The notes beneath the pieces are model-generated. The model was given only the letters and a program-made list of their open reading frames with translations. It was not told the DNA's origin and ran no database searches. DNA of 64,000 nucleotides, taken from NCBI GenBank assembly GCA_034414575.1, contig DAOULZ010000004.1, positions 6,417 to 70,416 on the forward strand, given 5' to 3'. Below are positions 1-64,000 of the stretch, one piece after another. The number at the start of each line of letters is the position of its first letter. Positions within the stretch are counted from its first letter, which is position 1. Source of the stretch: Dehalococcoidales bacterium (lineage in GTDB: Bacteria > Chloroflexota > Dehalococcoidia > Dehalococcoidales > UBA5760). Position numbers and translations under genes: made by a program.

Positions 1-486
1 GATAGCCTCACGAGATAAGTTTCTGGCTTCCTCAGCCGCCTCCTTAGCCGCGGTACCAGTTTTCTCCACCCGATTTATTCTCTCCGTTGACTCTTTCAGT
101 GACGATTCCGCAGTCTCCTTAACATCTTTGACCGAAACTTCAGCTTTAAATACCGCCTCTTCAAGCGTCCTGGTTAAAACCTTGGTAGCTTCTTTAGTCG
201 ACTCAATTACTTCCTCAGCCTTGGCTATGGCTTCCTTAAATGCCTTGTCAACTGCTTCCGCATTCTCCTCAGCCTCCCTGCTTACCTTCTCAGCCTTGGC
301 TATGGCTTTCCGAGAAGCCTTAGCTGCTTCATCAGCGGTTTTCTTAACCGATTTGCCTATTTCCTCAGCTTTGGCTATCGCTTCCTGGGCTGCTCTTATG
401 GTTGCCTCAGCCGCCTCGATAGCCGATTTACTCAGCGTCTCAGCCCTAGCTACTGCCTTTTCAATTGGCCCAAGTTCTTCTTCCAT
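1..486 (-). CDS. Coiled-coil repeat protein, N-terminal part (gene runs off the window start)
   Basis: Absent from the ORF track because the window edge truncates it. My minus-strand translation from ATG 486..484 reads MEEEELGPIEKAVARAETLSKSAIEAAEATIRAAQEAIAKAEEIGKSVKK...KEAIAKAEEVIESTKEA... and stays open to position 1. TTAGGGGGTAATAAGGGCC precedes the ATG. The DNA repeats at about 72 nt (gccttggctatggc at ~222, ~294, ~367). The listed + ORF 128..505 is its Ala/Ser-rich antisense shadow. Confidence 0.6.
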   Translation of the reverse strand, partial: MEEELGPIEKAVARAETLSKSAIEAAEATIRAAQEAIAKAEEIGKSVKKTADEAAKASRKAIAKAEKVSREAEENAEAVDKAFKEAIAKAEEVIESTKEATKVLTRTLEEAVFKAEVSVKDVKETAESSLKESTERINRVEKTGTAAKEAAEEARNLSREAI

Positions 487-571
487 GGCCCTTATTACCC
501 CCTAAAGACACTAGAAAACACGTCTCCCCTAGCATTCAAGCCAAAGAATTAACACTACTATAGCAAACTAT

Positions 572-600
572 ATTTTATGACAGGCTACTCATTTTTGCAA
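572..600 (-). promoter_or_regulatory. Sigma70-type promoter candidate for the coiled-coil gene
   Basis: On the minus strand: TTGCAA (600..595), 17 nt, TAAAAT (577..572), about 80 nt upstream of ATG 486. Confidence 0.4.
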
Positions 601-790
601 TATGAACTTAGTTAAAAGCCGCTATCCAGCCAAAATCCATTCAGATTAACCCTACTAATGGACTCCTCCCACGCCATTGAGGCAGAAGAGGAGATACCCC
701 CTGAAATTCCTGTTTTATTTTTTATTAATAGAGTTTATATTAGTTAGAGTATCAAACCTTAAAATGCTCTATAGTAAGGAGGAACTTAAA

Positions 791-1270
791 ATGACCGGCT
801 ATGAAATCGTCCAGTTCTGCGTTCTTGGAGTTCTTGTCTATTCGCTGTATTTGACCAGACGCGAATTTATGATTAGAACTAGACCATTCATTGGATTTGC
901 TAACATAGTGAGGAGGGATAGTGATAAGACAAACGAACTTGAATTTGATGTTCTCGTAAATAATGTGGGTAACTTGCCCGCAAAAAATGCTAAACTATAC
1001 GGGAAATTCTTCGTCACTGGCGAGGGCGAGACAGATTTTGAATGTGAAACTAGAGGCTCAGTCTTTCCAGCTTCCACAGCATTGCCAACATGGATAATAG
1101 GCGTTAAAGATGTTGATAAAGATGCGATTTTAAGCGGTTCGAAAGAGTTAAAGTTGAGTATGACCGTTGACTATTATGGGGTTTCTAAAGACGTGTATTA
1201 TACGAGTACTAGTAGAACTTATGATTCTCAAAGAGAGAAGTGGGTAAAAGAAGAAGGCGACTGGGTATAG
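791..1270 (+). CDS. Hypothetical membrane-anchored protein (one N-terminal TM helix plus a ~130 aa domain)
   Basis: The ORF track gives 677..1270. I prefer ATG 791 because AAGGAGG (776-782) lies 8 nt upstream. The N-terminus MTGYEIVQFCVLGVLVYSLYL is a TM helix. The local sequence is AT-rich. I recognise no family. Confidence 0.55.
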   Translation: MTGYEIVQFCVLGVLVYSLYLTRREFMIRTRPFIGFANIVRRDSDKTNELEFDVLVNNVGNLPAKNAKLYGKFFVTGEGETDFECETRGSVFPASTALPTWIIGVKDVDKDAILSGSKELKLSMTVDYYGVSKDVYYTSTSRTYDSQREKWVKEEGDWV

Positions 1271-1558
1271 TTGTAAGTTTAAGTATATAGTAGTGGGCTA
1301 TCGTCAAGCCTCGAAACATAATGGTGTAGCTTTATGAGTTTAATTGAAAACATTCCGGGTAGATAGTAATAAAACTTCCCCGCTTCAGACTGGTCTTGAG
1401 GAATCCTACTCGTATGTTACTAACCAAAAACTCTTTTCTACGTTATAGTATGTAGTATACTTTGCTAGGTGAGGACATATCAGAAAGCCTTTGTCGCGTT
1501 AGTTATAACTACTCAGTTTGAAACCGCCCTCGCCACTTACAAATATACGTGTGCCTGA

Positions 1559-1588
1559 TTGACATTGTCAGTTAAATGTGCCTAAAAT
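1559..1588 (+). promoter_or_regulatory. Sigma70-type promoter of the tubulin-like gene
   Basis: TTGACA (1559-1564), 18 nt, TAAAAT (1583-1588). GGAG (1607-1610) lies 6 nt before ATG 1617. Confidence 0.55.
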
Positions 1589-1616
1589 GGGGCAATTACT
1601 GCTACTGGAGTGAAAA

Positions 1617-2792
1617 ATGAAATTAGTAGTCATAGGTTTTGGTCAATGCGGCGGCCGTATGGCCGACGAGTTTGCCCGACTAAACGGACGGGCACGCAGC
1701 TATCGAGGGATCGAGATAATCACCGGCGCCTATGCGGTAAACACAGACGCTGCCGACCTGAGCGGCTTATCCACCATACGATCCGACTACAAACACAGGA
1801 TCCTCATCGGCGGGCGCAAGACCGGAGGGCATGGGGTCGGCAAGATTAATGAGCTGGGGGCGGAGGTAGCTCGAGAAGACAGTGATAAGGTTATCGATGC
1901 TATCAGAACCACCCGACACTTTGCCGAATCAGACGCCTTCATGCTGGTGGCCGGGGCAGCCGGCGGCACTGGCTCGGGCTCACTACCAATCATGACCCAG
2001 CTCATAAAAGAACGCCATGCGGATAAACCGGTATATAATCTCATCATTCTCCCCTTCGAGCATGAGGAGCAAACCGAGGAAAGAACCATCTATAACTCAG
2101 CCACCTGCCTCAAGTCAGCCGGCGCCGTAGCCGATGCCGTATTTCTCATCGATAACCAACGGTATATTAAAAAGGATGCCTCGCTGAGAAACAATATGGC
2201 CAAGATTAATGCCCTAATCGCTGAGCCATTCTATAACCTGCTCTGTGCCGGCGAGGAGAAAAAACGAAAGCATATCGGAGCCAGGACGCTTGATGCCGGG
2301 GACATCATGCAAACCCTAGTTGGCTGGACAGTGATTGGCTACGGTAAATCAGAGCTGCCCCTAATCAGGCTTCCTTTTGAACAAAAGCGCCACTTCAGGA
2401 AGAAAAGCACCGAAACCTCTCAGGGCATTCACGCCATGGATGAGGCTATAAGCGAGCTATCGTTAACCTGTAACCCCCAGGATGCTAACCGCGCCCTCTA
2501 CCTGCTGGGAGCGCCAGCCGGTGAGATGAACATGGAACTGGTTAAGGAACTCGGCGATTATCTGAGAGATATATGCCCCAAGGCGATCATAAGAAACGGT
2601 GACTACCCCAGGGAGAGGGGAGTGGTGGCTGTCACCGTAATACTATCGGAGCTGGACACCATAAAGAAGGTCACCGCCCTTTACAGTGAATCAACCACAG
2701 TTATCGGAGAGATTCAGAAAAAGCAGGAAGAAATAGCCTGTAAAGTAAAAGCGATCGAAGACGCCGCTAAAGACATACCCTCGCTACTATAA
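1617..2792 (+). CDS. Tubulin/FtsZ-superfamily GTPase, CetZ/tubulin-like rather than canonical FtsZ
   Basis: 391 aa. T1 loop is GFGQCGG (compare tubulin GQCGN and CetZ GQAGG). AGGTGSG fits the tubulin signature [SAG]GGTG[SA]G. FLIDNQRY aligns with tubulin (V/L)DNEA.Y and CetZ FDNDA. RTLDAGDIMQTL is a T7-like N/L.D..D motif. The gene has its own promoter and terminator. Confidence 0.8.
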   Translation: MKLVVIGFGQCGGRMADEFARLNGRARSYRGIEIITGAYAVNTDAADLSGLSTIRSDYKHRILIGGRKTGGHGVGKINELGAEVAREDSDKVIDAIRTTRHFAESDAFMLVAGAAGGTGSGSLPIMTQLIKERHADKPVYNLIILPFEHEEQTEERTIYNSATCLKSAGAVADAVFLIDNQRYIKKDASLRNNMAKINALIAEPFYNLLCAGEEKKRKHIGARTLDAGDIMQTLVGWTVIGYGKSELPLIRLPFEQKRHFRKKSTETSQGIHAMDEAISELSLTCNPQDANRALYLLGAPAGEMNMELVKELGDYLRDICPKAIIRNGDYPRERGVVAVTVILSELDTIKKVTALYSESTTVIGEIQKKQEEIACKVKAIEDAAKDIPSLL

Positions 2793-2836
2793 CTTGCAAC
2801 CTAGCTGTGTCGGGAGAGCTTATCAGCTGAGGTCTC

Positions 2837-2875
2837 GGTACCCCCTCCCCTGGTGAGGAGAGGGGGTACCTTTTT
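2837..2875 (+). terminator. Intrinsic terminator after the tubulin-like gene
   Basis: GGTACCCCCTC ... GAGGGGGTACC forms a perfect 11-bp stem, followed by TTTTT (2871-2875). Confidence 0.8.
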
Positions 2876-2964
2876 CCCGAAATTATCCCCAGATTTTTAG
2901 CGCTCACACTGGCAAAGCCTTTGGCAACCAGATAATATTATGGGGTATAATAGACACAACAAAA

Positions 2965-4599
2965 ATGACTTCTCAGGTTTTCTATCGTAAGTGGCGCCCG
3001 CAAACCTTGGCCGAAGTCGTGGGGCAGGAACACGTCACCCAGACCCTACTTAACGCCCTGAGCAACGGTCGTGTCGCTCATGCTTATCTCTTCTGTGGCC
3101 CACGCGGCACCGGTAAGACCAGCACCGGTCGCATTCTGGCCAAAGCCGTAAATTGTCTTACCACCGGGGGTAACCAGGAACCGTGCAATACCTGCCCCAT
3201 CTGTCAGGCAGTAACCGCGGGCAGATCTCTGGATGTCATAGAAATTGATGCCGCCAGCAATCGGGGGATTGATGAAATAAGAGACCTCCGTGAGAAAGCC
3301 AACTATGCTCCCAGCCAGTCCCGTTACAAGGTCTACATCGTAGACGAAGTCCACATGCTGACTAAAGAGGCCTCCAATGCACTCTTAAAGACGCTGGAGG
3401 AGCCACCACCACACGTCATTTTTGTCTTGGCGACCACCGAAGCCCACAAAGTCCTGCCTACCATTATGTCACGATGCCAGCACTTTGATTTCCGGCGCAT
3501 CGCCCAAAAAGATATGGTCTCCAGATTAACTCACATTTGCAGTTTGGAGAGCATCAAGATTGAGCCAGAGGCACTGCGGCTCATCGCCAGGAGCGCTACC
3601 GGTAGCCTGCGGGACGCGGAAAATATTCTGGAACAGCTCATCACCTATTACGGCTCCGAACTCGAGCTAAAACAGGTTCAGGCCACCCTGGGGATTACCG
3701 GAGATAAACGAGCCAAAAAGTTAATAAAGTACATCGTGGATAGTGACATTGCCAGCGGGATAACCACCATCAACATTGTCCAAAGCGATGGGCTGGACCT
3801 ACGCCAATTCAACCGAGAACTGGTGGAGTATTTCCGCAGCCTGCTACTGGTAAAGACCGGCTCCGACGAAGCCGTAGACCTTACTGCTGAGGACATCGCC
3901 GAGCTAAAGGCTCTGGCCGCTAGAGCCTCCCTCAACCAGATATTAACCGCGGTCAAGCTATTCGGACAGCTCGATTTCGGTCTTGACAGCTATTCCACCC
4001 TGCCCCTGGAGCTAGCCCTAGTTGACTGCGCCCTGAGCTCAGAAGAAGAGGGGGAAGCCGAAACCAAGCGCCCTGAAGCTGACACTCACCGGAGGGCCAA
4101 AGCAACCCAAACCGAAACTACGAAACCCGCTGCGCCACCAGTACCTGATACGAGGGCGGCGGCACCACCACTAGAACCTGAAGACACCACCCCACCTCCA
4201 CCAGCGCCCGAGCTGGCTACTTCCCAAGTAACCTCAACAGAACCCACCGCTACCCCACCTCAGCCCGGCAGCGAGCTTGAATGCCTGAGACAAAACTGGA
4301 AACAGGTTATTGAGCAGGCTCCGGCGGACACCAAAAGAACCCCAGCCATGGCAATTCTGAGAAGTGCCGGCGTTACGCCAGTCGCCTTCGAGAACGACAA
4401 CCTGGTCCTAGCCTTTAGATACCCGCTGCACAAGGAGAATATGGAGAAGCCCCAAAACCAGGAGATTGCCGAAAAAATCATATCTAGCTTTTTAGGGCAC
4501 CCCTGCCATTTACGCTGCACTCACAAGCCGGAAGCCAATCATCTAGTGGAGGCAGCCCTGAAGATGGGGGCACAAATTACCAGCGTGGAGGAGAAATGA
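2965..4599 (+). CDS. dnaX: DNA polymerase III subunit gamma/tau
   Basis: Walker A is GPRGTGKTS and Walker B is DEVHML. A Zn module reads CNTCPICQ, and SRC is present. The linker is Pro/Thr-rich. Gene order dnaX-ybaB-recR is conserved. Confidence 0.95.
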   Translation: MTSQVFYRKWRPQTLAEVVGQEHVTQTLLNALSNGRVAHAYLFCGPRGTGKTSTGRILAKAVNCLTTGGNQEPCNTCPICQAVTAGRSLDVIEIDAASNRGIDEIRDLREKANYAPSQSRYKVYIVDEVHMLTKEASNALLKTLEEPPPHVIFVLATTEAHKVLPTIMSRCQHFDFRRIAQKDMVSRLTHICSLESIKIEPEALRLIARSATGSLRDAENILEQLITYYGSELELKQVQATLGITGDKRAKKLIKYIVDSDIASGITTINIVQSDGLDLRQFNRELVEYFRSLLLVKTGSDEAVDLTAEDIAELKALAARASLNQILTAVKLFGQLDFGLDSYSTLPLELALVDCALSSEEEGEAETKRPEADTHRRAKATQTETTKPAAPPVPDTRAAAPPLEPEDTTPPPPAPELATSQVTSTEPTATPPQPGSELECLRQNWKQVIEQAPADTKRTPAMAILRSAGVTPVAFENDNLVLAFRYPLHKENMEKPQNQEIAEKIISSFLGHPCHLRCTHKPEANHLVEAALKMGAQITSVEEK

Positions 4600-4901
4600 A
4601 TCTTGCCAACATGAAACAAGCCATGGAGCTTAAATCAAAGCTAGACAAGGCTCAGAAAGAGTTGAGCAACCTCACTATTGAAGCTGAGGCCGGTAAAGGT
4701 GCCGTTAGAGTCACCATGGACGGTCAGCAGAAAATAAAGTCCGTCAAGATTTCACCCGACATAATAAACCAGGGAAAGCCAGAGCTCCTAGAAGAACTGG
4801 TACTGAAAGCAGTGAATGAAGCCTCGGCAAAATCCCAAAAGGCTGCGGCCAAACAATTAAAGGGGCTAACCGGCGGCCTTAAGATTCCAGGGCTATTTTG
4901 A
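4596..4901 (+). CDS. ybaB: Nucleoid-associated protein YbaB/EbfC family
   Basis: 101 aa. Sequence MKQAMELKSKLDKAQKEL...GAVRVTMDGQQKIKSVKISPD. Overlaps the dnaX stop by 4 nt, in the classic position between dnaX and recR. Confidence 0.9.
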   Translation: MNLANMKQAMELKSKLDKAQKELSNLTIEAEAGKGAVRVTMDGQQKIKSVKISPDIINQGKPELLEELVLKAVNEASAKSQKAAAKQLKGLTGGLKIPGLF

Positions 4902-4953
4902 ACTAAACGGGAGGTACTGTCTCCTTCTTTAGTAAACCAATAAGGGGGCAAGC

Positions 4954-5565
4954 GTGAATCAAGAAGCTAAACCCACTGCTGATGCCGTATCTCGGCTCAT
5001 ACAGGAGCTTAATAAACTACCCGGAATTGGCCCCAAGAGTGCCCAGCGGCTTGCCTTCCACCTGCTTCGCGCCCCCGAAGAGGAGACAAGGCTGCTGGCT
5101 AGTGCTATCCTCTCGGTAAAGCAGGAGACCAAGCTATGCTCTGTCTGCCTTAATGTTACCAGTGCTGACCCCTGCCATATCTGTGCTAACGAGCAGCGCG
5201 ACCGCACCAAAATCTGCATCGTGGAACAGCCCCAGGACATCCTGGCCCTGGAGCATACCGGGGTCTATAGCGGACTCTATCACGTGCTCCACGGCGCCAT
5301 CTCGCCCACCGAGGGCATCGGTGCTGGTGACGTCAGGATTAAAGAGCTCATGGCCCGGCTTGGGGATGGCTCAGTAACCGAGGTCATTCTGGCCACCAAT
5401 ACCAACCTTGAGGGAGAGCAGACCGCCCTGTACCTAAACAAGCTCGTTACCCCCCTGGGCATCCGGGTTACCCGCCTGGCGAGGGGGCTCCCCTTCGGCA
5501 CCGAGCTGGAATACGCCGACGATGTTACCCTGACCAGAGCCCTGGAGGGCCGTCAGGAGCTATAA
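4954..5565 (+). CDS. recR: Recombination protein RecR
   Basis: HhH motif [14 protein letters not shown], Cys4 finger CSVC...CHIC, and a Toprim region. GTG start preceded by AAGGGGG. Confidence 0.95.
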
Positions 5566-5586
5566 ACAGCACGAGGAAAAACTAAA

Positions 5587-6552
5587 ATGGCGAAAAGTAT
5601 GCCAATTGAAACAAAGCTCCTGCTTTCTAAATTTTTCCCGCCTGGTATTTCAGAGATTATTTTCAGTCGATATCGAATTCAGGCTGTTCCATCGGCATCA
5701 ACTGCCTCACAAGAGGTAATACTCCACTTCATAGATAGCTTCGAAGGCCAGGTGGGAGGCAGTAATCCAGAGGAAGAAGCCAATATCATATGCAACCTTA
5801 TCTCTGTATTGCTAAACACACGCGTAAGAAGAGAAGGCCTAAGAGTAAACAATGTGAATATTCCAGTCACAAAAGAGGGGGAACGAGTTCTGTACCCCCA
5901 GTTATTCGGAAACCTTGACCACGCTAGGCTAAACGAATATTTTAGGAAAATACTTTCCTTAGACATAGATTTGGCAAGACAGCTTGTTAGAGCCTGTCGC
6001 GCCTACTCCTTTGCATTGGGTTTTATCCCTTCAGACCCAACCTTCGCATTCTTTCTACTTGTGGTCGCCGGAGAGTGCCTATCAAGCCAAGATAAGGTCA
6101 TCCCGTCTTCAGAGCTAAAAATCGATTCCCAAAAATGCGATCGCTTCTGTCGCTTCATCGTCTCATTTCTTCCAGAAGAGTATAAGGGAGAAGATGAGCG
6201 AGATGAAGAACTCTTTGACGAGCTTCTTAGAACAGCATATTACTCGCACAGGTCGGGATTCGTCCATGGTGGGAAAGAGGTTTCATCGGCATCTCTAATG
6301 GCAGACAAAGCCCACTCCAGTTACTTCAAACACGCTACAGAAGGCAAAGAGGTAAAAACCCCCGGGTTGGGATGGTTTGCTAAAGTAATACGAGGTGCGA
6401 TTCTCGGTTACCTCGACTCTCTCCCTTCACATGATGCGGATGAGGAGCTTCTGCCTCGACTTGCCCTCGAAAAAGCCATGCTGAAAATCAAGGCAAGAAA
6501 AGATATCCAAAAAGGGCAAGTCGTAACTAAGGACGACATCGAGTACAGATAA
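5587..6552 (+). CDS. Hypothetical protein with a HEPN-like Rx4H motif (candidate RNase or abortive-infection-type effector)
   Basis: 321 aa, visibly lower GC than the flanking recR and recO. YYSHRSGFVHGG contains R222-x4-H227, in a helical C-terminal half typical of HEPN families with the Y..RS...HG pattern. I do not recognise the N-terminal ~120 aa. Confidence 0.5.
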   Translation: MAKSMPIETKLLLSKFFPPGISEIIFSRYRIQAVPSASTASQEVILHFIDSFEGQVGGSNPEEEANIICNLISVLLNTRVRREGLRVNNVNIPVTKEGERVLYPQLFGNLDHARLNEYFRKILSLDIDLARQLVRACRAYSFALGFIPSDPTFAFFLLVVAGECLSSQDKVIPSSELKIDSQKCDRFCRFIVSFLPEEYKGEDERDEELFDELLRTAYYSHRSGFVHGGKEVSSASLMADKAHSSYFKHATEGKEVKTPGLGWFAKVIRGAILGYLDSLPSHDADEELLPRLALEKAMLKIKARKDIQKGQVVTKDDIEYR

Positions 6553-6572
6553 ATAAACACGACCTACTTAAA

Positions 6573-7352
6573 ATGACCAGACCGCGTAACTATCAAACCG
6601 AGGCCATCATCATCAAGAAGACTAAGCTGGGGGAGGCGGATAGAATCCTCACCCTCTATACCCCTCACCTGGGCAAGATTCAGGCCGTCGCCAAGGGGGT
6701 GCGGCGCCCCCGGAGCAAGATGGCAGGGCACCTTGAGCTCCTGACCCACAGTCTGGTGTCACTGGCGAGGGGGCGAAACCTGGACACGGTCACCGGCAGC
6801 CAGACCATAGCCAGCTTCCTCCCCTTAAAGAGCAATCTAGAGCTTACCTCCTACGCCCTGTACACCACCGAGCTGGTTGAACAGTTTACCGCCGACCATG
6901 ACGAAAACTACCCACTGTTCGAGCTCTTGCTCGAGACGATGCACCAGCTGTGTCAGGAAAACAGCTCCGAAGTAACCCTACGCTACTTCGAACTGCATCT
7001 CCTCGACCGGGTCGGCTACCGGCCTCAACTCGGGCAGTGTGTCTCCTGCCGCCAGCCGCCACGACCGGTAACGAACTTTTTCTCCCCCCGCGCCGGCGGG
7101 GTGCTTTGCCCCAACTGCCAGCAGAGCCAGCCTATAACCTACTCCCTCTCAGTTGACGCCCTGAAGGTGCTGAGGTGGCTGCAGGGTGTTGACCTCAGCA
7201 CCGCCAGCCACCTGAAAATAGCCCCCGCCCTGTCCCGCGAGCTGGAGCTAGTAATGAGAGGCCACCTCAAATACCTCCTGGAACGAGAGGTCAAATCAAC
7301 CACCTGGCTGGATACCCTGAGGGAACAAACCAGACCAACCGCTTTACTATAG
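6573..7352 (+). CDS. recO: DNA repair protein RecO
   Basis: N-terminal OB-fold region (EAIIIKKTKLGEADRILTLYT) and zinc finger CVSC...CPNC. Confidence 0.9.
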   Translation: MTRPRNYQTEAIIIKKTKLGEADRILTLYTPHLGKIQAVAKGVRRPRSKMAGHLELLTHSLVSLARGRNLDTVTGSQTIASFLPLKSNLELTSYALYTTELVEQFTADHDENYPLFELLLETMHQLCQENSSEVTLRYFELHLLDRVGYRPQLGQCVSCRQPPRPVTNFFSPRAGGVLCPNCQQSQPITYSLSVDALKVLRWLQGVDLSTASHLKIAPALSRELELVMRGHLKYLLEREVKSTTWLDTLREQTRPTALL

Positions 7353-7461
7353 CACCCAGAAAACATATAATAACCCTAAGATTGGGCTGAGTGCTCTTGG
7401 TAGCTACGGCTCAGGGTCTTCCCCTTCAGCCTTTCTGATAATAGTTACGCAGGGTATCTAG

Positions 7462-8943
7462 ATGACATCCAGACTAGAACGCATCACACAGCAGAGATTA
7501 GAAAAACTGGAGCGGCTCCGAGCTCAAGGTATTAATCCCTACCCCCACCGCTACCACCGCAGCCACACTGCGGAAGAGGCCGTAGAGCTGCTTACCCAAA
7601 AAGAGAAGGGCCTAACTCAGGCTGAGGAAGTTAGCGTCGCCGGGCGAGTTACCGCCATAAGACGAATGGGCAAGAGCTCATTTGTGGACCTACGCGATGG
7701 CTCAGGAAAGATCCAGCTACTATTCCAAGATATTGACCGATTTGATAAGAAACTCCTCAACCTATTTAAGGAGCTAGACATCGGGGACATCATCGGAGTC
7801 AAAGGTAAGGTACTCCGGACAAAAAGGGGGGAGCCCACCGTCCAGGCAAGCGACTTCACCCTGCTGGCGAAGTCGCTTCAGCCCCTGCCGGAGAAGTGGC
7901 ATGGACTCAGTGATACCGACACCAGATACCGACAGCGCTACCTCGACCTCATCGCCAATGCCGAGACGAAGCACACCTTCAGGATACGGAGTCAGGTTAT
8001 CTCTGCCATACGGCAATTCTTGAACGGGCGCGGCTTTCTGGAAGTGGAAACCCCGGTACTCCAGCCCTCGGCCGGCGGGGCTCTGGCTCAGCCCTTTATC
8101 ACCCACCACCATGCCCTTGACCGCGACCTATACCTGCGCATTGCCCTTGAGCTACACCTCAAGAGACTGATCGTCGGTGGTTTTGACAAGGTCTACGAGC
8201 TGGGGCGCACCTTCCGTAACGAGGGCATCTCCACCAAACATAACCCCGAATTCACCATGCTGGAAAGCTACGAAACCTACGCCGACTACAACGATATCAT
8301 GAAAACACTGGAAGAAATGGTATGTCAGGTAGCTAAGCAGATTTTAGGCAAGGATGAGGCTAGCTTTGCCGGTAGCACCATTAGCTTTAAACTGCCGTGG
8401 CGGCGGTTGGAACTGCGCCAGGCAATTATAGAATACGCCGGCATCGACTTTGAGGAATACCCAGATGTCGAATCGCTGCGGGCTAAAATGGGGGAGTTTG
8501 ATATGGAGGCTGACCCGGAAAAAGACCGGGGCCGACTGATAGACGAGCTCCTAGCCACCTTCGTCGAACCAAACCTTACACAGCCCACCTTTCTCGTGGA
8601 CTACCCGATTGAGATGTCGCCCCTGGCAAAAACAAAACCAGATAACGAGCGGTTAGTGGAGCGCTTTGAGGCCTTTGCCGGCGGTATGGAGATTGCCAAC
8701 GCCTTCACCGAGCTTAACGACCCGATTGAGCAGAGAAAACGCTTCGTCAGGCAGCACAAAGCACGCCAAGCAGAAGACAGCGCAGCAGAGACTATTGATG
8801 AGGACTTTCTCACCGCCCTGGAGTATGGTATGCCCCCTACCGGTGGGTTGGGGGTGGGTATTGACCGCCTGGTAATGCTGCTCACCGGCCAGCAATCAAT
8901 CCGCGAGGTCATCCTCTTTCCCCAGCTAAAGGAGAAAGCTTAG
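7462..8943 (+). CDS. lysS: Lysine--tRNA ligase, class II
   Basis: 493 aa. Class II motifs FRNEGISTKHNPEFTMLE and GGLGVGIDRLVMLL. Confidence 0.95.
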   Translation: MTSRLERITQQRLEKLERLRAQGINPYPHRYHRSHTAEEAVELLTQKEKGLTQAEEVSVAGRVTAIRRMGKSSFVDLRDGSGKIQLLFQDIDRFDKKLLNLFKELDIGDIIGVKGKVLRTKRGEPTVQASDFTLLAKSLQPLPEKWHGLSDTDTRYRQRYLDLIANAETKHTFRIRSQVISAIRQFLNGRGFLEVETPVLQPSAGGALAQPFITHHHALDRDLYLRIALELHLKRLIVGGFDKVYELGRTFRNEGISTKHNPEFTMLESYETYADYNDIMKTLEEMVCQVAKQILGKDEASFAGSTISFKLPWRRLELRQAIIEYAGIDFEEYPDVESLRAKMGEFDMEADPEKDRGRLIDELLATFVEPNLTQPTFLVDYPIEMSPLAKTKPDNERLVERFEAFAGGMEIANAFTELNDPIEQRKRFVRQHKARQAEDSAAETIDEDFLTALEYGMPPTGGLGVGIDRLVMLLTGQQSIREVILFPQLKEKA

Positions 8944-8997
8944 GAGCTAAACAGGAGGACAGAAATCAAAAACAGCACAGAGAAGTTTCATAAAGAA

Positions 8998-9348
8998 ATG
9001 CTAGTTCTGTATGAGAAAGCCAAAAATGAATGTAACTACCATGCCGACCGCTTTCTCCAGGAGGTGAAAGAGATAGGTGGTCTAGCGGTAGCCAAGGAGC
9101 GGCTTTCCAGTGACACACCTAGAAACGCTCTATACCGGCTCCATAAACTCGGCAGGCTTGACATCTGCATAGAATGCCTGGTACTGCGCACCCAGTTTAA
9201 GGAGCTCTTCACGGAGGAGGAATTAGACAGAGCCAGAAAGCGCCTCCACAGTCTTGATTTCGAGATTCAAACAGAGGACAACTCCCACCTCAATCCTCTT
9301 CTCTGGCAAAATGAGAGTGAAGCGCAGGAGAGCACGAGGTATAAATAG
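8998..9348 (+). CDS. Hypothetical protein
   Basis: 116-aa ORF in the lysS-serS spacer, lower GC. No family assigned with confidence. Confidence 0.5.
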   Translation: MLVLYEKAKNECNYHADRFLQEVKEIGGLAVAKERLSSDTPRNALYRLHKLGRLDICIECLVLRTQFKELFTEEELDRARKRLHSLDFEIQTEDNSHLNPLLWQNESEAQESTRYK

Positions 9349-9357
9349 GAGAATACC

Positions 9358-10593
9358 ATGCTTGACCTGAAATTTATCCGCGAGAATATAGATTTAGTGA
9401 GGGAGGCAGTCGCCAAGCGTAAAGACAGCGCCCCGCTGGATGAAATTCTGGAACTCGATGCTAAGCGCCGCCAGCGGGTAACCGAACTGGAAGACCTGAG
9501 GCGGGCCAGAAAAGAAGCTGCGCGCCAGAAAACCGCAGTTGAGGAAGGTCGCAAATTACGCACCAAGATAAGAGGGTTGGAAGATGAGGTCAGAAACCTG
9601 GATACCAAGCTGGAGGAGCTGCTCTTACAGGTCCCCAACATCCCCCAGCCCACCGTGCCCGCAGGCAGCGGTGAGGAAGATAACGTCGTGGTGCGCACCT
9701 GGAGAGAGCCGAAGAGCTTTGATTTCGAGCCGACCCCCCACTGGAAACTAGGGGAATCTCTAGGTATCATTGACTTTGACCGCGGGGTGAAGCTATCTGG
9801 CTCCCGCTTCTACGTACTCAAAGGGCTGGGCGCCCACCTGCAGCGAGCCCTCATCTCCCTCATGCTCGATCTCCATACCAAGGAACACGGCTTTAAAGAA
9901 ATCTATCCACCGTTTATGGTCAAGCGGGAGTGCATGACGGCCACGGGTAACCTGCCAAAATTTGCCGATAACCTCTACCACGATGATGAAGATGACTTCT
10001 GGTTCGTGCCTACCGCCGAGGTACCACTGACCAACCTTCACCGCGAAGAAATCATACCGCCAGGAGTGCTGCCCCTGTACTATGTCGCTTACACCGCCTG
10101 CTTTCGCCGGGAGAAGATGAGCGCCGGTAAGGACACGCGAGGGATAAAACGGGGCCACCAGTTTGATAAAGTAGAGCTATATAAGTTCACCGAGCCGTCC
10201 ACCTCGAATGAGGAGTTAGAAACAATGGTCAGCGCTGCGGAGAAGGTCTGCCAGAGACTTAAAGTACCCTACCGCGTTCTGGAACTATGCACCGCAGAAT
10301 TGGGCTTTGCCTCTACCAAATCCTACGATATTGAGATGTGGGCCCCCGGCTGCAACGAGTGGCTGGAGGTAAGCTCCTGCTCCAACTGCGGTGATTTCCA
10401 GGCCCGACGGGCCAACATCCGTTATCGCCCTTCCCCCGATGCCAAATCCCAGTTCGTGCACACCCTGAACGGCTCGGGGCTAGCCTTACCCCGGGTACTT
10501 ATCGCCGTCATGGAAAACTACCAGCAAGCTGACGGCAGTATTGCCATCCCGGAAGCTCTCCAGCCCTATGTAGATGCTCAGGTAATCAGATAG
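9358..10593 (+). CDS. serS: Serine--tRNA ligase
   Basis: N-terminal coiled-coil arm, then class II core motifs TACFRRE and NGSGLALPRVLIAVMENYQ. Confidence 0.95.
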   Translation: MLDLKFIRENIDLVREAVAKRKDSAPLDEILELDAKRRQRVTELEDLRRARKEAARQKTAVEEGRKLRTKIRGLEDEVRNLDTKLEELLLQVPNIPQPTVPAGSGEEDNVVVRTWREPKSFDFEPTPHWKLGESLGIIDFDRGVKLSGSRFYVLKGLGAHLQRALISLMLDLHTKEHGFKEIYPPFMVKRECMTATGNLPKFADNLYHDDEDDFWFVPTAEVPLTNLHREEIIPPGVLPLYYVAYTACFRREKMSAGKDTRGIKRGHQFDKVELYKFTEPSTSNEELETMVSAAEKVCQRLKVPYRVLELCTAELGFASTKSYDIEMWAPGCNEWLEVSSCSNCGDFQARRANIRYRPSPDAKSQFVHTLNGSGLALPRVLIAVMENYQQADGSIAIPEALQPYVDAQVIR

Positions 10594-10652
10594 CCTTAAA
10601 AATAGCCAAGGTTCATGCCCTGAATAAAGACGGCTAGTCCTCTGACAAGGAG

Positions 10653-11081
10653 GTGGCAATGGATTACGAGGATATAATCCCGGAAGGATTGGAAGGCAAG
10701 ACTCAGGCAGAGCGGCGGAAGATTATTAGACGCTGGGAAGAGCTTTGTGACCTCAAGCAGGACATACTGGATGGGGAAATGCCCTCTTCTCACGAGCAAC
10801 TACCCGAAGTAGAAAGGGAGCTATCCCAGCTAAGCAAACAGCTCGAACCGAGAGAGCCGATACCGGAGACAGGTGTTCTCATTAAAGGCGATAAGCAGTA
10901 TATCCTGTGCCCTCGATGCGGAACCTTCGTTCAAATCAGCAAGAACCGAATTAGCGAACTGGCACTAGAATTCAAAGGGACACCGGAAGAGGGCCAGGCA
11001 ACCGATAAATACCTAATCAGAAGCATAACCTGTCCCGTCTGCAAATGGGGGCTTGGCATCCCGGAAGAGCATAGTATATAA
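10653..11081 (+). CDS. Hypothetical zinc-ribbon protein
   Basis: 142 aa. CPRC...CPVC pair in the C-terminal half. GGAGG upstream of the ATG. Confidence 0.55.
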   Translation: MAMDYEDIIPEGLEGKTQAERRKIIRRWEELCDLKQDILDGEMPSSHEQLPEVERELSQLSKQLEPREPIPETGVLIKGDKQYILCPRCGTFVQISKNRISELALEFKGTPEEGQATDKYLIRSITCPVCKWGLGIPEEHSI

Positions 11082-11122
11082 GACGTATAGACCCAGGGGA
11101 CACAGGACGGAAGGAGACCAAA

Positions 11123-11503
11123 TTGAGAGGTAAGGCTAAAATCTTTCTGCTAAGCAGTCTGGCGGCTTTACTGGTGGTGCCAACCCTCGGTTGTGGCTTT
11201 TTAGAGAACCTGATAAACCCACCTGCCCTAAACAGGCAAGAGGCCGTTGCCATCATCCTGGTTGCCGGTACCCCCTACATTGATGATTACATCGTGGAAG
11301 CCTTAGGGGAGGAAGAGGCTCAGGCCTACGGCAAGATAGGGACGGCGACCCCAACCGGAGAGTGGGATGCCACTTACCAGGGTGACGGTAAATGGGAAGT
11401 CCGAGGCCCAGTGATAACTAAAAATTGGGGCGAGTGCTTAACTATCTGGACGATCAATGAGGCGGATAGTAAGGTACGGCTTATTGGGTTTAACTGCGAC
11501 TAA
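11123..11503 (+). CDS. Putative lipoprotein
   Basis: TTG start with GGAAGGAG 5 nt upstream. Signal peptide with lipobox LGC (LLVVPTLGCGF). Confidence 0.6.
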   Translation: MRGKAKIFLLSSLAALLVVPTLGCGFLENLINPPALNRQEAVAIILVAGTPYIDDYIVEALGEEEAQAYGKIGTATPTGEWDATYQGDGKWEVRGPVITKNWGECLTIWTINEADSKVRLIGFNCD

Positions 11504-11545
11504 ACACCATTTGGCGGCAACAGTCACTGGAGGAGACAGGGGATA

Positions 11546-11935
11546 ATGGCACGATATGCCGAGGACATGCTGGTGGATAAGAAAGACCAGCTTGAGAAGA
11601 TTGAGGGGGTGTGTCTTCCCAACGAGACAATCAGGGCCGTTTTCGATATGAAGGGCGGTGGTACTGGGTTCATTGGGCTTACTGACAGGCGAGTCATCTA
11701 CTACGACAAAGCCTTCCTGAAGAAAAAGAAGGCGATGGTGAGCATCCCTTACAATCGCATTGCCTGCGTAGCCAGTGAGGATAATAGCGGTTTCTTCATC
11801 AGGAGCGGTTTCCTGGTCAGTGATACTCTCACCATCGAGCCGATAGGACTTGAGCCGAGAACCTTTGTCTTCAGGGGCGGTGACAAGGCTCACCAGGCCC
11901 ACAACATCATTATGGAATACCTGCTCCAAGAATAA
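11546..11935 (+). CDS. Bacterial PH-domain-like protein
   Basis: 129 aa. IGLTDRRVIYYDKAF...VSIPYNRIA resembles YokE/bPH-type PH domains. Confidence 0.55.
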   Translation: MARYAEDMLVDKKDQLEKIEGVCLPNETIRAVFDMKGGGTGFIGLTDRRVIYYDKAFLKKKKAMVSIPYNRIACVASEDNSGFFIRSGFLVSDTLTIEPIGLEPRTFVFRGGDKAHQAHNIIMEYLLQE

Positions 11936-12097
11936 GTTGAGCGATTTCACTAGAGCCCCTGTAACCAAGAACCGCCTACAGGGTTGACAACTCCCCAGCT
12001 TACGATTAGGATAGCCCTAAAGAGGTTTGCCCGGGAGAACCCATAACAAGAAGATGGCAACCTTTGCTATCAGGCAAAATCTGGACGGTCAGGAGAG

Positions 12098-12496
12098 ATG
12101 AGATTAAAAAAACTACTCTCCCGCTTTGCCTACGGCTATAAGGCCTACACCCTCATCGAGCTACTGGTAGTAATCGGTCTGCTCGGTGTTTTGGCCTCCA
12201 TAGCCATCCCCAGTGTACTCAAATTCATGAATAAAGGGGAAGAGGAAACGAAGGGAGCTGAGCACCACAATGTCCAGTTGGTGGTACAGGTAATGATAAT
12301 AGATGCAGGCAAGACTGAGGAAGAGCCTGAATTAGACGACGATTATTACGGGGTCCAAACATCTGAACAAATTCAGGCAGTTACTGCCGGGGATGGAGCA
12401 TATAGTTTGGATGATTATCTCCTCAAGTTCGGCGGCGCAACCGAGTTTAAGCAGGCGTATGATATCAGCAAAAAGGGCGTCGTAACCGTGGATTAG
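12098..12496 (+). CDS. Type IV pilin-like protein (prepilin-type N-terminal domain), orphan
   Basis: The leader ends ...GYKA, followed by YTLIELLVVIGLLGVLASIAIP. This is the class III signal peptide with Glu at +5. No pilus assembly genes are nearby. Confidence 0.7.
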   Translation: MRLKKLLSRFAYGYKAYTLIELLVVIGLLGVLASIAIPSVLKFMNKGEEETKGAEHHNVQLVVQVMIIDAGKTEEEPELDDDYYGVQTSEQIQAVTAGDGAYSLDDYLLKFGGATEFKQAYDISKKGVVTVD

Positions 12497-12513
12497 GCAG
12501 AGCAAACTAACAA

Positions 12514-12753
12514 CTACTCTATCTGTGCCTCCATCTCATCCTCGTGTACCACAAGCTCTTTCTGGTCAGTCTCAACCTGCACCGTGTAAATATAGAAGAC
12601 CTGAGCCCCCCTGTCCAGGCTTATCCAATAAAAATCGGTAACTCTACCAATTTGCCCAGCGTAAGGTTCTAAAGCCGAGTCTCTGGGGGACAGTGACTGG
12701 GTACTGACCGGCCTTATTACGACTCTCTGTCCTATCTCATATTTTGAAGCCAC
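12514..12753 (-). CDS. Hypothetical small protein
   Basis: 79-aa ORF on the minus strand. No overlap with other calls and no recognisable family. Confidence 0.45.
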   Translation of the reverse strand: MASKYEIGQRVVIRPVSTQSLSPRDSALEPYAGQIGRVTDFYWISLDRGAQVFYIYTVQVETDQKELVVHEDEMEAQIE

Positions 12754-12904
12754 TAAATTACTTCCCTAAATCTCTGGTGAATAATAGTTCCAGATGGCAC
12801 ACTTGTCAATACCTAACGGGAATTTGCCCGGCTTTTTGCGTTACACTTGATGAAAGATTTAGAATGTAAACGATGAAAATTAAAAAAATAAGGGGGCTTT
12901 TATA

Positions 12905-13331
12905 ATGAAAGCCAAGATAGTTATGATATGCGCTCTGGCAACAGTAGCAACCCTGCTGTTTGGTTGCGCGGCCAGCTTCGCAACAAGCTTCTATTGAAGT
13001 CTCCTGTGACGATTTTGCGAGTCAAAACCACATACTCGGCGAACTGAGTATCAAAGCCGGCAACTCATTCACCGTGACTCTATGTTCCAACCCCACCACC
13101 GGTTTCCAGTGGGAGTCCGCCGTAATCAGCGACCAGAGTGTGCTCAAAGAGACAAGCCACCAGTATATCAGCCCTGAGGACGAGAATCTGGTCGGGGCAG
13201 CGGGTAGAGACGTCTGGACATTCCAGGCGCTTAAGCAAGGCACCAGCACCATTTCCATCCAGTACAGCCGGCCGTGGGAAGGTGGCGAAAAGGGAGTGTG
13301 GACCTTTACCGCAGCCGTCACCGTTAAATAG
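12905..13331 (+). pseudogene. Chagasin-family (I42) cysteine-peptidase inhibitor lipoprotein, apparently frameshifted after the signal peptide
   Basis: The mature part (ORF 12960..13331) carries the NPTTGFQWE chagasin signature. ATG 12905 (AAGGGGG upstream) encodes MKAKIVMICALATVATLLFGC (lipobox) in another frame and stops at 12995-12997. Both frames are open only between 12948 and 12997. Confidence 0.65.
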
Positions 13332-13357
13332 AAACTATCTATACCATCTCAGAATGA

Positions 13358-13387
13358 GGGGGCTCACTCCCGGGTGAGTCCCTTTTG
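13358..13387 (+). terminator. Intrinsic terminator after the inhibitor gene
   Basis: GGGGCTCAC TCCCGG GTGAGTCCC forms a 9-bp stem with one G-U pair, followed by TTTTG. Confidence 0.7.
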
Positions 13388-13584
13388 CTATTAGAAATCT
13401 AGCCGAGCATTGGTATGCATAATTATACACAGCGGGAGGGGTCATACAAACAATGTATAACTCCATCCAGCGTAAGATTAAGGGCACGGTGTGATGAACT
13501 GGTTTCTCCACTGCACATTCCTGACAAATGTGCAATCTCGCTTCATTTAGGGCTGACCTCAGTATCAATACCTACCCTGAAGTA

Positions 13585-13613
13585 TTGACAATCTGAGGTT
13601 GTGGTCATATGCT
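13585..13613 (+). promoter_or_regulatory. Sigma70-type promoter of mop
   Basis: TTGACA (13585-13590), 17 nt, TATGCT (13608-13613). Confidence 0.55.
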
Positions 13614-13653
13614 GTGTCCGCACCTAATAACAAACTATGTACGGAGGATCAAG

Positions 13654-13863
13654 ATGAAAATCAGCGCCAGAAACATGTTAAAGGGCAAAGTGAAGAACGT
13701 GAAGCCCGGGGTTGTGAATACAGAGGTAGTGGTCGAACTTCCTGGTGGGGGCACTATTACTTCAATAATAACGAAGGAATCCGCTGAAAGACTAGCCTTA
13801 GCAGCAGGGAAAGATGTCTATGCTGTTATCAAAGCCTCCAACGTCATGATTGCCGTTGATTGA
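13654..13863 (+). CDS. mop: Molybdopterin/molybdate-binding TOBE-domain protein (molbindin, Mop)
   Basis: I start at ATG 13654 (GGAGGA at 13643-13648) rather than the track's 13609. MKISARNMLKGKVKNVKPGVVNTEVVVELPGG...AVIKASNVMIAV is a single TOBE/Mop domain of 69 aa. Confidence 0.85.
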   Translation: MKISARNMLKGKVKNVKPGVVNTEVVVELPGGGTITSIITKESAERLALAAGKDVYAVIKASNVMIAVD

Positions 13864-13921
13864 CAACGAGCTCATTAACCCTGCCCCGATCAGCCCGAGC
13901 GGGTTCCGCACGGTGGCTAGC

Positions 13922-13951
13922 TTGACAGAGATCCTCCCTCTGTGCTAATCT
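13922..13951 (+). promoter_or_regulatory. Sigma70-type promoter (extended -10) driving the riboswitch/transporter operon
   Basis: TTGACA (13922-13927), 18 nt, TGC-TAATCT (13943-13951). Confidence 0.5.
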
Positions 13952-13965
13952 CGCCAGTGGAATTT

Positions 13966-14062
13966 AGTCTCCGAGCTACTTTGCCTAAAGGAAATCCCAG
14001 GGTAAGTAGCCGAGAGGGTATCACTGGAAACGGTGATGCCTCCCGTGTTTGGAAAGGAGAGT
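13966..14062 (+). promoter_or_regulatory. Moco (molybdenum cofactor) riboswitch-like element, copy 1
   Basis: P1 is UCUCC (13968-72) paired with GGAGA (14056-60). Also present: conserved CCGAG, a CCUAAAG receptor-like segment, the hairpin AUCACUG-GAAA-CGGUGAU with a GNRA loop, and GCCUCCC...GGAAAGGAG. P2 is GCUACUU/AAGUAGC. Confidence 0.75.
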
Positions 14063-14085
14063 AACTTGCTAAGGTGTTGTTTGTT

Positions 14086-14123
14086 AAGAGAGGGTATTCT
14101 TAGTGAGAACGCCTTCTCTTTTT
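14086..14123 (+). terminator. Intrinsic terminator (likely expression platform of riboswitch copy 1)
   Basis: AAGAGAGGGTATTC (14086-99) pairs with GAACGCCTTCTCTT (14107-20): 14 positions with 1 mismatch and 2 G-U pairs. TTTTTG follows. Confidence 0.6.
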
Positions 14124-14158
14124 GTATTGTTTAATTACACCAGGCTACAGAATTTAAA

Positions 14159-14255
14159 CTCTCCGAGCCAGTTTACCTAAAGGGCTCACCTATGGTAATT
14201 GGCCGGTAGGGTATCACTGGAAACGGTGACGCCTCCCGTATTTGGAAAGGAGAGG
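14159..14255 (+). promoter_or_regulatory. Moco riboswitch-like element, copy 2 (3' strand overlaps the SD of the permease gene)
   Basis: P1 is CUCUCC (14159-64) paired with GGAGAG (14249-54). The conserved core matches copy 1. P2 is GCCAGUU/AAUUGGC, which differs from copy 1 by compensatory changes (U-A to C-G, C-G to G-U). CCUAAAG and CUAUGG look like tetraloop-receptor elements. Confidence 0.8.
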
Positions 14256-14349
14256 TAGCATTGATCGCCACAGCCCCACCCTTTCTGATAATCATCTCAA
14301 GATCAGGGATGCTTTTTCATGCCGCGATTTTTATTCGCCGGGGGTTCAT

Positions 14350-15144
14350 TTGGTTAAAGAATGGCTGAGATCCAATAAACTGACACTGACTTTTGTGCTA
14401 CTTGGGGCCATCATTTTCCTGTTCATCATTGTGCCTCTATTCCGTATGATTTTTGCCTCCGACCCCGACATATTAAGGGAGACCCTGTTCGACCCTGAGG
14501 TAACGAAAGCTATACTACTTACCTTATGGGCAGCCCTTATCGCCACCGCAGTTGGTTTCGTACTTGGGGTACCTCTGGCTTACCTGCTGGCTCGTCATGA
14601 ATTCCGAGGCAAGAGAATAGTCGAGGGGTTAATTGATGTCCCGATAGTCGTACCCCACACTGCCGCTGGTATCGCTCTGCTCTTTGTGTTTGGTCGCAAC
14701 TTTCTCATGGGCAGGGCCTTCGACTCGGTAGGTGTCCAATTCGTTGATTCCACAGCCGGTATCGTGGTGGCTATGCTATTTGTCAGTGTTCCCTTCCTCA
14801 TAGATTCGGCTAAGGAGGGCTTTAAAAAGGTAGATGTAAGGCTAGAAAAAGTAGCTCGTACCCTAGGTGCTTCATCTTGGCAAACATTCTTCAAGGTTTC
14901 TTTTCCACTAGCCTGGAGAAGCATACTTTCGGGAAACATAATGATGTGGGCCCGTGGTATAAGCGAGTTTGGGGCAGTTATCATTCTTGCCTATCACCCC
15001 ATGATTGCCCCAACACTAATTTATGAGAGATTCGAAACCTATGGTCTCACCTACTCCCGGCCCGTGGCGGTATTACTCATTTTGATTAGCCTCATCATTT
15101 TTGTCGTCCTCAGAACCTTAGTGCAGAGGGGGGCGAAAAGATGA
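14350..15144 (+). CDS. wtpB: Molybdate/tungstate ABC transporter permease (WtpB/ModB-like)
   Basis: Multi-TM protein with the ABC permease EAA-type loop (DSAKEGFKKVDVRLEKVARTLGAS). The start is uncertain. The track start TTG 14242 lies inside the riboswitch and upstream of the SD. In-frame options are ATT 14260 (4 nt after GGAGAGG) or TTG 14350 (GGGGG 5 nt upstream). Confidence 0.8.
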   Translation: MVKEWLRSNKLTLTFVLLGAIIFLFIIVPLFRMIFASDPDILRETLFDPEVTKAILLTLWAALIATAVGFVLGVPLAYLLARHEFRGKRIVEGLIDVPIVVPHTAAGIALLFVFGRNFLMGRAFDSVGVQFVDSTAGIVVAMLFVSVPFLIDSAKEGFKKVDVRLEKVARTLGASSWQTFFKVSFPLAWRSILSGNIMMWARGISEFGAVIILAYHPMIAPTLIYERFETYGLTYSRPVAVLLILISLIIFVVLRTLVQRGAKR

Positions 15145-16187
15145 TTAAGGTAAGGAACCTGTGGGTAGACCTGGGTGACTTCGTGTTACAAAATGCCAAC
15201 CTAGATATCTCTAACGGCGAATATTTTGTAATTCTGGGACCCACCGGAGCCGGTAAGACAGTTCTGCTTGAGTCTATGGCCGGTCTTTATCCACTTAAAG
15301 AAGGGCGCATCTGGCTAAATGGCGATGAGGTTACGAGGCTCGAACCTGAAAAGCGAGGCATTAGCATCGTCTATCAAGACCAGATGCTTTTCCCTCACCT
15401 CTCCGTCAGGGACAATATCACCTTTGGCCTAAGAATTCGTAAGATGAGGCCTTCAGAAACAGAACAGACTCTGAGCTGGCTATCAGGATTATTGGAAATA
15501 CATCACCTGCTTAATCGTAAGCCAGAGACACTAAGCGGTGGTGAAAAACAAAAAGTAGCTCTGGCTCGAGCATTAAGTGTTAAGCCAAAGCTCCTCCTGC
15601 TTGATGAACCACTCAGTGCCCTTGACCCCAATAATCGCGAAAACCTACAGCGCGAGCTTCGCAAAATACATGAACAATACCGGGTCACTACGGTTCACGT
15701 TACCCACGATTTTGAAGAGGCCATTGCTCTGGCTGATCGCGTCGCTGTAATCGGAGACGGCTGCATCCAACAGATAGGTACTCCGGAGCAGATATTCCGC
15801 CAGCCCGGTTCTGAGTTCGTAGCCCGCTTCGCTATGGTGAGGAATATCTTCCGTGGGGAAGTAGTCGATGGTGAAAAGGGAGACACCTTATTTTACTTCG
15901 ATGGAACCCGCATATTTGTTGTCACCGAGCACCGTGGGAAGGGTCACGCTTCTCTTCGCCCTGAAGACATAATTGTCTCCCATGCCCCCTTCCCATCCAG
16001 TGCCCGTAATTCATTTTCGGGGATCATAACCTCCATCATCGACAAGGGTTCTACACTACTCCTTACGGTAAAGGTTCCCCCAGATTTTGTGTGCCTTATT
16101 ACCAGGAACTCCTTCGACGCTATGGGTCTATCGGTTGGCAACAAAATCTACCTGACTTTTAAGGCATCTGCCGTCAATATCTTCTAG
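15141..16187 (+). CDS. wtpC: Molybdate/tungstate ABC transporter ATP-binding protein with C-terminal TOBE domain
   Basis: Walker A GPTGAGKT, signature LSGGEKQKVALARAL, Walker B LLLLDEP. The C-terminal ~110 aa are TOBE-like. Overlaps the permease stop by 4 nt. Confidence 0.9.
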   Translation: MIKVRNLWVDLGDFVLQNANLDISNGEYFVILGPTGAGKTVLLESMAGLYPLKEGRIWLNGDEVTRLEPEKRGISIVYQDQMLFPHLSVRDNITFGLRIRKMRPSETEQTLSWLSGLLEIHHLLNRKPETLSGGEKQKVALARALSVKPKLLLLDEPLSALDPNNRENLQRELRKIHEQYRVTTVHVTHDFEEAIALADRVAVIGDGCIQQIGTPEQIFRQPGSEFVARFAMVRNIFRGEVVDGEKGDTLFYFDGTRIFVVTEHRGKGHASLRPEDIIVSHAPFPSSARNSFSGIITSIIDKGSTLLLTVKVPPDFVCLITRNSFDAMGLSVGNKIYLTFKASAVNIF

Positions 16188-16261
16188 AGAGGAGGCGCGT
16201 TGTGAAAGAGTAAACACTTCTAAAGTTTCATATCAAAGGTGATTATCTGGAGGTTAGTTAC

Positions 16262-17233
16262 ATGAAGAGATTTTCAGTTATTGGGCTTTGCTTAACCGTG
16301 AGCCTAGTATCAAGCCTAGCGGTCGGGTGTGCCCGTCAGTCGGCTCCCGAGCCTGAACTATCAGGAACGCTACATATATTTCACGCAGGAAGCCTGACCA
16401 TACCGTTTGAAGAAATAACCGAGGGTTTTAATGAGCTATATCCCGATGTGGAAGTTCTGGCTGAGGGAGCCGGCAGCGCGACTACCATTCGTAAGGTAAC
16501 CGAATTACAGAGGGAGTGTGGCGTTATCGGTTCAGCCGATTACACACTTATTCCACAGCTCATGTTCCCAGATTATGCTGACTGGTATATCATCTTCGCT
16601 ACCAACCAGATGTGTATTGTATACACCGACAGCTCTCAATCTGCCAATGAGATAAATAGCGACAACTGGTATGAGATACTCCAGAGAGAAGGCGTTACCT
16701 ACGGGCGCAGTGATCCTGACCAGGACCCGTGCGGCTACCGGACGCTGATGGTCTGGCAGCTGGCCGAGGAGCACTACAGCGCGTCCGGGTTATATGATGC
16801 CCTTTATCAAGCCGAAGGAGACGTCATGCGGCCGAAGTCCGTTGACCTGATTGCTCTTCTGGAGTCAGGCGACCTGGACTATGCTTTTGAGTACACTTCA
16901 GTAGCCTCCCAGCACGGGCTGAACTACGTAACCTTACCGCCTCAGATAAACCTGGCTGACGAAACCTATAGTGATTTCTATGCTACTGCCGTAGTAGATA
17001 TTGCGGGTACGGAGCCAGGAACTACGATAGAGCAAAAGGGTAAGGCCATCGTCTATGGGGTTACCATGCCCACCAATTCTCCTGAGCATGACCTGGGCGT
17101 AGCCTGGATTGATTATCTGCTGAGTGAAGAAGGTAATGCCATTATGGAGGCAAGCGGTCAACCTCCGGTGGTACCAGCCCAGACCAATGACCAGAGCCTA
17201 GTACCTGAGTCGCTGCAGAAATATCTTGATTAG
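16262..17233 (+). CDS. wtpA: Tungstate/molybdate-binding periplasmic lipoprotein, WtpA type
   Basis: Lipobox LAVGC. IFHAGSLTIPFEE, AGSATTIRKVTEL, ADYTLIP, NWYEIL, DPCGYRT and GDLDYAFEYTSVA match my recollection of WtpA rather than ModA (which has FAAASL). Confidence 0.75.
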   Translation: MKRFSVIGLCLTVSLVSSLAVGCARQSAPEPELSGTLHIFHAGSLTIPFEEITEGFNELYPDVEVLAEGAGSATTIRKVTELQRECGVIGSADYTLIPQLMFPDYADWYIIFATNQMCIVYTDSSQSANEINSDNWYEILQREGVTYGRSDPDQDPCGYRTLMVWQLAEEHYSASGLYDALYQAEGDVMRPKSVDLIALLESGDLDYAFEYTSVASQHGLNYVTLPPQINLADETYSDFYATAVVDIAGTEPGTTIEQKGKAIVYGVTMPTNSPEHDLGVAWIDYLLSEEGNAIMEASGQPPVVPAQTNDQSLVPESLQKYLD

Positions 17234-17413
17234 GTTAGTTGACCCCCAATAGTCAAGGTTATACAGTAGCTTACTAAGTGTGATGAGGAATCAAGCCGAC
17301 TTCTAAAACTAGATTCAAGGAATCAGACAAAAACTTTCATCATAAATTTAATCGACAGCAACGGTCTGGTAAACCGTTTCATTATTCAAGCGTAATTCTA
17401 TTTTCTACGGGTA

Positions 17414-17442
17414 TTGACAATCACTGTTAACGGGAGTATATT
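17414..17442 (+). promoter_or_regulatory. Near-consensus sigma70 promoter upstream of leader copy L
   Basis: TTGACA (17414-17419), 17 nt, TATATT (17437-17442). Confidence 0.65.
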
Positions 17443-17468
17443 CTAGTTCGCATATGAATTATGCGGAT

Positions 17469-17550
17469 GAGGGGGCGTTGAACCGCCCCCTTTAACTGGG
17501 CACTTGGATGACGGGGAGCCAATAGTGAAACCGACCTCAAGGGGTCGGTT
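17469..17550 (+). ncRNA. Unassigned structured 5' leader, copy L (candidate cis-regulatory RNA or riboswitch with terminator-like hairpin)
   Basis: 82 nt, 77/82 identical to the reverse complement of 22249-22330. Hairpins: GGGGGCG/CGCCCCC; CACUUGG[AUGACGGGGAG]CCAAUAGUG; AACCGACC-UCAA-GGGGUCGGUU followed by a U-rich tract. Then AAGGAGG and ATG 17577. Confidence 0.55.
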
Positions 17551-17576
17551 TAAATGTTTTTAAAGGAGGTAAATAT

Positions 17577-17963
17577 ATGCCTACATTTAGACGTCCAAAA
17601 CTACCTCCCAAAGGTAAGTTAGCATTAGGCTTAGCACTAGTAATATGGTGTAGTTTAGCGATTTATTTAACAAGGATTAAAATTGTCCCTTATTGGGGTG
17701 GTACGGGGGCACTTTCAGTCGTGGGTATTATTGTGGGGGTTTCTCAAATACTAGGATATAGGGATTCTAGACGTTCTATCAACAAATACGCAAAAAACTC
17801 ACAACGGGTTAGCAAAGAGCATAGAAAAAAAGACATGGGAGTAGAGTTAACAGATACAGGTATAAGAGCCAAGCGGCGATTCAGGGCACCATATGTTCCA
17901 GTAGTTCATAAGGGCGAAAAACAAAGCGAGATAAAAACCAATCGCAGCTATGGAGTGTGCTAA
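17577..17963 (+). CDS. Small 2-TM membrane protein (hypothetical)
   Basis: AAGGAGG lies 7 nt upstream of the ATG. Two hydrophobic helices (LALGLALVIWCSLAIYL and ALSVVGIIVGVSQIL). The basic C-terminal half overlaps the convergent ORF 17847..18161, so the true end is uncertain. Confidence 0.5.
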   Translation: MPTFRRPKLPPKGKLALGLALVIWCSLAIYLTRIKIVPYWGGTGALSVVGIIVGVSQILGYRDSRRSINKYAKNSQRVSKEHRKKDMGVELTDTGIRAKRRFRAPYVPVVHKGEKQSEIKTNRSYGVC

Positions 17964-18161
17964 TGTGACCAGACTATGTACAGGTTCTATTGGCCAAAAG
18001 TACTTCGATGTTACGACTGCTACAAATGCAGCAATTAGAAACGCCGTTCCGATCAAAAAGAAATTCAATCTTTGGAATAAGCGATTAAGGTCAGAATCCC
18101 GCTTTGCTGCTTCGTCCATAACTGTGGCATCTAGTCTAATTCTGCTCCATCGACTTGTCAA
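17847..18161 (-). CDS. Small 2-TM membrane protein (hypothetical)
   Basis: 104-aa ORF with a TTG start; an internal ATG giving MDEAAKRDSD... is possible. Helices FFLIGTAFLIAAFVAVV and IAAIGFYLALFFALM. Overlaps 17577..17963 by 117 nt. Confidence 0.45.
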   Translation of the reverse strand: MTSRWSRIRLDATVMDEAAKRDSDLNRLFQRLNFFLIGTAFLIAAFVAVVTSKYFWPIEPVHSLVTLAHSIAAIGFYLALFFALMNYWNIWCPESPLGSYTCIC

Positions 18162-18742
18162 TACCGCTAGATACGAAGGACTATTCTAAATAGACATTTT
18201 CAGGTAAGGGAGGTATAACCCCCTGACTGCAATTACCATTTTCTAGAATCCACTAAACATAATACGCAAGACATGCATAGTTCTATGAAGAATAGGGGGT
18301 GTCCTCATACATAGCTTCAAGCTTAAAATGGTTAGACCTCAGCCGCGCGCACACGGTCAAAAACATTTTTGTTTTTACATAACGCAAAGATTGTGTTGCT
18401 TATCTAACAGTTTTTTCGTGCGTAAAACATAGAAAAAACAAGGGCAGAAATATAACCAAAAAGCCATATTTTAGGGATATGAATGGGGTAGAAATGGGTT
18501 ATGAAGTCAGGGATTATGTGAGCGATGGGTTTAACACTGGGTTTAACATTCGTGCTTAGTTCAGGTCTCTCAGACAAGAAAAAATAACCTGGGGGGCTTC
18601 CTCGGAGCGAAAATTAGGGAAAGTGGTCAAACCACTCTCACGAAAATACTAGAAATTAGTTGGCTTTTGGCTTGCCTTCTTCAGGGCAGAATAGAGTTCT
18701 TGCCTTGTTGTGGATAGTTTCTTAATATCTTCGTCTTTTGTC

Positions 18743-19066
18743 TTAACCATCAACTAACACTTTTCCACGCTGTTTGCGAGTTTTAGGCAGCACCTGTAAA
18801 TTCAGATCCAAAGCATGGATTACCTTTAGGAAAGTACCTATTCTAATATTGAAATCACCACTCTCCAACCTAGAGATAGCGGGTTGCTTTGTCCCGATGA
18901 TCCGTGCAAGCCTCGTTTGTGTCATACGCAGTTGATTTCTACGCTCTATCAAACTCTGTATCATGTCATACTTGGGCTTTAGAGCCTCGTATTCTTTGCG
19001 AATTTCTGCGTCTTGCAGTAATTCTGCCTCAAATTCCTCATAGCTTGTAGCTTTTCTGTTTGTCAT
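18743..19066 (-). CDS. higA: HigA-like antitoxin, XRE-family HTH
   Basis: I start at ATG 19066 (AGGTG 8 nt upstream): MTNRKATSYEEFEAELLQD... HTH segment is MTQTRLARIIGTKQPAISRLESG. Lies directly downstream of the HigB/Gp49-like toxin. Confidence 0.8.
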   Translation of the reverse strand: MTNRKATSYEEFEAELLQDAEIRKEYEALKPKYDMIQSLIERRNQLRMTQTRLARIIGTKQPAISRLESGDFNIRIGTFLKVIHALDLNLQVLPKTRKQRGKVLVDG

Positions 19067-19120
19067 TCTATTAGCACCTATATGAGTTATTATTGAATAT
19101 AACATATATGTTATATCGTG

Positions 19121-19476
19121 TCAAGTGCTAAATCTCTCAATATGGTCGTTCATGCGGCGAATAGCTATCCTTATATCACCTTCGGGAATTTTGTCTCCCT
19201 TCTTTTTTTGATAGCGTGCAATATGATAAACATACGACCTGTGAAAGCAAAGAAAAGGATACGATATAAATCTGAACCATGCCGTATCCTAAGTTCTCGA
19301 ATACCCGACTTATTTATTTTTCTAACATAAGGTAAACCTAATGTAACGTTATTGATGCGTAGCAATTTGAATACATGTATGATTTCTGCTATCGCCTTTT
19401 TAGATTCCCCTAGAATGAAATCCTTAACGGGTCTATTACCATTTTCGTCTGCGTAAAAATCAACTCGCCAATCCAT
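19121..19476 (-). pseudogene. higB: HigB/Gp49-like (RelE-fold) toxin, truncated by a frameshift in an A7 run
   Basis: From ATG 19476: MDWRVDFYADENGNRPVKDFIL...IRELRIRHGSDLYRILFFAFTGRMFIILHAIKK. The frame stops at 19171. One extra A in the run at 19203-19209 would restore ...KKKKGDKIPEGDIRIAIRRMNDHIERFST*, ending at 19121. That is the family-typical KK..K.P..EI..A..R tail. Confidence 0.7.
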
Positions 19477-19701
19477 ACCATGTAATATAACACAATGGGG
19501 CAATAATGCTTCCTTTTTCCTTATTGACACCCCCTCCCATCGCACGATAATCAGTTTGTATTATTAATCAATGCCATTTCTTAATGGTTTACAACCATTT
19601 CAAAAAATCCCTGCATCCAAGCCTCATTTACGTCAATCCACCCCCCTTTTGTCTTCGGATAGTCGCACAAGAAGAGTTCACATAACGAACCCAAACAGCA
19701 T

Positions 19702-20766
19702 TCATTTCATGTCTTCAAGACCTGGACCAGGGTCTCTAATAAGTTGCATTGTCTGACAACACACACCTCCAACTCCACCTTTAAGCATTTCACTCATCTC
19801 AGTTTCGATGACTTTGACCCCCGCTCTCCTCACCCTGCTGATTGTCTCCTTCGCACCAGCATGCATTATTACCTTTCCTGGTTCAAGAATGGTCAGATTT
19901 GGCGGCATGTACAGCTTTTGTTCTTCCTCAGAAGCTACTTCAATAAGTTCGAAATTCCGTGCCCTTAGCCACCTGATTGTCTCATAGTCACAAAGTGGTG
20001 GGTATATCAATACCTTCCCAATGTCCAAGGGGGCAATAATCATATCGGGATGGAACCCGTACTTTGGCCATTGCCATTCTGAAGCCCCTACCGCTCCTGG
20101 TACATTCATAATAAGAGCCTCTTTTCCCCCAGTTCTGTAGAAAACAGGGAGAAACTGGTCTAGCCCTTCCCTGTTGTAAGATACCGAGAGTGCGGTCACC
20201 ACAACATCCTCGCAAAGGAAACGAGAGCCACCCAATTCATTTATACCTTTACCGATTATTGTTAGCAGAATTGGGCAACCATGATTAACTAACCATTTTG
20301 CCAAGACCGGTTCAGACCCCTTAGAGAATACCTGCATACCATATCTCGGAATAATTGCCCCTCCCCTAATTACCATGATATTGTCCGGGTAACACATCCA
20401 ATACATAGGTCCGTAGATACTAATCGGAGGGTCCGGGTATTCGATATAATTGACTATGACACCTTCGCCCTGCAGGATTTGAGCATAGGCATCGTGGTCT
20501 TTCTGCCACTTCTCCACACTGATAGGCTCTCCCTTGGGTATCATGCAATAAGTTGGGTCCTGTAGAAAGAAGGGGTGGATCTCGTACTCAGTTGGTCTAA
20601 CAAGTGCTACTTCCCTTAACTTACCTATGCCGGGTGCTCCCCACTTTTTGCCCCAAATTCGTTCGTATTCATCCAAATAATCGACTTTGTCCCACAGATC
20701 AACCCTAGGTGGTTTCCCCTTTTCGTAAAAGGGAATATCTTCAAACCTATATTCTTTTTCTGCCAC
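19702..20766 (-). CDS. Guanidino-group-modifying-enzyme superfamily protein (amidinotransferase/arginine-deiminase-like)
   Basis: 354 aa. GTG start with AAGGAGA upstream. The C-terminal GGVGGVCCQT is the catalytic-Cys motif (compare GGG..HC.T). HPDMIIAPLD resembles the His/Asp motif. Confidence 0.65.
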   Translation of the reverse strand: MAEKEYRFEDIPFYEKGKPPRVDLWDKVDYLDEYERIWGKKWGAPGIGKLREVALVRPTEYEIHPFFLQDPTYCMIPKGEPISVEKWQKDHDAYAQILQGEGVIVNYIEYPDPPISIYGPMYWMCYPDNIMVIRGGAIIPRYGMQVFSKGSEPVLAKWLVNHGCPILLTIIGKGINELGGSRFLCEDVVVTALSVSYNREGLDQFLPVFYRTGGKEALIMNVPGAVGASEWQWPKYGFHPDMIIAPLDIGKVLIYPPLCDYETIRWLRARNFELIEVASEEEQKLYMPPNLTILEPGKVIMHAGAKETISRVRRAGVKVIETEMSEMLKGGVGGVCCQTMQLIRDPGPGLEDMK

Positions 20767-20862
20767 AGTAATTTCTCCTTATTCTGTTATTCGATCATCA
20801 CAATTCTTATCAAATTAGGACACCCTTAGAGCTTCACTTACGCACCTCATTTCTGTAGGTCC

Positions 20863-21999
20863 CTAATACAATGGTCGCAATTCCTCCTCATCAGTTACCA
20901 GAGGAACCGTTATCTCACCAGTGTAAATAAGCTGTTTAACCTCTTCTACTTTCGCCTTGATTTCATCTGGTACGTTTGTTAGCGGGGCAATAGGTGGCCA
21001 ATCCTCTTGTTCCAACAGCGTGGTACCTAGCTTAATGCCAAATGAGTAATGTGCTCGATGAATAGTCCCATCTATTAGTGTCTCCACTGCGTGCTCAGCA
21101 AATCGTGGATGGTAATTGAGGAAACTGGTTAGTGTCCTATCTGGAGCTAACTCACGCTGGTCCAGGACCTCTCCTATGAAATACACGCCCGCAGACTCTT
21201 GAGCAGCCTTAGCCACACCAAACCCACCAGCATCAGCGTAATGTGCTATTACGTCGGCATCTAGATCGATCATGGCTTTAGTAGCCTCATAGGCCTTTTC
21301 TATATCGATAAAACTTCCTGTGTATAGGACCATCAGTTCTGCTTCTGGATTAATGTATTCCAGCCCCAGCTTGTAGCCATACCCGTATCTAATGATCTCA
21401 GGATAAGCCTGACCGGCGACGTAGCCCACTTTATTTGTCTTAGTAATCATACCTGCGACTATTCCCGCTAGAAATCCGCCGTCTTGGTCTCTCATTTCAT
21501 AACCAACAATGTTATCATACGGAAAATCGCGTTCAAAGTCCTCCTCAGTTGGGCACCACATTCCAAACCAGACCTCCGGACTTTCGGGTACAGCTGTCAT
21601 AGCTGCCTCGTAGAAACATGTATCCATAAGAACAAGATCGTTTGCATCCGCTGATGACCTTAGAGCATTAAGAGTCTCCGGATAGTCAACTGCGTCACCA
21701 AAGACGGTCTCAACTTCAGGAAATTTCTCCTCGATGTGGAGATAAGCCATGTAATTACTCTCCCCCCACGACTTGTCGGTCATTGAGCTACCCGTAAGTA
21801 TGGCTACCTTGTATTGCGTTGGTGTTGGTGTTGTCGGCTCCGTCGGCTGTGTTGGTGTTGTCGGCTCCGTCGGCTGTGTTGGTGTTGTCGGTGTCGTCGG
21901 CTCTGTTGGTGTTGTCGGCTCCACCGGTGCAGCACATCCGCCAAGAATCAAAGACGATACTACAGCGATCGTTAATATTGGTACAATGTATTTGTTCAT
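20863..21999 (-). CDS. BMP-family (PnrA/Med-like) ABC substrate-binding lipoprotein with Pro/Thr-rich linker
   Basis: Lipobox LGGC, then a (PTEPTTPTQ)n linker, then a BMP-like fold (KVAILTGSSMTDKSW...GYVAGQAYPEIIRYGYGY). No permease or ATPase genes are adjacent. Confidence 0.7.
   Translation of the reverse strand: MNKYIVPILTIAVVSSLILGGCAAPVEPTTPTEPTTPTTPTQPTEPTTPTQPTEPTTPTPTQYKVAILTGSSMTDKSWGESNYMAYLHIEEKFPEVETVFGDAVDYPETLNALRSSADANDLVLMDTCFYEAAMTAVPESPEVWFGMWCPTEEDFERDFPYDNIVGYEMRDQDGGFLAGIVAGMITKTNKVGYVAGQAYPEIIRYGYGYKLGLEYINPEAELMVLYTGSFIDIEKAYEATKAMIDLDADVIAHYADAGGFGVAKAAQESAGVYFIGEVLDQRELAPDRTLTSFLNYHPRFAEHAVETLIDGTIHRAHYSFGIKLGTTLLEQEDWPPIAPLTNVPDEIKAKVEEVKQLIYTGEITVPLVTDEEELRPLY
21815..21922. 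repeat. 27-bp tandem repeat (~4 units) encoding the Pro/Thr linker
   Basis: The unit gttggtgttgtcggctccgtcggctgt is identical at 21824-21850 and 21851-21877. A third unit (21878-21904) has 3 changes, and partial units flank the array. Confidence 0.9.
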
Positions 22000-22248
22000 T
22001 ACTTACTCCCTCCCCCTTCTATAATATTCTCACCAAGCTCAACCTTTCTGCTCCATAGGCACTCCCGTTGATCTACTTCAGAGCCTTCTTATTAAGCTTG
22101 AGAGTCTTAGAGTCTATTTTCTTCGTTATGTAAGGAAACTTCATGAATTTCCCCTCGTCAAACACTAGTAATTTGCACAAAGCCGGAACGGCATCAATCT
22201 ATGGCCATACTCCTTGTATATCTTCTCGTACTACTCATAAATATAAAC

Positions 22249-22330
22249 AACCGACCCCTTGAGGTCGGTTTCACTATTGGCTCCCCGTCATCCAAGTGCC
22301 CAGTTAAGGGTGGCGGCTCAATACCCCCTC
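22249..22330 (-). ncRNA. Unassigned structured 5' leader, copy R (inverted copy of 17469-17550)
   Basis: The reverse complement matches copy L at 77/82 positions, with the 3' 59 nt identical. Lies 38 nt downstream of the minus-strand promoter and ~250 nt upstream of the BMP lipoprotein start (21999). Confidence 0.55.
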
Positions 22331-22374
22331 TTTACTTCAAGCACCGTATAATAACGTATGAAATTGCAGGTCAT

Positions 22375-22403
22375 AACATACTACACAAGCACGCTGTTGT
22401 CAA
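22375..22403 (-). promoter_or_regulatory. Near-consensus sigma70 promoter upstream of leader copy R
   Basis: On the minus strand: TTGACA (22403..22398), 17 nt, TATGTT (22380..22375). Confidence 0.65.
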
Positions 22404-22510
22404 CCCCCAAATACGAAGGATTGTTTTTTGAAATGTGTCTCCCAAATAGGGATGGTTAGACCCCTAACCCACGCATACGATAAAAACATTTCCGTAATCC
22501 CGTAATCCTC

Positions 22511-22819
22511 TTATTTTTTAAGTTCGATATGAACAGTGTCGACTACGATTAACATATTCAGGCCGTAGAATACCTCTGGTTCGCATTCTAATCGTCCAGT
22601 CCTTCTACTCCGTATCCCATCTTTCTCAATTATACAATCCTGCTGGGTAATCTCGACGAAATCCCGATAGGGAATTGAACTGAATCCAACTTCCGTCAAA
22701 AACTCGCTTACCTTTTTCTGCAGTTGCTCGCCAGCCAGAATTCGCTCTTCTTCCTCCTTCTTCCGTTGCCGATGCCTTCTGACGGCTTCAGTTCTGTCCT
22801 CTTTGTTTTTGTACGGCAT
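22511..22819 (-). CDS. Hypothetical protein (basic N-terminus)
   Basis: 102-aa ORF inside the island. No family recognised. Confidence 0.45.
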   Translation of the reverse strand: MPYKNKEDRTEAVRRHRQRKKEEEERILAGEQLQKKVSEFLTEVGFSSIPYRDFVEITQQDCIIEKDGIRSRRTGRLECEPEVFYGLNMLIVVDTVHIELKK

Positions 22820-22912
22820 ATCATTACTCCAATAAGGTCATCCCTAGTGGTTTAGTACTTATGAGAAAAAATCCCTTCATCCAAGACCTTTTTTCGTCAA
22901 TCCGAGCCTTGT

Positions 22913-23107
22913 TTATCCCGAACCAGCACACCGTTTTAGGAAGTCCAAGACCTCACTTGTGAGATAGACTCTTATTCTTTGTCCGAGATAGACGCAAGGG
23001 AATTCTTTCTCTTGACGTAAGCGATCTAATTGCTTTCGATTTACGTCTAATAGCTCCATTATTGCCTTTTCGCTCCATACCTGCTGTTCCAGCGGCTGAT
23101 TTTCCAT
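22913..23107 (-). CDS. Excisionase/AlpA-like helix-turn-helix protein
   Basis: I start at ATG 23107 (M42 of the track ORF). This removes the overlap with the divergent gene at 23136. AIMELLDVNRKQLDRLRQEKEFPCVYLGQRIRVY is the MerR/Xis-type HTH pattern. Confidence 0.6.
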   Translation of the reverse strand: MENQPLEQQVWSEKAIMELLDVNRKQLDRLRQEKEFPCVYLGQRIRVYLTSEVLDFLKRCAGSG

Positions 23108-23135
23108 AACATTATAAAGAAGTAAGGACAAAAAG

Positions 23136-23933
23136 ATGGGAAAAGGGCCCAATATAACCCCCGAGATTAGAAGCTCGATAGCGGCGATATATCTTAAGAA
23201 CAGAGCTGTAGGGCCAACCGAAGCCCGCAAAGAGTTGCTTAAGGAAATGAAGCAAAGGGGCCTTGACAGAAACTTTGGCCCTAACTACCCCAATGTCAGT
23301 ACAGTGTCAGTCTATCTAAAGAAATTCAAGGGAAATGATGAAGAGCGCTCGGTTGAATCAAGAAGGCTTGATGAACCCTGGTCTCTCGGATCTCTAATAG
23401 AGCACCCTATACCGTATGAGGCGTTACCAACAGTAATGTCAATTCGTAGAAAGTGTGCAATCCAAGGAGGTGACTACGACCTCACCATTCGAGAGGCGCT
23501 GTGGATTGGACGGTTGCACAAAATAATCGAGTTATATCAACCGGGTCACATTCCCCCGGACGTACGACATATACTAATGTCTGGAAAATGGAAAGATCCA
23601 GAAGGTGCTTGGCCTATCTCGAAAATACAGCCCAGCCTACTGACGGAAGACTTAATATTGGACTGTGCGTACTACTACTCAAAAATGGAATTGCTTTCTG
23701 AAATTGAGGGAGAATCGTTCGACAGCGGAGAGCTTGATACAGCCGTGATGGACGATGTCTACGAATTCTATGGCGAACGGAGACGAGATGCGATCTCACT
23801 GATTGCAGAGCGGTATGGCGCTGATGAGAATAAGCTCATGAAACTCAATCTATCAATACAGGAGACCGAGTACGCCGCTATGCGATTAACTGGATACCAT
23901 AAGGAGGCAGATAATGAGAGGCCACATACGTAA
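23136..23933 (+). CDS. Hypothetical protein translationally coupled to the integrase
   Basis: 265-aa ORF whose 3' end overlaps the integrase start by 20 nt. The N-terminus is HTH-like (ITPEIRSSIAAIYLKN...). No family recognised. Confidence 0.55.
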   Translation: MGKGPNITPEIRSSIAAIYLKNRAVGPTEARKELLKEMKQRGLDRNFGPNYPNVSTVSVYLKKFKGNDEERSVESRRLDEPWSLGSLIEHPIPYEALPTVMSIRRKCAIQGGDYDLTIREALWIGRLHKIIELYQPGHIPPDVRHILMSGKWKDPEGAWPISKIQPSLLTEDLILDCAYYYSKMELLSEIEGESFDSGELDTAVMDDVYEFYGERRRDAISLIAERYGADENKLMKLNLSIQETEYAAMRLTGYHKEADNERPHT

Positions 23934-25089
23934 ACGGGGTAAGAATAGCTATTCAATCAAAGTCAGTTTAGGGAAGGATGCTACCACAGGTAAGTATAAG
24001 TCCCAGTGGGTATCCGTCAAAGGCACCAAAAAGGATGCTGAAAAGCACCTGGCCGAATTATTACACCAGCTTGATAACGGCACTTTCATGAAGCCGGGTA
24101 AAACGACACTTGGGGAATACCTGGAGAAGTGGTTGAGAGACTACGCTTGGCCTAGTCTAGCCCCCAGGACGGTTGAGGGTTATGAGTCTATCATTCGCTG
24201 CCATCTCATCCCGGCCCTGGGGAGTATTCCCCTAACTCAATTAAGGCCAGAGCATTTGCAGCGTTACTACTCAGAGAAGTTGTCAGGAGGACGCTATGAC
24301 GGAAAGGGGTCACTCGGCCAGACATCGGTATTACACCATCATACCTGTTTGCATCGTGCTCTCAAGATGGCGCTCAGGTGGGGACTGATGAACCGTAACC
24401 CTGCCGATGCGGTTACTCCCCCACATCCCCAGCGTTCTGAAATGCACACCATGACTGAAGATGATCTGACTAGGTTTCTTGAGGCTGCCAAAGCTACGCC
24501 CTATTACGTGCTATTCTATCAGGCACTATTCACGGGAATGAGGAGAAGTGAACTATTAGCCCTACGATGGTGTGACGTTGATTTACTCCTATGCCAGGTT
24601 CACGTCACCCGCACTATTCACCAACTAAGGACTGGTGAGTTGGTTATTAGAGCACCAAAGTCAGTCAAAGGACGCCGCTTGGTTTCCCTGTCTCCCTCCG
24701 CCGCTCTGTTACTTCAAGAGCATCGAGACAAGCAAGCAGCACATCGGGTTATATTGGGCATACCACTAGAAGAAGATGACCTGATATTCAGCACACTGGA
24801 CGGCAGGCCACTACGACCCAATACGGTTACACGGGCATGGTCTATGTTGGCCGCCCGTTGTGGACTTAAGGGCATACGTCTTCATGATGCTCGCCATACC
24901 CATGCCAGTTTAATGCTCAAGCAGGGTGTGCACCCCAAGATAGTGCAGGAACGACTAGGCCATGCTACAATAGCAGTAACGCTTGATACCTATAGCCACA
25001 TTTCTCCCGGACTTCAGCAAGCGGCAGCGGAAGGCTTTGACAGAATGGTGCTTCCTAGGCGTGAAAAAGAAGCTGTTGAAAACCTTTAG
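23914..25089 (+). CDS. int: Tyrosine recombinase / phage-type integrase
   Basis: AAGGAGG precedes the ATG. N-terminus MRGHIRKRGKNSYSIKV. Catalytic region GMRRSELLAL...HDARHTHASLML...LGHATIAVTLDTYSH (R...HxxR...H...Y). Confidence 0.92.
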   Translation: MRGHIRKRGKNSYSIKVSLGKDATTGKYKSQWVSVKGTKKDAEKHLAELLHQLDNGTFMKPGKTTLGEYLEKWLRDYAWPSLAPRTVEGYESIIRCHLIPALGSIPLTQLRPEHLQRYYSEKLSGGRYDGKGSLGQTSVLHHHTCLHRALKMALRWGLMNRNPADAVTPPHPQRSEMHTMTEDDLTRFLEAAKATPYYVLFYQALFTGMRRSELLALRWCDVDLLLCQVHVTRTIHQLRTGELVIRAPKSVKGRRLVSLSPSAALLLQEHRDKQAAHRVILGIPLEEDDLIFSTLDGRPLRPNTVTRAWSMLAARCGLKGIRLHDARHTHASLMLKQGVHPKIVQERLGHATIAVTLDTYSHISPGLQQAAAEGFDRMVLPRREKEAVENL

Positions 25090-25116
25090 TAGCAAATTAG
25101 TAGCAATTTTATGATT

Positions 25117-25140
25117 ATGCCATTTTGGTAATGGCATTTT
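25117..25140 (+). terminator. Intrinsic terminator after int
   Basis: ATGCCATT TTGGT AATGGCAT forms an 8-bp stem, followed by TTTTG. Confidence 0.65.
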
Positions 25141-25147
25141 GAAGCTA

Positions 25148-25237
25148 GGAGGGGTGTCCGAGTGGTCTATGGTGACGGTCTTGAAAACCGTTGTCCCCGC
25201 AAGGGGACCGTGGGTTCGAATCCCACCCCCTCCGCCA
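25148..25237 (+). tRNA. tRNA-Ser (anticodon UGA)
   Basis: Acceptor GGAGGGG/CCCCTCC. Anticodon arm ACGGT-CTTGAAA-ACCGT. Long variable arm GTCCCCGCAAGGGGAC. T-arm GTGGG-TTCGAAT-CCCAC. CCA is encoded. Confidence 0.95.
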
Positions 25238-26848
25238 TCAGTGTTCCTCAAGAGACACCTCATTCAGCACGGGGAGACCCATGGCATTAAGCTCGTAGCC
25301 ATTAACGTAGGGCTTAACCAGCACGTAATTCTGGCCAAACCACAATGGCAGGCAGGCGGCATCGCTAACCAGCTTCTGCTCCGCCTGCTGATACAAAACC
25401 AAGCTTGCTTCTCTGTCTGGCTCCACATTAGCCCTATCCAGTAAGGAATCCACCTCAGGGTTAGCATAGCCACCGTAATTATTCTCGGCACCGCTGCGGA
25501 ATAAGATATCAAGAAAATCCTGCGGGTGGGGATAATCGGCAATCCACCCCGAAAAATACATCTCATCCAACTCCTCATCAAGATGATAAAGGTACCTCTC
25601 CGGCTCCAGCTGTCTCACCTCCACCTCAACACCCAGGTTCTCCCGCCACTCGTAGATAATCGCCTCGAGGTCGCTTGAGATGAGCCCGCCATAGCCGGCA
25701 TCAGTAATCTTAATCGGGGGCAGGTTGGCGACATCGCCATACTTCGAATTACTAATCAGCTCCCGGGCCAGCTCTAGGTCATATTCCAAGCCCGCTAAAT
25801 TCTCATTATAGCCCGGCATACCCGGGGGCAGGATACCACCCGCTGGCTGCACCATATCCCTGAAGATTAAGGAAGCTAGCTTGTCCTTATTAACTGCATG
25901 GCAGAAGGCACGCCGAATATTCTCGTCATCAAATGGCGGCTTCTCGGTGTTAAAGCCAATATAGAAGAAGCTGAGCTCCGGGTAAACCCTCAAGTCCTGA
26001 TAAAAGGGACCCCGCTCATCGGTAACCCGGTCAATATAGTAGGTGTAGACCCCGGTAACATCAATTTCCCCCGTCTCGTAAAGATTCATGGGCACACCGC
26101 CGTATAACTGAAAGACCACTGAATCCACCCGGGCGACCTCACCGTAGTAGAGCTCGTTCCTCTCCAGAATAAGCAGGCTACTCTCCTGCCACTCACCAAG
26201 CCGAAACGGGCCGGTACCGTTGGGGTAGCGCCACCACTCCCCCCCTGAAGAAACATTATCCCGGTCAACTACAAAGGCAGTGGGGTAGCTCATCTTGGCC
26301 AGAAAGTAAGACTTGGGGGCGTCTATGGTTACCTCAAGGGCGTAATCATCAATAACCCTGACGCCGCTAATCCCCGCTGCCTCCCCAGCCAGCACCTCCT
26401 TCACCCCGACAATATCACCCAGATAGGCCTCAGCCGTTTTCGAGCCGGTAGCCGGGGCGCAGGCCCTCTCCCAGGAATACTTGAAATCCTCAGCTCTAAC
26501 CTCGCGGCCATCGTGAAATTTGACATTTTTTCGGAGATAAAAGGTATAGGTCCGGCCATCCTCACTTAATTCAAACCTCTCGGCGATATCCCCTACCGGT
26601 GCCAAGTTATCATCCAGCCTGACCAAGCCGCTGAAAACCTGCATGATGTATTCGTGGGAGGTCGCATCACCAGAAACACCCGGGTCTAGGGTATGGGGAT
26701 CAACGCCGTAAAGATTAAGCACCCCCCCACCTTCGGGGGTAGAGGTGGGCGGTGAGGGGACTATCTGGGTGCCACACTGACAACCAGCCAGAAGCAGGCT
26801 AGATAGTAATAGTGCTGAGAGAACTATGTATAAGATTCTTTTATTCAT
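25238..26848 (-). CDS. Peptide/nickel-type ABC transporter substrate-binding lipoprotein (family 5)
   Basis: 536 aa. Lipobox LLAGC. Family-5 SBP pattern (YTFYLRKNVKFHDG, WFGQNYVLVKPYV). The stop codon directly abuts the tRNA-Ser 3' end. Confidence 0.85.
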   Translation of the reverse strand: MNKRILYIVLSALLLSSLLLAGCQCGTQIVPSPPTSTPEGGGVLNLYGVDPHTLDPGVSGDATSHEYIMQVFSGLVRLDDNLAPVGDIAERFELSEDGRTYTFYLRKNVKFHDGREVRAEDFKYSWERACAPATGSKTAEAYLGDIVGVKEVLAGEAAGISGVRVIDDYALEVTIDAPKSYFLAKMSYPTAFVVDRDNVSSGGEWWRYPNGTGPFRLGEWQESSLLILERNELYYGEVARVDSVVFQLYGGVPMNLYETGEIDVTGVYTYYIDRVTDERGPFYQDLRVYPELSFFYIGFNTEKPPFDDENIRRAFCHAVNKDKLASLIFRDMVQPAGGILPPGMPGYNENLAGLEYDLELARELISNSKYGDVANLPPIKITDAGYGGLISSDLEAIIYEWRENLGVEVEVRQLEPERYLYHLDEELDEMYFSGWIADYPHPQDFLDILFRSGAENNYGGYANPEVDSLLDRANVEPDREASLVLYQQAEQKLVSDAACLPLWFGQNYVLVKPYVNGYELNAMGLPVLNEVSLEEH

Positions 26849-26899
26849 TGCTTAAACAAATCAAGAATTGATGGCTTAAATCGTCCTTTTCTAAAATAC

Positions 26900-28045
26900 C
26901 TAATAGCCGGCCCCCGCCAGCACTGGCTCCAATTCTAAAACTGAAGGCTCGAGCGGGGTAAGCCACTCCCGCCACCGAATGTCCAGGCCGTCCATATCAA
27001 AGCCGTATACCTTCTCCAGGGCACCGTCATAGGTAGCGCCTGCCCTGAAGGTACTCAGGAGTTCAAACATATCGTCCTGCCCGTAAGTTGTGTTAAGAAA
27101 CTCAACTAGACTGTAGCTCTGGGCATAGGATAGAGCCGCCTCGCCGGCATAGGCGGAGAACGGGGACGAGAGACTCCGCACCGAAATAAGCCTATCTTGA
27201 GCAATCGCCCCGTTGAGATAATCCTGAAACACCGGCTGTAGCGGTCCCTCACTGTGCATAGCCAGACCCTCATCAAGCCAGACCGGCAGGTCACTATAGG
27301 GGTTAAGGGGCACCTGATGGATGACCAGGTGGGTCAGCTCATGGGCAACCGCCCTCTTCCCCCAATCAAGATTATCCGGCGAGATGCCAATCGCCATAAC
27401 CCCATAGCGGGAAAAGGCGACGCCCCCCGTCCACTCCTGGGGATAAATCATCGACCCCTGCAAATCCTGGGAACTGGCGTAGATATATAACTTGACCGGC
27501 TTCTCAAGCTCGGCACCGGTATATTCCTTCAGGCTCTCCAGTGCCTGCTGCACGGTAGCCATTAGCTCCCGGGCAAAAGCCTCATCCCCTTGATACCAGT
27601 ATAGAGTTACCTTAGCTTCGGTCAGGCTCTGCCAGGGATAACGAGTATCTTCAAAACCCACTTTAAGCGGGGTCGTTACCACCTTGTTATTCCTGGCATC
27701 CTTAACCGTCCACCAGTACTCCACATTAGACCCCGGGGGGAGACCACCGATTCTTATCATTTCCAGAGACCAGTTGGCAGTTACCGCCGGCGCCGGCGTA
27801 AAGTCAATATAGACCTCGCTGGTCACCAGGGCAAAGCTCAGGCGCTCAACCCGATAGTGGAGGCGAATATCAGTAATATCAACATCGCTCTCCGCCGATA
27901 AACTGAAGCTGATGGCTAAGGGAAAGACCACCTGAGCCGAGCTATCCAGTACTACCAGTTCGCCCTGTGCCTTAATCAGGCTTGGGTTTAACCAAGTCAA
28001 TAGCGAGAAAATAGCTAAAATCCAAAGGCCAGCCTTTTTAATCAT
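26900..28045 (-). CDS. Secreted zinc metallopeptidase, MA-clan (Peptidase_MA_2-like)
   Basis: Signal peptide; HELTHL (HExxH) followed by WLDEGLA. The start overlaps the prfB stop by 4 nt. Confidence 0.7.
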   Translation of the reverse strand: MIKKAGLWILAIFSLLTWLNPSLIKAQGELVVLDSSAQVVFPLAISFSLSAESDVDITDIRLHYRVERLSFALVTSEVYIDFTPAPAVTANWSLEMIRIGGLPPGSNVEYWWTVKDARNNKVVTTPLKVGFEDTRYPWQSLTEAKVTLYWYQGDEAFARELMATVQQALESLKEYTGAELEKPVKLYIYASSQDLQGSMIYPQEWTGGVAFSRYGVMAIGISPDNLDWGKRAVAHELTHLVIHQVPLNPYSDLPVWLDEGLAMHSEGPLQPVFQDYLNGAIAQDRLISVRSLSSPFSAYAGEAALSYAQSYSLVEFLNTTYGQDDMFELLSTFRAGATYDGALEKVYGFDMDGLDIRWREWLTPLEPSVLELEPVLAGAGY

Positions 28046-29146
28046 TCTTCCTTACCCATAGTAGACCGCAGATAGTTGGTGATAAACTCTTCCAAATCTC
28101 CAGCCAACACACCGTCGGCATTGGAGGTCTGATAACCCGTGCGGTGGTCTTTTACCATCCGGTAGGGGTGGAGGACGTAGCTCCTAATCTGGTTACCCCA
28201 GCCTGCAGACACATGCTGCCCCTTAAGTTTAGCCCTTTCCTCAGCCTTTTTCTCCAGCTCCAACTCAAGCAGACGAGACTGAAGTATCTTTTGGGCAATC
28301 TCTTTATTATGATGCTGAGAGCGCTCGCTCTGACAGGTAGCCACCAGCCCGGTGGGTAGATGAGTCAGCCGGACAGCACTACTTGTCTTCTGCATATGCT
28401 GCCCGCCAGGGCCGCTGGAACGAAATGTATCCACCCTAAGGTCATCAGGATATATCCTGACATCAACGCCAGTTTCGGCCTCGGGCATAACCTCAACCAG
28501 AGCAAAAGAGGTATGCCGGGCATGGTCGGCATCAAAGGGGGAAAGACGAACCAGACGATGAACCCCGTGCTCCGATTTCAGGTAACCAAAGGCGTAACTG
28601 CCACTAATCTCAATAACTGCGCTCTTCAGTCCTGCCTCCTCTCCCGGGGAAACGTCCAAAACCTCTGCCCTATAATCACGACGCTCCGCCCAGCGGAGGT
28701 ACATCCGCATCAGCATCTCCGCCCAGTCCTGAGATTCAGTGCCGCCCGCGCCAGCATGAATGGACAGGATGGCACTCCTCTCATCATACTCACCACTAAG
28801 GGTCAACTCCAGTTCCAGTTCGTCAAGTTCGGAGGCTATCCTGTCTATTTCAGACTGAATTTCCACTCTAAGGCGGCTATCCTCTTCCTCCTCGACCAGT
28901 GACATCAGCTCCCCAGTATCCGCCACCCTCCTCTCCAGCCCACGCCACCTCTCAACCACCCTCTTCCGCCTCACCAACTGGCGCATGACTGTCTGAGCCC
29001 TAGTCTGGTTCTGCCAAAAATCCGGCCTGGCTGACTCCCTCTCCAAGCGGGCAACCTCTTTCTCCTCAGCCGTAATGTCAAAGATGCACCAGGGCCGTTG
29101 ATACTCTAGTCCTCAAATCCTCAAGTTTATCTCTCAGTTCCTGCAT
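28042..29146 (-). CDS. prfB: Peptide chain release factor 2, with programmed +1 frameshift
   Basis: ATG 29146 encodes MQELRDKLEDLRTRVSTALVHL, then CTT TGA C (29083..29077). A +1 shift continues DITAEEKEVARLERESARPDFWQ..., which is the track ORF. SPF (RLSPFD) and GGQ (SGPGGQHMQ) motifs are present. Confidence 0.95.
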
Positions 29147-29164
29147 CTTACTCCACTTGAGTCC

Positions 29165-29920
29165 CTATAATAGCCTCTCCTGGTAACCTAGTTCAACGGG
29201 CTTATTATCTCTTGGCAGTTTTAGATTGCCCCCGGCGGTCAGATGAGCCAAGCGAGCCGGCTCAGGTAAGCGATAGCCCCGACAACATTTTAACACCCAA
29301 CTGACAGCCGACTCAAGGCTAATCTTGTGCCCGATAGAAACATAGACAGGCTTGACACCGAGTTTGGTACGCAAAGCCACGCCAATAGTCTCCCCCCGAT
29401 CCATCACCTCGGCGTAGCTTCCCGGTTCCTCACCAGGCAGTTCATGCTGGCCGCACAGCAACGACTTAGCACAACCAATAGTTGGTGTATTCAGAAACAG
29501 CCCAAGATGAGAGGCAAGCCCCATCCGCCTGGGATGAGCAATGCCCTGCCCATCGACGAGGATAAGGTCAGGTACCAAAGTAAGCTCCTGGCAAGCCGCC
29601 AGTACCAGTGGTGCTTCCCTAAAGGATAAAAGACCTGGTATGTAGGGAAAACCGAGCTTCCCGGCGACCACCTTGGCTGCCACTACCTTAAGCTCTGGGT
29701 ACTGTAAGACAACCACCGCCCCGGTAGCTGTCCCCGCCTCCCTCCGCACCGATATATCCACCCCCGCAATAAAGCGGGGACTTTTTACCTCGCCACTTCG
29801 GGACACCCTTTCTGCCAGTCTCCGCTGGATATCTTTAGCCTCAGGAATACCAACCTGCCAGCTATGCAGACTTACCACCTTCACACCCTGATTATAGGCG
29901 CTTATCGACCTCGGTGGCAA
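29165..29920 (-). CDS. nfi: Endonuclease V
   Basis: Matches IAGVDISV, GFPYIPGLLSFRE and LVDGQGIAHPRRMGLASHLG. The start is uncertain: TTG 29920, or GTG 29884/29878, which fits the usual length better. Confidence 0.88.
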   Translation of the reverse strand: MPPRSISAYNQGVKVVSLHSWQVGIPEAKDIQRRLAERVSRSGEVKSPRFIAGVDISVRREAGTATGAVVVLQYPELKVVAAKVVAGKLGFPYIPGLLSFREAPLVLAACQELTLVPDLILVDGQGIAHPRRMGLASHLGLFLNTPTIGCAKSLLCGQHELPGEEPGSYAEVMDRGETIGVALRTKLGVKPVYVSIGHKISLESAVSWVLKCCRGYRLPEPARLAHLTAGGNLKLPRDNKPVELGYQERLL

Positions 29921-29997
29921 TCTTGACCTAGAAAGGTTATCATCCAGAAAAGGGTAAAGACTGGGGACAGTCTGTAAACTTATAGGCTAAACCACTA

Positions 29998-30027
29998 TTG
30001 ACAGCCAGATAGCTGATAGCGCATAAT
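29998..30027 (+). promoter_or_regulatory. Sigma70-type promoter of rpsP operon
   Basis: TTGACA (29998-30003), 18 nt, CATAAT (30022-30027). Confidence 0.5.
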
Positions 30028-30067
30028 AAAACATACCTCTCAACAAGGCAGGAAGGATAGTCAAGAA

Positions 30068-30337
30068 TTGGTAAAGATCAGATTACGCCGAGTCGGTGCT
30101 AAAAAAAGACCAAGTTACCGTGTGGTCGTGGCTGACGTCCGCTCCCCTCGTGATGGCGCCTTTATTGACATTATAGGGCACTATAACCCGCTAACCGACC
30201 CTGAGACAGTAGCTATTGATGAAGAGAAAGCCCTGCACTGGCTAAGTCAGGGGGCACAGCCAACAGCTACCACCACCAGACTGCTATCAAAAACAGGTAT
30301 CATGGAAAAGTTCAAAAAAGCCAAGGAGAAAACATGA
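30068..30337 (+). CDS. rpsP: 30S ribosomal protein S16
   Basis: (M)[43 protein letters not shown] start. Confidence 0.95.
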
Positions 30338-30561
30338 AAGAACTAATAGAATACATCGCTAAGTCAATTGTTAATTCGCCTGACGAGGTAGTAGTTAACG
30401 AGGAAACCAATGAAGAAGGCACCAAGTTTACCCTGCAGGTTGCCGATGAGGATAAGGGGCGAGTTATTGGTAAGCAAGGTCGGATAGCAGCTGCCATCCG
30501 CACCCTAATCAGGGTAAAGGCGGCTAAAGCCGGCACCAGAGCCACCCTCGAGATTCTCTAA
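30334..30561 (+). CDS. KH-domain RNA-binding protein (YlqC/UPF0109 family)
   Basis: 75 aa. Contains [16 protein letters not shown] (GxxG KH motif). Occupies the conserved position after rpsP. Confidence 0.88.
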
Positions 30562-30626
30562 AACTATAAAGAGCCATCCTTTAATAGGTAAATTCTTGGT
30601 TACCTAGCAACCTGAAGAGGAGAATT

Positions 30627-30675
30627 CCCCTCTCTAGTTCTGTCGTTTGCATCTTCCCCAGAGAGGGGATTTTTG
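30627..30675 (+). terminator. Terminator-like hairpin after the rpsP-KH operon
   Basis: CCCCTCTCT (30627-35) pairs with AGAGAGGGG (30660-68) across a 24-nt loop, followed by ATTTTTG. Confidence 0.5.
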
Positions 30676-30681
30676 TAGTCC

Positions 30682-30915
30682 TTAAAAAGCCCCGAAAATT
30701 AGTAGGGCCGCTGTCCCGATTGCCATCGGCACCAAGGAACCCAAAAGACCGACCCTTACCCAGTGGCTGAATTTTATACCGTAGTGCTTCCTATCCTCCA
30801 TTATTCCCAGAGCCACAATATTGGCGGTGGAGCCTACCATGGTCAGGTTACCACCAAAGCAGCCGCCGAAAAGGAGCGCCCACCAGAGCATCGAGGTACC
30901 CATTCGGGCCGACAA
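30682..30915 (-). pseudogene. C-terminal fragment of an ArsB/NhaD-superfamily (YbiR/SLC13-like) permease
   Basis: The 77-aa ORF (GGNLTMVGSTANIVALGIMEDRKHYGIKFSHWVRVGLLGSLVPMAIGTAALL) matches only the last 2 TM helices of ~400-aa permeases. No continuing ORF lies upstream (30916-31150). Confidence 0.55.
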
Positions 30916-31150
30916 GCTCTGTAATACTAAATCTTAATCGTAGTTTATATCGTAAATGATTCTTGATAAATCACAGCCCGGCCGCATGCCAACTTCTGGT
31001 TCCCAACAGATTCCCTCGGCAAAGCTATACTAACCATACCTACATACACAAAAAGCCCTCTGGCTCTTGGTCACAGGGCTTTTTAATTTTAGCACTCCAG
31101 GGAAGAAGAGGTAGCTGTTTGCCTCCTTCTAGACCCTATATGATTATATC

Positions 31151-31711
31151 TCAGGACTTGCGCTTATCAAAATCGTCTAAGTCAAGGGTGTTAATAAAAT
31201 CGTAGAAGGCCGATAGCTTTTTCTTTTCCTCTTCGCTAAGCTCCTTACCCTTAGCTTCAGCTTTGCCCAGCTCCGCCTCCCCAGCTATTGGCTTACCCGT
31301 TTCCTTGTCCAAGAAGATACCGGCTTTATCCAAGACAGCCTCCTCAGCATAGATAGGTACTTCTGCCCTCACCGCTAATGCCAGAGCATCACTAGGACGA
31401 GAGTCAACCTCCACCACTCCCCCATCGACATTAAGTAGAACGCGAGCATAAAAGGTGTCATTCTTGAGGTCGCTAACTATAATAGAATTGACGGTGGCCC
31501 CCAAGACGTCAATCACCGATTGCAGTAGATCGTGAGTCAGTGGCCTCGGCACCGAAACATCCTGCAGCTTAACTGCGATAGCATCAGCCTCAGCAGCACC
31601 AATCCAAATCGGCAGATAGCGCTCGGCAGCTTTCTCCTTCAGGATCACAACCCGCTGATAATTCATCAGACTAACCCGGATGCTATCAATTGTCATTTCT
31701 AACATAGCCAC
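31151..31711 (-). CDS. Bifunctional nuclease (BFN/DUF151) family protein
   Basis: Contains RYLPIWIGAAEADAIAVKLQDVSVPRPLTHDLL and SRPSDALALAVR, with an acidic/basic C-terminal tail. Confidence 0.8.
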   Translation of the reverse strand: MAMLEMTIDSIRVSLMNYQRVVILKEKAAERYLPIWIGAAEADAIAVKLQDVSVPRPLTHDLLQSVIDVLGATVNSIIVSDLKNDTFYARVLLNVDGGVVEVDSRPSDALALAVRAEVPIYAEEAVLDKAGIFLDKETGKPIAGEAELGKAEAKGKELSEEEKKKLSAFYDFINTLDLDDFDKRKS

Positions 31712-31878
31712 TCCCCTCCTCTGGATAATATAATTCTACCTATCATTACCACCACTGTCAACCAGCCAAGATAACAGGATTTAAAATCAAGTCACTATAT
31801 TAGATTAGGTTTTGTGTTATAATTTTAGAAGGCAACGAAAGTCGAGAGCCAAAAGCTAAGACGGAGGTCTATCCTAAT

Positions 31879-34140
31879 ATGCGCAAAGGTCAAAAGGCCA
31901 TTGTTTGGTTTGATGAGATAACCAAGAAGGACATCCCTACCGTCGGTGGGAAGGGAGCCAACCTCGGCGAGATGACTAACGCCGGTATTCCGGTACCCCC
32001 CGGCTTTATCGTGACCGCCACTGCCTACTTCGATTTCTTAGAGCAGACAAAAATCACAGACAAGATTCGCCAATTACTAGAGCCAACAGACGTCAACGAC
32101 AGCAAAAAACTTCAGCAAATTGCCCAAAAGGTGCAAAAGGTAATTCTAGCTGCCGATATGCCCCCAGAACTCGCTTCTGAGATTGGGGAGGCCTACAAAA
32201 AATTAGGCGGAGGTTTGGTTGCGGTACGCTCCTCAGCCACTGCCGAAGACCTCCCCGAGGCCTCGTTTGCCGGCCAGCAACGCACTTTCCTTAATTTACA
32301 AGAGGAAAAGAAGGTGAGCGCCGCCGTACAGGGATGCTGGGCATCCCTCTTTGAAGCTCGCGCCATTTTCTACCGGGAGCAACAGGGCTTCGATCACTTC
32401 AAGGTTGGCATTGCTGTCCCAGTGCAGAAAATGGTGCAATCCGAAGCTTCCGGGGTTATGTTTACCATTGAGCCGGTTACCAGCGACCCGAGCAAAATCG
32501 TGATTGAAGCCATCTACGGTCTGGGGGAAGCCATTGTCTCGGGGGAGATAAACCCTGACCTCTACGTTATAGATAAAGAAAAGCTAATCATTAGCTCAAA
32601 GAAACTGAGCCGCCAGGACCGCAAACTGACCATCAACCCCAAAGCGGATGACAAAGACACTAACATCTGGCTACCAGTACCTAAATCAGAGCAAACCCAG
32701 CAGAAATTAAGCGATACCGACATCGCCAAGCTAGCCTGGATAGGAAAACAGATAGAATACCACTACGAGTTCCCTCAAGACATCGAGTGGGCTAAGGAAG
32801 ATAGGAGGATTTTTATCCTGCAAACCCGCCCGGTGACTACCATCAAAGAAACTACCGAGGCGGAACCAAAAATCAAAGCCCCGGCGCTTCTCTCCGGGGT
32901 AGCTGCCAGCCCCGGTATTGCCTCGGGACCGGTAAAGATAATCTCAGATGCCGCCCACATAGACCGGGTATACGATGGCGACATTCTGGTTGCGGAAATA
33001 ACGACACCCGACTTTGTCCCAGCTATGAAAAGAGCCGCAGCCATTGTCACCAACCGCGGGGGCAGAACTGCTCACGCCGCCATCGTCAGCCGGGAGCTGG
33101 GTATCCCCTGTGTCGTTGGGGCCGAAGAGGCAACAACCACACTGACCGATGGGCAGGTAATCACCGTTGATGGCTCTCACGGTAAGGTTTACGAGGGGAA
33201 AGTAACCAGACGAATAAAGACTACCTCTGTTTCCAGCATCCTTAAAGAATCGATTAAGACCAGGACCAAGGTCTACGTCAATCTAGCCCAACCTGAGCTG
33301 GCAGACAGAGTCGCCAGCCATAATGTAGATGGGGTCGGCCTGCTCCGAGCCGAATTCATGATTGCTCATATTGGCAAGCACCCCAACTACATGCTCAGCC
33401 AGAAACGGGGTAATGAGTTTATCACCAAGCTCGCCAAGGGTATTACCACCTTCGCCCAAGCCTTTAACCCCCGCCCGGTAGTCTACCGGACCAATGATTT
33501 TAAGACCAATGAATATCGGGCGCTTACTGGCGGTGAGAATTATGAGGAGATTGAGGAGAATCCCATGCTGGGTTACCGGGGGGCGGCTCGCTATATCAAG
33601 GATATCGATGTCTTCAAACTGGAACTAGCTGCTATCAAGCAGGTAAGGCAGAACTATCCCAATCTCTGGGTTATGATTCCCTTTGTCCGAACTGTTAAGG
33701 AACTGGCTCAAACGGTAAGCATTATGGAATCGGCGGGACTAAAGAGGTCTAGAAACTTCAAAATCTGGATGATGGTTGAGATACCTTCTAACATCTTCCT
33801 CCTGGAGAAATTTCTCGAAGTTGGCATTGACGGTATATCCATCGGATCCAATGACCTGACCCAGCTCATCCTGGGGATTGATAGAGATAACGCCGTTCTG
33901 GCTAAAGAATTTGATGAGCGGGATGAAGCCGTGCTCATGGCACTAGAAACGGCGATCAGAGTAGCCAAGAGCATGGGGGTTACCTCTTCCATTTGTGGTC
34001 AGGCACCCTCAGTCCACCCCGATCTCACGGAGAAGCTAGTAGAGTGGGGCATCACCTCAGTCTCGATAAGTCCGGACATGATTGGCACTACCCGAGAGAT
34101 AATCGCTAAAGTAGAGGCGAAACTGAAGCTTAATGGTTAG
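31879..34140 (+). CDS. ppsA: Phosphoenolpyruvate synthase (pyruvate, water dikinase)
   Basis: 753 aa. ATP-grasp N-domain (VGGKGANLGEM), phospho-His domain (GGRTAHAAIVSRELGIPCVVG) and PEP-utilizing C-domain. Confidence 0.92.
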   Translation: MRKGQKAIVWFDEITKKDIPTVGGKGANLGEMTNAGIPVPPGFIVTATAYFDFLEQTKITDKIRQLLEPTDVNDSKKLQQIAQKVQKVILAADMPPELASEIGEAYKKLGGGLVAVRSSATAEDLPEASFAGQQRTFLNLQEEKKVSAAVQGCWASLFEARAIFYREQQGFDHFKVGIAVPVQKMVQSEASGVMFTIEPVTSDPSKIVIEAIYGLGEAIVSGEINPDLYVIDKEKLIISSKKLSRQDRKLTINPKADDKDTNIWLPVPKSEQTQQKLSDTDIAKLAWIGKQIEYHYEFPQDIEWAKEDRRIFILQTRPVTTIKETTEAEPKIKAPALLSGVAASPGIASGPVKIISDAAHIDRVYDGDILVAEITTPDFVPAMKRAAAIVTNRGGRTAHAAIVSRELGIPCVVGAEEATTTLTDGQVITVDGSHGKVYEGKVTRRIKTTSVSSILKESIKTRTKVYVNLAQPELADRVASHNVDGVGLLRAEFMIAHIGKHPNYMLSQKRGNEFITKLAKGITTFAQAFNPRPVVYRTNDFKTNEYRALTGGENYEEIEENPMLGYRGAARYIKDIDVFKLELAAIKQVRQNYPNLWVMIPFVRTVKELAQTVSIMESAGLKRSRNFKIWMMVEIPSNIFLLEKFLEVGIDGISIGSNDLTQLILGIDRDNAVLAKEFDERDEAVLMALETAIRVAKSMGVTSSICGQAPSVHPDLTEKLVEWGITSVSISPDMIGTTREIIAKVEAKLKLNG

Positions 34141-35200
34141 CCAGCTTAATATTCGCCAATTTACCGAAGAAAGGGAAGAGAGCCTATCTTCCCACGCCGC
34201 CAAGAGTAAGCTATCGCGGGGCCGTGCTAGGCCGGAGGAGCCCTGCCCGATACGTACTGCCTTCCAGCGCGACCGGGACCGTATCATTCATGCCAAGGCC
34301 TTCCGCCGTCTCAAGCACAAGACTCAAGTGTTCATCGCCCCGCTGGGTGACCATTATGTCACCCGCCTCACCCATACCCTGGAGGTCTCCCAGATAGGCC
34401 GCACTATAGCCCGCGCCCTAAACCTCAATGAGGACCTCTCGGAAGCCATCGCCCTGGGTCACGATCTAGGGCATACTCCCTTCGGACATGTGGGTGAGGA
34501 CATGCTTAATGAGCTCTACTCACCGGGGTTCAGACATAACGAGCAAAGCCTGCGCGTGGTTGACCTACTAGAAAATGACGGGCACGGACTCAATCTTACC
34601 TGGGAAGTGAGAGACGGCATCCTGAATCACTCGAAAACCAGGCTGGAGACTCTGAAGCAGGACTGGGGAAAGGGAAACACCCTAGAGGGGGAGATATGTA
34701 AAATTGCTGACCTGGTGGCCTACATCAACCATGATATCGGTGACGCCGTCAGAGCCGACATCATCGCCGAGGGAGAGTTGCCACTTTCCGCCATCAAGGT
34801 TCTGGGCTTAAGCCACTCGGAGCGTATCAATACTATGGTCAGCGATATCGTCAGATACTCATGGTCCGCCACCGGGATTAATACCCAAGAGAGTCCAACT
34901 ATCGGGATGAGCCCCGAGGTGCTGGAGGCAACCGATACCCTGCGCAAGTTCCTATTCGAGCGGGTATATGACATACGCTCCGCTCAGGAGGAATCGGAAA
35001 GGGCCCGAGAGGTAATCCGCCAACTTTATAGCTATTTCAGGGAGCACGAAGACGAGATGCCGCCGGAATACCGCCTTCACAGCACTGAGACAGAGCGAAG
35101 GGTGGTTGACTATATCGCCGGCATGACCGATCACTATGCCCTGAGATTGGCCGAGAAGCTAGCGTTAGTTAAAGTTAAGTGGCAAGATGAGCGCTATTGA
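34133..35200 (+). CDS. dGTPase-like HD-domain triphosphohydrolase
   Basis: Contains FQRDRDRIIHAKAFRRL, THTLEVSQIGR, HDLGHTPFGH and the C-terminal DYIAGMTDHYA. Overlaps the ppsA end by 8 nt. Confidence 0.88.
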   Translation: MVSQLNIRQFTEEREESLSSHAAKSKLSRGRARPEEPCPIRTAFQRDRDRIIHAKAFRRLKHKTQVFIAPLGDHYVTRLTHTLEVSQIGRTIARALNLNEDLSEAIALGHDLGHTPFGHVGEDMLNELYSPGFRHNEQSLRVVDLLENDGHGLNLTWEVRDGILNHSKTRLETLKQDWGKGNTLEGEICKIADLVAYINHDIGDAVRADIIAEGELPLSAIKVLGLSHSERINTMVSDIVRYSWSATGINTQESPTIGMSPEVLEATDTLRKFLFERVYDIRSAQEESERAREVIRQLYSYFREHEDEMPPEYRLHSTETERRVVDYIAGMTDHYALRLAEKLALVKVKWQDERY

Positions 35201-36968
35201 CGAAGTAAAGCAGAAGACCGACATTGTCGAGGTCGTAAGCCAGTATGTCTCGTTAACCAAATCGGGAAGGACCTTTAGGGGACTGTGTCCCTTTCACAGC
35301 GAGAGGCACCCCTCATTCTTCGTCTACCCCGAGCAGGGAAGCTGGCACTGCTTCGGTGCCTGCAATACCGGCGGCGATGCTTTCTCCTTCATTATGCGCA
35401 AGGAGGGTATCGACTTTGGAGAGGCGCTCCGCCTGCTGGCGGAGAGAGCCGGCGTCAGCCTGCCCTCACGATTTGAGCCAAGCACCAGGAGAGACGAAAA
35501 AGAAAGATTATATCAAATCAATGAGGCCTCTGCCCAGCATTTTCATCAACTGCTACTTGACTCTAAGGAGGCAGAAAAGGCGAGGAATTATTTGGCCAAG
35601 CGGGGATTGTCACTGGAGACCATCACTGAATTCAAACTGGGCTACAGCCCCAATAGCCGGGAGGCACTGCAAAAGCACTTAGTGGATATTGGCTACGCTA
35701 AAGATGAACTAATGACCGCCGGCTTAATAATAGAGGGAGAGAGTAGGGTAACTCACGACCGCTTTCGCAATCGTTTGATGTTCCCGATATGTGAACTTAG
35801 GGGACACGTCACCGGTTTTGGGGCCAGGGTGCTTGATGATTCGCTGCCGAAATATCTTAACTCTCCGCAAACCCCCGTCTTCGATAAGAGCAGCACCCTC
35901 TATGGGATAAACCTAGCAGCCCAAGCCATCAGAACACAGGACATGGTAGTCTTTGTGGAGGGCTACACGGATGTTATTACCGCCCACCAGCACGGCTTTA
36001 GCAATGTGATTGCCTCCATGGGCACCGCGATCACTGAGAGCCAAGTTAATTCTCTAAAAAGACTATCCAGAAATGTAATCTTAGCGATGGATGCTGATGA
36101 AGCCGGCGAGGAAGCCATGCTGCGTTGTGTCGGCTACGAAAACATCCTTGATGCCGAGATGAAAGTTATCACCCTGCCCAAGGGTAAAGATCCTGATGAC
36201 GTAATCAGGGAAGACCCGACGATATGGCAACACCTGATAGAACAGGCTCGCCCGGTAGTTGATTATACCTTTGATATGATTACTACGGAGCTTGACATGA
36301 CTCAGGCTAAGGACAAGTCATTAGCCGTAGATAGACTGCTCCCTACTATCGCCGCGATAAAGGATACGATACGCCAGGCCCATTACCTGCAGAGGCTGGC
36401 TCACCTGGTCGATGTAACCGAGCGCCGATTGGAAGCGGAACTAGCCAGGATTAAACCAAGCCCAAGCCGGCGTCGGCGTGAAGAGCCAAAACAAGAAGCC
36501 GCCAGCCGACCGTCACGCCCGATACTAGCCCGCCCCCGGGAAGAATACTGCCTGGCTCTCCTCCTCCAGCACCCGGAGCTTAAAGACTTGAGTCAGCAGC
36601 CATTACCGGAATACTTCCAAAACAGCGAAAACCGCGCCATCTTTACTGCCCGGCAGGAATCTGGCAAGCCGTCATCACTCAGGGAAAGGCTTGACCCGGC
36701 GATTTGGGAACATCTGGAGTCTCTGGAGAAAAGAAGCCTGCCGAACAACCAAATCGAGGAGAAGTATGCTAACTGCGTTCTCCTTTTGCGAGAAGAGTTT
36801 CTGCGCAGCTTAGAGATGAAGAGAGGAGCAGCCTTAGCCCTGGAAGCCGAGCTAGGCGGCTCCGCTGCTGAGCTGGCCAAGCTTAAAGAGCAGGGCATAG
36901 AAATCAGCACTCAACTTGGTGAAGTCTTTAATCGAAAACGCAGTATCCGTCAAGGAGCCAAGAAATGA
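35187..36968 (+). CDS. dnaG: DNA primase
   Basis: Zinc ribbon [28 protein letters not shown]-polymerase core and Toprim (EGYTDVI). Lies upstream of rpoD. Confidence 0.95.
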
Positions 36969-38410
36969 AACTGGATAACTCCGAAGAGTCCCCAGAATTC
37001 TCCCTCGACAATCATAATAATAATGGTGAAGAGGAAGAGGAACTAACCACCTCGGAGAAGGTAAGCAGTGGCCTCCAAGCTACCGCCGGCTCCGGGTTGG
37101 AAATACCGCTACCACAGCTGGAAGAGCACGAGATAGCCGATGACCCAGTTCGTATTTACCTTCACGAAATCGGTAGAGTGTCCCTCCTCACCGCCAGGGA
37201 TGAACAGGTCCTATCCCGAAAGATCGCGGAGGGTAAACGCATCAGCGAAATCAAGCAAGATTACTTCCAGAGGTATTTAAGACATCCACCGGCAGCCGAG
37301 ATAATATGCACCATGCTCGAGGAGATAGGACAGAATGCCACCACCATCCACCTCCTTCTAGAACAACTCGGTTTATCCCCTACCACCAGCTTTAAGGAAA
37401 TCATCTCCAATGTTAGATTACGTAGCAGTATTGATGGTGAAATAAATCAGCCACTGCTCCAAACAATTACTTTCCAGACAGGTAGTTCCGCATCTGAAAC
37501 AGAACAACTGCTTATTAACCTCTCATTAAACAGTAGTCTGCTACCTAAGGAAGCTCTTGATGCCATGGGAGACAGGGTCTACCTAGCCGACCTAGAAAAA
37601 CGTGTAACCAGTGATGATTTCCGTAATTCCATTCGGAGTTATGAACCGCGACTCAAAGCCTACCTGGATAATATTTTACTTGAGGCAGAGCAGGCGGAAA
37701 ACCACCTTATTAAAGCCAATTTACGTTTGGTAGTTAGCGTGGCCAAGAAGCACGTGGGCCGAGGTATGTCGCTCCTCGACCTGATTCAAGAAGGGAATAT
37801 CGGGCTAATAAAAGCGGTGGAGAAATTCGACTACCGCCGCGGCTATAAATTCAGCACCTATGCCACCTGGTGGATCCGGCAGGCTATTACTCGAGCCATT
37901 GCCGACCAGGCCCGCACTATTCGTGTTCCTGTTCACATGATTGAGACCATCAATAAATTATTGAGGATAAGCCGTCGTCTGGCTCAAGAACGGGGACGCG
38001 AGCCTACCCCCAAAGAAATCGGCGAGGAAATGGCAACCCCCCCAGAAAAGGTAAGAGAGATAATCAAGGTAGCCCAACTACCTATCTCACTCGAGTCACC
38101 CATCGGTGAGGAGGAGGACAGCCATCTCGGGGACTTTATTGAGGACCGTAACGCCTTGCCACCCCCCGATGCTGCCTCCCGACAGCTACTCAAGGAACAA
38201 ATTGATGACGTGCTATCCACCCTAACGCCACGCGAGCAGCGGGTACTACAGCTCAGATTTGGTCTCGAAGACGGACGCAGCCGCACCCTAGAGGAGGTGG
38301 GTAAGGAGTTCAATGTCACCAGAGAGCGAATCCGCCAGATTGAAGCCAAGGCACTACGCAAATTGCGCCATCCCAGCCGCAGCCGTAGATTAAAGGACTA
38401 CCTAGAGTGA
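36965..38410 (+). CDS. rpoD: RNA polymerase sigma factor RpoD (sigma-70)
   Basis: Region 2 is [36 protein letters not shown]. Region 4 is [30 protein letters not shown]. Overlaps the dnaG stop by 4 nt. Confidence 0.95.
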
Positions 38411-38772
38411 TAAATCTCCTCGCCCTGGTGGAGGCACTGGTATTTGCCCAAAAGTCAGAGGCTGACCTGGAGAAGGCAATCAATACTGCTAAGGCTGGTA
38501 CTGTCAGATCGTGGCAGCTGGCCAATCTAGGTACGCAGACCATTAAACGGGACTTCAGTCCCGGGTTCATGGTTGATCTGGTACAGAAAGACATGAGACT
38601 GGTAATGGAAGCTACCGCCGAGATGAAGTTGCCCCTACCCGTAACCGGCTTCATCAACCAGATGTATTACTCGCCTCAGCACTCCGGTGAGGGTGGGAGC
38701 GGCACCCAAGCCCTGGTTAAGGCCCTGGAACGAACCGCTAGGGTGGAGGCCCAGCAACCAGAAGCCAGATAA
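38407..38772 (+). pseudogene. C-terminal domain fragment of a beta-hydroxyacid dehydrogenase (HIBADH/6PGDH-C-like)
   Basis: The 121-aa ORF starts at a GTG overlapping the rpoD stop. [15 protein letters not shown]...DFSPGFMVDLVQKDMRLVMEAT...PLPVT is the all-helical C-domain only. The N-terminal Rossmann domain (~160 aa) is absent. Confidence 0.55.
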
Positions 38773-38812
38773 AGATACATAGTTTCTTAATATCGGGCAA
38801 CAGGAGAAGGGT

Positions 38813-40672
38813 ATGACAGCTTACAACATTAATTTTGAGCCCCTAGGTCGCCGAGGGAAGTGCCCGGTTTGTGACTCCCTTCTGACCTGTGCTCACCAAG
38901 TAGGCGTCGACATTACCAGCCTGTGCTCCGGTAAAGGGACTTGTCATGCCTGCAAGATAAAGGTCCTAGAAGGTGCCGTCTCAGAAGCCACAGCTAGTGA
39001 ACGGGAGGTCTTTTCATCCCAAGAACTCGAGAGTGGCTGGCGCCTCGCTTGCCAAACCTATCCCCTCAGTGATGTCAAGGTGAATGTGCCCACTGAATCA
39101 ATGACCACCCCCCAGCGCATCCAAATAGAGGGGGAGGAGATAGCAGTTCGCCCAGAGCCACTCGTCCATGCTCACCGGGTAAAGCCAGCCGCCCCATCGC
39201 TATCGGACGTACGGGGTGACAGCGAGCGCCTGCTGGAGACATTAAATAAGGAGCACGGCCTACACTGCCACACCACTGACATCGATGTCCTGCGACAGCT
39301 TTCACCACGGCTTCGCTCCTGGGAGTGGGAGTGTCAAGTAGCCGTACGCAATGATGAGGTGGTAGCAATTGGCCCTTGGCCGAGCCGTGAGCTAGGGCTG
39401 GCTATAGATTTGGGCACCACCAAGTTGGCCGGCTACCTGATTGACCTGAGTCATGGTCAGACTTTAGCAGCGAAAGGAATTATGAACCCCCAGATAAGCT
39501 ACGGTGAAGACGTCCTCAGCCGCATTAGCCACGCTTTAAGCTCACCGACCGAAGGCAGGCGCCTACAAAAGCTAACCGCTAGAGCTATTAACCAGCTAGC
39601 CAGCGAGTTATGCGCCCAGGTTGAGGCCAGAGTGGACGAAATCACTGACGCCGTAGTCGTCGGTAACACTGCCATGCACCACCTATTTCTTAGCCTGCCG
39701 CTAACGCAGCTAGCCCATGCCCCCTTTGTGCCTGCCGTCAGCCAGGCGGTAGATATAAAGGCTCGTGACCTGGGACTTCAGATTGCCCCCGGAGCCTATA
39801 CCCACCTCCTCCCCAACATTGCCGGGTTCGTTGGTGCTGACCACGTGGCCATGCTGCTGGCCACCGAAGTGTGGCTGGCCGAGGGTGTGCTGCTGGCGAT
39901 AGACATCGGGACCAACACTGAGGTCTCCCTGATAGATGGTGATCAGATAACCAGCGTCTCATGTGCCTCTGGCCCCACCTTCGAGGGTGGTCACATCAAG
40001 GACGGAATGCGGGCGGCCCGCGGGGCCATCGAGCGGCTACGCATCGTTGGTGATGATATCCAGTATCAGACCATTGAGGGTGCCCCCCCGGTTGGTCTTT
40101 GTGGCTCAGGCATACTGGACGCCCTCGCCCAACTTTATCTAGCGGGCATCATCGAAGAAAGCGGCCGGATGATAGCTAACCACCCCCGCCTGCGCCGCCG
40201 CCGGAAGCAACGCGAGTTTGTCCTAGTAGGCGAGGAAGCACGGGGTGGGAAGTCAGCTCTCGCCATCACCCAGCAGGACATACGCGAGTTACAGCTGGCC
40301 AAGGCAGCCATCCGCACTGGCATCCAGGTACTGTTAGAGGCTAACCAGTGTACCGAAGAAGACATATCTCAGGTAATCATTGCCGGCGCCTTTGGCAGCT
40401 ACATTAATGTGGCTAGCGCCATAACCATCGGCATGCTCCCGGCACTGCCGCTAAACCGCTTCCGACAGGTAGGCAATGCGGCCGGTAAGGGAGCTAAGCT
40501 AGCTCTTGTTTCCAGCCACAAGCGAGCGCAGGCTCAAACCTTAGCCTCCCGAGTTAGCTATATCGAATTAGCCAATGCCCCTGATTTCATGACCACCTTC
40601 ATCCAAACAGGTTCTTTAGGAAAGTACAGGATGACACACGGAAAGAAAAGGAGGATTTATGATGGAAACTAG
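38813..40672 (+). CDS. Corrinoid reductive activase (RACo-like): N-terminal 2Fe-2S ferredoxin plus ASKHA ATPase domain
   Basis: 619 aa. Plant-type ferredoxin Cys pattern (CSGKGTCHACKIKV...C). Central and C-terminal ASKHA region (LAIDLGTTKLAGY, LAIDIGTNTEVS). Confidence 0.75.
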   Translation: MTAYNINFEPLGRRGKCPVCDSLLTCAHQVGVDITSLCSGKGTCHACKIKVLEGAVSEATASEREVFSSQELESGWRLACQTYPLSDVKVNVPTESMTTPQRIQIEGEEIAVRPEPLVHAHRVKPAAPSLSDVRGDSERLLETLNKEHGLHCHTTDIDVLRQLSPRLRSWEWECQVAVRNDEVVAIGPWPSRELGLAIDLGTTKLAGYLIDLSHGQTLAAKGIMNPQISYGEDVLSRISHALSSPTEGRRLQKLTARAINQLASELCAQVEARVDEITDAVVVGNTAMHHLFLSLPLTQLAHAPFVPAVSQAVDIKARDLGLQIAPGAYTHLLPNIAGFVGADHVAMLLATEVWLAEGVLLAIDIGTNTEVSLIDGDQITSVSCASGPTFEGGHIKDGMRAARGAIERLRIVGDDIQYQTIEGAPPVGLCGSGILDALAQLYLAGIIEESGRMIANHPRLRRRRKQREFVLVGEEARGGKSALAITQQDIRELQLAKAAIRTGIQVLLEANQCTEEDISQVIIAGAFGSYINVASAITIGMLPALPLNRFRQVGNAAGKGAKLALVSSHKRAQAQTLASRVSYIELANAPDFMTTFIQTGSLGKYRMTHGKKRRIYDGN

Positions 40673-41516
40673 GGTTTCCAGTGCCACCAGAGAAGTAATC
40701 ATCGGTCATGACCGACCGGTCGTGCTTATCGGCGAACGTATTAATCCCACGGGCAAGGAAAAGATGTCGCAAGCCTTTAAGACCGGCAACTTAGAGATTA
40801 TCCGCCAGGAAGCTCTGGCTCAGGTAAAGGCGGGGGCAGACATTATCGACATCAATGTAGCTAGTGCCGGAGTTAACGAGGTAACCCTACTTCCCCAAGC
40901 AATTCAGGTAGCAATGGACACCATCGATGCGCCCTTATGCCTCGATAGCCCTAATCCCGAGGCTCTAGAAGCAGCCCTCAAAGTCTACCAGGGCAAGCCG
41001 CTCATTAACTCAGTAACCGGTGAAGAGCAATCCCTGAAGGAGGTTCTGCCTCTCGTCAAGGAATACGGGGCGGCGGTTATCGGCCTAGTGCAGGACGAAC
41101 AGGGCGTCCCCAGAGACGCGGAGCGGCGGCTAGCCATCGCTTATAAGATTGTTGAGCGCGCCGAGGCGGTGGGTGTCCCCCGCGAGGATGTTATCATTGA
41201 CTGCCTGGCTTTAGCGGTGGGAGCTGACACCTGGTCTGGTCCAGTCATTCTGGAAACAATTCAGCGTATTCGGGCTGAGCTGGGAGTAAACCTGACCCTG
41301 GGAGCCAGCAACGTCTCTTTTGGCCTGCCTGACCGTAATCTGCTCAACAACACCTTTGTGGCCATGGTTATTGCCGCCGGCGCAACTTGCCTCATTACTG
41401 ACGTAGCTAAGGTACGCCCGATTGTTCTGGCAGCCGACCTTCTCCTTAACCACGACGACTATGCCCGGCGCTATATCAGAGCCTACCGTGAGCGCCAGAA
41501 GCAAGCGGAAGGCTAA
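40659..41516 (+). CDS. Pterin-binding methyltransferase (methyl-H4folate:corrinoid methyltransferase, AcsE/MtrH-like)
   Basis: 285 aa. Pterin-binding TIM barrel pattern (IGERINPTGK, DIIDINV, LCLDS, NSVT, GASNVSFGLP). Overlaps the activase stop. Confidence 0.75.
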   Translation: MMETRVSSATREVIIGHDRPVVLIGERINPTGKEKMSQAFKTGNLEIIRQEALAQVKAGADIIDINVASAGVNEVTLLPQAIQVAMDTIDAPLCLDSPNPEALEAALKVYQGKPLINSVTGEEQSLKEVLPLVKEYGAAVIGLVQDEQGVPRDAERRLAIAYKIVERAEAVGVPREDVIIDCLALAVGADTWSGPVILETIQRIRAELGVNLTLGASNVSFGLPDRNLLNNTFVAMVIAAGATCLITDVAKVRPIVLAADLLLNHDDYARRYIRAYRERQKQAEG

Positions 41517-41559
41517 ACCCCTAACTAACAAGAGCAAATTTGTTAGACCCTGTGAGATA

Positions 41560-42474
41560 ATGAATCCATATCGCTATAAAGCCGACAATCTGGATTTCAA
41601 CGTTAAGCTAACGGGGGAAAATCGTAGCTGGCAAAGTTATACGGTTAGTTTTCCCACTGCCCACCCCACCCGCTATGAGAAGAGTAACACCGTCTGGGGC
41701 GACTACTTCAGACCCCCCAGCGGCAACAACCTGCCTCTGGTCATTCTAATTCACGGGCTGGGTGACCGGAGCGTAATTCCCTTAAAAATCCTAGCCCGGT
41801 CTCTAGTTAGAAAAGGCGTTGCCTGCTTTATTTTGTATCTGGTTTTGCACTCCAGCCGCATGCCGCCAAGCGGACCCAGTACCCTCAGCTCAGACGAATG
41901 GTTTGATAACTACCAAATTTCCGTAATTGATGTGCGCCAGGTAACAGACTGGGCCGAAACCAGAGCCGAGATAAATAAAGAGCAGATTGGAGTCATCGGC
42001 ATAAGCTTCGGCGGGTTCATCTCGGCGATCGCCATGGGTATCGACCGCCGGATTAAAGCCGGGGTGCTGATCGCCAGCGGCGGAAACCTGGAAAAGATTG
42101 CCTTTATGAGTAAGACCCTGCCCAAAAATTGGGGGTTCAAGCACACTGAAGCGGACTTTAATGCCCAGCAGCACCGCTACCGCCGGTATCTGAGTGAAGT
42201 AGCCGAGAAGGGGGTCGAGGAGGTCAACCCACCGGAGAGGGGTTTCCTTATTGACGCCATGACCTACGCCCACTTACTCCGTACCCGCCCGCTGCTACTG
42301 ATCAACGCCCGCTGGGACGAGGTCATCCCTAAAGGGGCCACTCTTGACTTCTGGGAGGCAAGTGGCCGGCCCGCCATCTCATGGCTTCCCGGCGGCCACG
42401 CCACCGTCTGGCTATGGTATCCCCTCATCAGCTGGAAAATCATCCGCTTTCTCAAGTCTGCTTTCCGGCTGTAG
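41560..42474 (+). CDS. Alpha/beta hydrolase
   Basis: I start at ATG 41560 (MNPYRYK...). The track's 41422 start would overlap the methyltransferase gene by 95 nt. Contains LVILIHGLGD and the nucleophile elbow GISFGG. Confidence 0.75.
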   Translation: MNPYRYKADNLDFNVKLTGENRSWQSYTVSFPTAHPTRYEKSNTVWGDYFRPPSGNNLPLVILIHGLGDRSVIPLKILARSLVRKGVACFILYLVLHSSRMPPSGPSTLSSDEWFDNYQISVIDVRQVTDWAETRAEINKEQIGVIGISFGGFISAIAMGIDRRIKAGVLIASGGNLEKIAFMSKTLPKNWGFKHTEADFNAQQHRYRRYLSEVAEKGVEEVNPPERGFLIDAMTYAHLLRTRPLLLINARWDEVIPKGATLDFWEASGRPAISWLPGGHATVWLWYPLISWKIIRFLKSAFRL

Positions 42475-42574
42475 CCAATAACACGCATTAAGCAAAGAAG
42501 CCGGGGCTACTTGCTGCCTTCAGCCAACTACGACTATAATATGAGGGAATAAACTAGGGAGAATGGGGGATTAG

Positions 42575-44635
42575 ATGAAGAAGTATGGACTGGAGAACAT
42601 CCGCAACGTTTCCTTGCTATCTCACTGTGGGGCTGGTAAGACGTCACTGGCCGAGGCAGTGCTGTCTACGGCCGGCGCGATCACCCGACTGGGCCGGATC
42701 GATGACGGGACGACCACCTCGGATTACGACCCCGACGAGATAAAACGCAAGATCAGCCTTAACCTGACTCTGCTACCCGCCGAGTGGCAGGATGCCAAGG
42801 TCAATCTGATTGATACCCCGGGATACGCCGACTTTGTGGGCGAGGTCAAAGCCGCCATCCGAGTCAGTGAAGGCGCGGTAATTGTAATCTGCGCTGCCTC
42901 CGGTGTCGAGGTCGGCACGGAGCAGGTCTGGGAATACAGTGAGCAAGCTAGCCTCGCCCGGATAATCTTCATCAACAAGATGGACCGCGAGAATGCCGAC
43001 TTTTTCCAAACTGTGGAGCAGGTCCGAACAAAATTCGGCTCTAAGTGCGTCCCGATACAGCTACCCATCGGCGCTCAGAATGATTTTCAAGGCATAGTTG
43101 ACCTCGTTACCATGAAAAGCTACACCGGTTCCCCGCCCAAGGAAGGTGAGATACCTTCATCACTGGAGGCTCAGGTCAACTCCTTTAAGGAAAAACTTAT
43201 TGAGGCTATCGCCGAGACCAGTGACCACCTCATCGAGAAGTACCTCGGTGGCGAAGAACTCAGCCTTGAGGAGCTAACCAGTGGCTTACGCCAGGGGGTA
43301 TTAAGTGGCCAGATTGTCCCAATTCTCGCCGGTTCGGCAACCCAAAATATAGGCACTACCCACCTGCTCAATACGATATATCACTACCTACCCTCACCTA
43401 AGGAACGGGAGGTAGTTACTATTGACACCAAAGGCGAGCCGAAGTTAAAGCCAGACCCCGACGGTCCCCTGGCCGCCTTAGTCTTCAAGACCAGCGCCGA
43501 CCCGTATGTCGGCAAGCTCACCCACTTTCGGGTCTATAGCGGCACCATCGAGAGCAATTCCCAGGTGTGGAATACTACCCGGGGGGAACAGGAGCGCATC
43601 GGTCAGCTATTCATGCTAAGAGGCAAGACCCAAGAGCCGGTGCCTCAGATCAGCGCCGGAGACGTCGGCGGGGTGGCCAAGCTAAGCGTAACCAGCACCG
43701 GGGATACCCTGGGCAGTCGGGATAAGCCGCTGAAAATCGCCCCCACCCTATTCCCCGAGCCAGTCTTCAGCGAGGCGGTGCACCCCAAGACCAAGGCTGA
43801 CATAGATAAGCTGGGGACGGCCCTCTCCCGCTTAGTTGAGGAAGATCCTACTCTCAAGATTCACCGAGAGGCTGACACCAGCGAGACACTACTATCAGGG
43901 CTTGGCGAAACCCAGCTAGAAGTAACTGCCGACCGGATGCAGCGTAAATTCGGGGTCAATGTGGAGCTCAAGACCCCCAGGGTTCCCTATAAAGAAACCA
44001 TAACCGCTCCCGCCAAGGCTGAGTACAAGCATAAGAAGCAAACCGGAGGTCACGGCCAGTATGGACACGTCCTTCTGGAACTGGAGCCCTTGCCCCGCGG
44101 TAGCGGGCATGAGTTTATTGACCGGATAGTGGGCGGTACCATACCCAAGAACTACATCCCTGCCGTAGAGAAGGGGGTTAACGAAGCCATGGGTGAGGGC
44201 ACGCTGGCCCGCTATCCCGTGGTGGATATAAAAGCCACACTATATGACGGCAGCTTTCACCAAGTTGACTCCTCAGACATCTGCTTCAAGATTGCCGGGG
44301 CCGGTGCCCTAAAGAAGGGTTTAGCTGAGGGGCAGCCCATCCTCCTGGAACCAATAATGAACCTGCAGGTGAGGGTCCCTGAGGACTTCACCGGTGATAT
44401 TATTGGTGACCTCAATGCCAAAAGAGCTAAGGTGCTGGGCATGAACCCAGAGAATGGCATGAATATCATTGAAGCCCAGGTGCCGCAGGCTGAGATACTA
44501 CGCTATGCTATTGACCTAAAGTCAATAACCCAAGGGCGGGGTAGCTTCAGCGCGGAATTTAGCCACTACGAAGAGACGCCCCCCCAAGTCAGCCAGCGCA
44601 TCATCGCTGAAAAGCAGGCCGAAAAGAAGGGCTAA
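42575..44635 (+). CDS. Elongation factor G paralog (EF-G2-like GTPase)
   Basis: 686 aa. G1 is SHCGAGKTS, G3 is DTPGYADF, G4 is NKMD, and EF-G domains II-V follow. It lies outside any str operon, so I treat it as a paralog. Confidence 0.85.
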   Translation: MKKYGLENIRNVSLLSHCGAGKTSLAEAVLSTAGAITRLGRIDDGTTTSDYDPDEIKRKISLNLTLLPAEWQDAKVNLIDTPGYADFVGEVKAAIRVSEGAVIVICAASGVEVGTEQVWEYSEQASLARIIFINKMDRENADFFQTVEQVRTKFGSKCVPIQLPIGAQNDFQGIVDLVTMKSYTGSPPKEGEIPSSLEAQVNSFKEKLIEAIAETSDHLIEKYLGGEELSLEELTSGLRQGVLSGQIVPILAGSATQNIGTTHLLNTIYHYLPSPKEREVVTIDTKGEPKLKPDPDGPLAALVFKTSADPYVGKLTHFRVYSGTIESNSQVWNTTRGEQERIGQLFMLRGKTQEPVPQISAGDVGGVAKLSVTSTGDTLGSRDKPLKIAPTLFPEPVFSEAVHPKTKADIDKLGTALSRLVEEDPTLKIHREADTSETLLSGLGETQLEVTADRMQRKFGVNVELKTPRVPYKETITAPAKAEYKHKKQTGGHGQYGHVLLELEPLPRGSGHEFIDRIVGGTIPKNYIPAVEKGVNEAMGEGTLARYPVVDIKATLYDGSFHQVDSSDICFKIAGAGALKKGLAEGQPILLEPIMNLQVRVPEDFTGDIIGDLNAKRAKVLGMNPENGMNIIEAQVPQAEILRYAIDLKSITQGRGSFSAEFSHYEETPPQVSQRIIAEKQAEKKG

Positions 44636-44700
44636 AAGTAGCTCATCTCAATACTCATCTAGCTAGCGGGAGAACCTTAGCCAACGAGCATCACTTGATT

Positions 44701-45117
44701 TTAATCGGCCACTAGTTCCTTAACCTTGGCGGTTAGGGCGGGTAGTAACTTTGTCCAGTCCCCGACGACACCGAAGCTGGCCTCCCTGAAGATGTTCGCC
44801 TCCGGGTCTTTATTTATGGCCACAATCGTCCTAGCACCAGAGCAACCGGTTATGTGCTGACTGGCACCGGATATGGCTACCGCAATATAAAGGTCAGGCG
44901 CGATAATTTTACCGGTAAGACCAATCTGATAACCAGCTGGTACCCAGCCATTATCACAGGGTGGTCGGCTAGCTCCCACCGCATACTCAGCATATGGGTC
45001 AATTACCGGTGAAATGCTCGGCGGTAGCGTTACCATTTTGTTGGTGGCATCAACCTTAAAGCTGGCCAGCGGTGCCTCAGGGTCAATTACCTGTTTAACA
45101 CAGACCATCATATTCAT
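44701..45117 (-). CDS. EtfB'-'EtfA in-frame fusion remnant (electron transfer flavoprotein)
   Basis: 138 aa. Residues 1-47 (MNMMVCVKQVIDPEAP...PVIDPYAEYAV) match the EtfB N-terminus. Residues 48-138 (GASRPPCDNGWVPAGYQIGLTGKIIAPDLYIAVAISGASQHITG...IVAINKDPEANIF...GVVGD) match the EtfA C-terminal FAD domain. Confidence 0.7.
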   Translation of the reverse strand: MNMMVCVKQVIDPEAPLASFKVDATNKMVTLPPSISPVIDPYAEYAVGASRPPCDNGWVPAGYQIGLTGKIIAPDLYIAVAISGASQHITGCSGARTIVAINKDPEANIFREASFGVVGDWTKLLPALTAKVKELVAD

Positions 45118-45136
45118 GGCATGCGTAACCCCCTCC

Positions 45137-46057
45137 CTATAATCGCTCTTGGACTACCAGCGGTATGTTCAGGCTAAAAACCTGACGAGATATTCTAGCA
45201 CCATGGCAGACTGGGTACAGACCCAGGGTTAGACTTACTACGCGGTCAATACCGCTCAAATCAGGGATGGTTTCGACCCTAGCTCCAGGGAAGAGATTAT
45301 ACAGCAAATCCACGACGACTCGACTCTGACCCATACCTACTTCTAGAAGCAGTGCCCCCCCAGGATAAAGCTTAGCCCTCAAATTAAAACATAAACTTCG
45401 TATCTTTTCCAGCCCATCCCAACCCCCATTCAGCGCTAACTCAGGTTCAAAATCAGCCATACCCTCGCGGCAGACCTCTGCCTGTCTAAGGTAGGGAAGA
45501 TTGGCCACCATCAGGTCAACCGGCTCGGGCAAGGGGTCGAGCAGATTACCCGACAGGAGGCAGACTCTATCCTCCATGCCGTATTTCCGACAGTTACCTA
45601 GAGCAACACGGAGAGCAGATGCTGAGATATCGGTGGCATAGACTCGGGTCTGGGGTAGGTTCAGTGCCAGACTGACGGCAATGGCACCACAGCCGGTGCC
45701 AATATCAGCTATGGTGGCGACAGGCCGTTTTTGGGCAAGCTCTAGCACCTTTTCAACCAGTAACTCAGTCTCCGGCCGGGGTATTAAGACACTAGGATCA
45801 ACACAGAAATCAAGCCCGTAGAACTCACGATGCCCGGTTATATAGGCTACTGGCTCCCCACTCAGGCGACGGCTAATTAACCGCCCAAAATCTGTTTCCT
45901 CCCTGAGGCTTAGTTCGCGGTCAAGGTCTTGATAGAGTTCAACCCGGCTTATGCCCAGCACCTGCCGCACAAGCAGCTCAGATTCCAAGCCGGAATCAGT
46001 AATATCTTGGTGGGCAAGGACTTCTCTTGCCTGACGGAGAATCTGTTCAAGCGTCAT
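45137..46057 (-). CDS. prmC: Release factor glutamine N5-methyltransferase
   Basis: SAM motif [11 protein letters not shown] and the NPPY-type motif VANLPYL. Overlaps the prfA stop, forming a prfA-prmC operon. Confidence 0.9.
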
Positions 46058-47130
46058 ACCAGCTGCTCTTCCAATTGTTTTGCCTGCTCATCAGTCGCCA
46101 GGGCGTCAATAAGCCTGTCCAGTCCCCCCTCTAGAATCTGGGGCAGATTACGCAGGGTCAAGCCAATACGGTGGTCAGTAACCCGGTCTTGAGGGAAGTT
46201 GTAGGTTCTTATCTTTTCGGCCCGGTCTCCGGTACCCACCTGCGCGCGGCGCTGAGCGGTTATGACCGCCTCCTGCTTGCGCTGCTCGATATCCAACAAT
46301 CGAGCCCGGAGTACCGCCATCGCCTTCTGCCGATTCCGAAGCTGGGAGCGCTCATCCTGACAGGTGGTCACGATACCCGTCGGCAGATGCGTAATGCGCA
46401 CCGCGGTAGCCACCTTGTTTACATGCTGCCCCCCCGCCCCACCGCTGTGGAAGATGTCAATCCGTAGCTCATCAGGATTAATGGCCACCTCTACCTCAGC
46501 CGCCTCGGGAAGAACGGCCACGGTTGCCGTTGAGGTATGAATCCTCCCTGAAGACTCGGTGACCGGCACCCGCTGCACCCGGTGGACGCCACGCTCATAC
46601 TTGAGACGACTGAAGGCACCCTGGCCCTTTACCTCAAAGATGATCTCCTTAAAGCCCCCGATTGAGCTCTCATTAACATCAATAATATCCACCGCCCAGC
46701 CCTGGGCCTGAGCATAGCGGCTGTACATCCGGAAGAGGTCAGCGGCAAATAGGGCCGCTTCGTCACCCCCCGCCCCGGCCCGAATCTCCACGATGACATC
46801 TCGCTCATCATTGGCATCCTTAGGTAAGAGACCCAGCCTTAGCTCGGAGAGCAGGCGTTCCCGCTTGGCCTCCAGGCTCTCTATCTCCTGCCTCGCTAGA
46901 GCCTTCATCTCCTCATCCAACTCACCGTTCAGCATGGCTCTGGTTTCTTCCAGTGACTTGGCGGTCGCTCGATACTGCCGGTATCTGGTCACCAGGTCTT
47001 CGACACCGGCCCTCTCCTGAGCCAGCTCCTGGAGCCGCCTTACGTCCGAGGCTACCTCGGGACGTGCCATCTCCTCAGACAACCCCTGATAACGCTTCTC
47101 TATCTCGGCTAAACGGTCTAGCATCCCCAT
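46054..47130 (-). CDS. prfA: Peptide chain release factor 1
   Basis: PxT tripeptide region (QRVPVTES) and GGQ motif ([11 protein letters not shown]). 358 aa. Confidence 0.95.
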
Positions 47131-47256
47131 AACTAATTCACCACGAATATTATAGCACAGGCACTGAGAGGGGGGCGAAATAGCAGGAGCTTTCGTAGAA
47201 CGGGCTGGCCCGCACCAAACTGGCCGGGAAGATGATAGCTGCGGGCTAGGGAATGA

Positions 47257-48312
47257 TTAAGGTCTCTCTACCTTAACCCCTTTGAGCAAGACATAATCGT
47301 ACATGGTGCCGCTGGCGCCCTTAATCTCCAGAGAGTCAACAATGCCCTGATACTTGCCGCCCATTAACCCCTCCCCGATAATATAGGCCCCTTCCGCTGC
47401 CTCCTTGGCGGTTTTAGCCCGCCTCCCCAGCCGACGCACCTTGCCGAAGTGAGCCAGCCTGGTCTCCAGCGCCCGAGCAATCTCGGGAACTCGGGAGAGC
47501 CGACCGGAAAGGAGAATCTCCCTCGGCTTTTCCACGCTAACCATCATCGCCGCCACCCCCTTAGCCACACTCTCCAGAAGCATATTCCAGGCACCAACGT
47601 ATCTATCGGGATGGTGCGCCAGCTCCTCGGGGGTTAAATCCTCCTGGCCACTCATATCCTTGGCCCCACCACTATAGAGCACCACTCCGGGAAACTTCCC
47701 CAACCTCACCGCCAGCTCGGAGTCCATATTACCTACGGTGATAAACCCGGGACCACCGGCGGTTCCCCCCAGCCCATCGACTATCTTACCCCCGCTAACA
47801 CCGATGACGGCGTTAAAGGCATAGCCGACCTCAGCCAAGATAAAGGAGGTCTCAGTGTAGTCAATGCCATAACGCTCTGCCTGGTCTCTCACCGCCAGGA
47901 CGGTGCAACAAACCTTATCGGCGGTGCCCATGTCAAGCTTGTTCGCCTTCCGGTAGAGAGGGACGGTGGGGAGATGAATCACCCCGGGGGTGAAATAGAG
48001 CGGGAAGCCTTCTTTCCGCATCAGCCGAACCACCATCCGGATACCATCATATAGCGGGATGCTCTTGTCATCGGGCACCATCATCGTCAGTTCCCGCTCG
48101 GTGATATCCTTAATCGGGGTTACCGGCATGCCGTAACCAGAAGGGCCAACGATCATATCCAGTGGGAAAACACTTCTTACGGTATCGAGGAGCACCTTGG
48201 GGTTCTGGGCAACCTCAGGCACCGGCACGGTAGTATCTATGATAACCTCTTCCCCCTCCATACCGAAGAAATCAAAGCTGCCTGTTCCAGGGTCAATCCC
48301 GATAACTCTCAC
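47257..48312 (-). CDS. ASKHA (actin-like ATPase) fold protein, DUF1464-like (family name from memory, unverified)
   Basis: 351 aa. The N-terminus MRVIGIDPGTGSFDF is a phosphate-1 motif. Gly-rich segments occur later (GVSGGKIVDGLGGTAGGPGF). The start overlaps the stop of the radical SAM gene by 4 nt. Confidence 0.55.
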   Translation of the reverse strand: MRVIGIDPGTGSFDFFGMEGEEVIIDTTVPVPEVAQNPKVLLDTVRSVFPLDMIVGPSGYGMPVTPIKDITERELTMMVPDDKSIPLYDGIRMVVRLMRKEGFPLYFTPGVIHLPTVPLYRKANKLDMGTADKVCCTVLAVRDQAERYGIDYTETSFILAEVGYAFNAVIGVSGGKIVDGLGGTAGGPGFITVGNMDSELAVRLGKFPGVVLYSGGAKDMSGQEDLTPEELAHHPDRYVGAWNMLLESVAKGVAAMMVSVEKPREILLSGRLSRVPEIARALETRLAHFGKVRRLGRRAKTAKEAAEGAYIIGEGLMGGKYQGIVDSLEIKGASGTMYDYVLLKGVKVERP

Positions 48313-49367
48313 TTAATCTTCTCCTTAACAGATTCTATCTCAGGTGTCAAAGGGCAGACGGGATCAGGGGCAAACCAGTCACCGGTAAGAGCAAAGGTGC
48401 GGGAGCGACACCCTTTGCATTCCTCCAGATATTTACAACTGAGACAGGCTCCCGTTCTGGTTTTCGGGTCTCTAATCTGGTTAATAAGGCGGGAGGCTAG
48501 CATCTCGTCCCAAATTCTAACCAGCGACTTCTCACCAACGTTACCGACCACCATCGAGGTATAGCTGCAGGGCTTGACATCGCCATTAACCTCAATGAAA
48601 ATGTAGTCGCCAAAGGCACAGGCTGAGGTAGAGGCAACGACGATGCCAGCCCCCTCATCTGGCAGCTCGGCGGTAAGCTTGTGCTCCTTCACCGTAGCCC
48701 AGAAGAAGGGCTCGTCAAAGAAAAACTCGGCCCCCGTTTCCTGTGCTGCCTGGCAGGTAAGCTTGATGGCCTCCTTATACTCTTGGGGGGAGAGAAGCTC
48801 GGTAGCATAGTCCGCACACGGCTTAAGCCCGATCAGGGTAATCTTGGGTGCTCCAATTGAGCTTGCCAATCTGAAAACCGCCGTTATTTCAGGGTAGTTC
48901 ATCCTCAAAATAGTGAAATTAATCGCTTCCAGAAGCCCGGCCCTGGCATATTCACGCGCCGAGCGAACCACCTGTTCAAAACTGGCGCCGTGCCGCACCC
49001 GCTCATAGGTTTCCGGGGTGGCGCCATCGATGCTCACCATCACCCTTACCCCCAGCCGCTTAAGGCTGGTAACTATCTCCGGGCCTACCAGCATGCCATT
49101 GGTTATCAGATGAACCTCAAGCTCCCTCTCCCGCAGCAAGCCCAACAACTCAAAGATATCCCCCCGCAGCAATGGCTCGCCGCCCTCAATAATCACCCAA
49201 CCAGGCCTCAACTCAGCTATCTCACTAATGAGATCTCTGGCTCTGGCAGTGGAGATTTCTCCCTCAGGAAAACCGCGGCAGTGACGGCAGCTAAGGTCAC
49301 ACTTCGAGGTTATTGCCCAGTCTACCAGATAAGGAGACTTACTTTCACTCACAAGATAACCCCCCAA
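48309..49367 (-). CDS. Radical SAM enzyme with C-terminal SPASM-type Cys cluster (NirJ/AhbD/PqqE-like)
   Basis: CDLSCRHC is the CxxxCxxC motif. The C-terminus reads CLSCKYLEECKGCRSR...DPVC. The start is TTG 49367, or more likely GTG 49352 (GGGGGG 7 nt upstream). Confidence 0.8.
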   Translation of the reverse strand: MGGYLVSESKSPYLVDWAITSKCDLSCRHCRGFPEGEISTARARDLISEIAELRPGWVIIEGGEPLLRGDIFELLGLLRERELEVHLITNGMLVGPEIVTSLKRLGVRVMVSIDGATPETYERVRHGASFEQVVRSAREYARAGLLEAINFTILRMNYPEITAVFRLASSIGAPKITLIGLKPCADYATELLSPQEYKEAIKLTCQAAQETGAEFFFDEPFFWATVKEHKLTAELPDEGAGIVVASTSACAFGDYIFIEVNGDVKPCSYTSMVVGNVGEKSLVRIWDEMLASRLINQIRDPKTRTGACLSCKYLEECKGCRSRTFALTGDWFAPDPVCPLTPEIESVKEKIK

Positions 49368-49465
49368 GAACTATCCAAAGTATAGCTGGTAGCAGCGGCC
49401 GAAAGCAAGCTCGAGCTGCCCGTATAGCCTTGATACTTACTAACCATATTGTCTCGTAGTCCTGC

Positions 49466-49484
49466 CTCTGCTATGCTTTAACCA
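49466..49484 (+). promoter_or_regulatory. Extended -10 promoter candidate upstream of the MFS gene
   Basis: CTCTGCTATGCTTTAACCA contains TGC-TATGCT. It is 17/19 identical to the motif in front of tRNA-Glu (51391-51409). Confidence 0.4.
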
Positions 49485-49509
49485 TAACCAGCCAGAGGTC
49501 ACTAACAAT

Positions 49510-50769
49510 ATGGATGCCAGCGTCAAGCAGAGGGAGTTCCGCCCGGTCGATTATGCCAAGATTACAATCTTTGGCCTGGCGATGACGGCCCTGTGGAGCA
49601 GCCTGCACAGTATCATTCTGCCCCTGCGTATAGCTGACTTCGTTCCCGCAGGTAGACAGGCTACCTACCTTGGGCTGCTCACCGTTACCGGCCTAATCCT
49701 AGCGATAGTTACCCAGCCCATAGCCGGCGCCATGAGCGATCGTTCTGGCTCAAGGTGGGGCCGCAGGCGACCCTATATCCTCATCGGGGCGATACTGACG
49801 CTGTCATTCCTGCCCGGCATCAGCCTAGCCGGTAGCCTAGCCGTCCTCTTTGCCATCTACTACCTGCTGCAGATTAGCGCCAATACCGCGCTGGGGCCCT
49901 ATCTCGCCCTTTTCCCCGACCTGGTGCCGGTGGAGAAAAGGGGACTGGCCTCCGGGGTGAAGGGACTGCTCGAGATAGCAGGGGCAGGCGTCGCCATCTG
50001 GCTAATCGGCCAGCTAATGGGTAACTACTCTATCGGTGAGAGCAGCTGGTGGCTCTGGCTGAGCCTGGGGATACTGGGAGCTATCTTTTTAGGCACCATG
50101 CTGGCCACGATATTTCTGGTCAGGGAGCCACCCGGAGCTGGTGGGCCCAAGCTACCTCTGGTATCAATCCTACGTAAAACCTTCAGGATCGACCTTCAGG
50201 CAAACCCCGATTTCATCCGCTTTGTGCTTTGCCGTCTCTTCTTCGTTATTCCCCTGACTGCCTTCCAGGCATTCGGGCTTTACTTCTTCCGGGACTACCT
50301 CGGGGTCGCCAATCCGGCTGCCACCATGGGTAACTTCACCCTAGTGTCTTCCCTATGCATGCTCGGCATGGTCTACCCGGCCGGGCACCTGTCTGACAGG
50401 TTCGGGCGCAGATCCATCGGCCTCGTCTCAGGGCTCATTGGGGCTCTGGGAATCGGACTCCTCTTCTTCTTCCGTAGCTACCAGTTCATCCTAACTAGCG
50501 CCATCCTGATGGGCATTGGCTTCGGCGGCCTGATGAGCACCAACTGGGCCCTGGCAGTAGACGTGGTCCCCAAGGATGAGGCCGGGAAGTATATCGGTCT
50601 CACCAATCTGGCTTCTGCCGGCGGCTCAGCTCTTGCCCGCCTCAAGGGACCAATGATCGACTTCCTTAATGCCCGCCAGTTTGGCCTGGGCTACACCGCC
50701 ATGCTCTCAAGCTCTTTTGCCTCGCTTATAGCCAGTTCTGTGCTACTGTGGGGGATTAAGAAACGGTAA
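49510..50769 (+). CDS. MFS transporter
   Basis: 419 aa, about 12 TM helices. The loop 2-3 motif is GAMSDRSGSRWGRRRP (the MFS D-R-x-G-R-R signature). Confidence 0.85.
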   Translation: MDASVKQREFRPVDYAKITIFGLAMTALWSSLHSIILPLRIADFVPAGRQATYLGLLTVTGLILAIVTQPIAGAMSDRSGSRWGRRRPYILIGAILTLSFLPGISLAGSLAVLFAIYYLLQISANTALGPYLALFPDLVPVEKRGLASGVKGLLEIAGAGVAIWLIGQLMGNYSIGESSWWLWLSLGILGAIFLGTMLATIFLVREPPGAGGPKLPLVSILRKTFRIDLQANPDFIRFVLCRLFFVIPLTAFQAFGLYFFRDYLGVANPAATMGNFTLVSSLCMLGMVYPAGHLSDRFGRRSIGLVSGLIGALGIGLLFFFRSYQFILTSAILMGIGFGGLMSTNWALAVDVVPKDEAGKYIGLTNLASAGGSALARLKGPMIDFLNARQFGLGYTAMLSSSFASLIASSVLLWGIKKR

Positions 50770-51360
50770 CGGCGGTATCCACCCCTGAGAGCCACAAAAA
50801 GCGATAAAACCATAAGATAGGGTTCTGCCCGCCAGGCATGCCAGATAGAACTTCCACAGCGGGAAACGAGTGGCCCCGGCCGCTATCCCCACCAGGTCAA
50901 AGGGGAAGAAGGGCACCAGGTTAAACCCGAAGATAACGATAAAGCCCCACTTTTTTACCCAGTTCTCGACCCGGGTGTAGGTTTTCAGCCTCTTCTGCTC
51001 CAAAATCACCCGCCCGCTATAACCGGCAAGGTAGCTAGTCAGCTCACCAACCGCCGCCCCGCTTCCACCCGCTAGCCCGACCAGGGCCGGATGGAACATT
51101 TGACCCAGAAAGAAATAGGTCCAGAAACTGGGAATCGGCACCAGCACGGTAGAGTTCCAGACCATACTGACCACAAAGACTCCAGGATAGCCCAAGACCC
51201 CGAGCTCGCTAATCCGGTCGCGATAGAGAAAGATGCCCACCGTAATGACCACGACCAGGGTAATGCCTAATATCGGCAGCACCCTCCCCTTGAGGACTAA
51301 CCCCAGCCAGTCTCTTTTCCCAGCGCCACCCGGCTTAATACGGCTGAATATATTGCGCAT
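50743..51360 (-). CDS. DedA/YqaA-family (VTT domain) membrane protein
   Basis: 205 aa. Contains FNLVPFFPFDLVGIAAGATRFPLWKFYLACLAGRTLSY. Convergent 27-nt overlap with the MFS gene. Confidence 0.7.
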   Translation of the reverse strand: MRNIFSRIKPGGAGKRDWLGLVLKGRVLPILGITLVVVITVGIFLYRDRISELGVLGYPGVFVVSMVWNSTVLVPIPSFWTYFFLGQMFHPALVGLAGGSGAAVGELTSYLAGYSGRVILEQKRLKTYTRVENWVKKWGFIVIFGFNLVPFFPFDLVGIAAGATRFPLWKFYLACLAGRTLSYGFIAFCGSQGWIPPLPFLNPPQ

Positions 51361-51390
51361 TTGGTCTCTATAGTAGCATACCGCCCCTGT

Positions 51391-51409
51391 CTCTGCTATA
51401 ATTTAACCA
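51391..51409 (+). promoter_or_regulatory. Extended -10 promoter candidate of tRNA-Glu
   Basis: CTCTGCTATAATTTAACCA contains TGC-TATAAT (51397-51402). It ends 5 nt before the tRNA. Confidence 0.5.
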
Positions 51410-51413
51410 GCTT

Positions 51414-51486
51414 GCCCCCATCGTCTAGAGGCCTAGGACACCGGCCTTTCAAGCCGGCAACAGGGATTCGAATTCCCTTGGGGGCA
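51414..51486 (+). tRNA. tRNA-Glu (anticodon UUC)
   Basis: Acceptor GCCCCCA/TGGGGGC. Anticodon arm CCGGC-CTTTCAA-GCCGG. T-arm AGGGA-TTCGAAT-TCCCT. CCA is not encoded. Confidence 0.93.
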
Positions 51487-51790
51487 TTAGCTATTGTATT
51501 CATTTCAGGTAGGTCGAAACCCATTAAGGTAAATCGACCCTCCCAAGAGACCAAAAACGATTCTGCCTAGCCTTCATGCAGAGCAAATTGTCAATATCCC
51601 CAAATACGAAGGTTCTCTTTTGTAAATGATTTACAAAATTTCGGGTTATAAATATATGCCGAAAAACTAATTAAAAAAACGGAATAGACGCAACTCTACA
51701 ACAGAGTTGAAACATGGTATCATATCAGACAAGTTGGTGATAAAATAAGTCCACCATCCTGCAAATGTGTAGTTGAGAGGGGGGCCTCAA

Positions 51791-52660
51791 ATGCAAGATA
51801 TCGCTGTCATGACCGATACTGTAAGCTATATGCCTGAAGAAATAGCTAGTGAATACCGCGTAACGCAAATACCAACACATATCATTATTGATGGTGAAAC
51901 ACGTCTCGAAAATCAGCTAGATTTAGCAACATTCTACAAGAAGATGCCAAAATGGAAACAACAAAACAACCTACCCACAACTTCGTCTCCTTCTCCTGAT
52001 GATTTCGTGAAGGTATACCGTCAACTGGCCAAGGATTATAAATCGATTATATACATTGGCTACAGTAAACACCTTGGCATGACGATCAATTCAGCTTTGC
52101 TTGCCAAGGACTTGGTCAAAGATGAACTAGCTCAGACCGACATAGAAGTGCTTGATACAAAATCTTGGGGGGGCGCCCAAATGCTTGTCACAGTAGAGGT
52201 TGCGCGAGTGGCATCTGCTGGCGAAAATCTTGGTGAAGTATTAAAGGCGGCTAATAATATAATAAATAAAGTGAACCTCGTCATCTTGTCCGATAACCTA
52301 TATTATCTAGCTAAGGGTGGAAGAATTCATAGAGCTCGTCCTTGGGCAGGTTCCAAGATTAGCAATACAGTACTTTTAAGGCTGGATAGCTCAACTGAAG
52401 GGCAGACCACTCCTCTTGCAAGGTGCAGGACTAAAGGTGAGGCGCTTAAGACACTCTTTGGCTTGGTGCAAAGCACAGGTGCTAATAGCAGATTACACGT
52501 TGCCATTAACCATGCTGACGCCCTGGCTGAGGCTGAACAGCTTAAGGAAAAGGCGATATCACAGTTCAAATGTGCTGAAGTCTTCGTCAGTAATATCGGA
52601 CCATTAGTTACAATTCATACGGGCCTTGGAACCCGTGCTTTTAGCTGGTGGTACGAATAA
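51791..52660 (+). CDS. DegV-family fatty-acid-binding protein
   Basis: I start at ATG 51791 (GAGAGGGGGG upstream): MQDIAVMTDTVSYMPEEIA... Contains TSSPSPDDF and NLVILSDNLYYLAKGGRI. The gene and its flanks are AT-rich. Confidence 0.8.
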   Translation: MQDIAVMTDTVSYMPEEIASEYRVTQIPTHIIIDGETRLENQLDLATFYKKMPKWKQQNNLPTTSSPSPDDFVKVYRQLAKDYKSIIYIGYSKHLGMTINSALLAKDLVKDELAQTDIEVLDTKSWGGAQMLVTVEVARVASAGENLGEVLKAANNIINKVNLVILSDNLYYLAKGGRIHRARPWAGSKISNTVLLRLDSSTEGQTTPLARCRTKGEALKTLFGLVQSTGANSRLHVAINHADALAEAEQLKEKAISQFKCAEVFVSNIGPLVTIHTGLGTRAFSWWYE

Positions 52661-52919
52661 TGAATGACAAATGTTGGCTTGTCCTAGGCTCAGACCTTCT
52701 GTTTGCCCAGAAAGCTCAATGCGCAGCTGTAAGACCATTACGGATATATTCTGCGAGCAAATAGTAACGTCGCCACGACGGAAGCAATAAATACTTGAGT
52801 AGGCTCTTCATCTTAGCTCGCCCTGGCTTTCCACTCGAAAATAACTCCCCGCGATTATTAGCACATTTGTTCAAAAAGGCGTATAATTAAACTAGGGTAT
52901 AGGTTACTAGTTTGCCCGT

Positions 52920-53642
52920 TTGTACCTCAATAAATGGAAGATTGGTGGTAGAAGTGAAAAAATAATCACTGACATCAGCATTATTGTTCTGGCCATTATC
53001 TTTGGCACCGGCGTGTTAGGTCTTAGCGGTTGCGGAACCGATAGAGGTGCTCAGGAACCGGTGCCGCTAGAACCAGTAGAGATTAGAGAATACGAGGGCG
53101 AGCCGCTTTCGTCAATAAACGATTTCCGGGAGAACTCGATAAAGGGGCCACAGCAGGTAGAGATAGAGAATTACACGCTTAACATAACCGGGCTGGTAAG
53201 CGAGCCCTTAGCCCTCACCTACCATGAAGTCGTAAGCGACCATCAGCAGTATGAGAAAGTGGTCACCCTCGACTGTGTCGAGGGGTGGAGCGCCAAGATT
53301 CTCTGGGAAGGGGTGCTGGTCAGAGACCTGATTACGGAGGCAAAACCCTTACCCGAGACAAAGGTGGTCATCTTCCACGCTTACGACGGCTACACCACTT
53401 CGCTACCCATCGATTACATCACGGATAATGACATCCTAATGGCCTACAAGATGAACGGCGTGACGCTACCACCGGAGCGGGGGTTCCCCTTCGAGCTTGT
53501 TGCCGAGAGCAAATGGGGCTACAAATGGATAAAATGGATCACCGAAATCGAGCTATCCAGTGACCTTAATTACCGAGGTTTCTGGGAAAGCCGGGGTTAC
53601 TCCAACAGCGCCGACCTAGACAAAGGCTTCTTTGAAGATTGA
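52920..53642 (+). CDS. Molybdopterin-dependent oxidoreductase domain lipoprotein (sulfite-oxidase fold, YedY/MsrP-like)
   Basis: TTG start, lipobox LSGC. Contains VTLDCVEGWSAKILWEG, MAYKMNGVTLPPERGFPFELVAESKWGYKWIKWI. Confidence 0.75.
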   Translation: MYLNKWKIGGRSEKIITDISIIVLAIIFGTGVLGLSGCGTDRGAQEPVPLEPVEIREYEGEPLSSINDFRENSIKGPQQVEIENYTLNITGLVSEPLALTYHEVVSDHQQYEKVVTLDCVEGWSAKILWEGVLVRDLITEAKPLPETKVVIFHAYDGYTTSLPIDYITDNDILMAYKMNGVTLPPERGFPFELVAESKWGYKWIKWITEIELSSDLNYRGFWESRGYSNSADLDKGFFED

Positions 53643-53659
53643 AACCTGAGCTTTTCGGC

Positions 53660-54133
53660 TTAAAACCTATCCTTAAGCTTCTGGTAGGTTTCCGTCAGGG
53701 CTTCAGGGACTACCCGTATATCAGATATCACCGGCATAAAGTTAGTGTCTCCCTGCCATCGGGGCACAATATGGGTATGGACATGTTCATCGATACCAGC
53801 CCCGGCTACCTTGCCCATGTTTATCCCGATGTTAAAACCCTGGGGGCTGAACACCGCTCGCAATAGCTTGGTACACCGGCTGACCATCTCGAAATGCTCG
53901 CGGCGCTCATCATCAGTGAGTTCATCAAGGTTAGCCACATGGCGATAAGTAGCCACCATAAGATGCCCCGGATTATAGGGATAGCAATTCATGATGACAA
54001 AGTTTTGGCTGCCGCGATAGAGAATGTAGTTTTGGGCATCACTATTCTGGGCCGGTTTCTCACATAGAATGCAACCTGATGGCTTCTCCATCCGGATGTA
54101 TTCTATACGCCATGGCGCCCAAATCTGCTCCAT
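53660..54133 (-). CDS. HIT-family nucleotide hydrolase/transferase
   Basis: Histidine triad HVHTHIVPR. N-terminus WAPWRIEYI...CILC is typical of the Ap4A phosphorylase/GalT-like HIT branch. Confidence 0.85.
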   Translation of the reverse strand: MEQIWAPWRIEYIRMEKPSGCILCEKPAQNSDAQNYILYRGSQNFVIMNCYPYNPGHLMVATYRHVANLDELTDDERREHFEMVSRCTKLLRAVFSPQGFNIGINMGKVAGAGIDEHVHTHIVPRWQGDTNFMPVISDIRVVPEALTETYQKLKDRF

Positions 54134-54331
54134 TTGACCCCCTAAACTTTGATTACTTAGCCGCCGAAAGCAGGGCGTCCACCGTGGCCTACATATTATT
54201 ACTCACCGCCCCACCTTCAGCTTCTCCCTAAGATTATAATACTCCAAGCCGGTACCACAAGGAAATATCTCAACCCCCTTTTTCTCAAGCAATGGTAAAG
54301 AAATTGTCATAAACCACCACCATACCTTATA

Positions 54332-55129
54332 GTGTCTATAGCCATGGAAGACAAAAAGACTCCTTCGGATACCATCACCTTTCTAGGAACAGGCGGCGCC
54401 CGAATCATGGTGGCTACCCAGATTCTGGCTTCAGGAGGCATGTGGCTTAATCTGAGCGGCACCGAAATACTGGTCGACCCCGGGCCGGGCTGTATCGTCC
54501 AGTCCACCAAGAGGAAACTTAGAGCTGATAAGCTGAGCGCCATTATCCTGTCGCATCGCCACCTAGACCATGCCGGAGATATTAATGTTATGGCCGAGGC
54601 GATGACTCAGGGAGGATTCAAACACCGCGGCTGGCTTTTTACCCCCGCTGATGCTCTGGAGAGTGAACCGGTTATCTTTTCCTACCTACGAGATTTCCTC
54701 GAGGGCATTGAGATCCTCAAGGAGGGCAAAACCTATGCTATCGGCGACGTATCCTTTACCACCCCAATCCGGCACATACACCCGGTGGAAACCTACGGGA
54801 TGCTCTTTAAAACGGCTGAGCACACCTTCTCCTATATCGCCGATACCCGCTATTTTGACGGCCTGCTTGAGAGCTACGGCAGCGAGCTACTCATCATTAA
54901 TGTCGTCTTCTTCGAACCTAAACCGCTGGTTGACCATCTATCGGTGCCCGATGCCAAGCGTCTCATCAGCGAACTAGCACCAAAGGTAGCCATCCTGACC
55001 CACTTCGGCATACCGATGTGGCGGGCCAAACCCTGGGAGGTAGCCCAAAGGCTCACTCAGGAGACCGGGGTTAGGGTGATTAGTGCCCGGGACGGTATGC
55101 GCTTTGACCTAACGCAGCTGGATAGCTAG
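54332..55129 (+). CDS. MBL-fold metallo-hydrolase
   Basis: Contains HRHLDHAGD (HxHxDH). 265 aa. Confidence 0.8.
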   Translation: MSIAMEDKKTPSDTITFLGTGGARIMVATQILASGGMWLNLSGTEILVDPGPGCIVQSTKRKLRADKLSAIILSHRHLDHAGDINVMAEAMTQGGFKHRGWLFTPADALESEPVIFSYLRDFLEGIEILKEGKTYAIGDVSFTTPIRHIHPVETYGMLFKTAEHTFSYIADTRYFDGLLESYGSELLIINVVFFEPKPLVDHLSVPDAKRLISELAPKVAILTHFGIPMWRAKPWEVAQRLTQETGVRVISARDGMRFDLTQLDS

Positions 55130-55234
55130 CCAACACTGCCAAAACGCTGGATTGCTGCCCCATCTTAAATTATAATTAGCCATCGGAGGTTTTAAACTGA
55201 CCGTCTAGGCAGCATACCGCTGGGAGCTTTTGAA

Positions 55235-57103
55235 TTGACCGAGCTCGATAATATATTAAGCCAGGTAATCAAACCCGCCCGCTACACCGGCGGCGAGTGG
55301 AACGCCGCCACCAAAGACTGGGATAAAACACCGGTTCGGATTGCCCTTTCATATCCGGACTTATACGAGCTGGGTATGTCCACCCTGGCGCTACACATTC
55401 TGTATGAGTTACTCAACTCTCAGCCGACCGTTCTCGCCGAGAGGGTCTTCGCCCCCTGGCCGGACATGGCAGCCAAGCTACCCACCGGCGGTATCCCTCT
55501 ATATAGCCTCGAATCCAAGCACCCGCTCAAGGATTTTGACATCGTTGGTTTTTCCCTGGGCTACGAACTCACCTATACCAACGTGCTCAATATACTCTAC
55601 CTCGCTCAGATTCCCCTATTTACCTCAGAGAGAAACGACTCCCACCCGCTGGTCATCGCCGGCGGTAGCGGTGCCCTTAATCCCGAGCCGATGGCGGACT
55701 TTATTGACTGCTTCGTAATCGGAGATGGCGAAGAGGTCGCCCTTGAGCTGGTTAACTGCTTCCGAGACTGGAAAAGTGACGGGGCTCCCAAAGAAGAGCT
55801 ACTGCGCCGGCTGGCGGCAACACCTGGCATCTATGTGCCAAGTCTTTATCATGTAGAATACACAGCTAACGGTCACTTTAGCAGCATCACCCCCTCGGTA
55901 GCTGAAGCCAGCCCCAGTATTAAGCGGCGGATTGTGGCCAAGCTGCCACCACCCCCCACCAAACCGGTTGTCCCCTATATCGAGATTATCCATGATCGGG
56001 GAGCCATAGAGATTCAGCGAGGCTGCAGCCGAGGCTGTCGCTTCTGTCAGGCAGGAAATGTATACCGCCCGGTACGTGAGCGCCCCCCCCATGAGGTGCT
56101 TGAGGCAGTCGGCGAGCTTATGGCTAACTGCGGCTATAACGAGGTCTCCCTGGCCTCACTGAGCACCAGTGACTACCCCCAGATTGACGAACTGGTCGCC
56201 AGCTTATTCCACCGCTATCAGGACCAAAACCTTATCCTGTCACTACCCAGCCTGCGGACTGATAGCTTCTCAGTAAAACTGCTGGAATCACTGGCCGCCC
56301 ACAAGAGAACCGGCCTCACCTTTGCCCCTGAGGCCGGTAGCGAGAGACTAAGGCAGGCTATCAATAAGAACACCACAGAAGATACCATCCTCGCCACCGC
56401 TGCCGAAGCCTTCGCCCACAGCTGGAACAGCCTCAAGCTCTACTTCATGCTCGGCCTACCCACCGAAACCAGCGACGATATTGAAGCGATTGCCAGCTTG
56501 ATAGATAAAATCGGTTCTCTGGGGAGAAGAACCAAAGGGAGGAGACCCCAAATAAGGGTCAGCCTGTCTACCTTTGTCCCCAAGCCGCATACCCCCCTCC
56601 AGTGGGCGGCCCAGGAAAGCGAGCTTCAGCTCAACACCAAGATCGGGCTTCTAAAACAGAGGCTACCCCGCAAGGGGGTCAGGCTATCCTGGAACGACCC
56701 AAAAGTAAGCCAGCTTGAAGCCGTCATGTCGCGCGGCAACCGGCGACTGGGCAGGGTTATCCACCGCGCCTGGCAGCTGGGTAATACCTTTGATGGCTGG
56801 AGTGAGCACTTTAACTATGAAAACTGGCTCCGCGCCTTTGAAGAGTCCGGGCTTGACCCCGCTTTTTATGCGGAGCGGGAACTATCTTTAGACGAGCCGC
56901 TGCCCTGGGCCCATATTGATACCGGGGTAACCCAGGCCTTCCTCAAACGAGAATATAAGAAGGCCCTAGTAAATAAAGAAACCCCTGATTGCCGTTACCA
57001 AGATTGTAGTGCCTGCGGACTCCAGCGCTTGAGCCCAGCCTGCCGGCAAAAACATCAGCAACTCAGGCAAGCTCGGAAAGAAATCTCTCTATCGCCTGAT
57101 TAA
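55235..57103 (+). CDS. Radical SAM protein with N-terminal B12-binding-like domain (TIGR03960-like)
   Basis: 622 aa, TTG start. N-terminus ILSQVIKPARYTGGEWN. Radical SAM motif CSRGCRFC. Confidence 0.8.
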   Translation: MTELDNILSQVIKPARYTGGEWNAATKDWDKTPVRIALSYPDLYELGMSTLALHILYELLNSQPTVLAERVFAPWPDMAAKLPTGGIPLYSLESKHPLKDFDIVGFSLGYELTYTNVLNILYLAQIPLFTSERNDSHPLVIAGGSGALNPEPMADFIDCFVIGDGEEVALELVNCFRDWKSDGAPKEELLRRLAATPGIYVPSLYHVEYTANGHFSSITPSVAEASPSIKRRIVAKLPPPPTKPVVPYIEIIHDRGAIEIQRGCSRGCRFCQAGNVYRPVRERPPHEVLEAVGELMANCGYNEVSLASLSTSDYPQIDELVASLFHRYQDQNLILSLPSLRTDSFSVKLLESLAAHKRTGLTFAPEAGSERLRQAINKNTTEDTILATAAEAFAHSWNSLKLYFMLGLPTETSDDIEAIASLIDKIGSLGRRTKGRRPQIRVSLSTFVPKPHTPLQWAAQESELQLNTKIGLLKQRLPRKGVRLSWNDPKVSQLEAVMSRGNRRLGRVIHRAWQLGNTFDGWSEHFNYENWLRAFEESGLDPAFYAERELSLDEPLPWAHIDTGVTQAFLKREYKKALVNKETPDCRYQDCSACGLQRLSPACRQKHQQLRQARKEISLSPD

Positions 57104-57752
57104 CCGCCAGCGGCTGCTCCGCCAGCACCCAGTGGCCCGCACCGGGAACGATGACCTCACGCGCTCCCTTAATCTGGCTCGCCAGATAGCGAGTATATTT
57201 AACCGGTGTCATCTCATCCTCACTGCCACCAATCACCAGCGTCGGCAGCTTGATATTATGGACCTCCGCCATCACGTCAAACTTATCGCAGGCGAGTAGA
57301 TCGTTCAGCATCACTGCTGGCCCAACGCACATTCTCTCTTCAATCACCATCTGCCTGACTTCAGGGACAGTGGTACCATGGCGCCCTTCCAGATAATCCC
57401 CCCAGGCTAACCTACCGGTGACCATTCCCCCGACTGCCTTAAGCAGGTCGGGGCGAATTCTTAACCTGGCTCCGGTGCTAACTAAGATCAGGGCTCTTAC
57501 CTCAACACCATATTTCAGCCCATATAGCTGAACCACGGCACCTCCCATAGAATGACCGGCCAGAACGATATCTTGATACGGCTGCTCTTGAAGGTAGCCA
57601 CGCAGCCACTCCACATAACCACCGATGCTAGAGCAGGGTTTGCCTTCAGGATGACCGGGAAGGGCAATAGCTTCCGAACCAATAAAGTACCGGGTCTGAC
57701 ACAGCCACGCCTTCTGACCACAAGCGGCACCAGGGATAAAGAGCAGCTTCAT
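57063..57752 (-). CDS. Alpha/beta hydrolase
   Basis: Nucleophile elbow GHSMGG, and a late GAGHW motif carrying the catalytic His. Convergent 41-nt overlap with the radical SAM gene. Confidence 0.8.
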   Translation of the reverse strand: MKLLFIPGAACGQKAWLCQTRYFIGSEAIALPGHPEGKPCSSIGGYVEWLRGYLQEQPYQDIVLAGHSMGGAVVQLYGLKYGVEVRALILVSTGARLRIRPDLLKAVGGMVTGRLAWGDYLEGRHGTTVPEVRQMVIEERMCVGPAVMLNDLLACDKFDVMAEVHNIKLPTLVIGGSEDEMTPVKYTRYLASQIKGAREVIVPGAGHWVLAEQPLAVNQAIERFLSELA

Positions 57753-57788
57753 CTGAATTCTCTTCTAAGCAGGGATTAGCTCGGTCTA

Positions 57789-60227
57789 CTACTCAAAACA
57801 GGCGATAGCCACTACCTGATCACCATCCCCCAGCCTCATCAGCCGCACCCCTTGGGTATTCCTACCCTGAATAGTAATACCCTGTTTGCGGTCTTTCCCT
57901 TTCACCAGCGTGCGCGTGATAATACCATCCGCCGATATAATCATCAGCTGGTGCGCCCGGGTAACCAGCTTGGCATCAACCACCTCGCCCGTTTTTTCGA
58001 TAACCTTAAAGGTCTTTACGCCGCTGCCTGCCCGGTGCTGATTGGGATAGACTTTCATTGGTGTGAGCTTACCGTAGCCGTTAGTGGTGACCACTAGCAG
58101 AAAAACATCCGGGCGGACAATCCCCATGCTCACTACCCTGTCATCAGGAGCTAAGCGTATACCCCGCACCCCGCCACTGGCTCTCAAGCTGGCTCTTAGC
58201 TCCAAAACCGGGAACCTGATGGACTGCCCGTGTTTCGTTACCATAATGATATCATCCTGGTCACTGGCTAAACTTGCCGAACATAGCTCATCACCCTCGG
58301 GCAAATCCATAGCGATAAGCCCGCTGGAGCGCACATGGGTGAAACTCTCGATACCGGTCTTTTTCACCTCCCCACTACAGGTCGCCATGATAAGGTAATC
58401 GCCCCGCTTGAAATCACTCACCGCCACCATAGCGGTAACCCGCTCCTCCTCCGCCACCGGGAAAAGATTAATCACCGCCGTCCCTTTACCGGTACGAGAG
58501 CTGTCAGCCGGAATTTCGTGGCACTTCAGACAAAAGACCCGGCCCCGGTTAGTGAAGAAGTAGAGCCAGTCATGGGTATCAGCCACCACCAAGAGCCTGA
58601 CGGCATCCTGCTCCCGGATTACCATGCCAATGATACCCTTGCCGCCACGGTGCTGCACCCTGTAGGCCTGAGAGGCTACCCTCTTGACAAAACCCCGCTT
58701 GCTTAAGGTCACCACCATTCCCTGGTGAGGAATAAGGTCCTCCTCACTAAACTCTATTACCCCCTGCTCCTGTATCTCAGTCCGCCGTGGGTCAGCATAT
58801 TTAGACTTAAGTTCGCTCACCTCTTCCTTCACCAAGATAAGTATCCGTCTGGGATTAGCCAGCAGCTCTTCCAGATAAGCGATATTCTTTATTACCTCAG
58901 CATGCTCGTCGAGTATCTTCTGCCGCTCAAGGTTAGCCAGACGACGCAGCGGCATATCAAGAATCGCCTGTGCCTGTACCTGAGACAGACCAAAATTAGC
59001 CATCAGGTTCTGGCGAGCTACCTCAGCCGTCTCCGATTTCCGGATGGTGCTGATTACCTTATCAATCTGGTCCAGGGCAATCTTAAGCCCTTCCAGAATA
59101 TGAGCCCTAGCTCTAGCCTCCTTGAGTTCAAAACGAGAGCGCCGGGTGATAACTTGGCTACGGAAGTCAATATAATGCTGAAGTGCCTCTTTAAGGCTGA
59201 TTACCCGGGGCTGCCCGTCAACTAGAGCCAGCATGTTAATGAAGAAAGCCGACTGCATAGAGGTATATTTATAGAGGTTATTAAGCACCGGCCGGGGCTG
59301 AGCATCTTTTCTCAGTTCAATAACAATGCGCAGACCCTGACGGTCTGACTCATCACGGATGTCACTAATCCCCCGGATCTTCTTGTCCTTAATGAGTTCC
59401 GCTATCCGTTCGATAAGGGCCGCCTTGTTCGTCTGGTAGGGAAGCTCGGTGACCACTATCTGGCGACGCCCGCCCTCTTTAGCCTCTACCACGTGAGCCT
59501 TAGCCTGAACTACCACCTTGCCATGCCCGGTAGCGTAGGCACTCTTAATCCCTTCTCGCCCCAGAATGATGCCCGCGGTAGGGAAATCAGGACCTTTAAC
59601 AAACTGGATAAGCTCATTAACGGTTGCTTCGGGGCTATCAACGAGATAAGAGATGGCATCACAGACTTCGCCCAGATTGTGCGGCGGGATATTGGTGGCC
59701 ATACCAACCGCAATACCAGCACTGCCGCTAACCAATAAATTAGGTAACCGGGCTGGTAGGACCGTAGGCTCCTTCAAGCTATTATCAAAGTTGGGCATAA
59801 AGTCCACGGTATCCTTATCAATGTCAACCAGCATCTCCTGAGAAATGGGCGCTAGCCTTACTTCGGTATAACGCATTGCGGCCGGAGGGTCATTATCGAC
59901 ACTGCCAAAATTACCCTGTCCATCGATCAGCATATAGCGCATGGAGAAATCCTGGGCCATACGCACCATAGCATCATAAACCGAGGTATCCCCGTGGGGG
60001 TGATATTTACCCAGCACTTCACCGACGACACGGGCACTCTTTCGATGCGGTCCAGTATGATTTAGTCCCAGACCGTGCATCGCGTAAAGAATGCGCCGGT
60101 GAACCGGCTTTAACCCATCCCGGACATCAGGTAAGGCACGGGAAACAATGACACTCATCGCGTAGTCGAGATAAGAACTTTTTATCTCATCTTCAATATT
60201 GATTGGTTTGACTTTACCTAAAACCAT
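57789..60227 (-). CDS. gyrA: DNA gyrase subunit A
   Basis: 812 aa. Contains GKYHPHGD and AAMRYTE (active-site Tyr), plus C-terminal beta-pinwheel repeats. Confidence 0.97.
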
Positions 60228-60241
60228 ACTCGCTTGACCTC

Positions 60242-61063
60242 TTATTCTTCGTGAATAACAGCGCTATCATTTATGTTAATAGACTCTTCAGTCGATAAGC
60301 CTTTGCCCTCAATACTCACTACCGTATAATCGGGCTCCTCCTCCCCCACCTCCTCCTCATATTCTTCTAACTCAGGCTCATGTTTGATTACCCTATCACT
60401 GAGGTAGGGCCGTGGGCTCTTAAACCCCTTGGCCGGAAAGGAAAGACGCCCAACCTGGCTGGGGTCCTGGTAGGCCTCTCTAATAACGAGGCTCACGGTA
60501 TCTTCTGTTGAGCTGACAACAGCCGCCGTATACTCATTGCCACCAGCCATCAATTTAATAAGCCGCTGAGCATGCTTGAACTCGACCTGCCCCAGATACT
60601 CACCGCGGCCATTTTCTACCACTAAACTGGAGCCCGCTATCTTTAAATAAACCTTATCACCGGCTACCATCTCAGCCACCACCTCCGGTGGCCCCAGGTG
60701 ATAGAGATTAACCACCCCCGCCTTACCTGTCTCCTCAATAAAATGCAGGGGCTCAACGTGAGAATCATCCGGTGAGCCGATAATGGCCTCCCTTAAACGA
60801 GACAGCCGATTGAGGTTCTTGCGAGCAATGGTATTATAAGGGTCAAGCTCTATCGCCCGGCTATAGGCTTCCCAAGCGTGAGAGAAATCGCCAATCTCCA
60901 TATTGGCTCTGCCCAGCCGATTATAAGCACTGACATCACCGGGAAAGCTCTCTACCAGGCTCTGATTAATGGCTACCGCCTCCTGCCAGCGACCCTGCAT
61001 CGCCAGCTCAACAGCCTGCCTGCTACGACGCTGCCTTAATCCGGCTGCTTCCGTCTCCACCAC
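60242..61063 (-). CDS. TPR-repeat protein
   Basis: 273 aa. TPR-like helices in the N-terminal third ([32 protein letters not shown]) and an acidic C-terminus. Confidence 0.65.
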
Positions 61064-61173
61064 AGCCTGAAAGCCCTCCAGTTATCTGCTTTGCTAATTA
61101 TATTCCAGTCCACCTAGCATCACAAGTTAAAACCAACCCTCGAGAAACCAGGGAAAGCGAAGCCTAAAACAAG

Positions 61174-62394
61174 CTATGCCCCGCTTTCCAGCTCAAACGC
61201 CCGGTGCAGGGTTCGCACTGCCTCCTCAACCCTAGCCGCATCAATAATGCAGGTTATCCTTATCTCTGAAGTCGTGATTAGCTGAATATTGATGCCCTGT
61301 TCACTAAGTGTGGTAAACATACGCGCGGCATAGCCCGGAGCATTCTGCATGCCGGTACCAATGATACTGACCTTACCCAGCCTGGAATCACTAACGCACT
61401 CCCTGGCTTTAATCTGCTTGGCGATGGGTTCAACGACCTGCATCGCCCCCGTCAGGTCACTCTTAGCCACGGTAAAGGTCAGGTCGGTGATATTCTCAAT
61501 ACTGGCGTTCTGAACAATGGTATCAACACTAATACCAGCCTGAGCTAAAGGCTGGAAGATGGCAGCGGCAATCCCCGGTCGGTCAGGAACACCAACCACC
61601 GTTATCTTAGCCACGTTCAGGTCGTGAGCGATACCCATTACTTTATTTCGCACTTCCATTGGCGCTCCTCCATAAATTAAAGTCCCCGGCTTATCGTTAA
61701 AGCTTGAGGCTACCAGGATTGGAATATCATACAGCTCCCCCAGCTCCACCGCCCGGGGGTGCATCACCTTGGCACCATAGGTGGCCAGCTCCAGCATCTC
61801 CTCATAGCCAACCTCAGTTAGCGGCTTTGCCTCAGGGGTAAGCCGCGGGTCGGCAGTATAGACGCCATCAACATCAGTATATATCTGACACACACTGGCC
61901 CCCAGGCTCGCGGCCAACGCCACCGCCGTCGTGTCTGAGCCTCCCCGCCCCAAGGTGGTGATATCCATCTCCCCGGTAACCCCCTGAAAGCCGGCCACAA
62001 TGACAATCTTCCCCTTCTCCAGCTCCTTAATCACCCGTTTGGACTCAACCCTAAGGATTCGAGCCTGTCGGTGGGCGGAATCAGTGTGTATCCCAGCCTG
62101 AGCCCCGGTCAGGCTAACGGCTTCATAGCCCATATCCCGAAGCGCCATGGCCAGCAGGGTGCAGGAAACAAGCTCCCCGGTGGAGAGAAGAAGGTCAAGC
62201 TCCCGGGCACTGGGCTCCCTGGCTATCTGATAAGCCAGCTCAACAAGCTCGTCAGTGGTATCTCCCATCGCCGAAACGACGACCACCACCTGATTACCCC
62301 TATCCTTAGTGGCCACAATGCGCCGGGCGACACTCTTAATTCTCCCAGCATCTGCCACCGAGGTACCACCATACTTCTGCACAATTAAAGCCAC
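61174..62394 (-). CDS. lysC: Aspartate kinase
   Basis: N-terminus [13 protein letters not shown], then [12 protein letters not shown], with tandem ACT domains at the C-terminus. Confidence 0.95.
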
Positions 62395-63588
62395 TTAATC
62401 TTTAACCCCCACTAATCGGCTCATAATACTATAACCGGGGTCAAGAAGTAAATTTATTTTCCGTGCCTCAGCCTCGGTAAATCTCTCAGCCCCGTTAGCC
62501 TTAAACCCGGGTCCCCAGAGCATAAATGGCACTGGTTCTGGAGAGTGGGTCCGGGTTGCGATCGGGGTGGGATGGTCGGGCATAACCAAAACCCGGATAG
62601 AATCTCCTTCCCAGCCGCAGAGCTGCCTGACCGCCTCGCTATCTACTCTCTCGATAGCCTCCACTTTATCATCAATTGAGCCGGCATGAGCCGCCTCGTC
62701 CGGCGCCTCAACATGGATGACGGCCAGATCGCATTCCCCGAGGGCCACCAGAGCCCCGGCAGCTTGAGCCGAGCAGTCGTTATCCAGACCATCGGTAACC
62801 CCTGGTATTTCTAAGATATCCATGCCCACCATCCTTCCCAACCCCCGCAGCAGGTCAACTCCGGAGGTTATCGCCGCCCTAAGACCATAAACCCGCTGGA
62901 AAGGCGGCATGTCAGGCACTTGACCACTACCCCAGAAGAGCCATATCATCGTGGTTGGCAAATCACCGCGAGATATCCGCCTCATATTCACCGGATGGTT
63001 TCGGAGCACCGCCTCGGAGCGCTTCATCAGGTCTCGCAGCCGCTCACTCCCTGGACCCTGGGGCAGAAACTCAGCGATAGGCCTCCCGGGGATATCATGA
63101 GGCGGCGTGCAGGTCGCCTGAAGGGTAGCCTTCTCTCCCCTCAGTTTCAAGATATGACGGTAGCTCACCCCGGGGTAGAAAGACACTCTATCATCACCCA
63201 GGCTCTGGTTCAAAGCCGAGATAAGCTCCCCAGCCTCCTCGGTACTGATATGCCCCGAGCTATAGTCCCACATCCAGCCGTCCCTAACCGCCACCAGATT
63301 ACAGCGGAAGGTAACCTCTCCAGCGTCAATGGGGATGCCCATGCTCCTGGCTTCGATAGCGCTCCGGCCCCGGTAGTAAACCTTGGGGTCATAACCTATG
63401 ACCGACATACAGGCACAGGCACTGCTTGGCTCCATCCCCTCGGGTACGGTGCGGCAGAGCCCCAGTATGCCCTGAGACGCCATAGAATCCAAATTAGGGG
63501 TGCTTGCCAGCTCTAGCGAGGTCTTACCACTCCGCTCAGGTAGCGGCAAGCCAGAAGCCCCGTCAATTATCAACACGCAGTATTTCAT
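62395..63588 (-). CDS. Cofactor-independent phosphoglycerate mutase (ApgM)-family protein; possibly the 'proposed homoserine kinase' subgroup
   Basis: 397 aa. N-terminus MKYCVLIIDGASG...TPNLD. A metalloenzyme-superfamily C-terminus (VLVMPDHPTP). The stop abuts the lysC start with 0-nt spacing. Confidence 0.7.
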   Translation of the reverse strand: MKYCVLIIDGASGLPLPERSGKTSLELASTPNLDSMASQGILGLCRTVPEGMEPSSACACMSVIGYDPKVYYRGRSAIEARSMGIPIDAGEVTFRCNLVAVRDGWMWDYSSGHISTEEAGELISALNQSLGDDRVSFYPGVSYRHILKLRGEKATLQATCTPPHDIPGRPIAEFLPQGPGSERLRDLMKRSEAVLRNHPVNMRRISRGDLPTTMIWLFWGSGQVPDMPPFQRVYGLRAAITSGVDLLRGLGRMVGMDILEIPGVTDGLDNDCSAQAAGALVALGECDLAVIHVEAPDEAAHAGSIDDKVEAIERVDSEAVRQLCGWEGDSIRVLVMPDHPTPIATRTHSPEPVPFMLWGPGFKANGAERFTEAEARKINLLLDPGYSIMSRLVGVKD

Positions 63589-63676
63589 TGCTTCTCAATA
63601 CCATAATAACCTTAATAACCTTTAGTAAGTCAAGGAAGGTTGCCCCGCCGCTAAAATCCGCCTATAATATCGAGTG

Positions 63677-63753
63677 CGGGGTGTAGCGCAGCTTGGTAGC
63701 GCGCAGCGTTCGGGACGCTGAGGTCGGAGGTTCAAGTCCTCTCACCCCGACCA
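63677..63753 (+). tRNA. tRNA-Pro (anticodon CGG)
   Basis: Acceptor CGGGGTG/CACCCCG. Anticodon arm CAGCG-TTCGGGA-CGCTG. T-arm GGAGG-TTCAAGT-CCTCT. CCA is encoded. TATAAT at 63663-63668. Confidence 0.93.
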
Positions 63754-63758
63754 AAGCC

Positions 63759-64000
63759 CTACCTATCCACTTTCCGCTTCGCCTCTTCCCACAGCTCGTT
63801 CTGCTCGGCAAAGGATAACTGGCTAAAGTTAAGCCCCCGCTTTCGGCAGAGCTCCTCCATAGCAGTAAAGCGCGTATAAAAGCGCTCGTTAGCCTGCCGC
63901 AGGGCTGACTCAAGGTCAATCCCCTCCCGGCGGGCGATGTTAGCCAGAGTAAAAAGCAGGTCTCCAAACTCCGCCGCCTTTTCCTCTTGGCTGGTAGCCT
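63759..64000 (-). CDS. mazG: MazG-type nucleoside triphosphate pyrophosphohydrolase, C-terminal part (gene continues past the window end)
   Basis: My minus-strand translation reads ...EEKAAEFGDLLFTLANIARREGIDLESALRQANERFYTRFTAMEELCRKRGLNFSQLSFAEQNELWEEAKRKVDR*, with the stop at 63761..63759. Absent from the ORF track because the start lies outside the window. Confidence 0.8.
   Translation of the reverse strand, partial: ATSQEEKAAEFGDLLFTLANIARREGIDLESALRQANERFYTRFTAMEELCRKRGLNFSQLSFAEQNELWEEAKRKVDR

Follow-up and report, generated by a model that had tools for sequence, protein, structure and literature searches.

A predicted CetZ-like tubulin-superfamily GTPase of the bacterial Dehalococcoidales and its helical-repeat gene neighbours

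CetZ proteins are routinely introduced as an archaea-specific family. In Haloferax, CetZ1 drives the change from disc to rod cells; the E218A substitution blocks its function, and its C-terminal tail LESLF is needed for function. The boundary of the family has been put at the Thermococcales CetZs (Brown and Duggin, 2023), and Dehalococcoidia, including Dehalococcoides mccartyi, have already been named among the "CetZ-like" groups (Santana-Molina et al., 2023, Front Microbiol 13:1100249), where the CetZ_C HMM matches their proteins at about 1e-19 to 1e-21. In the maximum-likelihood tree of that study the Dehalococcoidia form a clade with a UFBoot of 100 that adjoins Altiarchaeota and Hydrothermarchaeota and stands apart from canonical CetZ. 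The bacterial CetZ-like clade is not new, and the gene analysed here, which lies in a stretch of 64,000 nucleotides of Dehalococcoidales DNA (the window), is one further member of it. To that study we add orthologue groups, the linkage to dnaX, the conservation of promoter and terminator, a common C-terminal tail and the c5-c7 module, none of them described there; the addition consists mainly of the last, two conserved helical-repeat genes that neighbour the CetZ-like gene as putative partners.

The gene (1617-2792, forward strand; ATG at 1617, TAA at 2792) encodes 391 amino acids. The four motifs from which the first-pass annotation had started are all found in the translation: GFGQCGG (residues 7-13) is the T1 loop, AGGTGSG (residues 115-121) is the T4 loop and matches the pattern [SAG]GGTG[SA]G, RTLDAGD (residues 223-229) is the T7 loop, and FLIDNQRY occupies residues 176-183. 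On proper alignment the nucleotide-binding loops are intact, as is the acidic residue of T7: in the HMMER alignment D226 and D229 pair with D215 and E218 of CetZ1, and FLIDNQRY with LVFDNDAW. In a 61-sequence alignment with identities down to 24%, G7, G9, G12, G116, G119, N160 and N198 are invariant and D179 and N180 almost invariant. The pocket positions checked, Gln10 of T1 and GGTGSG of T4, are CetZ/tubulin-like and unlike those of FtsZ. The protein ends in KDIPSLL (codons 2769-2789, forward strand), a short hydrophobic tail that is conserved across paralogues; [KR][DN][IV]P[ST]L[LI] terminates almost all full-length Dehalococcoidia paralogues, the 30 residues before it are variable, and similar tails are present in more distant representatives of the CetZ family.

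A promoter and a terminator belonging to this gene had also been claimed, and both are real and conserved in orthologues. The sigma-70-type promoter (1559-1588, forward strand) is formed by TTGACA (1559-1564), an 18-nt spacer and TAAAAT (1583-1588), with 11/12 matches, and direct reading of the sequence places a Shine-Dalgarno GGAG (1607-1610, forward strand) 6 nt 5' of the ATG. The -35 and -10 hexamers, together with the Shine-Dalgarno, are kept in nine of ten orthologous upstream regions while the surrounding sequence has diverged, the Shine-Dalgarno being conserved across orthologues as GGAG or GGGG. The intrinsic terminator (2837-2875, forward strand) is a G+C-rich hairpin (2837-2870) followed by TTTTT (2871-2875), and is overlooked by a simple scan because its stem is interrupted; the 98-nt stretch 2793-2890 folds with -42 kcal/mol (z = -3.2). 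An equivalent hairpin core with a T-run lies 3' of five of the six orthologues with sufficient downstream sequence (L002, L003, L004, L009 and L043). In 300-nt windows the GC content of the gene is about 0.50-0.58, near the mean of the window (0.51).

Profile searches, which the first-pass annotation had proposed, gave matches above threshold to Pfam Tubulin (PF00091; 110 bits vs a 33-bit cut-off) and to CetZ_C (PF21011; 61.5 bits vs a 21.6-bit cut-off, with 174 of 180 profile positions covered). The FtsZ equivalog model TIGR00065 failed, with 66.3 bits vs a cut-off of 295.2 bits and a match confined to the N-terminal domain. In the Pfam search of the 391-residue protein neither FtsZ_C (PF12327) nor Tubulin_C was found, and Tubulin_2 (PF13809) stayed under threshold (20.5 bits vs 27 bits). 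The top sequence matches in the PDB are CetZ1 and CetZ2, both over the full length (E = 4e-41 for CetZ1, 4b46, and 7e-29); FtsZ entries match more weakly, at E values of about 1e-8 to 1e-11. An AlphaFold2 model built from the 61-sequence alignment reached a pLDDT of 91 and a pTM of 0.89, compared with a pLDDT of 39 for a single-sequence run. In the structural comparison that had likewise been proposed, Foldseek ranked 4b46, 4b45 and 3zid in places 1 to 4 (TM 0.91, 0.91 and 0.78-0.81), with an rmsd of 2.4-2.6 Å to CetZ1/CetZ2, and FtsZ entries came next (TM 0.73-0.85). Since CetZ_C is matched, TIGR00065 fails, and CetZ1 and CetZ2 are the best counterparts both by sequence and by modelled structure, we assign the predicted product to the CetZ-like tubulin-superfamily GTPases, distinct from FtsZ, in agreement with the first-pass annotation.

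The gene is followed by a bacterial housekeeping block of ORFs (2965-5565, forward strand) made up of dnaX (2965-4599), ybaB (4596-4901) and recR (4954-5565). In dozens of Dehalococcoidales genomes a CetZ-like gene stands 5' of dnaX-ybaB-recR: the order is found in 24 of 48 genome loci, in L132-L135, where it carries Pfam labels, and in the complete chromosomes CP070645.1 and CP070729.1. The contig also bears bacterial riboswitches, sigma-70, DnaG, GyrA, EF-G, RF1 and RF2. Since this synteny extends to complete chromosomes, the host is bacterial, the contig is no chimera and the gene is vertically maintained; the archaeal-host trait of the CetZ family is absent here, contig and synteny being bacterial, and the bacterial context read from the sequence at first pass holds. 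The description of the gene as stand-alone has to be withdrawn, as it belongs to a multi-paralogue family. Within the window no further tubulin-family gene was found; in sister genomes two to three or more CetZ-like paralogues, which also match CetZ_C, are accompanied by a canonical ftsA-ftsZ pair, and in the contig of a 96%-identical orthologue (L132) another paralogue is found some 2.6 kb upstream, at a position that would fall just left of the window. The relatives used for neighbourhood comparison (P0003 and P0001) are 96-97% identical to the window protein, whose database twin (P0007) is 377 amino acids long. In sister MAGs true FtsA (391 bits) and true FtsZ (414 bits, with FtsZ_C) are present, in agreement with the literature, in which every high-quality Dehalococcoidales genome investigated (two per order) is reported to have mraZ-mraW-ftsA-ftsZ. 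One paralogue, here called A, is always found beside enolase and GAPDH genes, and the window gene belongs to the dnaX-linked B group of orthologues, which has a neighbour-joining bootstrap of 98%. The DAGD of T7 is kept in both A and B, and an asymmetric A-B heterodimer of the alpha/beta-tubulin type is unsupported.

In a neighbour-joining tree with no Thermococcales CetZ included, the window protein falls within a clade of 76 sequences (84% bootstrap) that leaves HvCetZ1 and HvCetZ2 outside, so that in this tree it stands outside the canonical archaeal CetZ clade. Thousands of homologues were retrieved, and the top matches with an organism name are all Dehalococcoidia or Chloroflexota; identity to 48 Dehalococcoidales/Chloroflexota genome loci is 61-93%, and the representatives P0121 and P0132 are named Dehalococcoidia. 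The protein is visibly similar over its full length to the Dehalogenimonas AKG53714.1 row of the published alignment (Santana-Molina et al., 2023). A search seeded with a Dehalococcoidaceae paralogue returned environmental relatives only, at >80% identity; the link to D. mccartyi is made through the published supplement and locus tags from two papers.

Upstream and divergent from the CetZ-like gene lies the 5' part (162 codons) of a gene that we call c5 (1-486, reverse strand), cut by the edge of the window. Products of the c5 family are alpha-helical, 490-700 amino acids long and built of 25-residue repeats; the autocorrelation gives a period of 25, with [RKQ]AE at residues 14, 39, 64, 89 and 114, correcting the period of 24 first read for this coiled-coil protein. 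In the family alignment the N-terminus is conserved and the C-terminal motif is RL[DE]FLA[RK]MY, with which c5 loci were retrieved in a pattern scan of metagenome contigs. A smaller neighbour gene, c7, has 11-residue repeats. Retrieval by c5 alone gave 52 testable loci, all with the order c5, c7 and a convergent CetZ-like gene, and 18 of 41 c5-anchored loci have a divergent CetZ-like gene 5' of c5, as in the window. The c5/c7 synteny is tightest with the A paralogue outside the window and not with the B gene inside it. Of the two partners that had been suggested speculatively, the coiled-coil protein gains from these results: synteny strongly supports c5 as a putative partner of the CetZ-like protein.

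The other suggested partner, an ORF with a transmembrane segment, does not stand. The AT-rich patch noted upstream of the gene is confirmed (about 38% GC at roughly 450-1650, vs 51% for the window), and within it some 690 bp (672-1357, no strand assigned) are inserted compared with the orthologous loci and lie outside the conserved system: by blastn, in L001, L049 and L050 just 90 bp separate the parts corresponding to 1-671 and 1358-1796, and the insertion was not found in the contig of the 96%-identical orthologue. The ORF (791-1270, forward strand; 159 amino acids with an N-terminal hydrophobic segment) lies inside it, neither DNA nor protein homologues of its region were found in 128 loci, and as a strain-specific insertion it is ruled out as a partner. 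Pfam matches were found neither for this ORF nor for c5 and c7.

Taken as a whole, the explanation we favour, with a probability of about 0.7, is that the protein would form a GTP-driven, membrane-proximal cytoskeletal polymer for shape or envelope organisation alongside FtsZ. By analogy with its family, the protein is expected to bind GTP through the intact loops T1-T6 and to polymerise head to tail into protofilaments, in which Asp229 of T7 would complete the adjacent subunit's GTPase site and thereby allow polymer turnover. The filaments may be active on the inner side of the membrane, where KDIPSLL would probably be the tail on which an adaptor docks, and would probably cooperate with the helical-repeat proteins of the two neighbouring genes, c5 (25-residue repeats) and c7 (11-residue repeats). 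Dehalococcoidales are described as lacking peptidoglycan and having an S-layer-like wall; the role would probably be cell-shape or envelope organisation in such a lineage, added to the canonical FtsA-FtsZ divisome and not replacing it. The most likely origin is an old archaeal transfer, with later duplication inside Dehalococcoidia. Pure cultures of D. mccartyi BTF08 contained more of the "tubulin/GTPase" btf_0551, the "FtsZ" btf_0595 and a nearby hypothetical protein, or were the only ones in which these could be quantified, and cells in co-culture had an unusual barrel-like form and not the typical disc; as a link to cell shape these proteomic data are correlative. Among the matches listed, the published CetZ_C list names Dehalococcoidales, UBA3495 and GIF9 and none of the peptidoglycan-less SAR202, so that, as far as those matches go, the correlation with wall loss is imperfect. 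A bolder version, which we regard as possible but doubtful, is that CetZ-like paralogues, c5 and c7 would together be a dedicated membrane skeleton, acquired from archaea and duplicated, that sets the flat disc shape of peptidoglycan-less, S-layer-walled Dehalococcoidales, replaces the shape role of the wall machinery and, through the D-[IV]-P-S-L-L tail, shares or competes for the anchor of FtsZ. If true, it would be to these bacteria what the CetZ shape system is to haloarchaea.

Under its public annotation, "cell division protein FtsZ", the product would be an accessory or alternative component of division and would join the Z-ring as a second FtsZ through FtsZ's membrane anchor. The DIPSLL of the tail does resemble the C-terminal peptide DVPSFL of the co-resident FtsZ, one paralogue lies directly 3' of ftsA-ftsZ in L013 and L018, and the "FtsZ" and "tubulin" proteins of D. 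mccartyi shift in abundance together. However, a similar hydrophobic tail is found in archaeal CetZ, which the CetZ papers considered here tie to shape and motility and not to division; the window gene is linked to dnaX and not to ftsA-ftsZ, a canonical FtsZ is retained in the lineage, and the wide failure of the equivalog model, the lack of FtsZ_C in the Pfam search and the closer sequence and structure of CetZ also weigh against a division role, which we consider unlikely. Somewhat less probable still is a scaffold for membrane respiratory or metabolic complexes in place of a cell-shape determinant. The constant company of enolase and GAPDH genes around the A paralogue would fit it, as would the expression networks of D. 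mccartyi, in which DET0589 and DET0636 are tied to hydrogenase and Fdh-like transcripts, and metabolic scaffolding has been raised from archaeal gene neighbourhoods in a review of CetZ. Neighbourhood and co-expression are its sole links, though; the adjacency of eno, gap and dnaX, all housekeeping genes, may be chance, and the neighbours of other paralogues are unrelated (trp operon, DUF72/DegV and response regulators).

A mobile-element tubulin for DNA segregation, of the TubZ/PhuZ type, or a chimeric or contaminating archaeal contig, is very improbable. The sub-threshold Tubulin_2 match, the AT-rich insertion just 5' of the gene and the location of the nearest placeable relatives outside Dehalococcoidia (the P0146/P0297 cluster) in resolvase- and IS-rich cassettes could be read in favour of an element, but the slot between gap and dnaX is stable in dozens of genomes, two complete chromosomes among them, and this synteny effectively refutes both ideas. 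Moreover, TubR-like or centromere features were not found adjacent to the gene, this gene is the only tubulin-family member in the window, the composition of the gene is that of its surroundings, and the bacterial gene content of the contig given above opposes a chimera.

The Dehalococcoidia clade offers the question of CetZ-type polymer function a second, independent setting, a cell bounded by membrane and S-layer only. The clade is abundant, bacterial and rich in paralogues, and it comprises cultivable organohalide respirers (Dehalococcoides, Dehalogenimonas) as well as subsurface Dehalococcoidales. Even archaeal CetZ has few known partners, and the obligate c5-c7-CetZ gene module offers concrete candidates. 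Many "FtsZ" annotations in Dehalococcoidia genomes are wrong. A paper on D. mccartyi lists DET0589 and DET0636 as FtsZ beside the ftsA-linked DET0343; these extra copies are probably CetZ-like and, with btf_0551, are candidate orthologues of the window gene. Because of such misannotated extra copies, proteomic and transcriptomic statements about "FtsZ" in these organisms may concern a different cytoskeletal protein.

Compared with known systems, TubZ/PhuZ and BtubA/B are likewise polymerising GTPases of the tubulin superfamily in bacteria, but they are specific to plasmids, phages or Prosthecobacter, with other C-terminal domains and the partners TubR and BtubC, whereas here Tubulin_2 is sub-threshold, Tubulin_C is absent and the locus is chromosomal among housekeeping genes. 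With the bacterial FtsZ of its own lineage (L013) the protein shares the GTPase domain, the D-x-x-D of T7 and a C-terminal peptide of the D-[IV]-P-x-[FL]-L type; it differs in T1 (GQCGG, vs GGGGCN in FtsZ), in profile matches (66 bits to TIGR00065 without FtsZ_C, vs 414 bits with it) and in its gene neighbours, c5 and dnaX instead of ftsA. The CetZ of Methanosaeta (Methanothrix) thermophila (3ZID) and the non-canonical group of Methanosarcinia, which the tree of Santana-Molina et al. (2023) puts close to the Dehalococcoidia clade, have in common with it GQCG in T1, LPF..EE after S5 and DNQ in T6, although 3ZID matches only in the N-terminal domain (E = 7e-13) and superposes less well (TM 0.78-0.81, rmsd about 5 Å). 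CetZ1 and CetZ2 of Haloferax volcanii (4B46 and 4B45) share the two-domain tubulin fold, the CetZ_C-type domain, the long terminal helix, GQxGG in T1, GGTGSG in T4, an acidic T7 residue at the position of CetZ1 E218 and a short hydrophobic C-terminal tail; a hydrophobic stretch also occupies the aligned M-loop (LIRLPF here, LLSRL in CetZ1). They differ in that identity over the structural alignment is about 30%, the host here is bacterial, Cys takes the place of Ala in T1 (GQCGG, the form seen in tubulin) and Asp that of Glu in T7, the tail is DIPSLL vs LESLF in CetZ1, the gene neighbours differ and the window protein branches outside the canonical archaeal clade. From the Dehalococcoidia group of Santana-Molina et al. 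(2023) there is no essential difference: the window protein belongs to the same clade, and Dehalogenimonas AKG53714.1 shares with it DNQRY, TLDAGDI and the terminal DIP.

The ORF at 1617..2792 (+), running from ATG to TAA, encodes a 391-aa product whose translation contains all four motifs listed by the first-pass annotation: GFGQCGG (residues 7-13), AGGTGSG (115-121), FLIDNQRY (176-183) and RTLDAGD (223-229). The nucleotide loops and the T7 acid are intact, and in a 61-sequence alignment, with identity as low as 24%, residues G7, G9, G12, G116, G119, N160 and N198 are invariant and D179 and N180 nearly so. Using Pfam we obtained 110 bits for the Tubulin/FtsZ GTPase domain and 61.5 bits, against a cut-off of 21.6 bits, for the CetZ C-terminal domain (PF21011); Tubulin_2 remained under threshold, and FtsZ_C and Tubulin_C were absent. 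The NCBIfam FtsZ equivalog model scored 66 bits against a 295-bit cut-off, matching the N-terminal domain alone. The best PDB sequence matches were Haloferax volcanii CetZ1 (4B46, E = 4e-41, residues 1-371) and CetZ2 (4B45, E = 7e-29), with FtsZ entries no better than ~1e-8 to 1e-11. An AlphaFold model built with an alignment (pLDDT 91, pTM 0.89) likewise lay nearest to CetZ1 and CetZ2 in Foldseek (both TM 0.91); Methanosaeta CetZ (0.78-0.81) was also among the top-ranked entries, and those of FtsZ (0.73-0.85) ranked behind. The CetZ_C score, the failed FtsZ model and these top matches confirm that the protein is CetZ-like rather than FtsZ.

A neighbor-joining tree of 127 sequences (paralogues from the retrieved loci, representatives of 50%-identity clusters from 1.8 billion proteins, HvCetZ1 and HvCetZ2), rooted with Dehalococcoidales FtsZ, places the protein within a 76-member clade (84% bootstrap) that is poorly resolved internally and excludes HvCetZ1 and HvCetZ2. 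A published maximum-likelihood tree recovers a Dehalococcoidia clade (UFBoot 100) that includes D. mccartyi, Dehalogenimonas, GIF9 and a few Patescibacteria, ranks it among the "CetZ-like" lineages apart from canonical CetZ, and gives it Altiarchaeota, Hydrothermarchaeota and a Methanosarcinia group as neighbours (Santana-Molina et al., 2023, Front Microbiol 13:1100249). Since both trees agree, the protein is homologous to CetZ and is predicted to work alike. It falls outside both the strict definition of the canonical CetZ clade and the description "archaeal". The nearest relatives beyond named Dehalococcoidia (the P0146/P0297 cluster, 38% identity, Tubulin plus CetZ_C) are encoded at 8001-9257 in each of three contigs, in cassettes rich in resolvase, IS605, IS66 and group-II introns, always with a 324-327-aa ORF without Pfam match on the 3' side. 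One sample yielded the same protein from a pair of contigs (L130, L131) and a second sample from one contig (L129); these genes may form a mobile CetZ-like cassette.

The host is bacterial. Besides Moco and c-di-GMP-II riboswitches, the window carries dnaX, ybaB, recR, recO, lysS, serS, dnaG, rpoD, fusA, prfA, prfB and gyrA. The protein has thousands of homologues, usually labelled "cell division protein FtsZ" and occasionally "tubulin/FtsZ family protein" or "Tubulin-like protein CetZ"; the top ones bearing organism names all come from Dehalococcoidia, Dehalococcoidales or Chloroflexota assemblies. A scan with one genome per species gave 48 loci at 61-93% identity, including the complete chromosomes CP070645.1 (at least 3 copies) and CP070729.1. 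The order CetZ-like-dnaX-ybaB-recR recurs in 24 of the 48, and also in the contigs of two 96-97% identical proteins (P0003, P0001). The GC of the gene (~0.50-0.58 in 300-nt windows) is near the window mean of 0.51. The bacterial context described earlier is thus upheld, and an archaeal chimera is ruled out by gene content, recurrent synteny and matching GC. The sole match outside Chloroflexota, labelled Calditrichales (L040, JAIWFK010000099.1), is a 4.6-kb contig at 0.7x coverage with the Dehalococcoidales-typical CetZ-dnaX-ybaB-recR order, and probably reflects misbinning rather than the presence of the gene in another phylum.

The gene looks like its own transcription unit, because a conserved promoter and ribosome-binding site lie upstream and a hairpin with a T-run downstream. 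The promoter (+; TTGACA 1559-1564, 18-nt spacer, TAAAAT 1583-1588) was called correctly, with 11 of 12 consensus matches, and shows a phylogenetic footprint: 9/10 orthologous upstream regions with diverged flanks preserve the two hexamers as well as the GGAG site. The terminator is likewise real, a G+C-rich hairpin at 2837-2870 (+) followed by TTTTT; the 98-nt stretch 3' of the gene folds at -42 kcal/mol (z = -3.2), and of the 6 loci whose sequence extends far enough past the orthologue, 5 have an equivalent hairpin core and T-run there.

The term "stand-alone" does not hold for this GTPase. No further tubulin/FtsZ-family ORF was found across the 64-kb window, and clustering of all ORFs in the related loci revealed that a single locus can hold as many as three CetZ-like genes, the window gene falling in a B group that is linked to dnaX (98% NJ bootstrap). 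On contig L132, which encodes a 96%-identical orthologue, the order is LOG-like, enolase, GAPDH, CetZ-like A (387 aa), c7 and c5 (both in reverse orientation), CetZ-like B (391 aa), dnaX, ybaB, recR and recO. Since the window starts inside c5, synteny predicts a second paralogue ~2.6 kb left of the window. L013 (5408-9173) and L018, which share one layout and come from the Dehalococcoidales MAGs that also supplied L011 and L014, carry a third paralogue that directly follows ftsA (TIGR01174, 391 bits) and canonical ftsZ (TIGR00065, 414 bits; FtsZ_C, T1 loop GGGGCN, tail DVPSFLRK) and precedes nrdR and class II ribonucleotide reductase. The protein is accordingly one paralogue of a family coexisting with true FtsZ, seen in related MAGs. 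According to the literature, mraZ-mraW-ftsA-ftsZ persist in D. mccartyi and in every high-quality Dehalococcoidales genome investigated (two per order); peptidoglycan genes are lost in Dehalococcoidales and the wall is S-layer-like. In some genomes the A paralogue is preceded in tandem by a further, divergent paralogue type (T1 loop GQCGCS, tail NLPTLG; L009 1988-3160, representatives P0137 and P0141), whose copy in L007 (4389-4691, 101 aa) appears truncated.

The c5 gene, whose start occupies 1-486 (-), diverges from the CetZ-like gene. Its product (490-700 aa) is alpha-helical, with conserved ends (AVARAE.L, RL[DE]FLA[RK]MY) and a variable number of repeats marked by [RKQ]AE at residues 14, 39, 64, 89 and 114 and showing a sub-period of 11 residues; the helical repeats noted previously are present, with a period of 25 residues, not 24. 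The c7 product has ~175 aa and an 11-residue periodicity, and neither protein has a Pfam match. To avoid retrieval bias, 80 metagenome loci were fetched by the c5 C-terminal motif alone. A convergent CetZ-like gene lies 3' of c5 in 52/52 loci that extend 1.2 kb or more beyond it, with c7 between the two in 48, and a divergent one lies 5', as in the window, in 18 of the 41 with at least 1.5 kb upstream. The guess that c5 is a partner is well supported by this conserved neighbourhood, the tightest linkage being to the A paralogue. The other suggested partner, a 159-aa protein with an N-terminal hydrophobic segment (791-1270, +), is not supported: its ORF sits in an AT-rich insertion (672-1357, ~690 bp, 38% GC) that replaces 90 bp of orthologous loci, and neither a homologue among 128 related loci nor a Pfam match was found for it. 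Another strain-specific insertion flanks the locus, a 321-aa ORF between recR and recO (5587-6552, +; lower GC of ~0.43-0.47, no Pfam match); in the closest relatives (L132-L134) recO directly follows recR.

Elsewhere in the window, two tandem Moco/tungsten-cofactor aptamers (13957-14075 and 14149-14268, +; 84 and 83 bits) directly precede an ABC transporter (permease 14242-15141, solute-binding protein 16262-17230). One c-di-GMP-II riboswitch (17462-17545, +) lies upstream of a 128-aa ORF without Pfam match (17577-17960) and another (22254-22337, -) upstream of a PnrA/Bmp-like substrate-binding protein (20866-21999, -). A tyrosine (phage-type) integrase (23914-25086, +) abuts tRNA-Ser (25148-25237), and the pair probably marks one boundary of an integrated element spanning part of 17-25 kb. 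A DUF1464 protein (PF07318, 322 bits) adjoins a radical-SAM/SPASM enzyme (47260-48312 and 48312-49367, both -).

The bacterial CetZ-like clade is already known from the 2023 literature and from database names, and CetZ papers still term the family archaea-specific. The literature searched yielded no description of how its paralogues are organised, of the c5-c7 module or of a function, and the chief new lead is this conserved set of partner genes. The protein would polymerise head to tail with GTP, hydrolysis being activated by T7, and may act near the membrane through its tail and the repeat proteins c5 and c7, possibly helping to organise cell shape or the envelope in addition to FtsA-FtsZ. 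Three "FtsZ" genes have been described in strain 195: DET0343 beside ftsA, DET0589 and DET0636. In D. mccartyi BTF08, btf_0551 ("tubulin/GTPase"), btf_0595 ("FtsZ") and the nearby hypothetical btf_0548 were higher or solely quantified in pure cultures, and co-culture cells had an unusual barrel-like form, not the typical disc, which gives correlative support to a possible shape role.

The C-terminus of nearly all full-length Dehalococcoidia paralogues reads [KR][DN][IV]P[ST]L[LI], preceded by a variable stretch of ~30 residues in the terminal helix, and more distant CetZ-family representatives have similar tails (e.g., ..DIEPLF, ..DLPSL). The motif is also similar to the C-terminal peptide of FtsZ, which is DVPSFL in the co-resident copy. 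We infer a putative docking peptide, with c5, c7, FtsA, SepF or the neighbouring subunit as candidate targets. In CetZ1 the tail LESLF is required for rod formation. In the HMMER alignment with CetZ1, D226 and D229 correspond to D215 and E218, E218A being the substitution that blocks CetZ1 function, and the hydrophobic LIRLPF aligns with the M-loop LLSRL.

What the first reader, a model, noticed from the sequence alone, without database searches (positions are those of the whole stretch)
17414..22403. Two inverted copies of an unassigned 82-nt structured leader, each behind a near-consensus promoter (candidate new cis-regulatory RNA or riboswitch)
Seen directly:
- 17469-17550 (+) and 22249-22330 (read on the minus strand) are the same 82-nt element, 77/82 identical.
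- The 3' 59 nt (TTAACTGGGCACTTGGATGACGGGGAGCCAATAGTGAAACCGACCTCAAGGGGTCGGTT) are 100% identical. All 5 substitutions fall in the first 23 nt.
- Each copy lies 20-40 nt downstream of a strong promoter in the same orientation: TTGACA-17-TATATT at 17414-17442, and TTGACA-17-TATGTT at 22403..22375.
- Each copy precedes genes in that orientation. Copy L is followed by AAGGAGG and ATG 17577 (a small 2-TM protein). Copy R is followed, after ~250 nt, by an orphan BMP-family lipoprotein and a guanidino-group-modifying-superfamily enzyme.
- On paper it folds into a G/C hairpin, a second hairpin CACUUGG[AUGACGGGGAG]CCAAUAGUG, and a terminator-like hairpin with a U-rich tail.

I compared it from memory with the fluoride, guanidine-I/II/III, ZTP, purine, glutamine, preQ1 and c-di-GMP motifs, and it fits none of them. 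One RNA module in front of two unrelated transcription units is the classic signature of a ligand-responsive leader. Any ligand proposal (a guanidino compound or a nucleoside, from the downstream genes) is speculation.
Basis: partly seen in the sequence, partly recalled or inferred. Interest (0 to 1): 0.78.

Follow-up and report, generated by a model that had tools for sequence, protein, structure and literature searches.

The report
Pair of known c-di-GMP-II riboswitches

Summary
Bases 17469-17550 (+) and 22249-22330 (-) form an 82-nt inverted repeat, 94% matched. Each copy has a near-consensus promoter upstream and a terminator-like hairpin downstream.

The "unassigned" label is wrong. Both copies match Rfam RF01786 (c-di-GMP-II riboswitch aptamer) end to end and above the curated threshold: 59.0 and 56.0 bits against 53.5.

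About 160 distinct homologs from Dehalococcoidia/Chloroflexota MAGs and metagenomes support the class-II fold:
- All 8 P3 pairs and 2 of 3 P2 pairs show compensatory changes.
- The k-turn, the pseudoknot and the AACCG tail are conserved.
- In 155 of 158 homologs, an intrinsic terminator uses aptamer nucleotides 71-76 as its 5' arm. This points to an ON switch by anti-termination.

Two ligand-pocket positions differ from the canonical consensus (A13 to G, C68 to A). Both changes are shared across the whole clade. They are not the changes that define the Rfam GAG/GCG variants, which carry A69 to G.

Copy R is a typical member. Copy L is an outlier: it has a weakened P3 and the most stable competing hairpin of 157 homologs, so it may be impaired.

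Verdict: new members of a known class, of low interest. A roughly 10% chance remains that the clade senses a different ligand.

The parts
17414..17442 (+). Sigma-70-type promoter-like site of unit L (TTGACA-17-TATATT)
   Evidence: 11/12 consensus matches. An RpoD-type sigma factor is encoded in the window at 36965-38410. The transcription start is inferred to lie about 7 nt downstream and was not measured.
17462..17545 (+). c-di-GMP-II riboswitch aptamer, copy L.
- P1: 17468-17472 with 17535-17539.
- P2: 17474-17476 with 17518-17520.
- k-turn: bulge 17477-17479, G.A/A.G at 17480-17481 with 17516-17517.
- P3: 17483-17490 with 17507-17514.
- Pseudoknot: 17498-17504 with 17524-17528 and 17531-17532.
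   Evidence: Rfam RF01786, 59.0 bits (gathering score 53.5), E 1.5e-10, model positions 1-84 of 84. The helices are supported by covariation in homologs. In this copy only 5 of 8 P3 pairs can form.
17469..17492 (+). Copy-L-specific perfect 9-bp G/C-rich hairpin (17469-17477 with 17484-17492). It competes with P1/P2/P3.
   Evidence: Predicted MFE of copy L. It is the most stable 5' hairpin of 157 distinct homologs (-18.0 kcal/mol) and the only one with 9/9 pairs. The hairpin is not conserved and shows no covariation.
17528..17561 (+). Intrinsic terminator of unit L: stem-loop 17528-17551, then the U-rich tail AAAUGUUUUU. Its 5' arm is made of aptamer nucleotides 68-77 (pocket A69/A70, pseudoknot C71-C72, P1 3' strand).
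   Evidence: The same overlap occurs in 155 of 158 homologs.
17577..17963 (+). First ORF after copy L: 128 aa with two hydrophobic segments, preceded by AAGGAGG at 17563-17569.
   Evidence: No Pfam or NCBIfam family matches. The only hit among 5.8 billion proteins is the protein itself. It is an ORFan, so coding status is uncertain.
22375..22403 (-). Sigma-70-type promoter-like site of unit R (TTGACA-17-TATGTT)
   Evidence: 10/12 consensus matches.
22254..22337 (-). c-di-GMP-II riboswitch aptamer, copy R.
- P1: 22330-22327 with 22264-22261.
- P2: 22325-22323 with 22281-22279.
- P3: 22316-22309 with 22292-22285.
- Pseudoknot: 22301-22295 with 22275-22271 and 22268-22267.
   Evidence: Rfam RF01786, 56.0 bits (gathering score 53.5), E 1e-9, model positions 1-84 of 84. 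6 of 8 P3 pairs can form. Its folding statistics fall within the normal range of the homologs.
22236..22270 (-). Intrinsic terminator of unit R: stem-loop 22270-22249, then the tail GUUUAUAUUUAU. It overlaps the aptamer 3' tail.
20863..21999 (-). First gene after copy R: a Bmp/PnrA-family substrate-binding lipoprotein with a Pro/Thr-rich linker.
   Evidence: Pfam Bmp, E 9.4e-39. PDB relatives include basic membrane protein A, E 2.9e-27. The N-terminus reads ...LILGGCAAP.
19702..20766 (-). Second gene of unit R: an enzyme of the guanidino-group-modifying superfamily and a full-length homolog of 2-nitroimidazole nitrohydrolase.
   Evidence: PDB 9azg_A, E 8.1e-57, residues 5-353 aligned to 22-380. 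Pfam ADI matches the C-terminal part only.

Best explanation
Each unit has the same layout: a sigma-70-type promoter, a 5' leader carrying a class-II c-di-GMP riboswitch aptamer, an overlapping intrinsic terminator, and then the gene or genes. The aptamer has P1, P2, a kink-turn and P3, and the P3 loop UGGGCACU forms a pseudoknot with the 3' tail AGUGAAACCG.

Proposed mechanism:
- Without ligand, the 3' tail (nt 68-77 of the element: AAACCGACCU) pairs with the downstream GGGGUCGGUUU. This forms the terminator, and transcription stops in the U-rich tract at about 17552-17561 (L) or 22248-22236 (R).
- When c-di-GMP is high, it binds in the pocket formed by A69/A70, the pseudoknot and the P1/P2 junction. 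The same tail is then locked into the aptamer, the terminator cannot form, and RNA polymerase reads through. The element is therefore an ON switch.

Targets:
- Unit R switches on a Bmp-family lipoprotein and a 2-nitroimidazole-nitrohydrolase-like enzyme.
- Unit L would switch on an ORFan small membrane protein.

What is shown: membership of the family by covariance-model score; covariation for P2, P3 and the pseudoknot; a conserved overlap of aptamer and terminator.

What is inferred: the ligand, the ON direction, and activity in vivo.

Sub-claim at about 50%: copy L is impaired or has a much higher threshold. Its derived changes (17488 A>C, 17491 C>T) break a P3 pair and complete a very stable competing hairpin.
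For: - Rfam RF01786 matches both copies full-length and above the gathering score (59.0 and 56.0 against 53.5).
- 19 of the 20 homologous genome loci scanned also yield hits classified as RF01786, at 57-71 bits.
- On a 33-sequence alignment, the class-II structure is 84.5% paired, against 27-46% for slid controls. All 8 P3 pairs and 2 of 3 P2 pairs show compensatory changes, and pseudoknot pair 44-64 changes U-A to C-G.
- RNAalifold independently recovers P2, P3 and the terminator.
- Invariant in all 33 sequences: A21, G56 and A57 of the k-turn (G20 is at least 90% conserved), U37, G38, G39, C41, A42, C43, A61, G65-G67, A69, A70, C71, C72 and G73. Of the 13 nucleotides listed as contacting c-di-GMP in PDB 3Q3Z (PMC7288161), 9 are identical here: U37, G39, A61 and A69-A74. 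The A14-U60 pair is G-C, as in the Rfam consensus. Only positions 13 and 68 depart from the consensus.
- A terminator hairpin uses nt 71-76 in 155 of 158 distinct homologs.
- The first downstream ORFs are heterogeneous and enriched for signal-peptide or lipoprotein N-termini: 82 of 140 against a 25% background by a crude heuristic. c-di-GMP riboswitches are described as controlling such surface and adherence genes rather than c-di-GMP metabolic genes (PMC6366702).
- In Clostridium difficile, all four class-II riboswitches are terminator-based ON switches (PMC6366702).
- Many contigs carry 2-3 copies, as expected for a second-messenger regulon.
Against: - The scores are only 2.5-5.5 bits above the gathering threshold.
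- Two positions that are conserved in the canonical consensus and lie near the ligand differ. A13 is G (17473 and 22326), and C68 is A (17528 and 22271), which makes a G40.A68 mismatch next to the pocket.
- P3 has 3 mismatches in copy L and 2 in copy R.
- Nearest-neighbour folding favours non-aptamer folds: aptamer-domain MFE is -28.8 against -6.9 kcal/mol for P1/P2/P3 in L, and -19.9 against -5.4 in R. These energies ignore the pseudoknot, the k-turn and the ligand.
- P1 is short: 5 bp in L, 4 bp in R, and 2-4 bp in most relatives.
- No GGDEF, EAL or HD-GYP gene lies in the 64-kb window. Only one GGDEF-containing ORF was found in about 0.9 Mb flanking the homologs. Production of c-di-GMP by this organism is therefore not shown.
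- The gene after copy L has no homolog anywhere.
- Ligand binding was not tested.
Confidence: 0.8

Rival explanations
1. Same fold but a different ligand. The Chloroflexota clade carries A68 always, G13 in about 75% of copies, and G40.A68 in about 30%. It could be a specificity variant of c-di-GMP-II that senses another dinucleotide, such as 3'3'-cGAMP, c-di-AMP or pGpG. This would parallel GEMM-I variants that sense c-AMP-GMP, and the orphan GAG/GCG variants.
For: - Positions 13 and 68 are among the nucleotides listed as contacting the ligand in 3Q3Z. They are upper-case (conserved) in the Rfam consensus, yet differ in both copies.
- In 126 metagenomic copies collected with N at positions 40 and 68, position 68 is never C.
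- Both copies probably also pass the gathering score of a clan CL00127 variant family. Two lower-scoring clan matches were suppressed in the region, and the closely similar L023 scores 44.6 against 40 on RF03169.
- GGDEF genes are scarce in the sampled flanks.
- c-di-GMP-I variants that sense c-AMP-GMP are documented (PMC5473149).
Against: - The canonical model outscores the variant models in every case but one.
- A69, A70, A61, U37, G39 and C71-A74 are unchanged.
- Position 13 is variable inside the clade: G 94, A 27, U 3. It is therefore unlikely to be a specificity determinant.
- The 40-68 pair simply covaries: G-C in the canonical family, U-A in 84 of 126 clade copies and in the GAG consensus. 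This suggests a structural pair, not a base-specific ligand contact.
- The regulon looks like a c-di-GMP regulon.
Confidence: 0.1
2. Copy L no longer works as a switch. It would be a decaying or locked duplicate inside a horizontally acquired island. Its 5' half folds into a very stable hairpin, the aptamer never forms, and the terminator acts constitutively. The ORF behind it may not be a real gene. This reading is compatible with copy R being functional.
For: - L has the most stable 5' hairpin of 157 homologs (-18.0 kcal/mol) and is the only one with 9/9 alternative pairs. Its P3 forms 5 of 8 pairs, against a median of 7.
- The L-specific bases 17488 C and 17491 T are A and C in the nearest relatives and in copy R. 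Both changes add pairs to the competing hairpin, and 17488 breaks a P3 A-U pair that is paired in 31 of 33 aligned homologs.
- The downstream ORF is an ORFan and overlaps an antisense ORFan.
- In C. difficile, only 11 of 16 predicted c-di-GMP riboswitches are functional (PMC6366702).
Against: - L still scores higher than R on RF01786 (59.0 against 56.0).
- All pocket, k-turn and pseudoknot nucleotides, the terminator and a strong Shine-Dalgarno sequence plus ATG are intact.
- Nearest-neighbour energies omit tertiary and ligand energy and co-transcriptional kinetics.
- The polarity of only 2-3 substitutions is inferred from a handful of outgroups.
Confidence: 0.45
3. One reading: a previously undescribed structured leader or riboswitch class.
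For: None remains beyond the clade-specific deviations at positions 13 and 68.
Against: - Full-length Rfam hits above the gathering score for both copies and for 19 of 20 relatives scanned.
- The secondary structure, k-turn, pseudoknot and conserved tail of the class are all present.
Confidence: 0.02
4. The two arms are the terminal inverted repeats of a mobile element (an IS or MITE-like element, or the ends of the island) and have no regulatory role.
For: - The copies are inverted and bracket a low-GC segment (0.39-0.45 against 0.49-0.54 in the flanks).
- The segment also holds a toxin-antitoxin pair, with an integrase next to tRNA-Ser beyond copy R.
Against: - Similarity between the window and about 150 homologous loci is confined to the roughly 85-105-nt element itself. 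The flanks are unrelated.
- Most loci hold a single copy, oriented toward a downstream ORF and followed by a terminator.
- Substitutions are compensatory within RNA helices.
- The integrase and tRNA lie outside the repeat pair (23914-25237), so the arms do not delimit the island.
Confidence: 0.01

Closest known systems
c-di-GMP-II riboswitch (Rfam RF01786; Lee et al. 2010 Science; crystal structure PDB 3Q3Z, Smith et al. 2011 PNAS)
   Same: - The covariance model matches end to end above the gathering score.
- Both have P1, P2, a k-turn, and P3 with a 16-nt loop containing UGGGCAC.
- The loop forms a pseudoknot with the 3' tail.
- The AACCG(A/G)CC tail is invariant, and A61, A69 and A70 are kept.
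- An overlapping terminator gives ON logic, as in the C. difficile class-II switches.
   Different: - G replaces the conserved A13, and A replaces the conserved C68. In the window this gives G40.A68 in place of the G-C pair.
- P1 is very short.
- The host is Chloroflexota/Dehalococcoidia. The class is best studied in Clostridia, which I state from my own knowledge. The papers I could read did not cover its phylogenetic range.
- The primary papers (PMC4538695, PMC3093532) were not available in the library.
c-di-GMP-II-GAG and -GCG variant riboswitches (Rfam RF03169 and its sister family, clan CL00127; Weinberg et al. 2017 PNAS; ligand unknown)
   Same: - Same fold and same clan.
- The GAG consensus also has A at position 68.
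- A clan variant model also passes its gathering score on the window copies.
   Different: - The GAG consensus tail is GGCGAGACCG and the loop is CGGuCGCC. The canonical forms are gGUGCAACCG and UGGGCAC. Relative to canonical, this means U66C, C68A and A69G, with compensating A42G and G40U.
- The window copies share only C68A. They keep A69, U66 and A42.
- The canonical model scores higher.
- How the three-letter names map to positions is my inference from the two consensus lines. The paper (PMC5358364) was not available.
Cdi-2-4 (pilA1) and the other class-II riboswitches of Clostridium difficile
   Same: Terminator-based ON switches upstream of genes for surface or secreted proteins, with several copies per genome (PMC6366702).
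   Different: The targets here are a Bmp lipoprotein with a nitrohydrolase-like enzyme, and an ORFan. They are not pilins or sortase-anchored adhesins. No experimental data exist for this clade.
c-di-GMP-I (GEMM-I) riboswitch
   Same: Same presumed ligand and the same kind of regulon.
   Different: The fold is unrelated (PMC7288161). No Rfam hit to it was found in the window.

Membership tests
c-di-GMP-II riboswitch (RF01786) | The covariance-model score reaches the curated gathering score over the full model. | tested here: met
   L scores 59.0 bits and R 56.0 bits against 53.5, both over model positions 1-84 of 84.
c-di-GMP-II riboswitch (RF01786) | P2 and P3 helices joined by a kink-turn (3-nt bulge, then tandem G.A/A.G). 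| tested here: met
   - P2 is GGC/GCC in L and GGU/GCC in R.
- The bulge is GUU in L and AUU in R, followed by GA facing GA.
- A21, G56 and A57 are invariant and G20 is at least 90% conserved in 33 homologs.
- P2 shows compensatory changes at 2 of 3 pairs and P3 at 8 of 8, and RNAalifold recovers both.
- Within the window copies themselves, P3 forms only 5 of 8 (L) and 6 of 8 (R) pairs.
c-di-GMP-II riboswitch (RF01786) | A pseudoknot between the P3 loop (GGGCAC) and the 3' tail (GUGC ... CC). | tested here: met
   - C41-G67, A42-U66, C43-G65, U44-A64, G38-C72 and G39-C71 can all form.
- Pair 44-64 changes U-A to C-G in 2 homologs.
- Between families, 42-66 changes A-U to G-C and 40-68 changes G-C to U-A.
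- Exception: pair 40-68 is a G.A mismatch in both window copies.
c-di-GMP-II riboswitch (RF01786) | The canonical identity of the nucleotides lining the ligand pocket in 3Q3Z (A13, A14-U60, U37, G39, A61, C68, A69, A70, C71, C72, G73, A74). | tested here: inconclusive
   - 9 of the 13 listed positions are identical to 3Q3Z: U37, G39, A61 and A69-A74.
- The 14-60 pair is G-C, as in the Rfam consensus.
- Position 13 is G and position 68 is A, where the consensus has conserved A and C.
- Both changes are clade-wide.
- The mapping of crystal numbering onto the sequence is my inference from the conserved motifs.
c-di-GMP-II riboswitch (RF01786) | Binds c-di-GMP and changes gene expression in response. 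| not testable with these tools
   Requires binding and transcription assays.
c-di-GMP-II riboswitch (RF01786) | An expression platform that is mutually exclusive with the aptamer. | tested here: met
   The terminator 5' arm is aptamer nt 68-77 in both copies. The same holds in 155 of 158 homologs.
c-di-GMP-II-GAG / -GCG variants (RF03169 and sister family) | G at position 69 (tail ...GAGACCG or ...GCGACCG). In GAG, the pseudoknot is also re-paired (U40-A68, G42-C66). | tested here: not met
   - The window tail is GUGAAACCG, so A69, U66 and A42 are kept and only A68 is shared.
- The canonical model wins the clan competition.
Terminal inverted repeats of a mobile element | Copies occur as paired ends around mobility genes, with homology extending into the element. 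| tested here: not met
   Homology to about 150 loci is limited to the RNA element. Most loci hold a single copy, oriented toward a downstream ORF.

The most novel reading that the evidence does not exclude
The Dehalococcoidia/Chloroflexota clade of class-II aptamers may be a specificity variant that senses a signalling dinucleotide other than c-di-GMP.

The clade always has A68 and mostly G13. It splits into a G40.A68 subtype, which includes both window copies, and a U40-A68 subtype. The two subtypes can sit in tandem in one leader (L047). One or both subtypes could have an altered ligand, in which case tandem units would act as two-input gates.
Probability: 0.1. Interest if true: 0.6.

Novelty: new member of a known kind. 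Interest (0 to 1): 0.2.

Why it matters
As it stands, this is an annotation result. Any Rfam scan would label both elements, so the claim of a candidate new riboswitch should be dropped.

Some modest value remains:
- It shows that class-II c-di-GMP riboswitches are abundant and multi-copy in uncultured Dehalococcoidia/Chloroflexota from sediments and wetlands. They sit mostly in front of genes for secreted proteins, lipoproteins and solute-binding proteins. This implies a c-di-GMP-controlled surface regulon in a poorly studied phylum.
- The clade carries systematic changes at two pocket-proximal positions. These would be worth one binding experiment.
- Copy L is a natural example of a riboswitch copy whose few derived substitutions all stabilise a competing hairpin.

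Tried and rejected
- The primary papers were not held in the library: Lee 2010, Smith 2011 and Weinberg 2017, tried by DOI, PMC id and PubMed id. Binding-site numbering therefore comes from a review table plus my own mapping. The meaning of 'GAG' was deduced from the Rfam consensus lines.
- The Rfam tool hides lower-scoring clan matches. I could only infer that a variant family also passes on the window copies. I saw the GAG consensus through locus L023.
- Exact look-ups of window proteins largely failed. They did not find the Bmp protein, the RACo-like protein or GyrA, and so did not name the source genome. Only the 128-aa ORF was found, on a 4.3-kb Logan contig that breaks inside the repeat. 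Taxonomy therefore rests on GyrA homologs.
- The 5' G/C hairpin was tested as a conserved element and rejected: 69.7% paired against 68.7% in shuffles, with 120 of 500 shuffles at least as high.
- Terminal repeats of a mobile element were rejected.
- No third or degenerate copy was found in the window: Rfam at E <= 0.1 over the whole window and a regex scan.
- No att-like direct repeat of at least 16 nt delimits the island.
- Searches for GGDEF, EAL, HD-GYP and PilZ motifs in the window found nothing credible.
- Homolog searches for the 128-aa ORF and the antisense 90-aa ORF found nothing.
- A literature search for c-di-GMP-II in Chloroflexota or Dehalococcoidia found nothing specific.

Full report
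**1. The observation**

The repeat is real. The repeat finder reports a single inverted pair, 17469-17550 and 22249-22330, 82 nt and 94% complementary. Reading both strands confirms three points:
- The 3' 59 nt are identical.
- The five differences lie in the 5' 23 nt, at L coordinates 17476, 17477, 17482, 17488 and 17491.
- Each copy is preceded by a near-consensus promoter-like site in the same orientation.

The promoter-like sites are TTGACA-17-TATATT at 17414-17442 and TTGACA-17-TATGTT at 22403-22375. Each copy is followed by a terminator-like hairpin, at 17528-17551 and 22270-22249.

**2. What it is**

A scan of the whole window against Rfam 15 at gathering thresholds labels both copies as RF01786, the c-di-GMP-II riboswitch aptamer:
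- Copy L: 17462-17545 (+), 59.0 bits.
- Copy R: 22254-22337 (-), 56.0 bits.
- The gathering score is 53.5, both matches cover model positions 1-84 of 84, and the E-values are 1e-10 and 1e-9.

No other family matches, and no third copy appears in the window at E <= 0.1.

**3. Independent support from relatives**

I ran two collection scans.
- A pattern for the 3' half, scanned over 185,579 species genomes, gave 50 loci. About 33 of these are true homologs with exactly the window's spacing. Nearly all come from Dehalococcoidia or Chloroflexia MAGs.
- A second pattern, with N at positions 40 and 68, was scanned over metagenome contigs.

Similarity between the window and these loci is confined to the element itself, about 85-105 nt. 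The flanks are unrelated. Of the 20 genome loci scanned with Rfam, 19 yielded hits classified as RF01786, at 57-71 bits.

On a 33-sequence alignment (A2), the class-II structure holds up:
- It is 84.5% paired, against 27-46% when the 3' partners are slid.
- All 8 P3 pairs and 2 of 3 P2 pairs show compensatory double changes.
- Pseudoknot pair 44-64 switches from U-A to C-G in two sequences.

RNAalifold, with no prior, predicts P2, P3 and the terminator.

**4. Anatomy in crystal numbering**

If 17461 is counted as nucleotide 1, the numbering coincides with that of PDB 3Q3Z. This mapping is my inference from the conserved motifs.

| Feature | Nucleotides |
|---|---|
| P1 | 8-12 with 75-79 |
| Position 13 | G13 |
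| P2 | 14-16 with 58-60 |
| k-turn | bulge 17-19; G20.A57 and A21.G56 |
| P3 | 23-30 with 47-54 |
| P3 loop | 31-46, containing U37 GGGCAC U44 |
| Tail | A61 ... G65 U66 G67 A68 A69 A70 C71 C72 G73 A74 C75 C76 |

A review lists the nucleotides that contact c-di-GMP in 3Q3Z as A13, A14, U37, G39, U60, A61, C68, A69, A70, C71, C72, G73 and A74 (PMC7288161).
- Nine are identical here: U37, G39, A61 and A69-A74.
- The 14-60 pair is G-C, as in the Rfam consensus.
- Two differ from the conserved consensus letters. Position 13 is G and position 68 is A, and the latter turns the G40-C68 pair into G.A.

**5. Are these the orphan GAG/GCG variants?**

Two lower-scoring matches to families of the same clan (CL00127) also pass their own gathering scores in this region. 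Through locus L023 I could see the RF03169 (c-di-GMP-II-GAG) consensus:

| Family | P3 loop | 3' tail |
|---|---|---|
| RF03169 (GAG) | CGGuCGCC | UGGCGAGACCG |
| RF01786 (canonical) | UGGGCAC | gGUGCAACCG |

The variant therefore differs from canonical by U66C, C68A and A69G, with compensating A42G and G40U. The window copies share only C68A and keep A69, U66 and A42. They are neither GAG nor GCG.

Inside the clade, position 68 is always A, in 126 of 126 copies collected without bias at that position. Position 40 is U in 84 copies, giving a Watson-Crick U-A pair. It is G in 38 copies, as in the window. Position 13 is G in 94, A in 27 and U in 3. Second copies in L047 and L025 show the U40-A68 form directly.

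My reading is that 40-68 is a structural pair that covaries: G-C, then U-A, with G.A tolerated. Position 13 is relaxed in this clade. A change of ligand is not excluded, but it is the less likely reading, at about 10%.

**6. Mechanism**

The terminator's 5' arm is aptamer nucleotides 68-77. This stretch includes the pocket adenines, the pseudoknot cytidines and the 3' strand of P1, so the aptamer and the terminator exclude each other. This overlap is conserved in 155 of 158 distinct homologs, and the window copies have ordinary stems and U-rich tails. The logic is that ligand-bound RNA reads through, which makes an ON switch. This matches the four class-II riboswitches of C. difficile (PMC6366702). 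The ligand and the direction of switching are inferred, not measured.

**7. What is regulated**

Unit R controls two genes:
- A Bmp/PnrA-family lipoprotein (Pfam E 9e-39; PDB relatives).
- A full-length homolog of 2-nitroimidazole nitrohydrolase (9azg, E 8e-57).

Unit L precedes a 128-aa ORF with two hydrophobic segments. Its only match among 5.8 billion proteins is the protein itself.

Across homologs, the first downstream ORFs are heterogeneous. They include SnoaL-like proteins, beta-helix/NosD proteins, several solute-binding proteins, LRR/InlB-like repeats, a response regulator, a GNAT and a collagen-repeat protein. By a crude heuristic, 82 of 140 begin with a signal-peptide-like segment, against 25% of background ORFs. 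Sixteen other contigs carry 2-3 copies. This is the profile of a second-messenger regulon. It gives no support to a guanidino-compound or nucleoside ligand.

**8. Copy L is an outlier**

Among 157 distinct homologs, copy L has the most stable 5' hairpin (-18.0 kcal/mol, 9 of 9 pairs, 17469-17477 with 17484-17492). Only 5 of 8 P3 pairs can form in it, and copy R is mid-range on both measures.

Relative to copy R and the nearest relatives, L's derived bases are 17488 C and 17491 T. Both add pairs to this competing hairpin. 17488 also breaks a P3 A-U pair that is paired in 31 of 33 aligned homologs.

The cause may be selection for a higher threshold, or a quasi-palindrome 'correction' by template switching. 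Either is my speculation. The result is the same: L may be impaired. In C. difficile, only 11 of 16 predicted c-di-GMP riboswitches respond.

**9. Context**

The window is chromosomal DNA of an uncultured Chloroflexota bacterium.
- It encodes GyrA, EF-G, DnaG, RpoD, LysRS, PPDK and a RACo-type activase.
- Its GyrA is 100% identical to a protein on a 135-kb NCBI contig. It is 85% identical to a 'Chloroflexi bacterium' GyrA and 79% to a 'Dehalococcoidales bacterium' GyrA.

Both riboswitch units lie in a low-GC stretch: 0.39-0.45 between about 17 and 23.5 kb, against 0.49-0.54 outside. The stretch also holds a HigB/HigA-like pair. A tyrosine recombinase lies next to tRNA-Ser. The units probably arrived on an integrated island.

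No GGDEF, EAL or HD-GYP gene lies in the window. One REC-GGDEF-HATPase-HD_5 ORF sits beside a clade riboswitch in L075.

**10. Verdict**

These are new members of a known kind, and the interest is low. The residual novelty is the clade-specific pocket variation and the odd state of copy L.

Noticed in passing
window 13957-14075 and 14149-14268 (+): Two tandem Moco/tungsten-cofactor riboswitch aptamers (RF01055, 82.7 and 83.7 bits). Both lack the P3 stem of the model (positions about 59-75 are deleted). They lie upstream of an ABC transporter: permease 14242-15144, ATPase with TOBE domain 15141-16187, and SBP_bac_11 binding protein 16262-17233. From my own knowledge, P3-less Moco RNAs have been proposed to sense the tungsten cofactor. 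The second aptamer overlaps the mechanically called TTG start at 14242.
   Followed up: partly
window ~17300-25240: Probable integrated island. GC is 0.39-0.45 against 0.49-0.54 in the flanks. A tyrosine recombinase (23914-25089, +) lies directly beside tRNA-Ser(tga) (25148-25237, +). A weak HTH_17 (excisionase-like) ORF lies at 22913-23230 (-). No att-like direct repeat of at least 16 nt was found.
   Followed up: partly
window 18743-19105 (-) and 19171-19545 (-): A HigA-like HTH_3 antitoxin and a Gp49/HigB (RelE/ParE-family) toxin pair. It lies between the two riboswitch units and has its own promoter-like site at 19124-19096.
   Followed up: partly
window 18133-18362 (-) compared with 22375-22486 (-): A third promoter-like site, TTGACA-17-TAGACT (18161-18133, -). 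The DNA upstream of it resembles the DNA upstream of copy R's promoter: 18163-18185 with 22403-22425, and 18328-18362 with 22452-22486. No riboswitch follows it, only an ORFan 90-aa ORF with two hydrophobic segments (18119-17847). That ORF is antisense to the 3' part of the 128-aa ORF.
   Followed up: partly
window 19702-20766 (-): The 'ADI-superfamily' enzyme is a full-length homolog of 2-nitroimidazole (azomycin) nitrohydrolase (PDB 9azg/9b01, E about 1e-56). It is paired with an orphan Bmp-family binding lipoprotein that has no adjacent ABC permease or ATPase.
   Followed up: partly
window 21795-21927: Tandem 27-nt repeats (also 9- and 18-nt sub-periods) encode the Pro/Thr-rich linker (PTEPTTPT...) of the Bmp lipoprotein. 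A public short-read contig of this locus appears to break here and inside the riboswitch repeat.
   Followed up: no
L047 722-805 and 891-974; L111 (three copies within 7.3 kb); L025 1610-1693 and 3618-3701: Relatives carry several class-II riboswitches per contig. In L047, two complete aptamer-terminator units sit in tandem in one leader. The first is the G40.A68 type and the second the U40-A68 type.
   Followed up: partly
L075 8870-11452 (-): A stop-to-stop ORF with Response_reg, a partial GGDEF, HATPase_c and HD_5 domains. It lies about 400 nt from a clade-type riboswitch at 11889-11928 (+) and is divergently oriented. It is the only GGDEF hit in about 0.9 Mb of flanking DNA.
   Followed up: partly
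window 25183-25234 (-): A sub-threshold Rfam hit to Plastid-psbl-rps4 (41 bits against a gathering score of 68), antisense to tRNA-Ser. It is almost certainly spurious.
   Followed up: no
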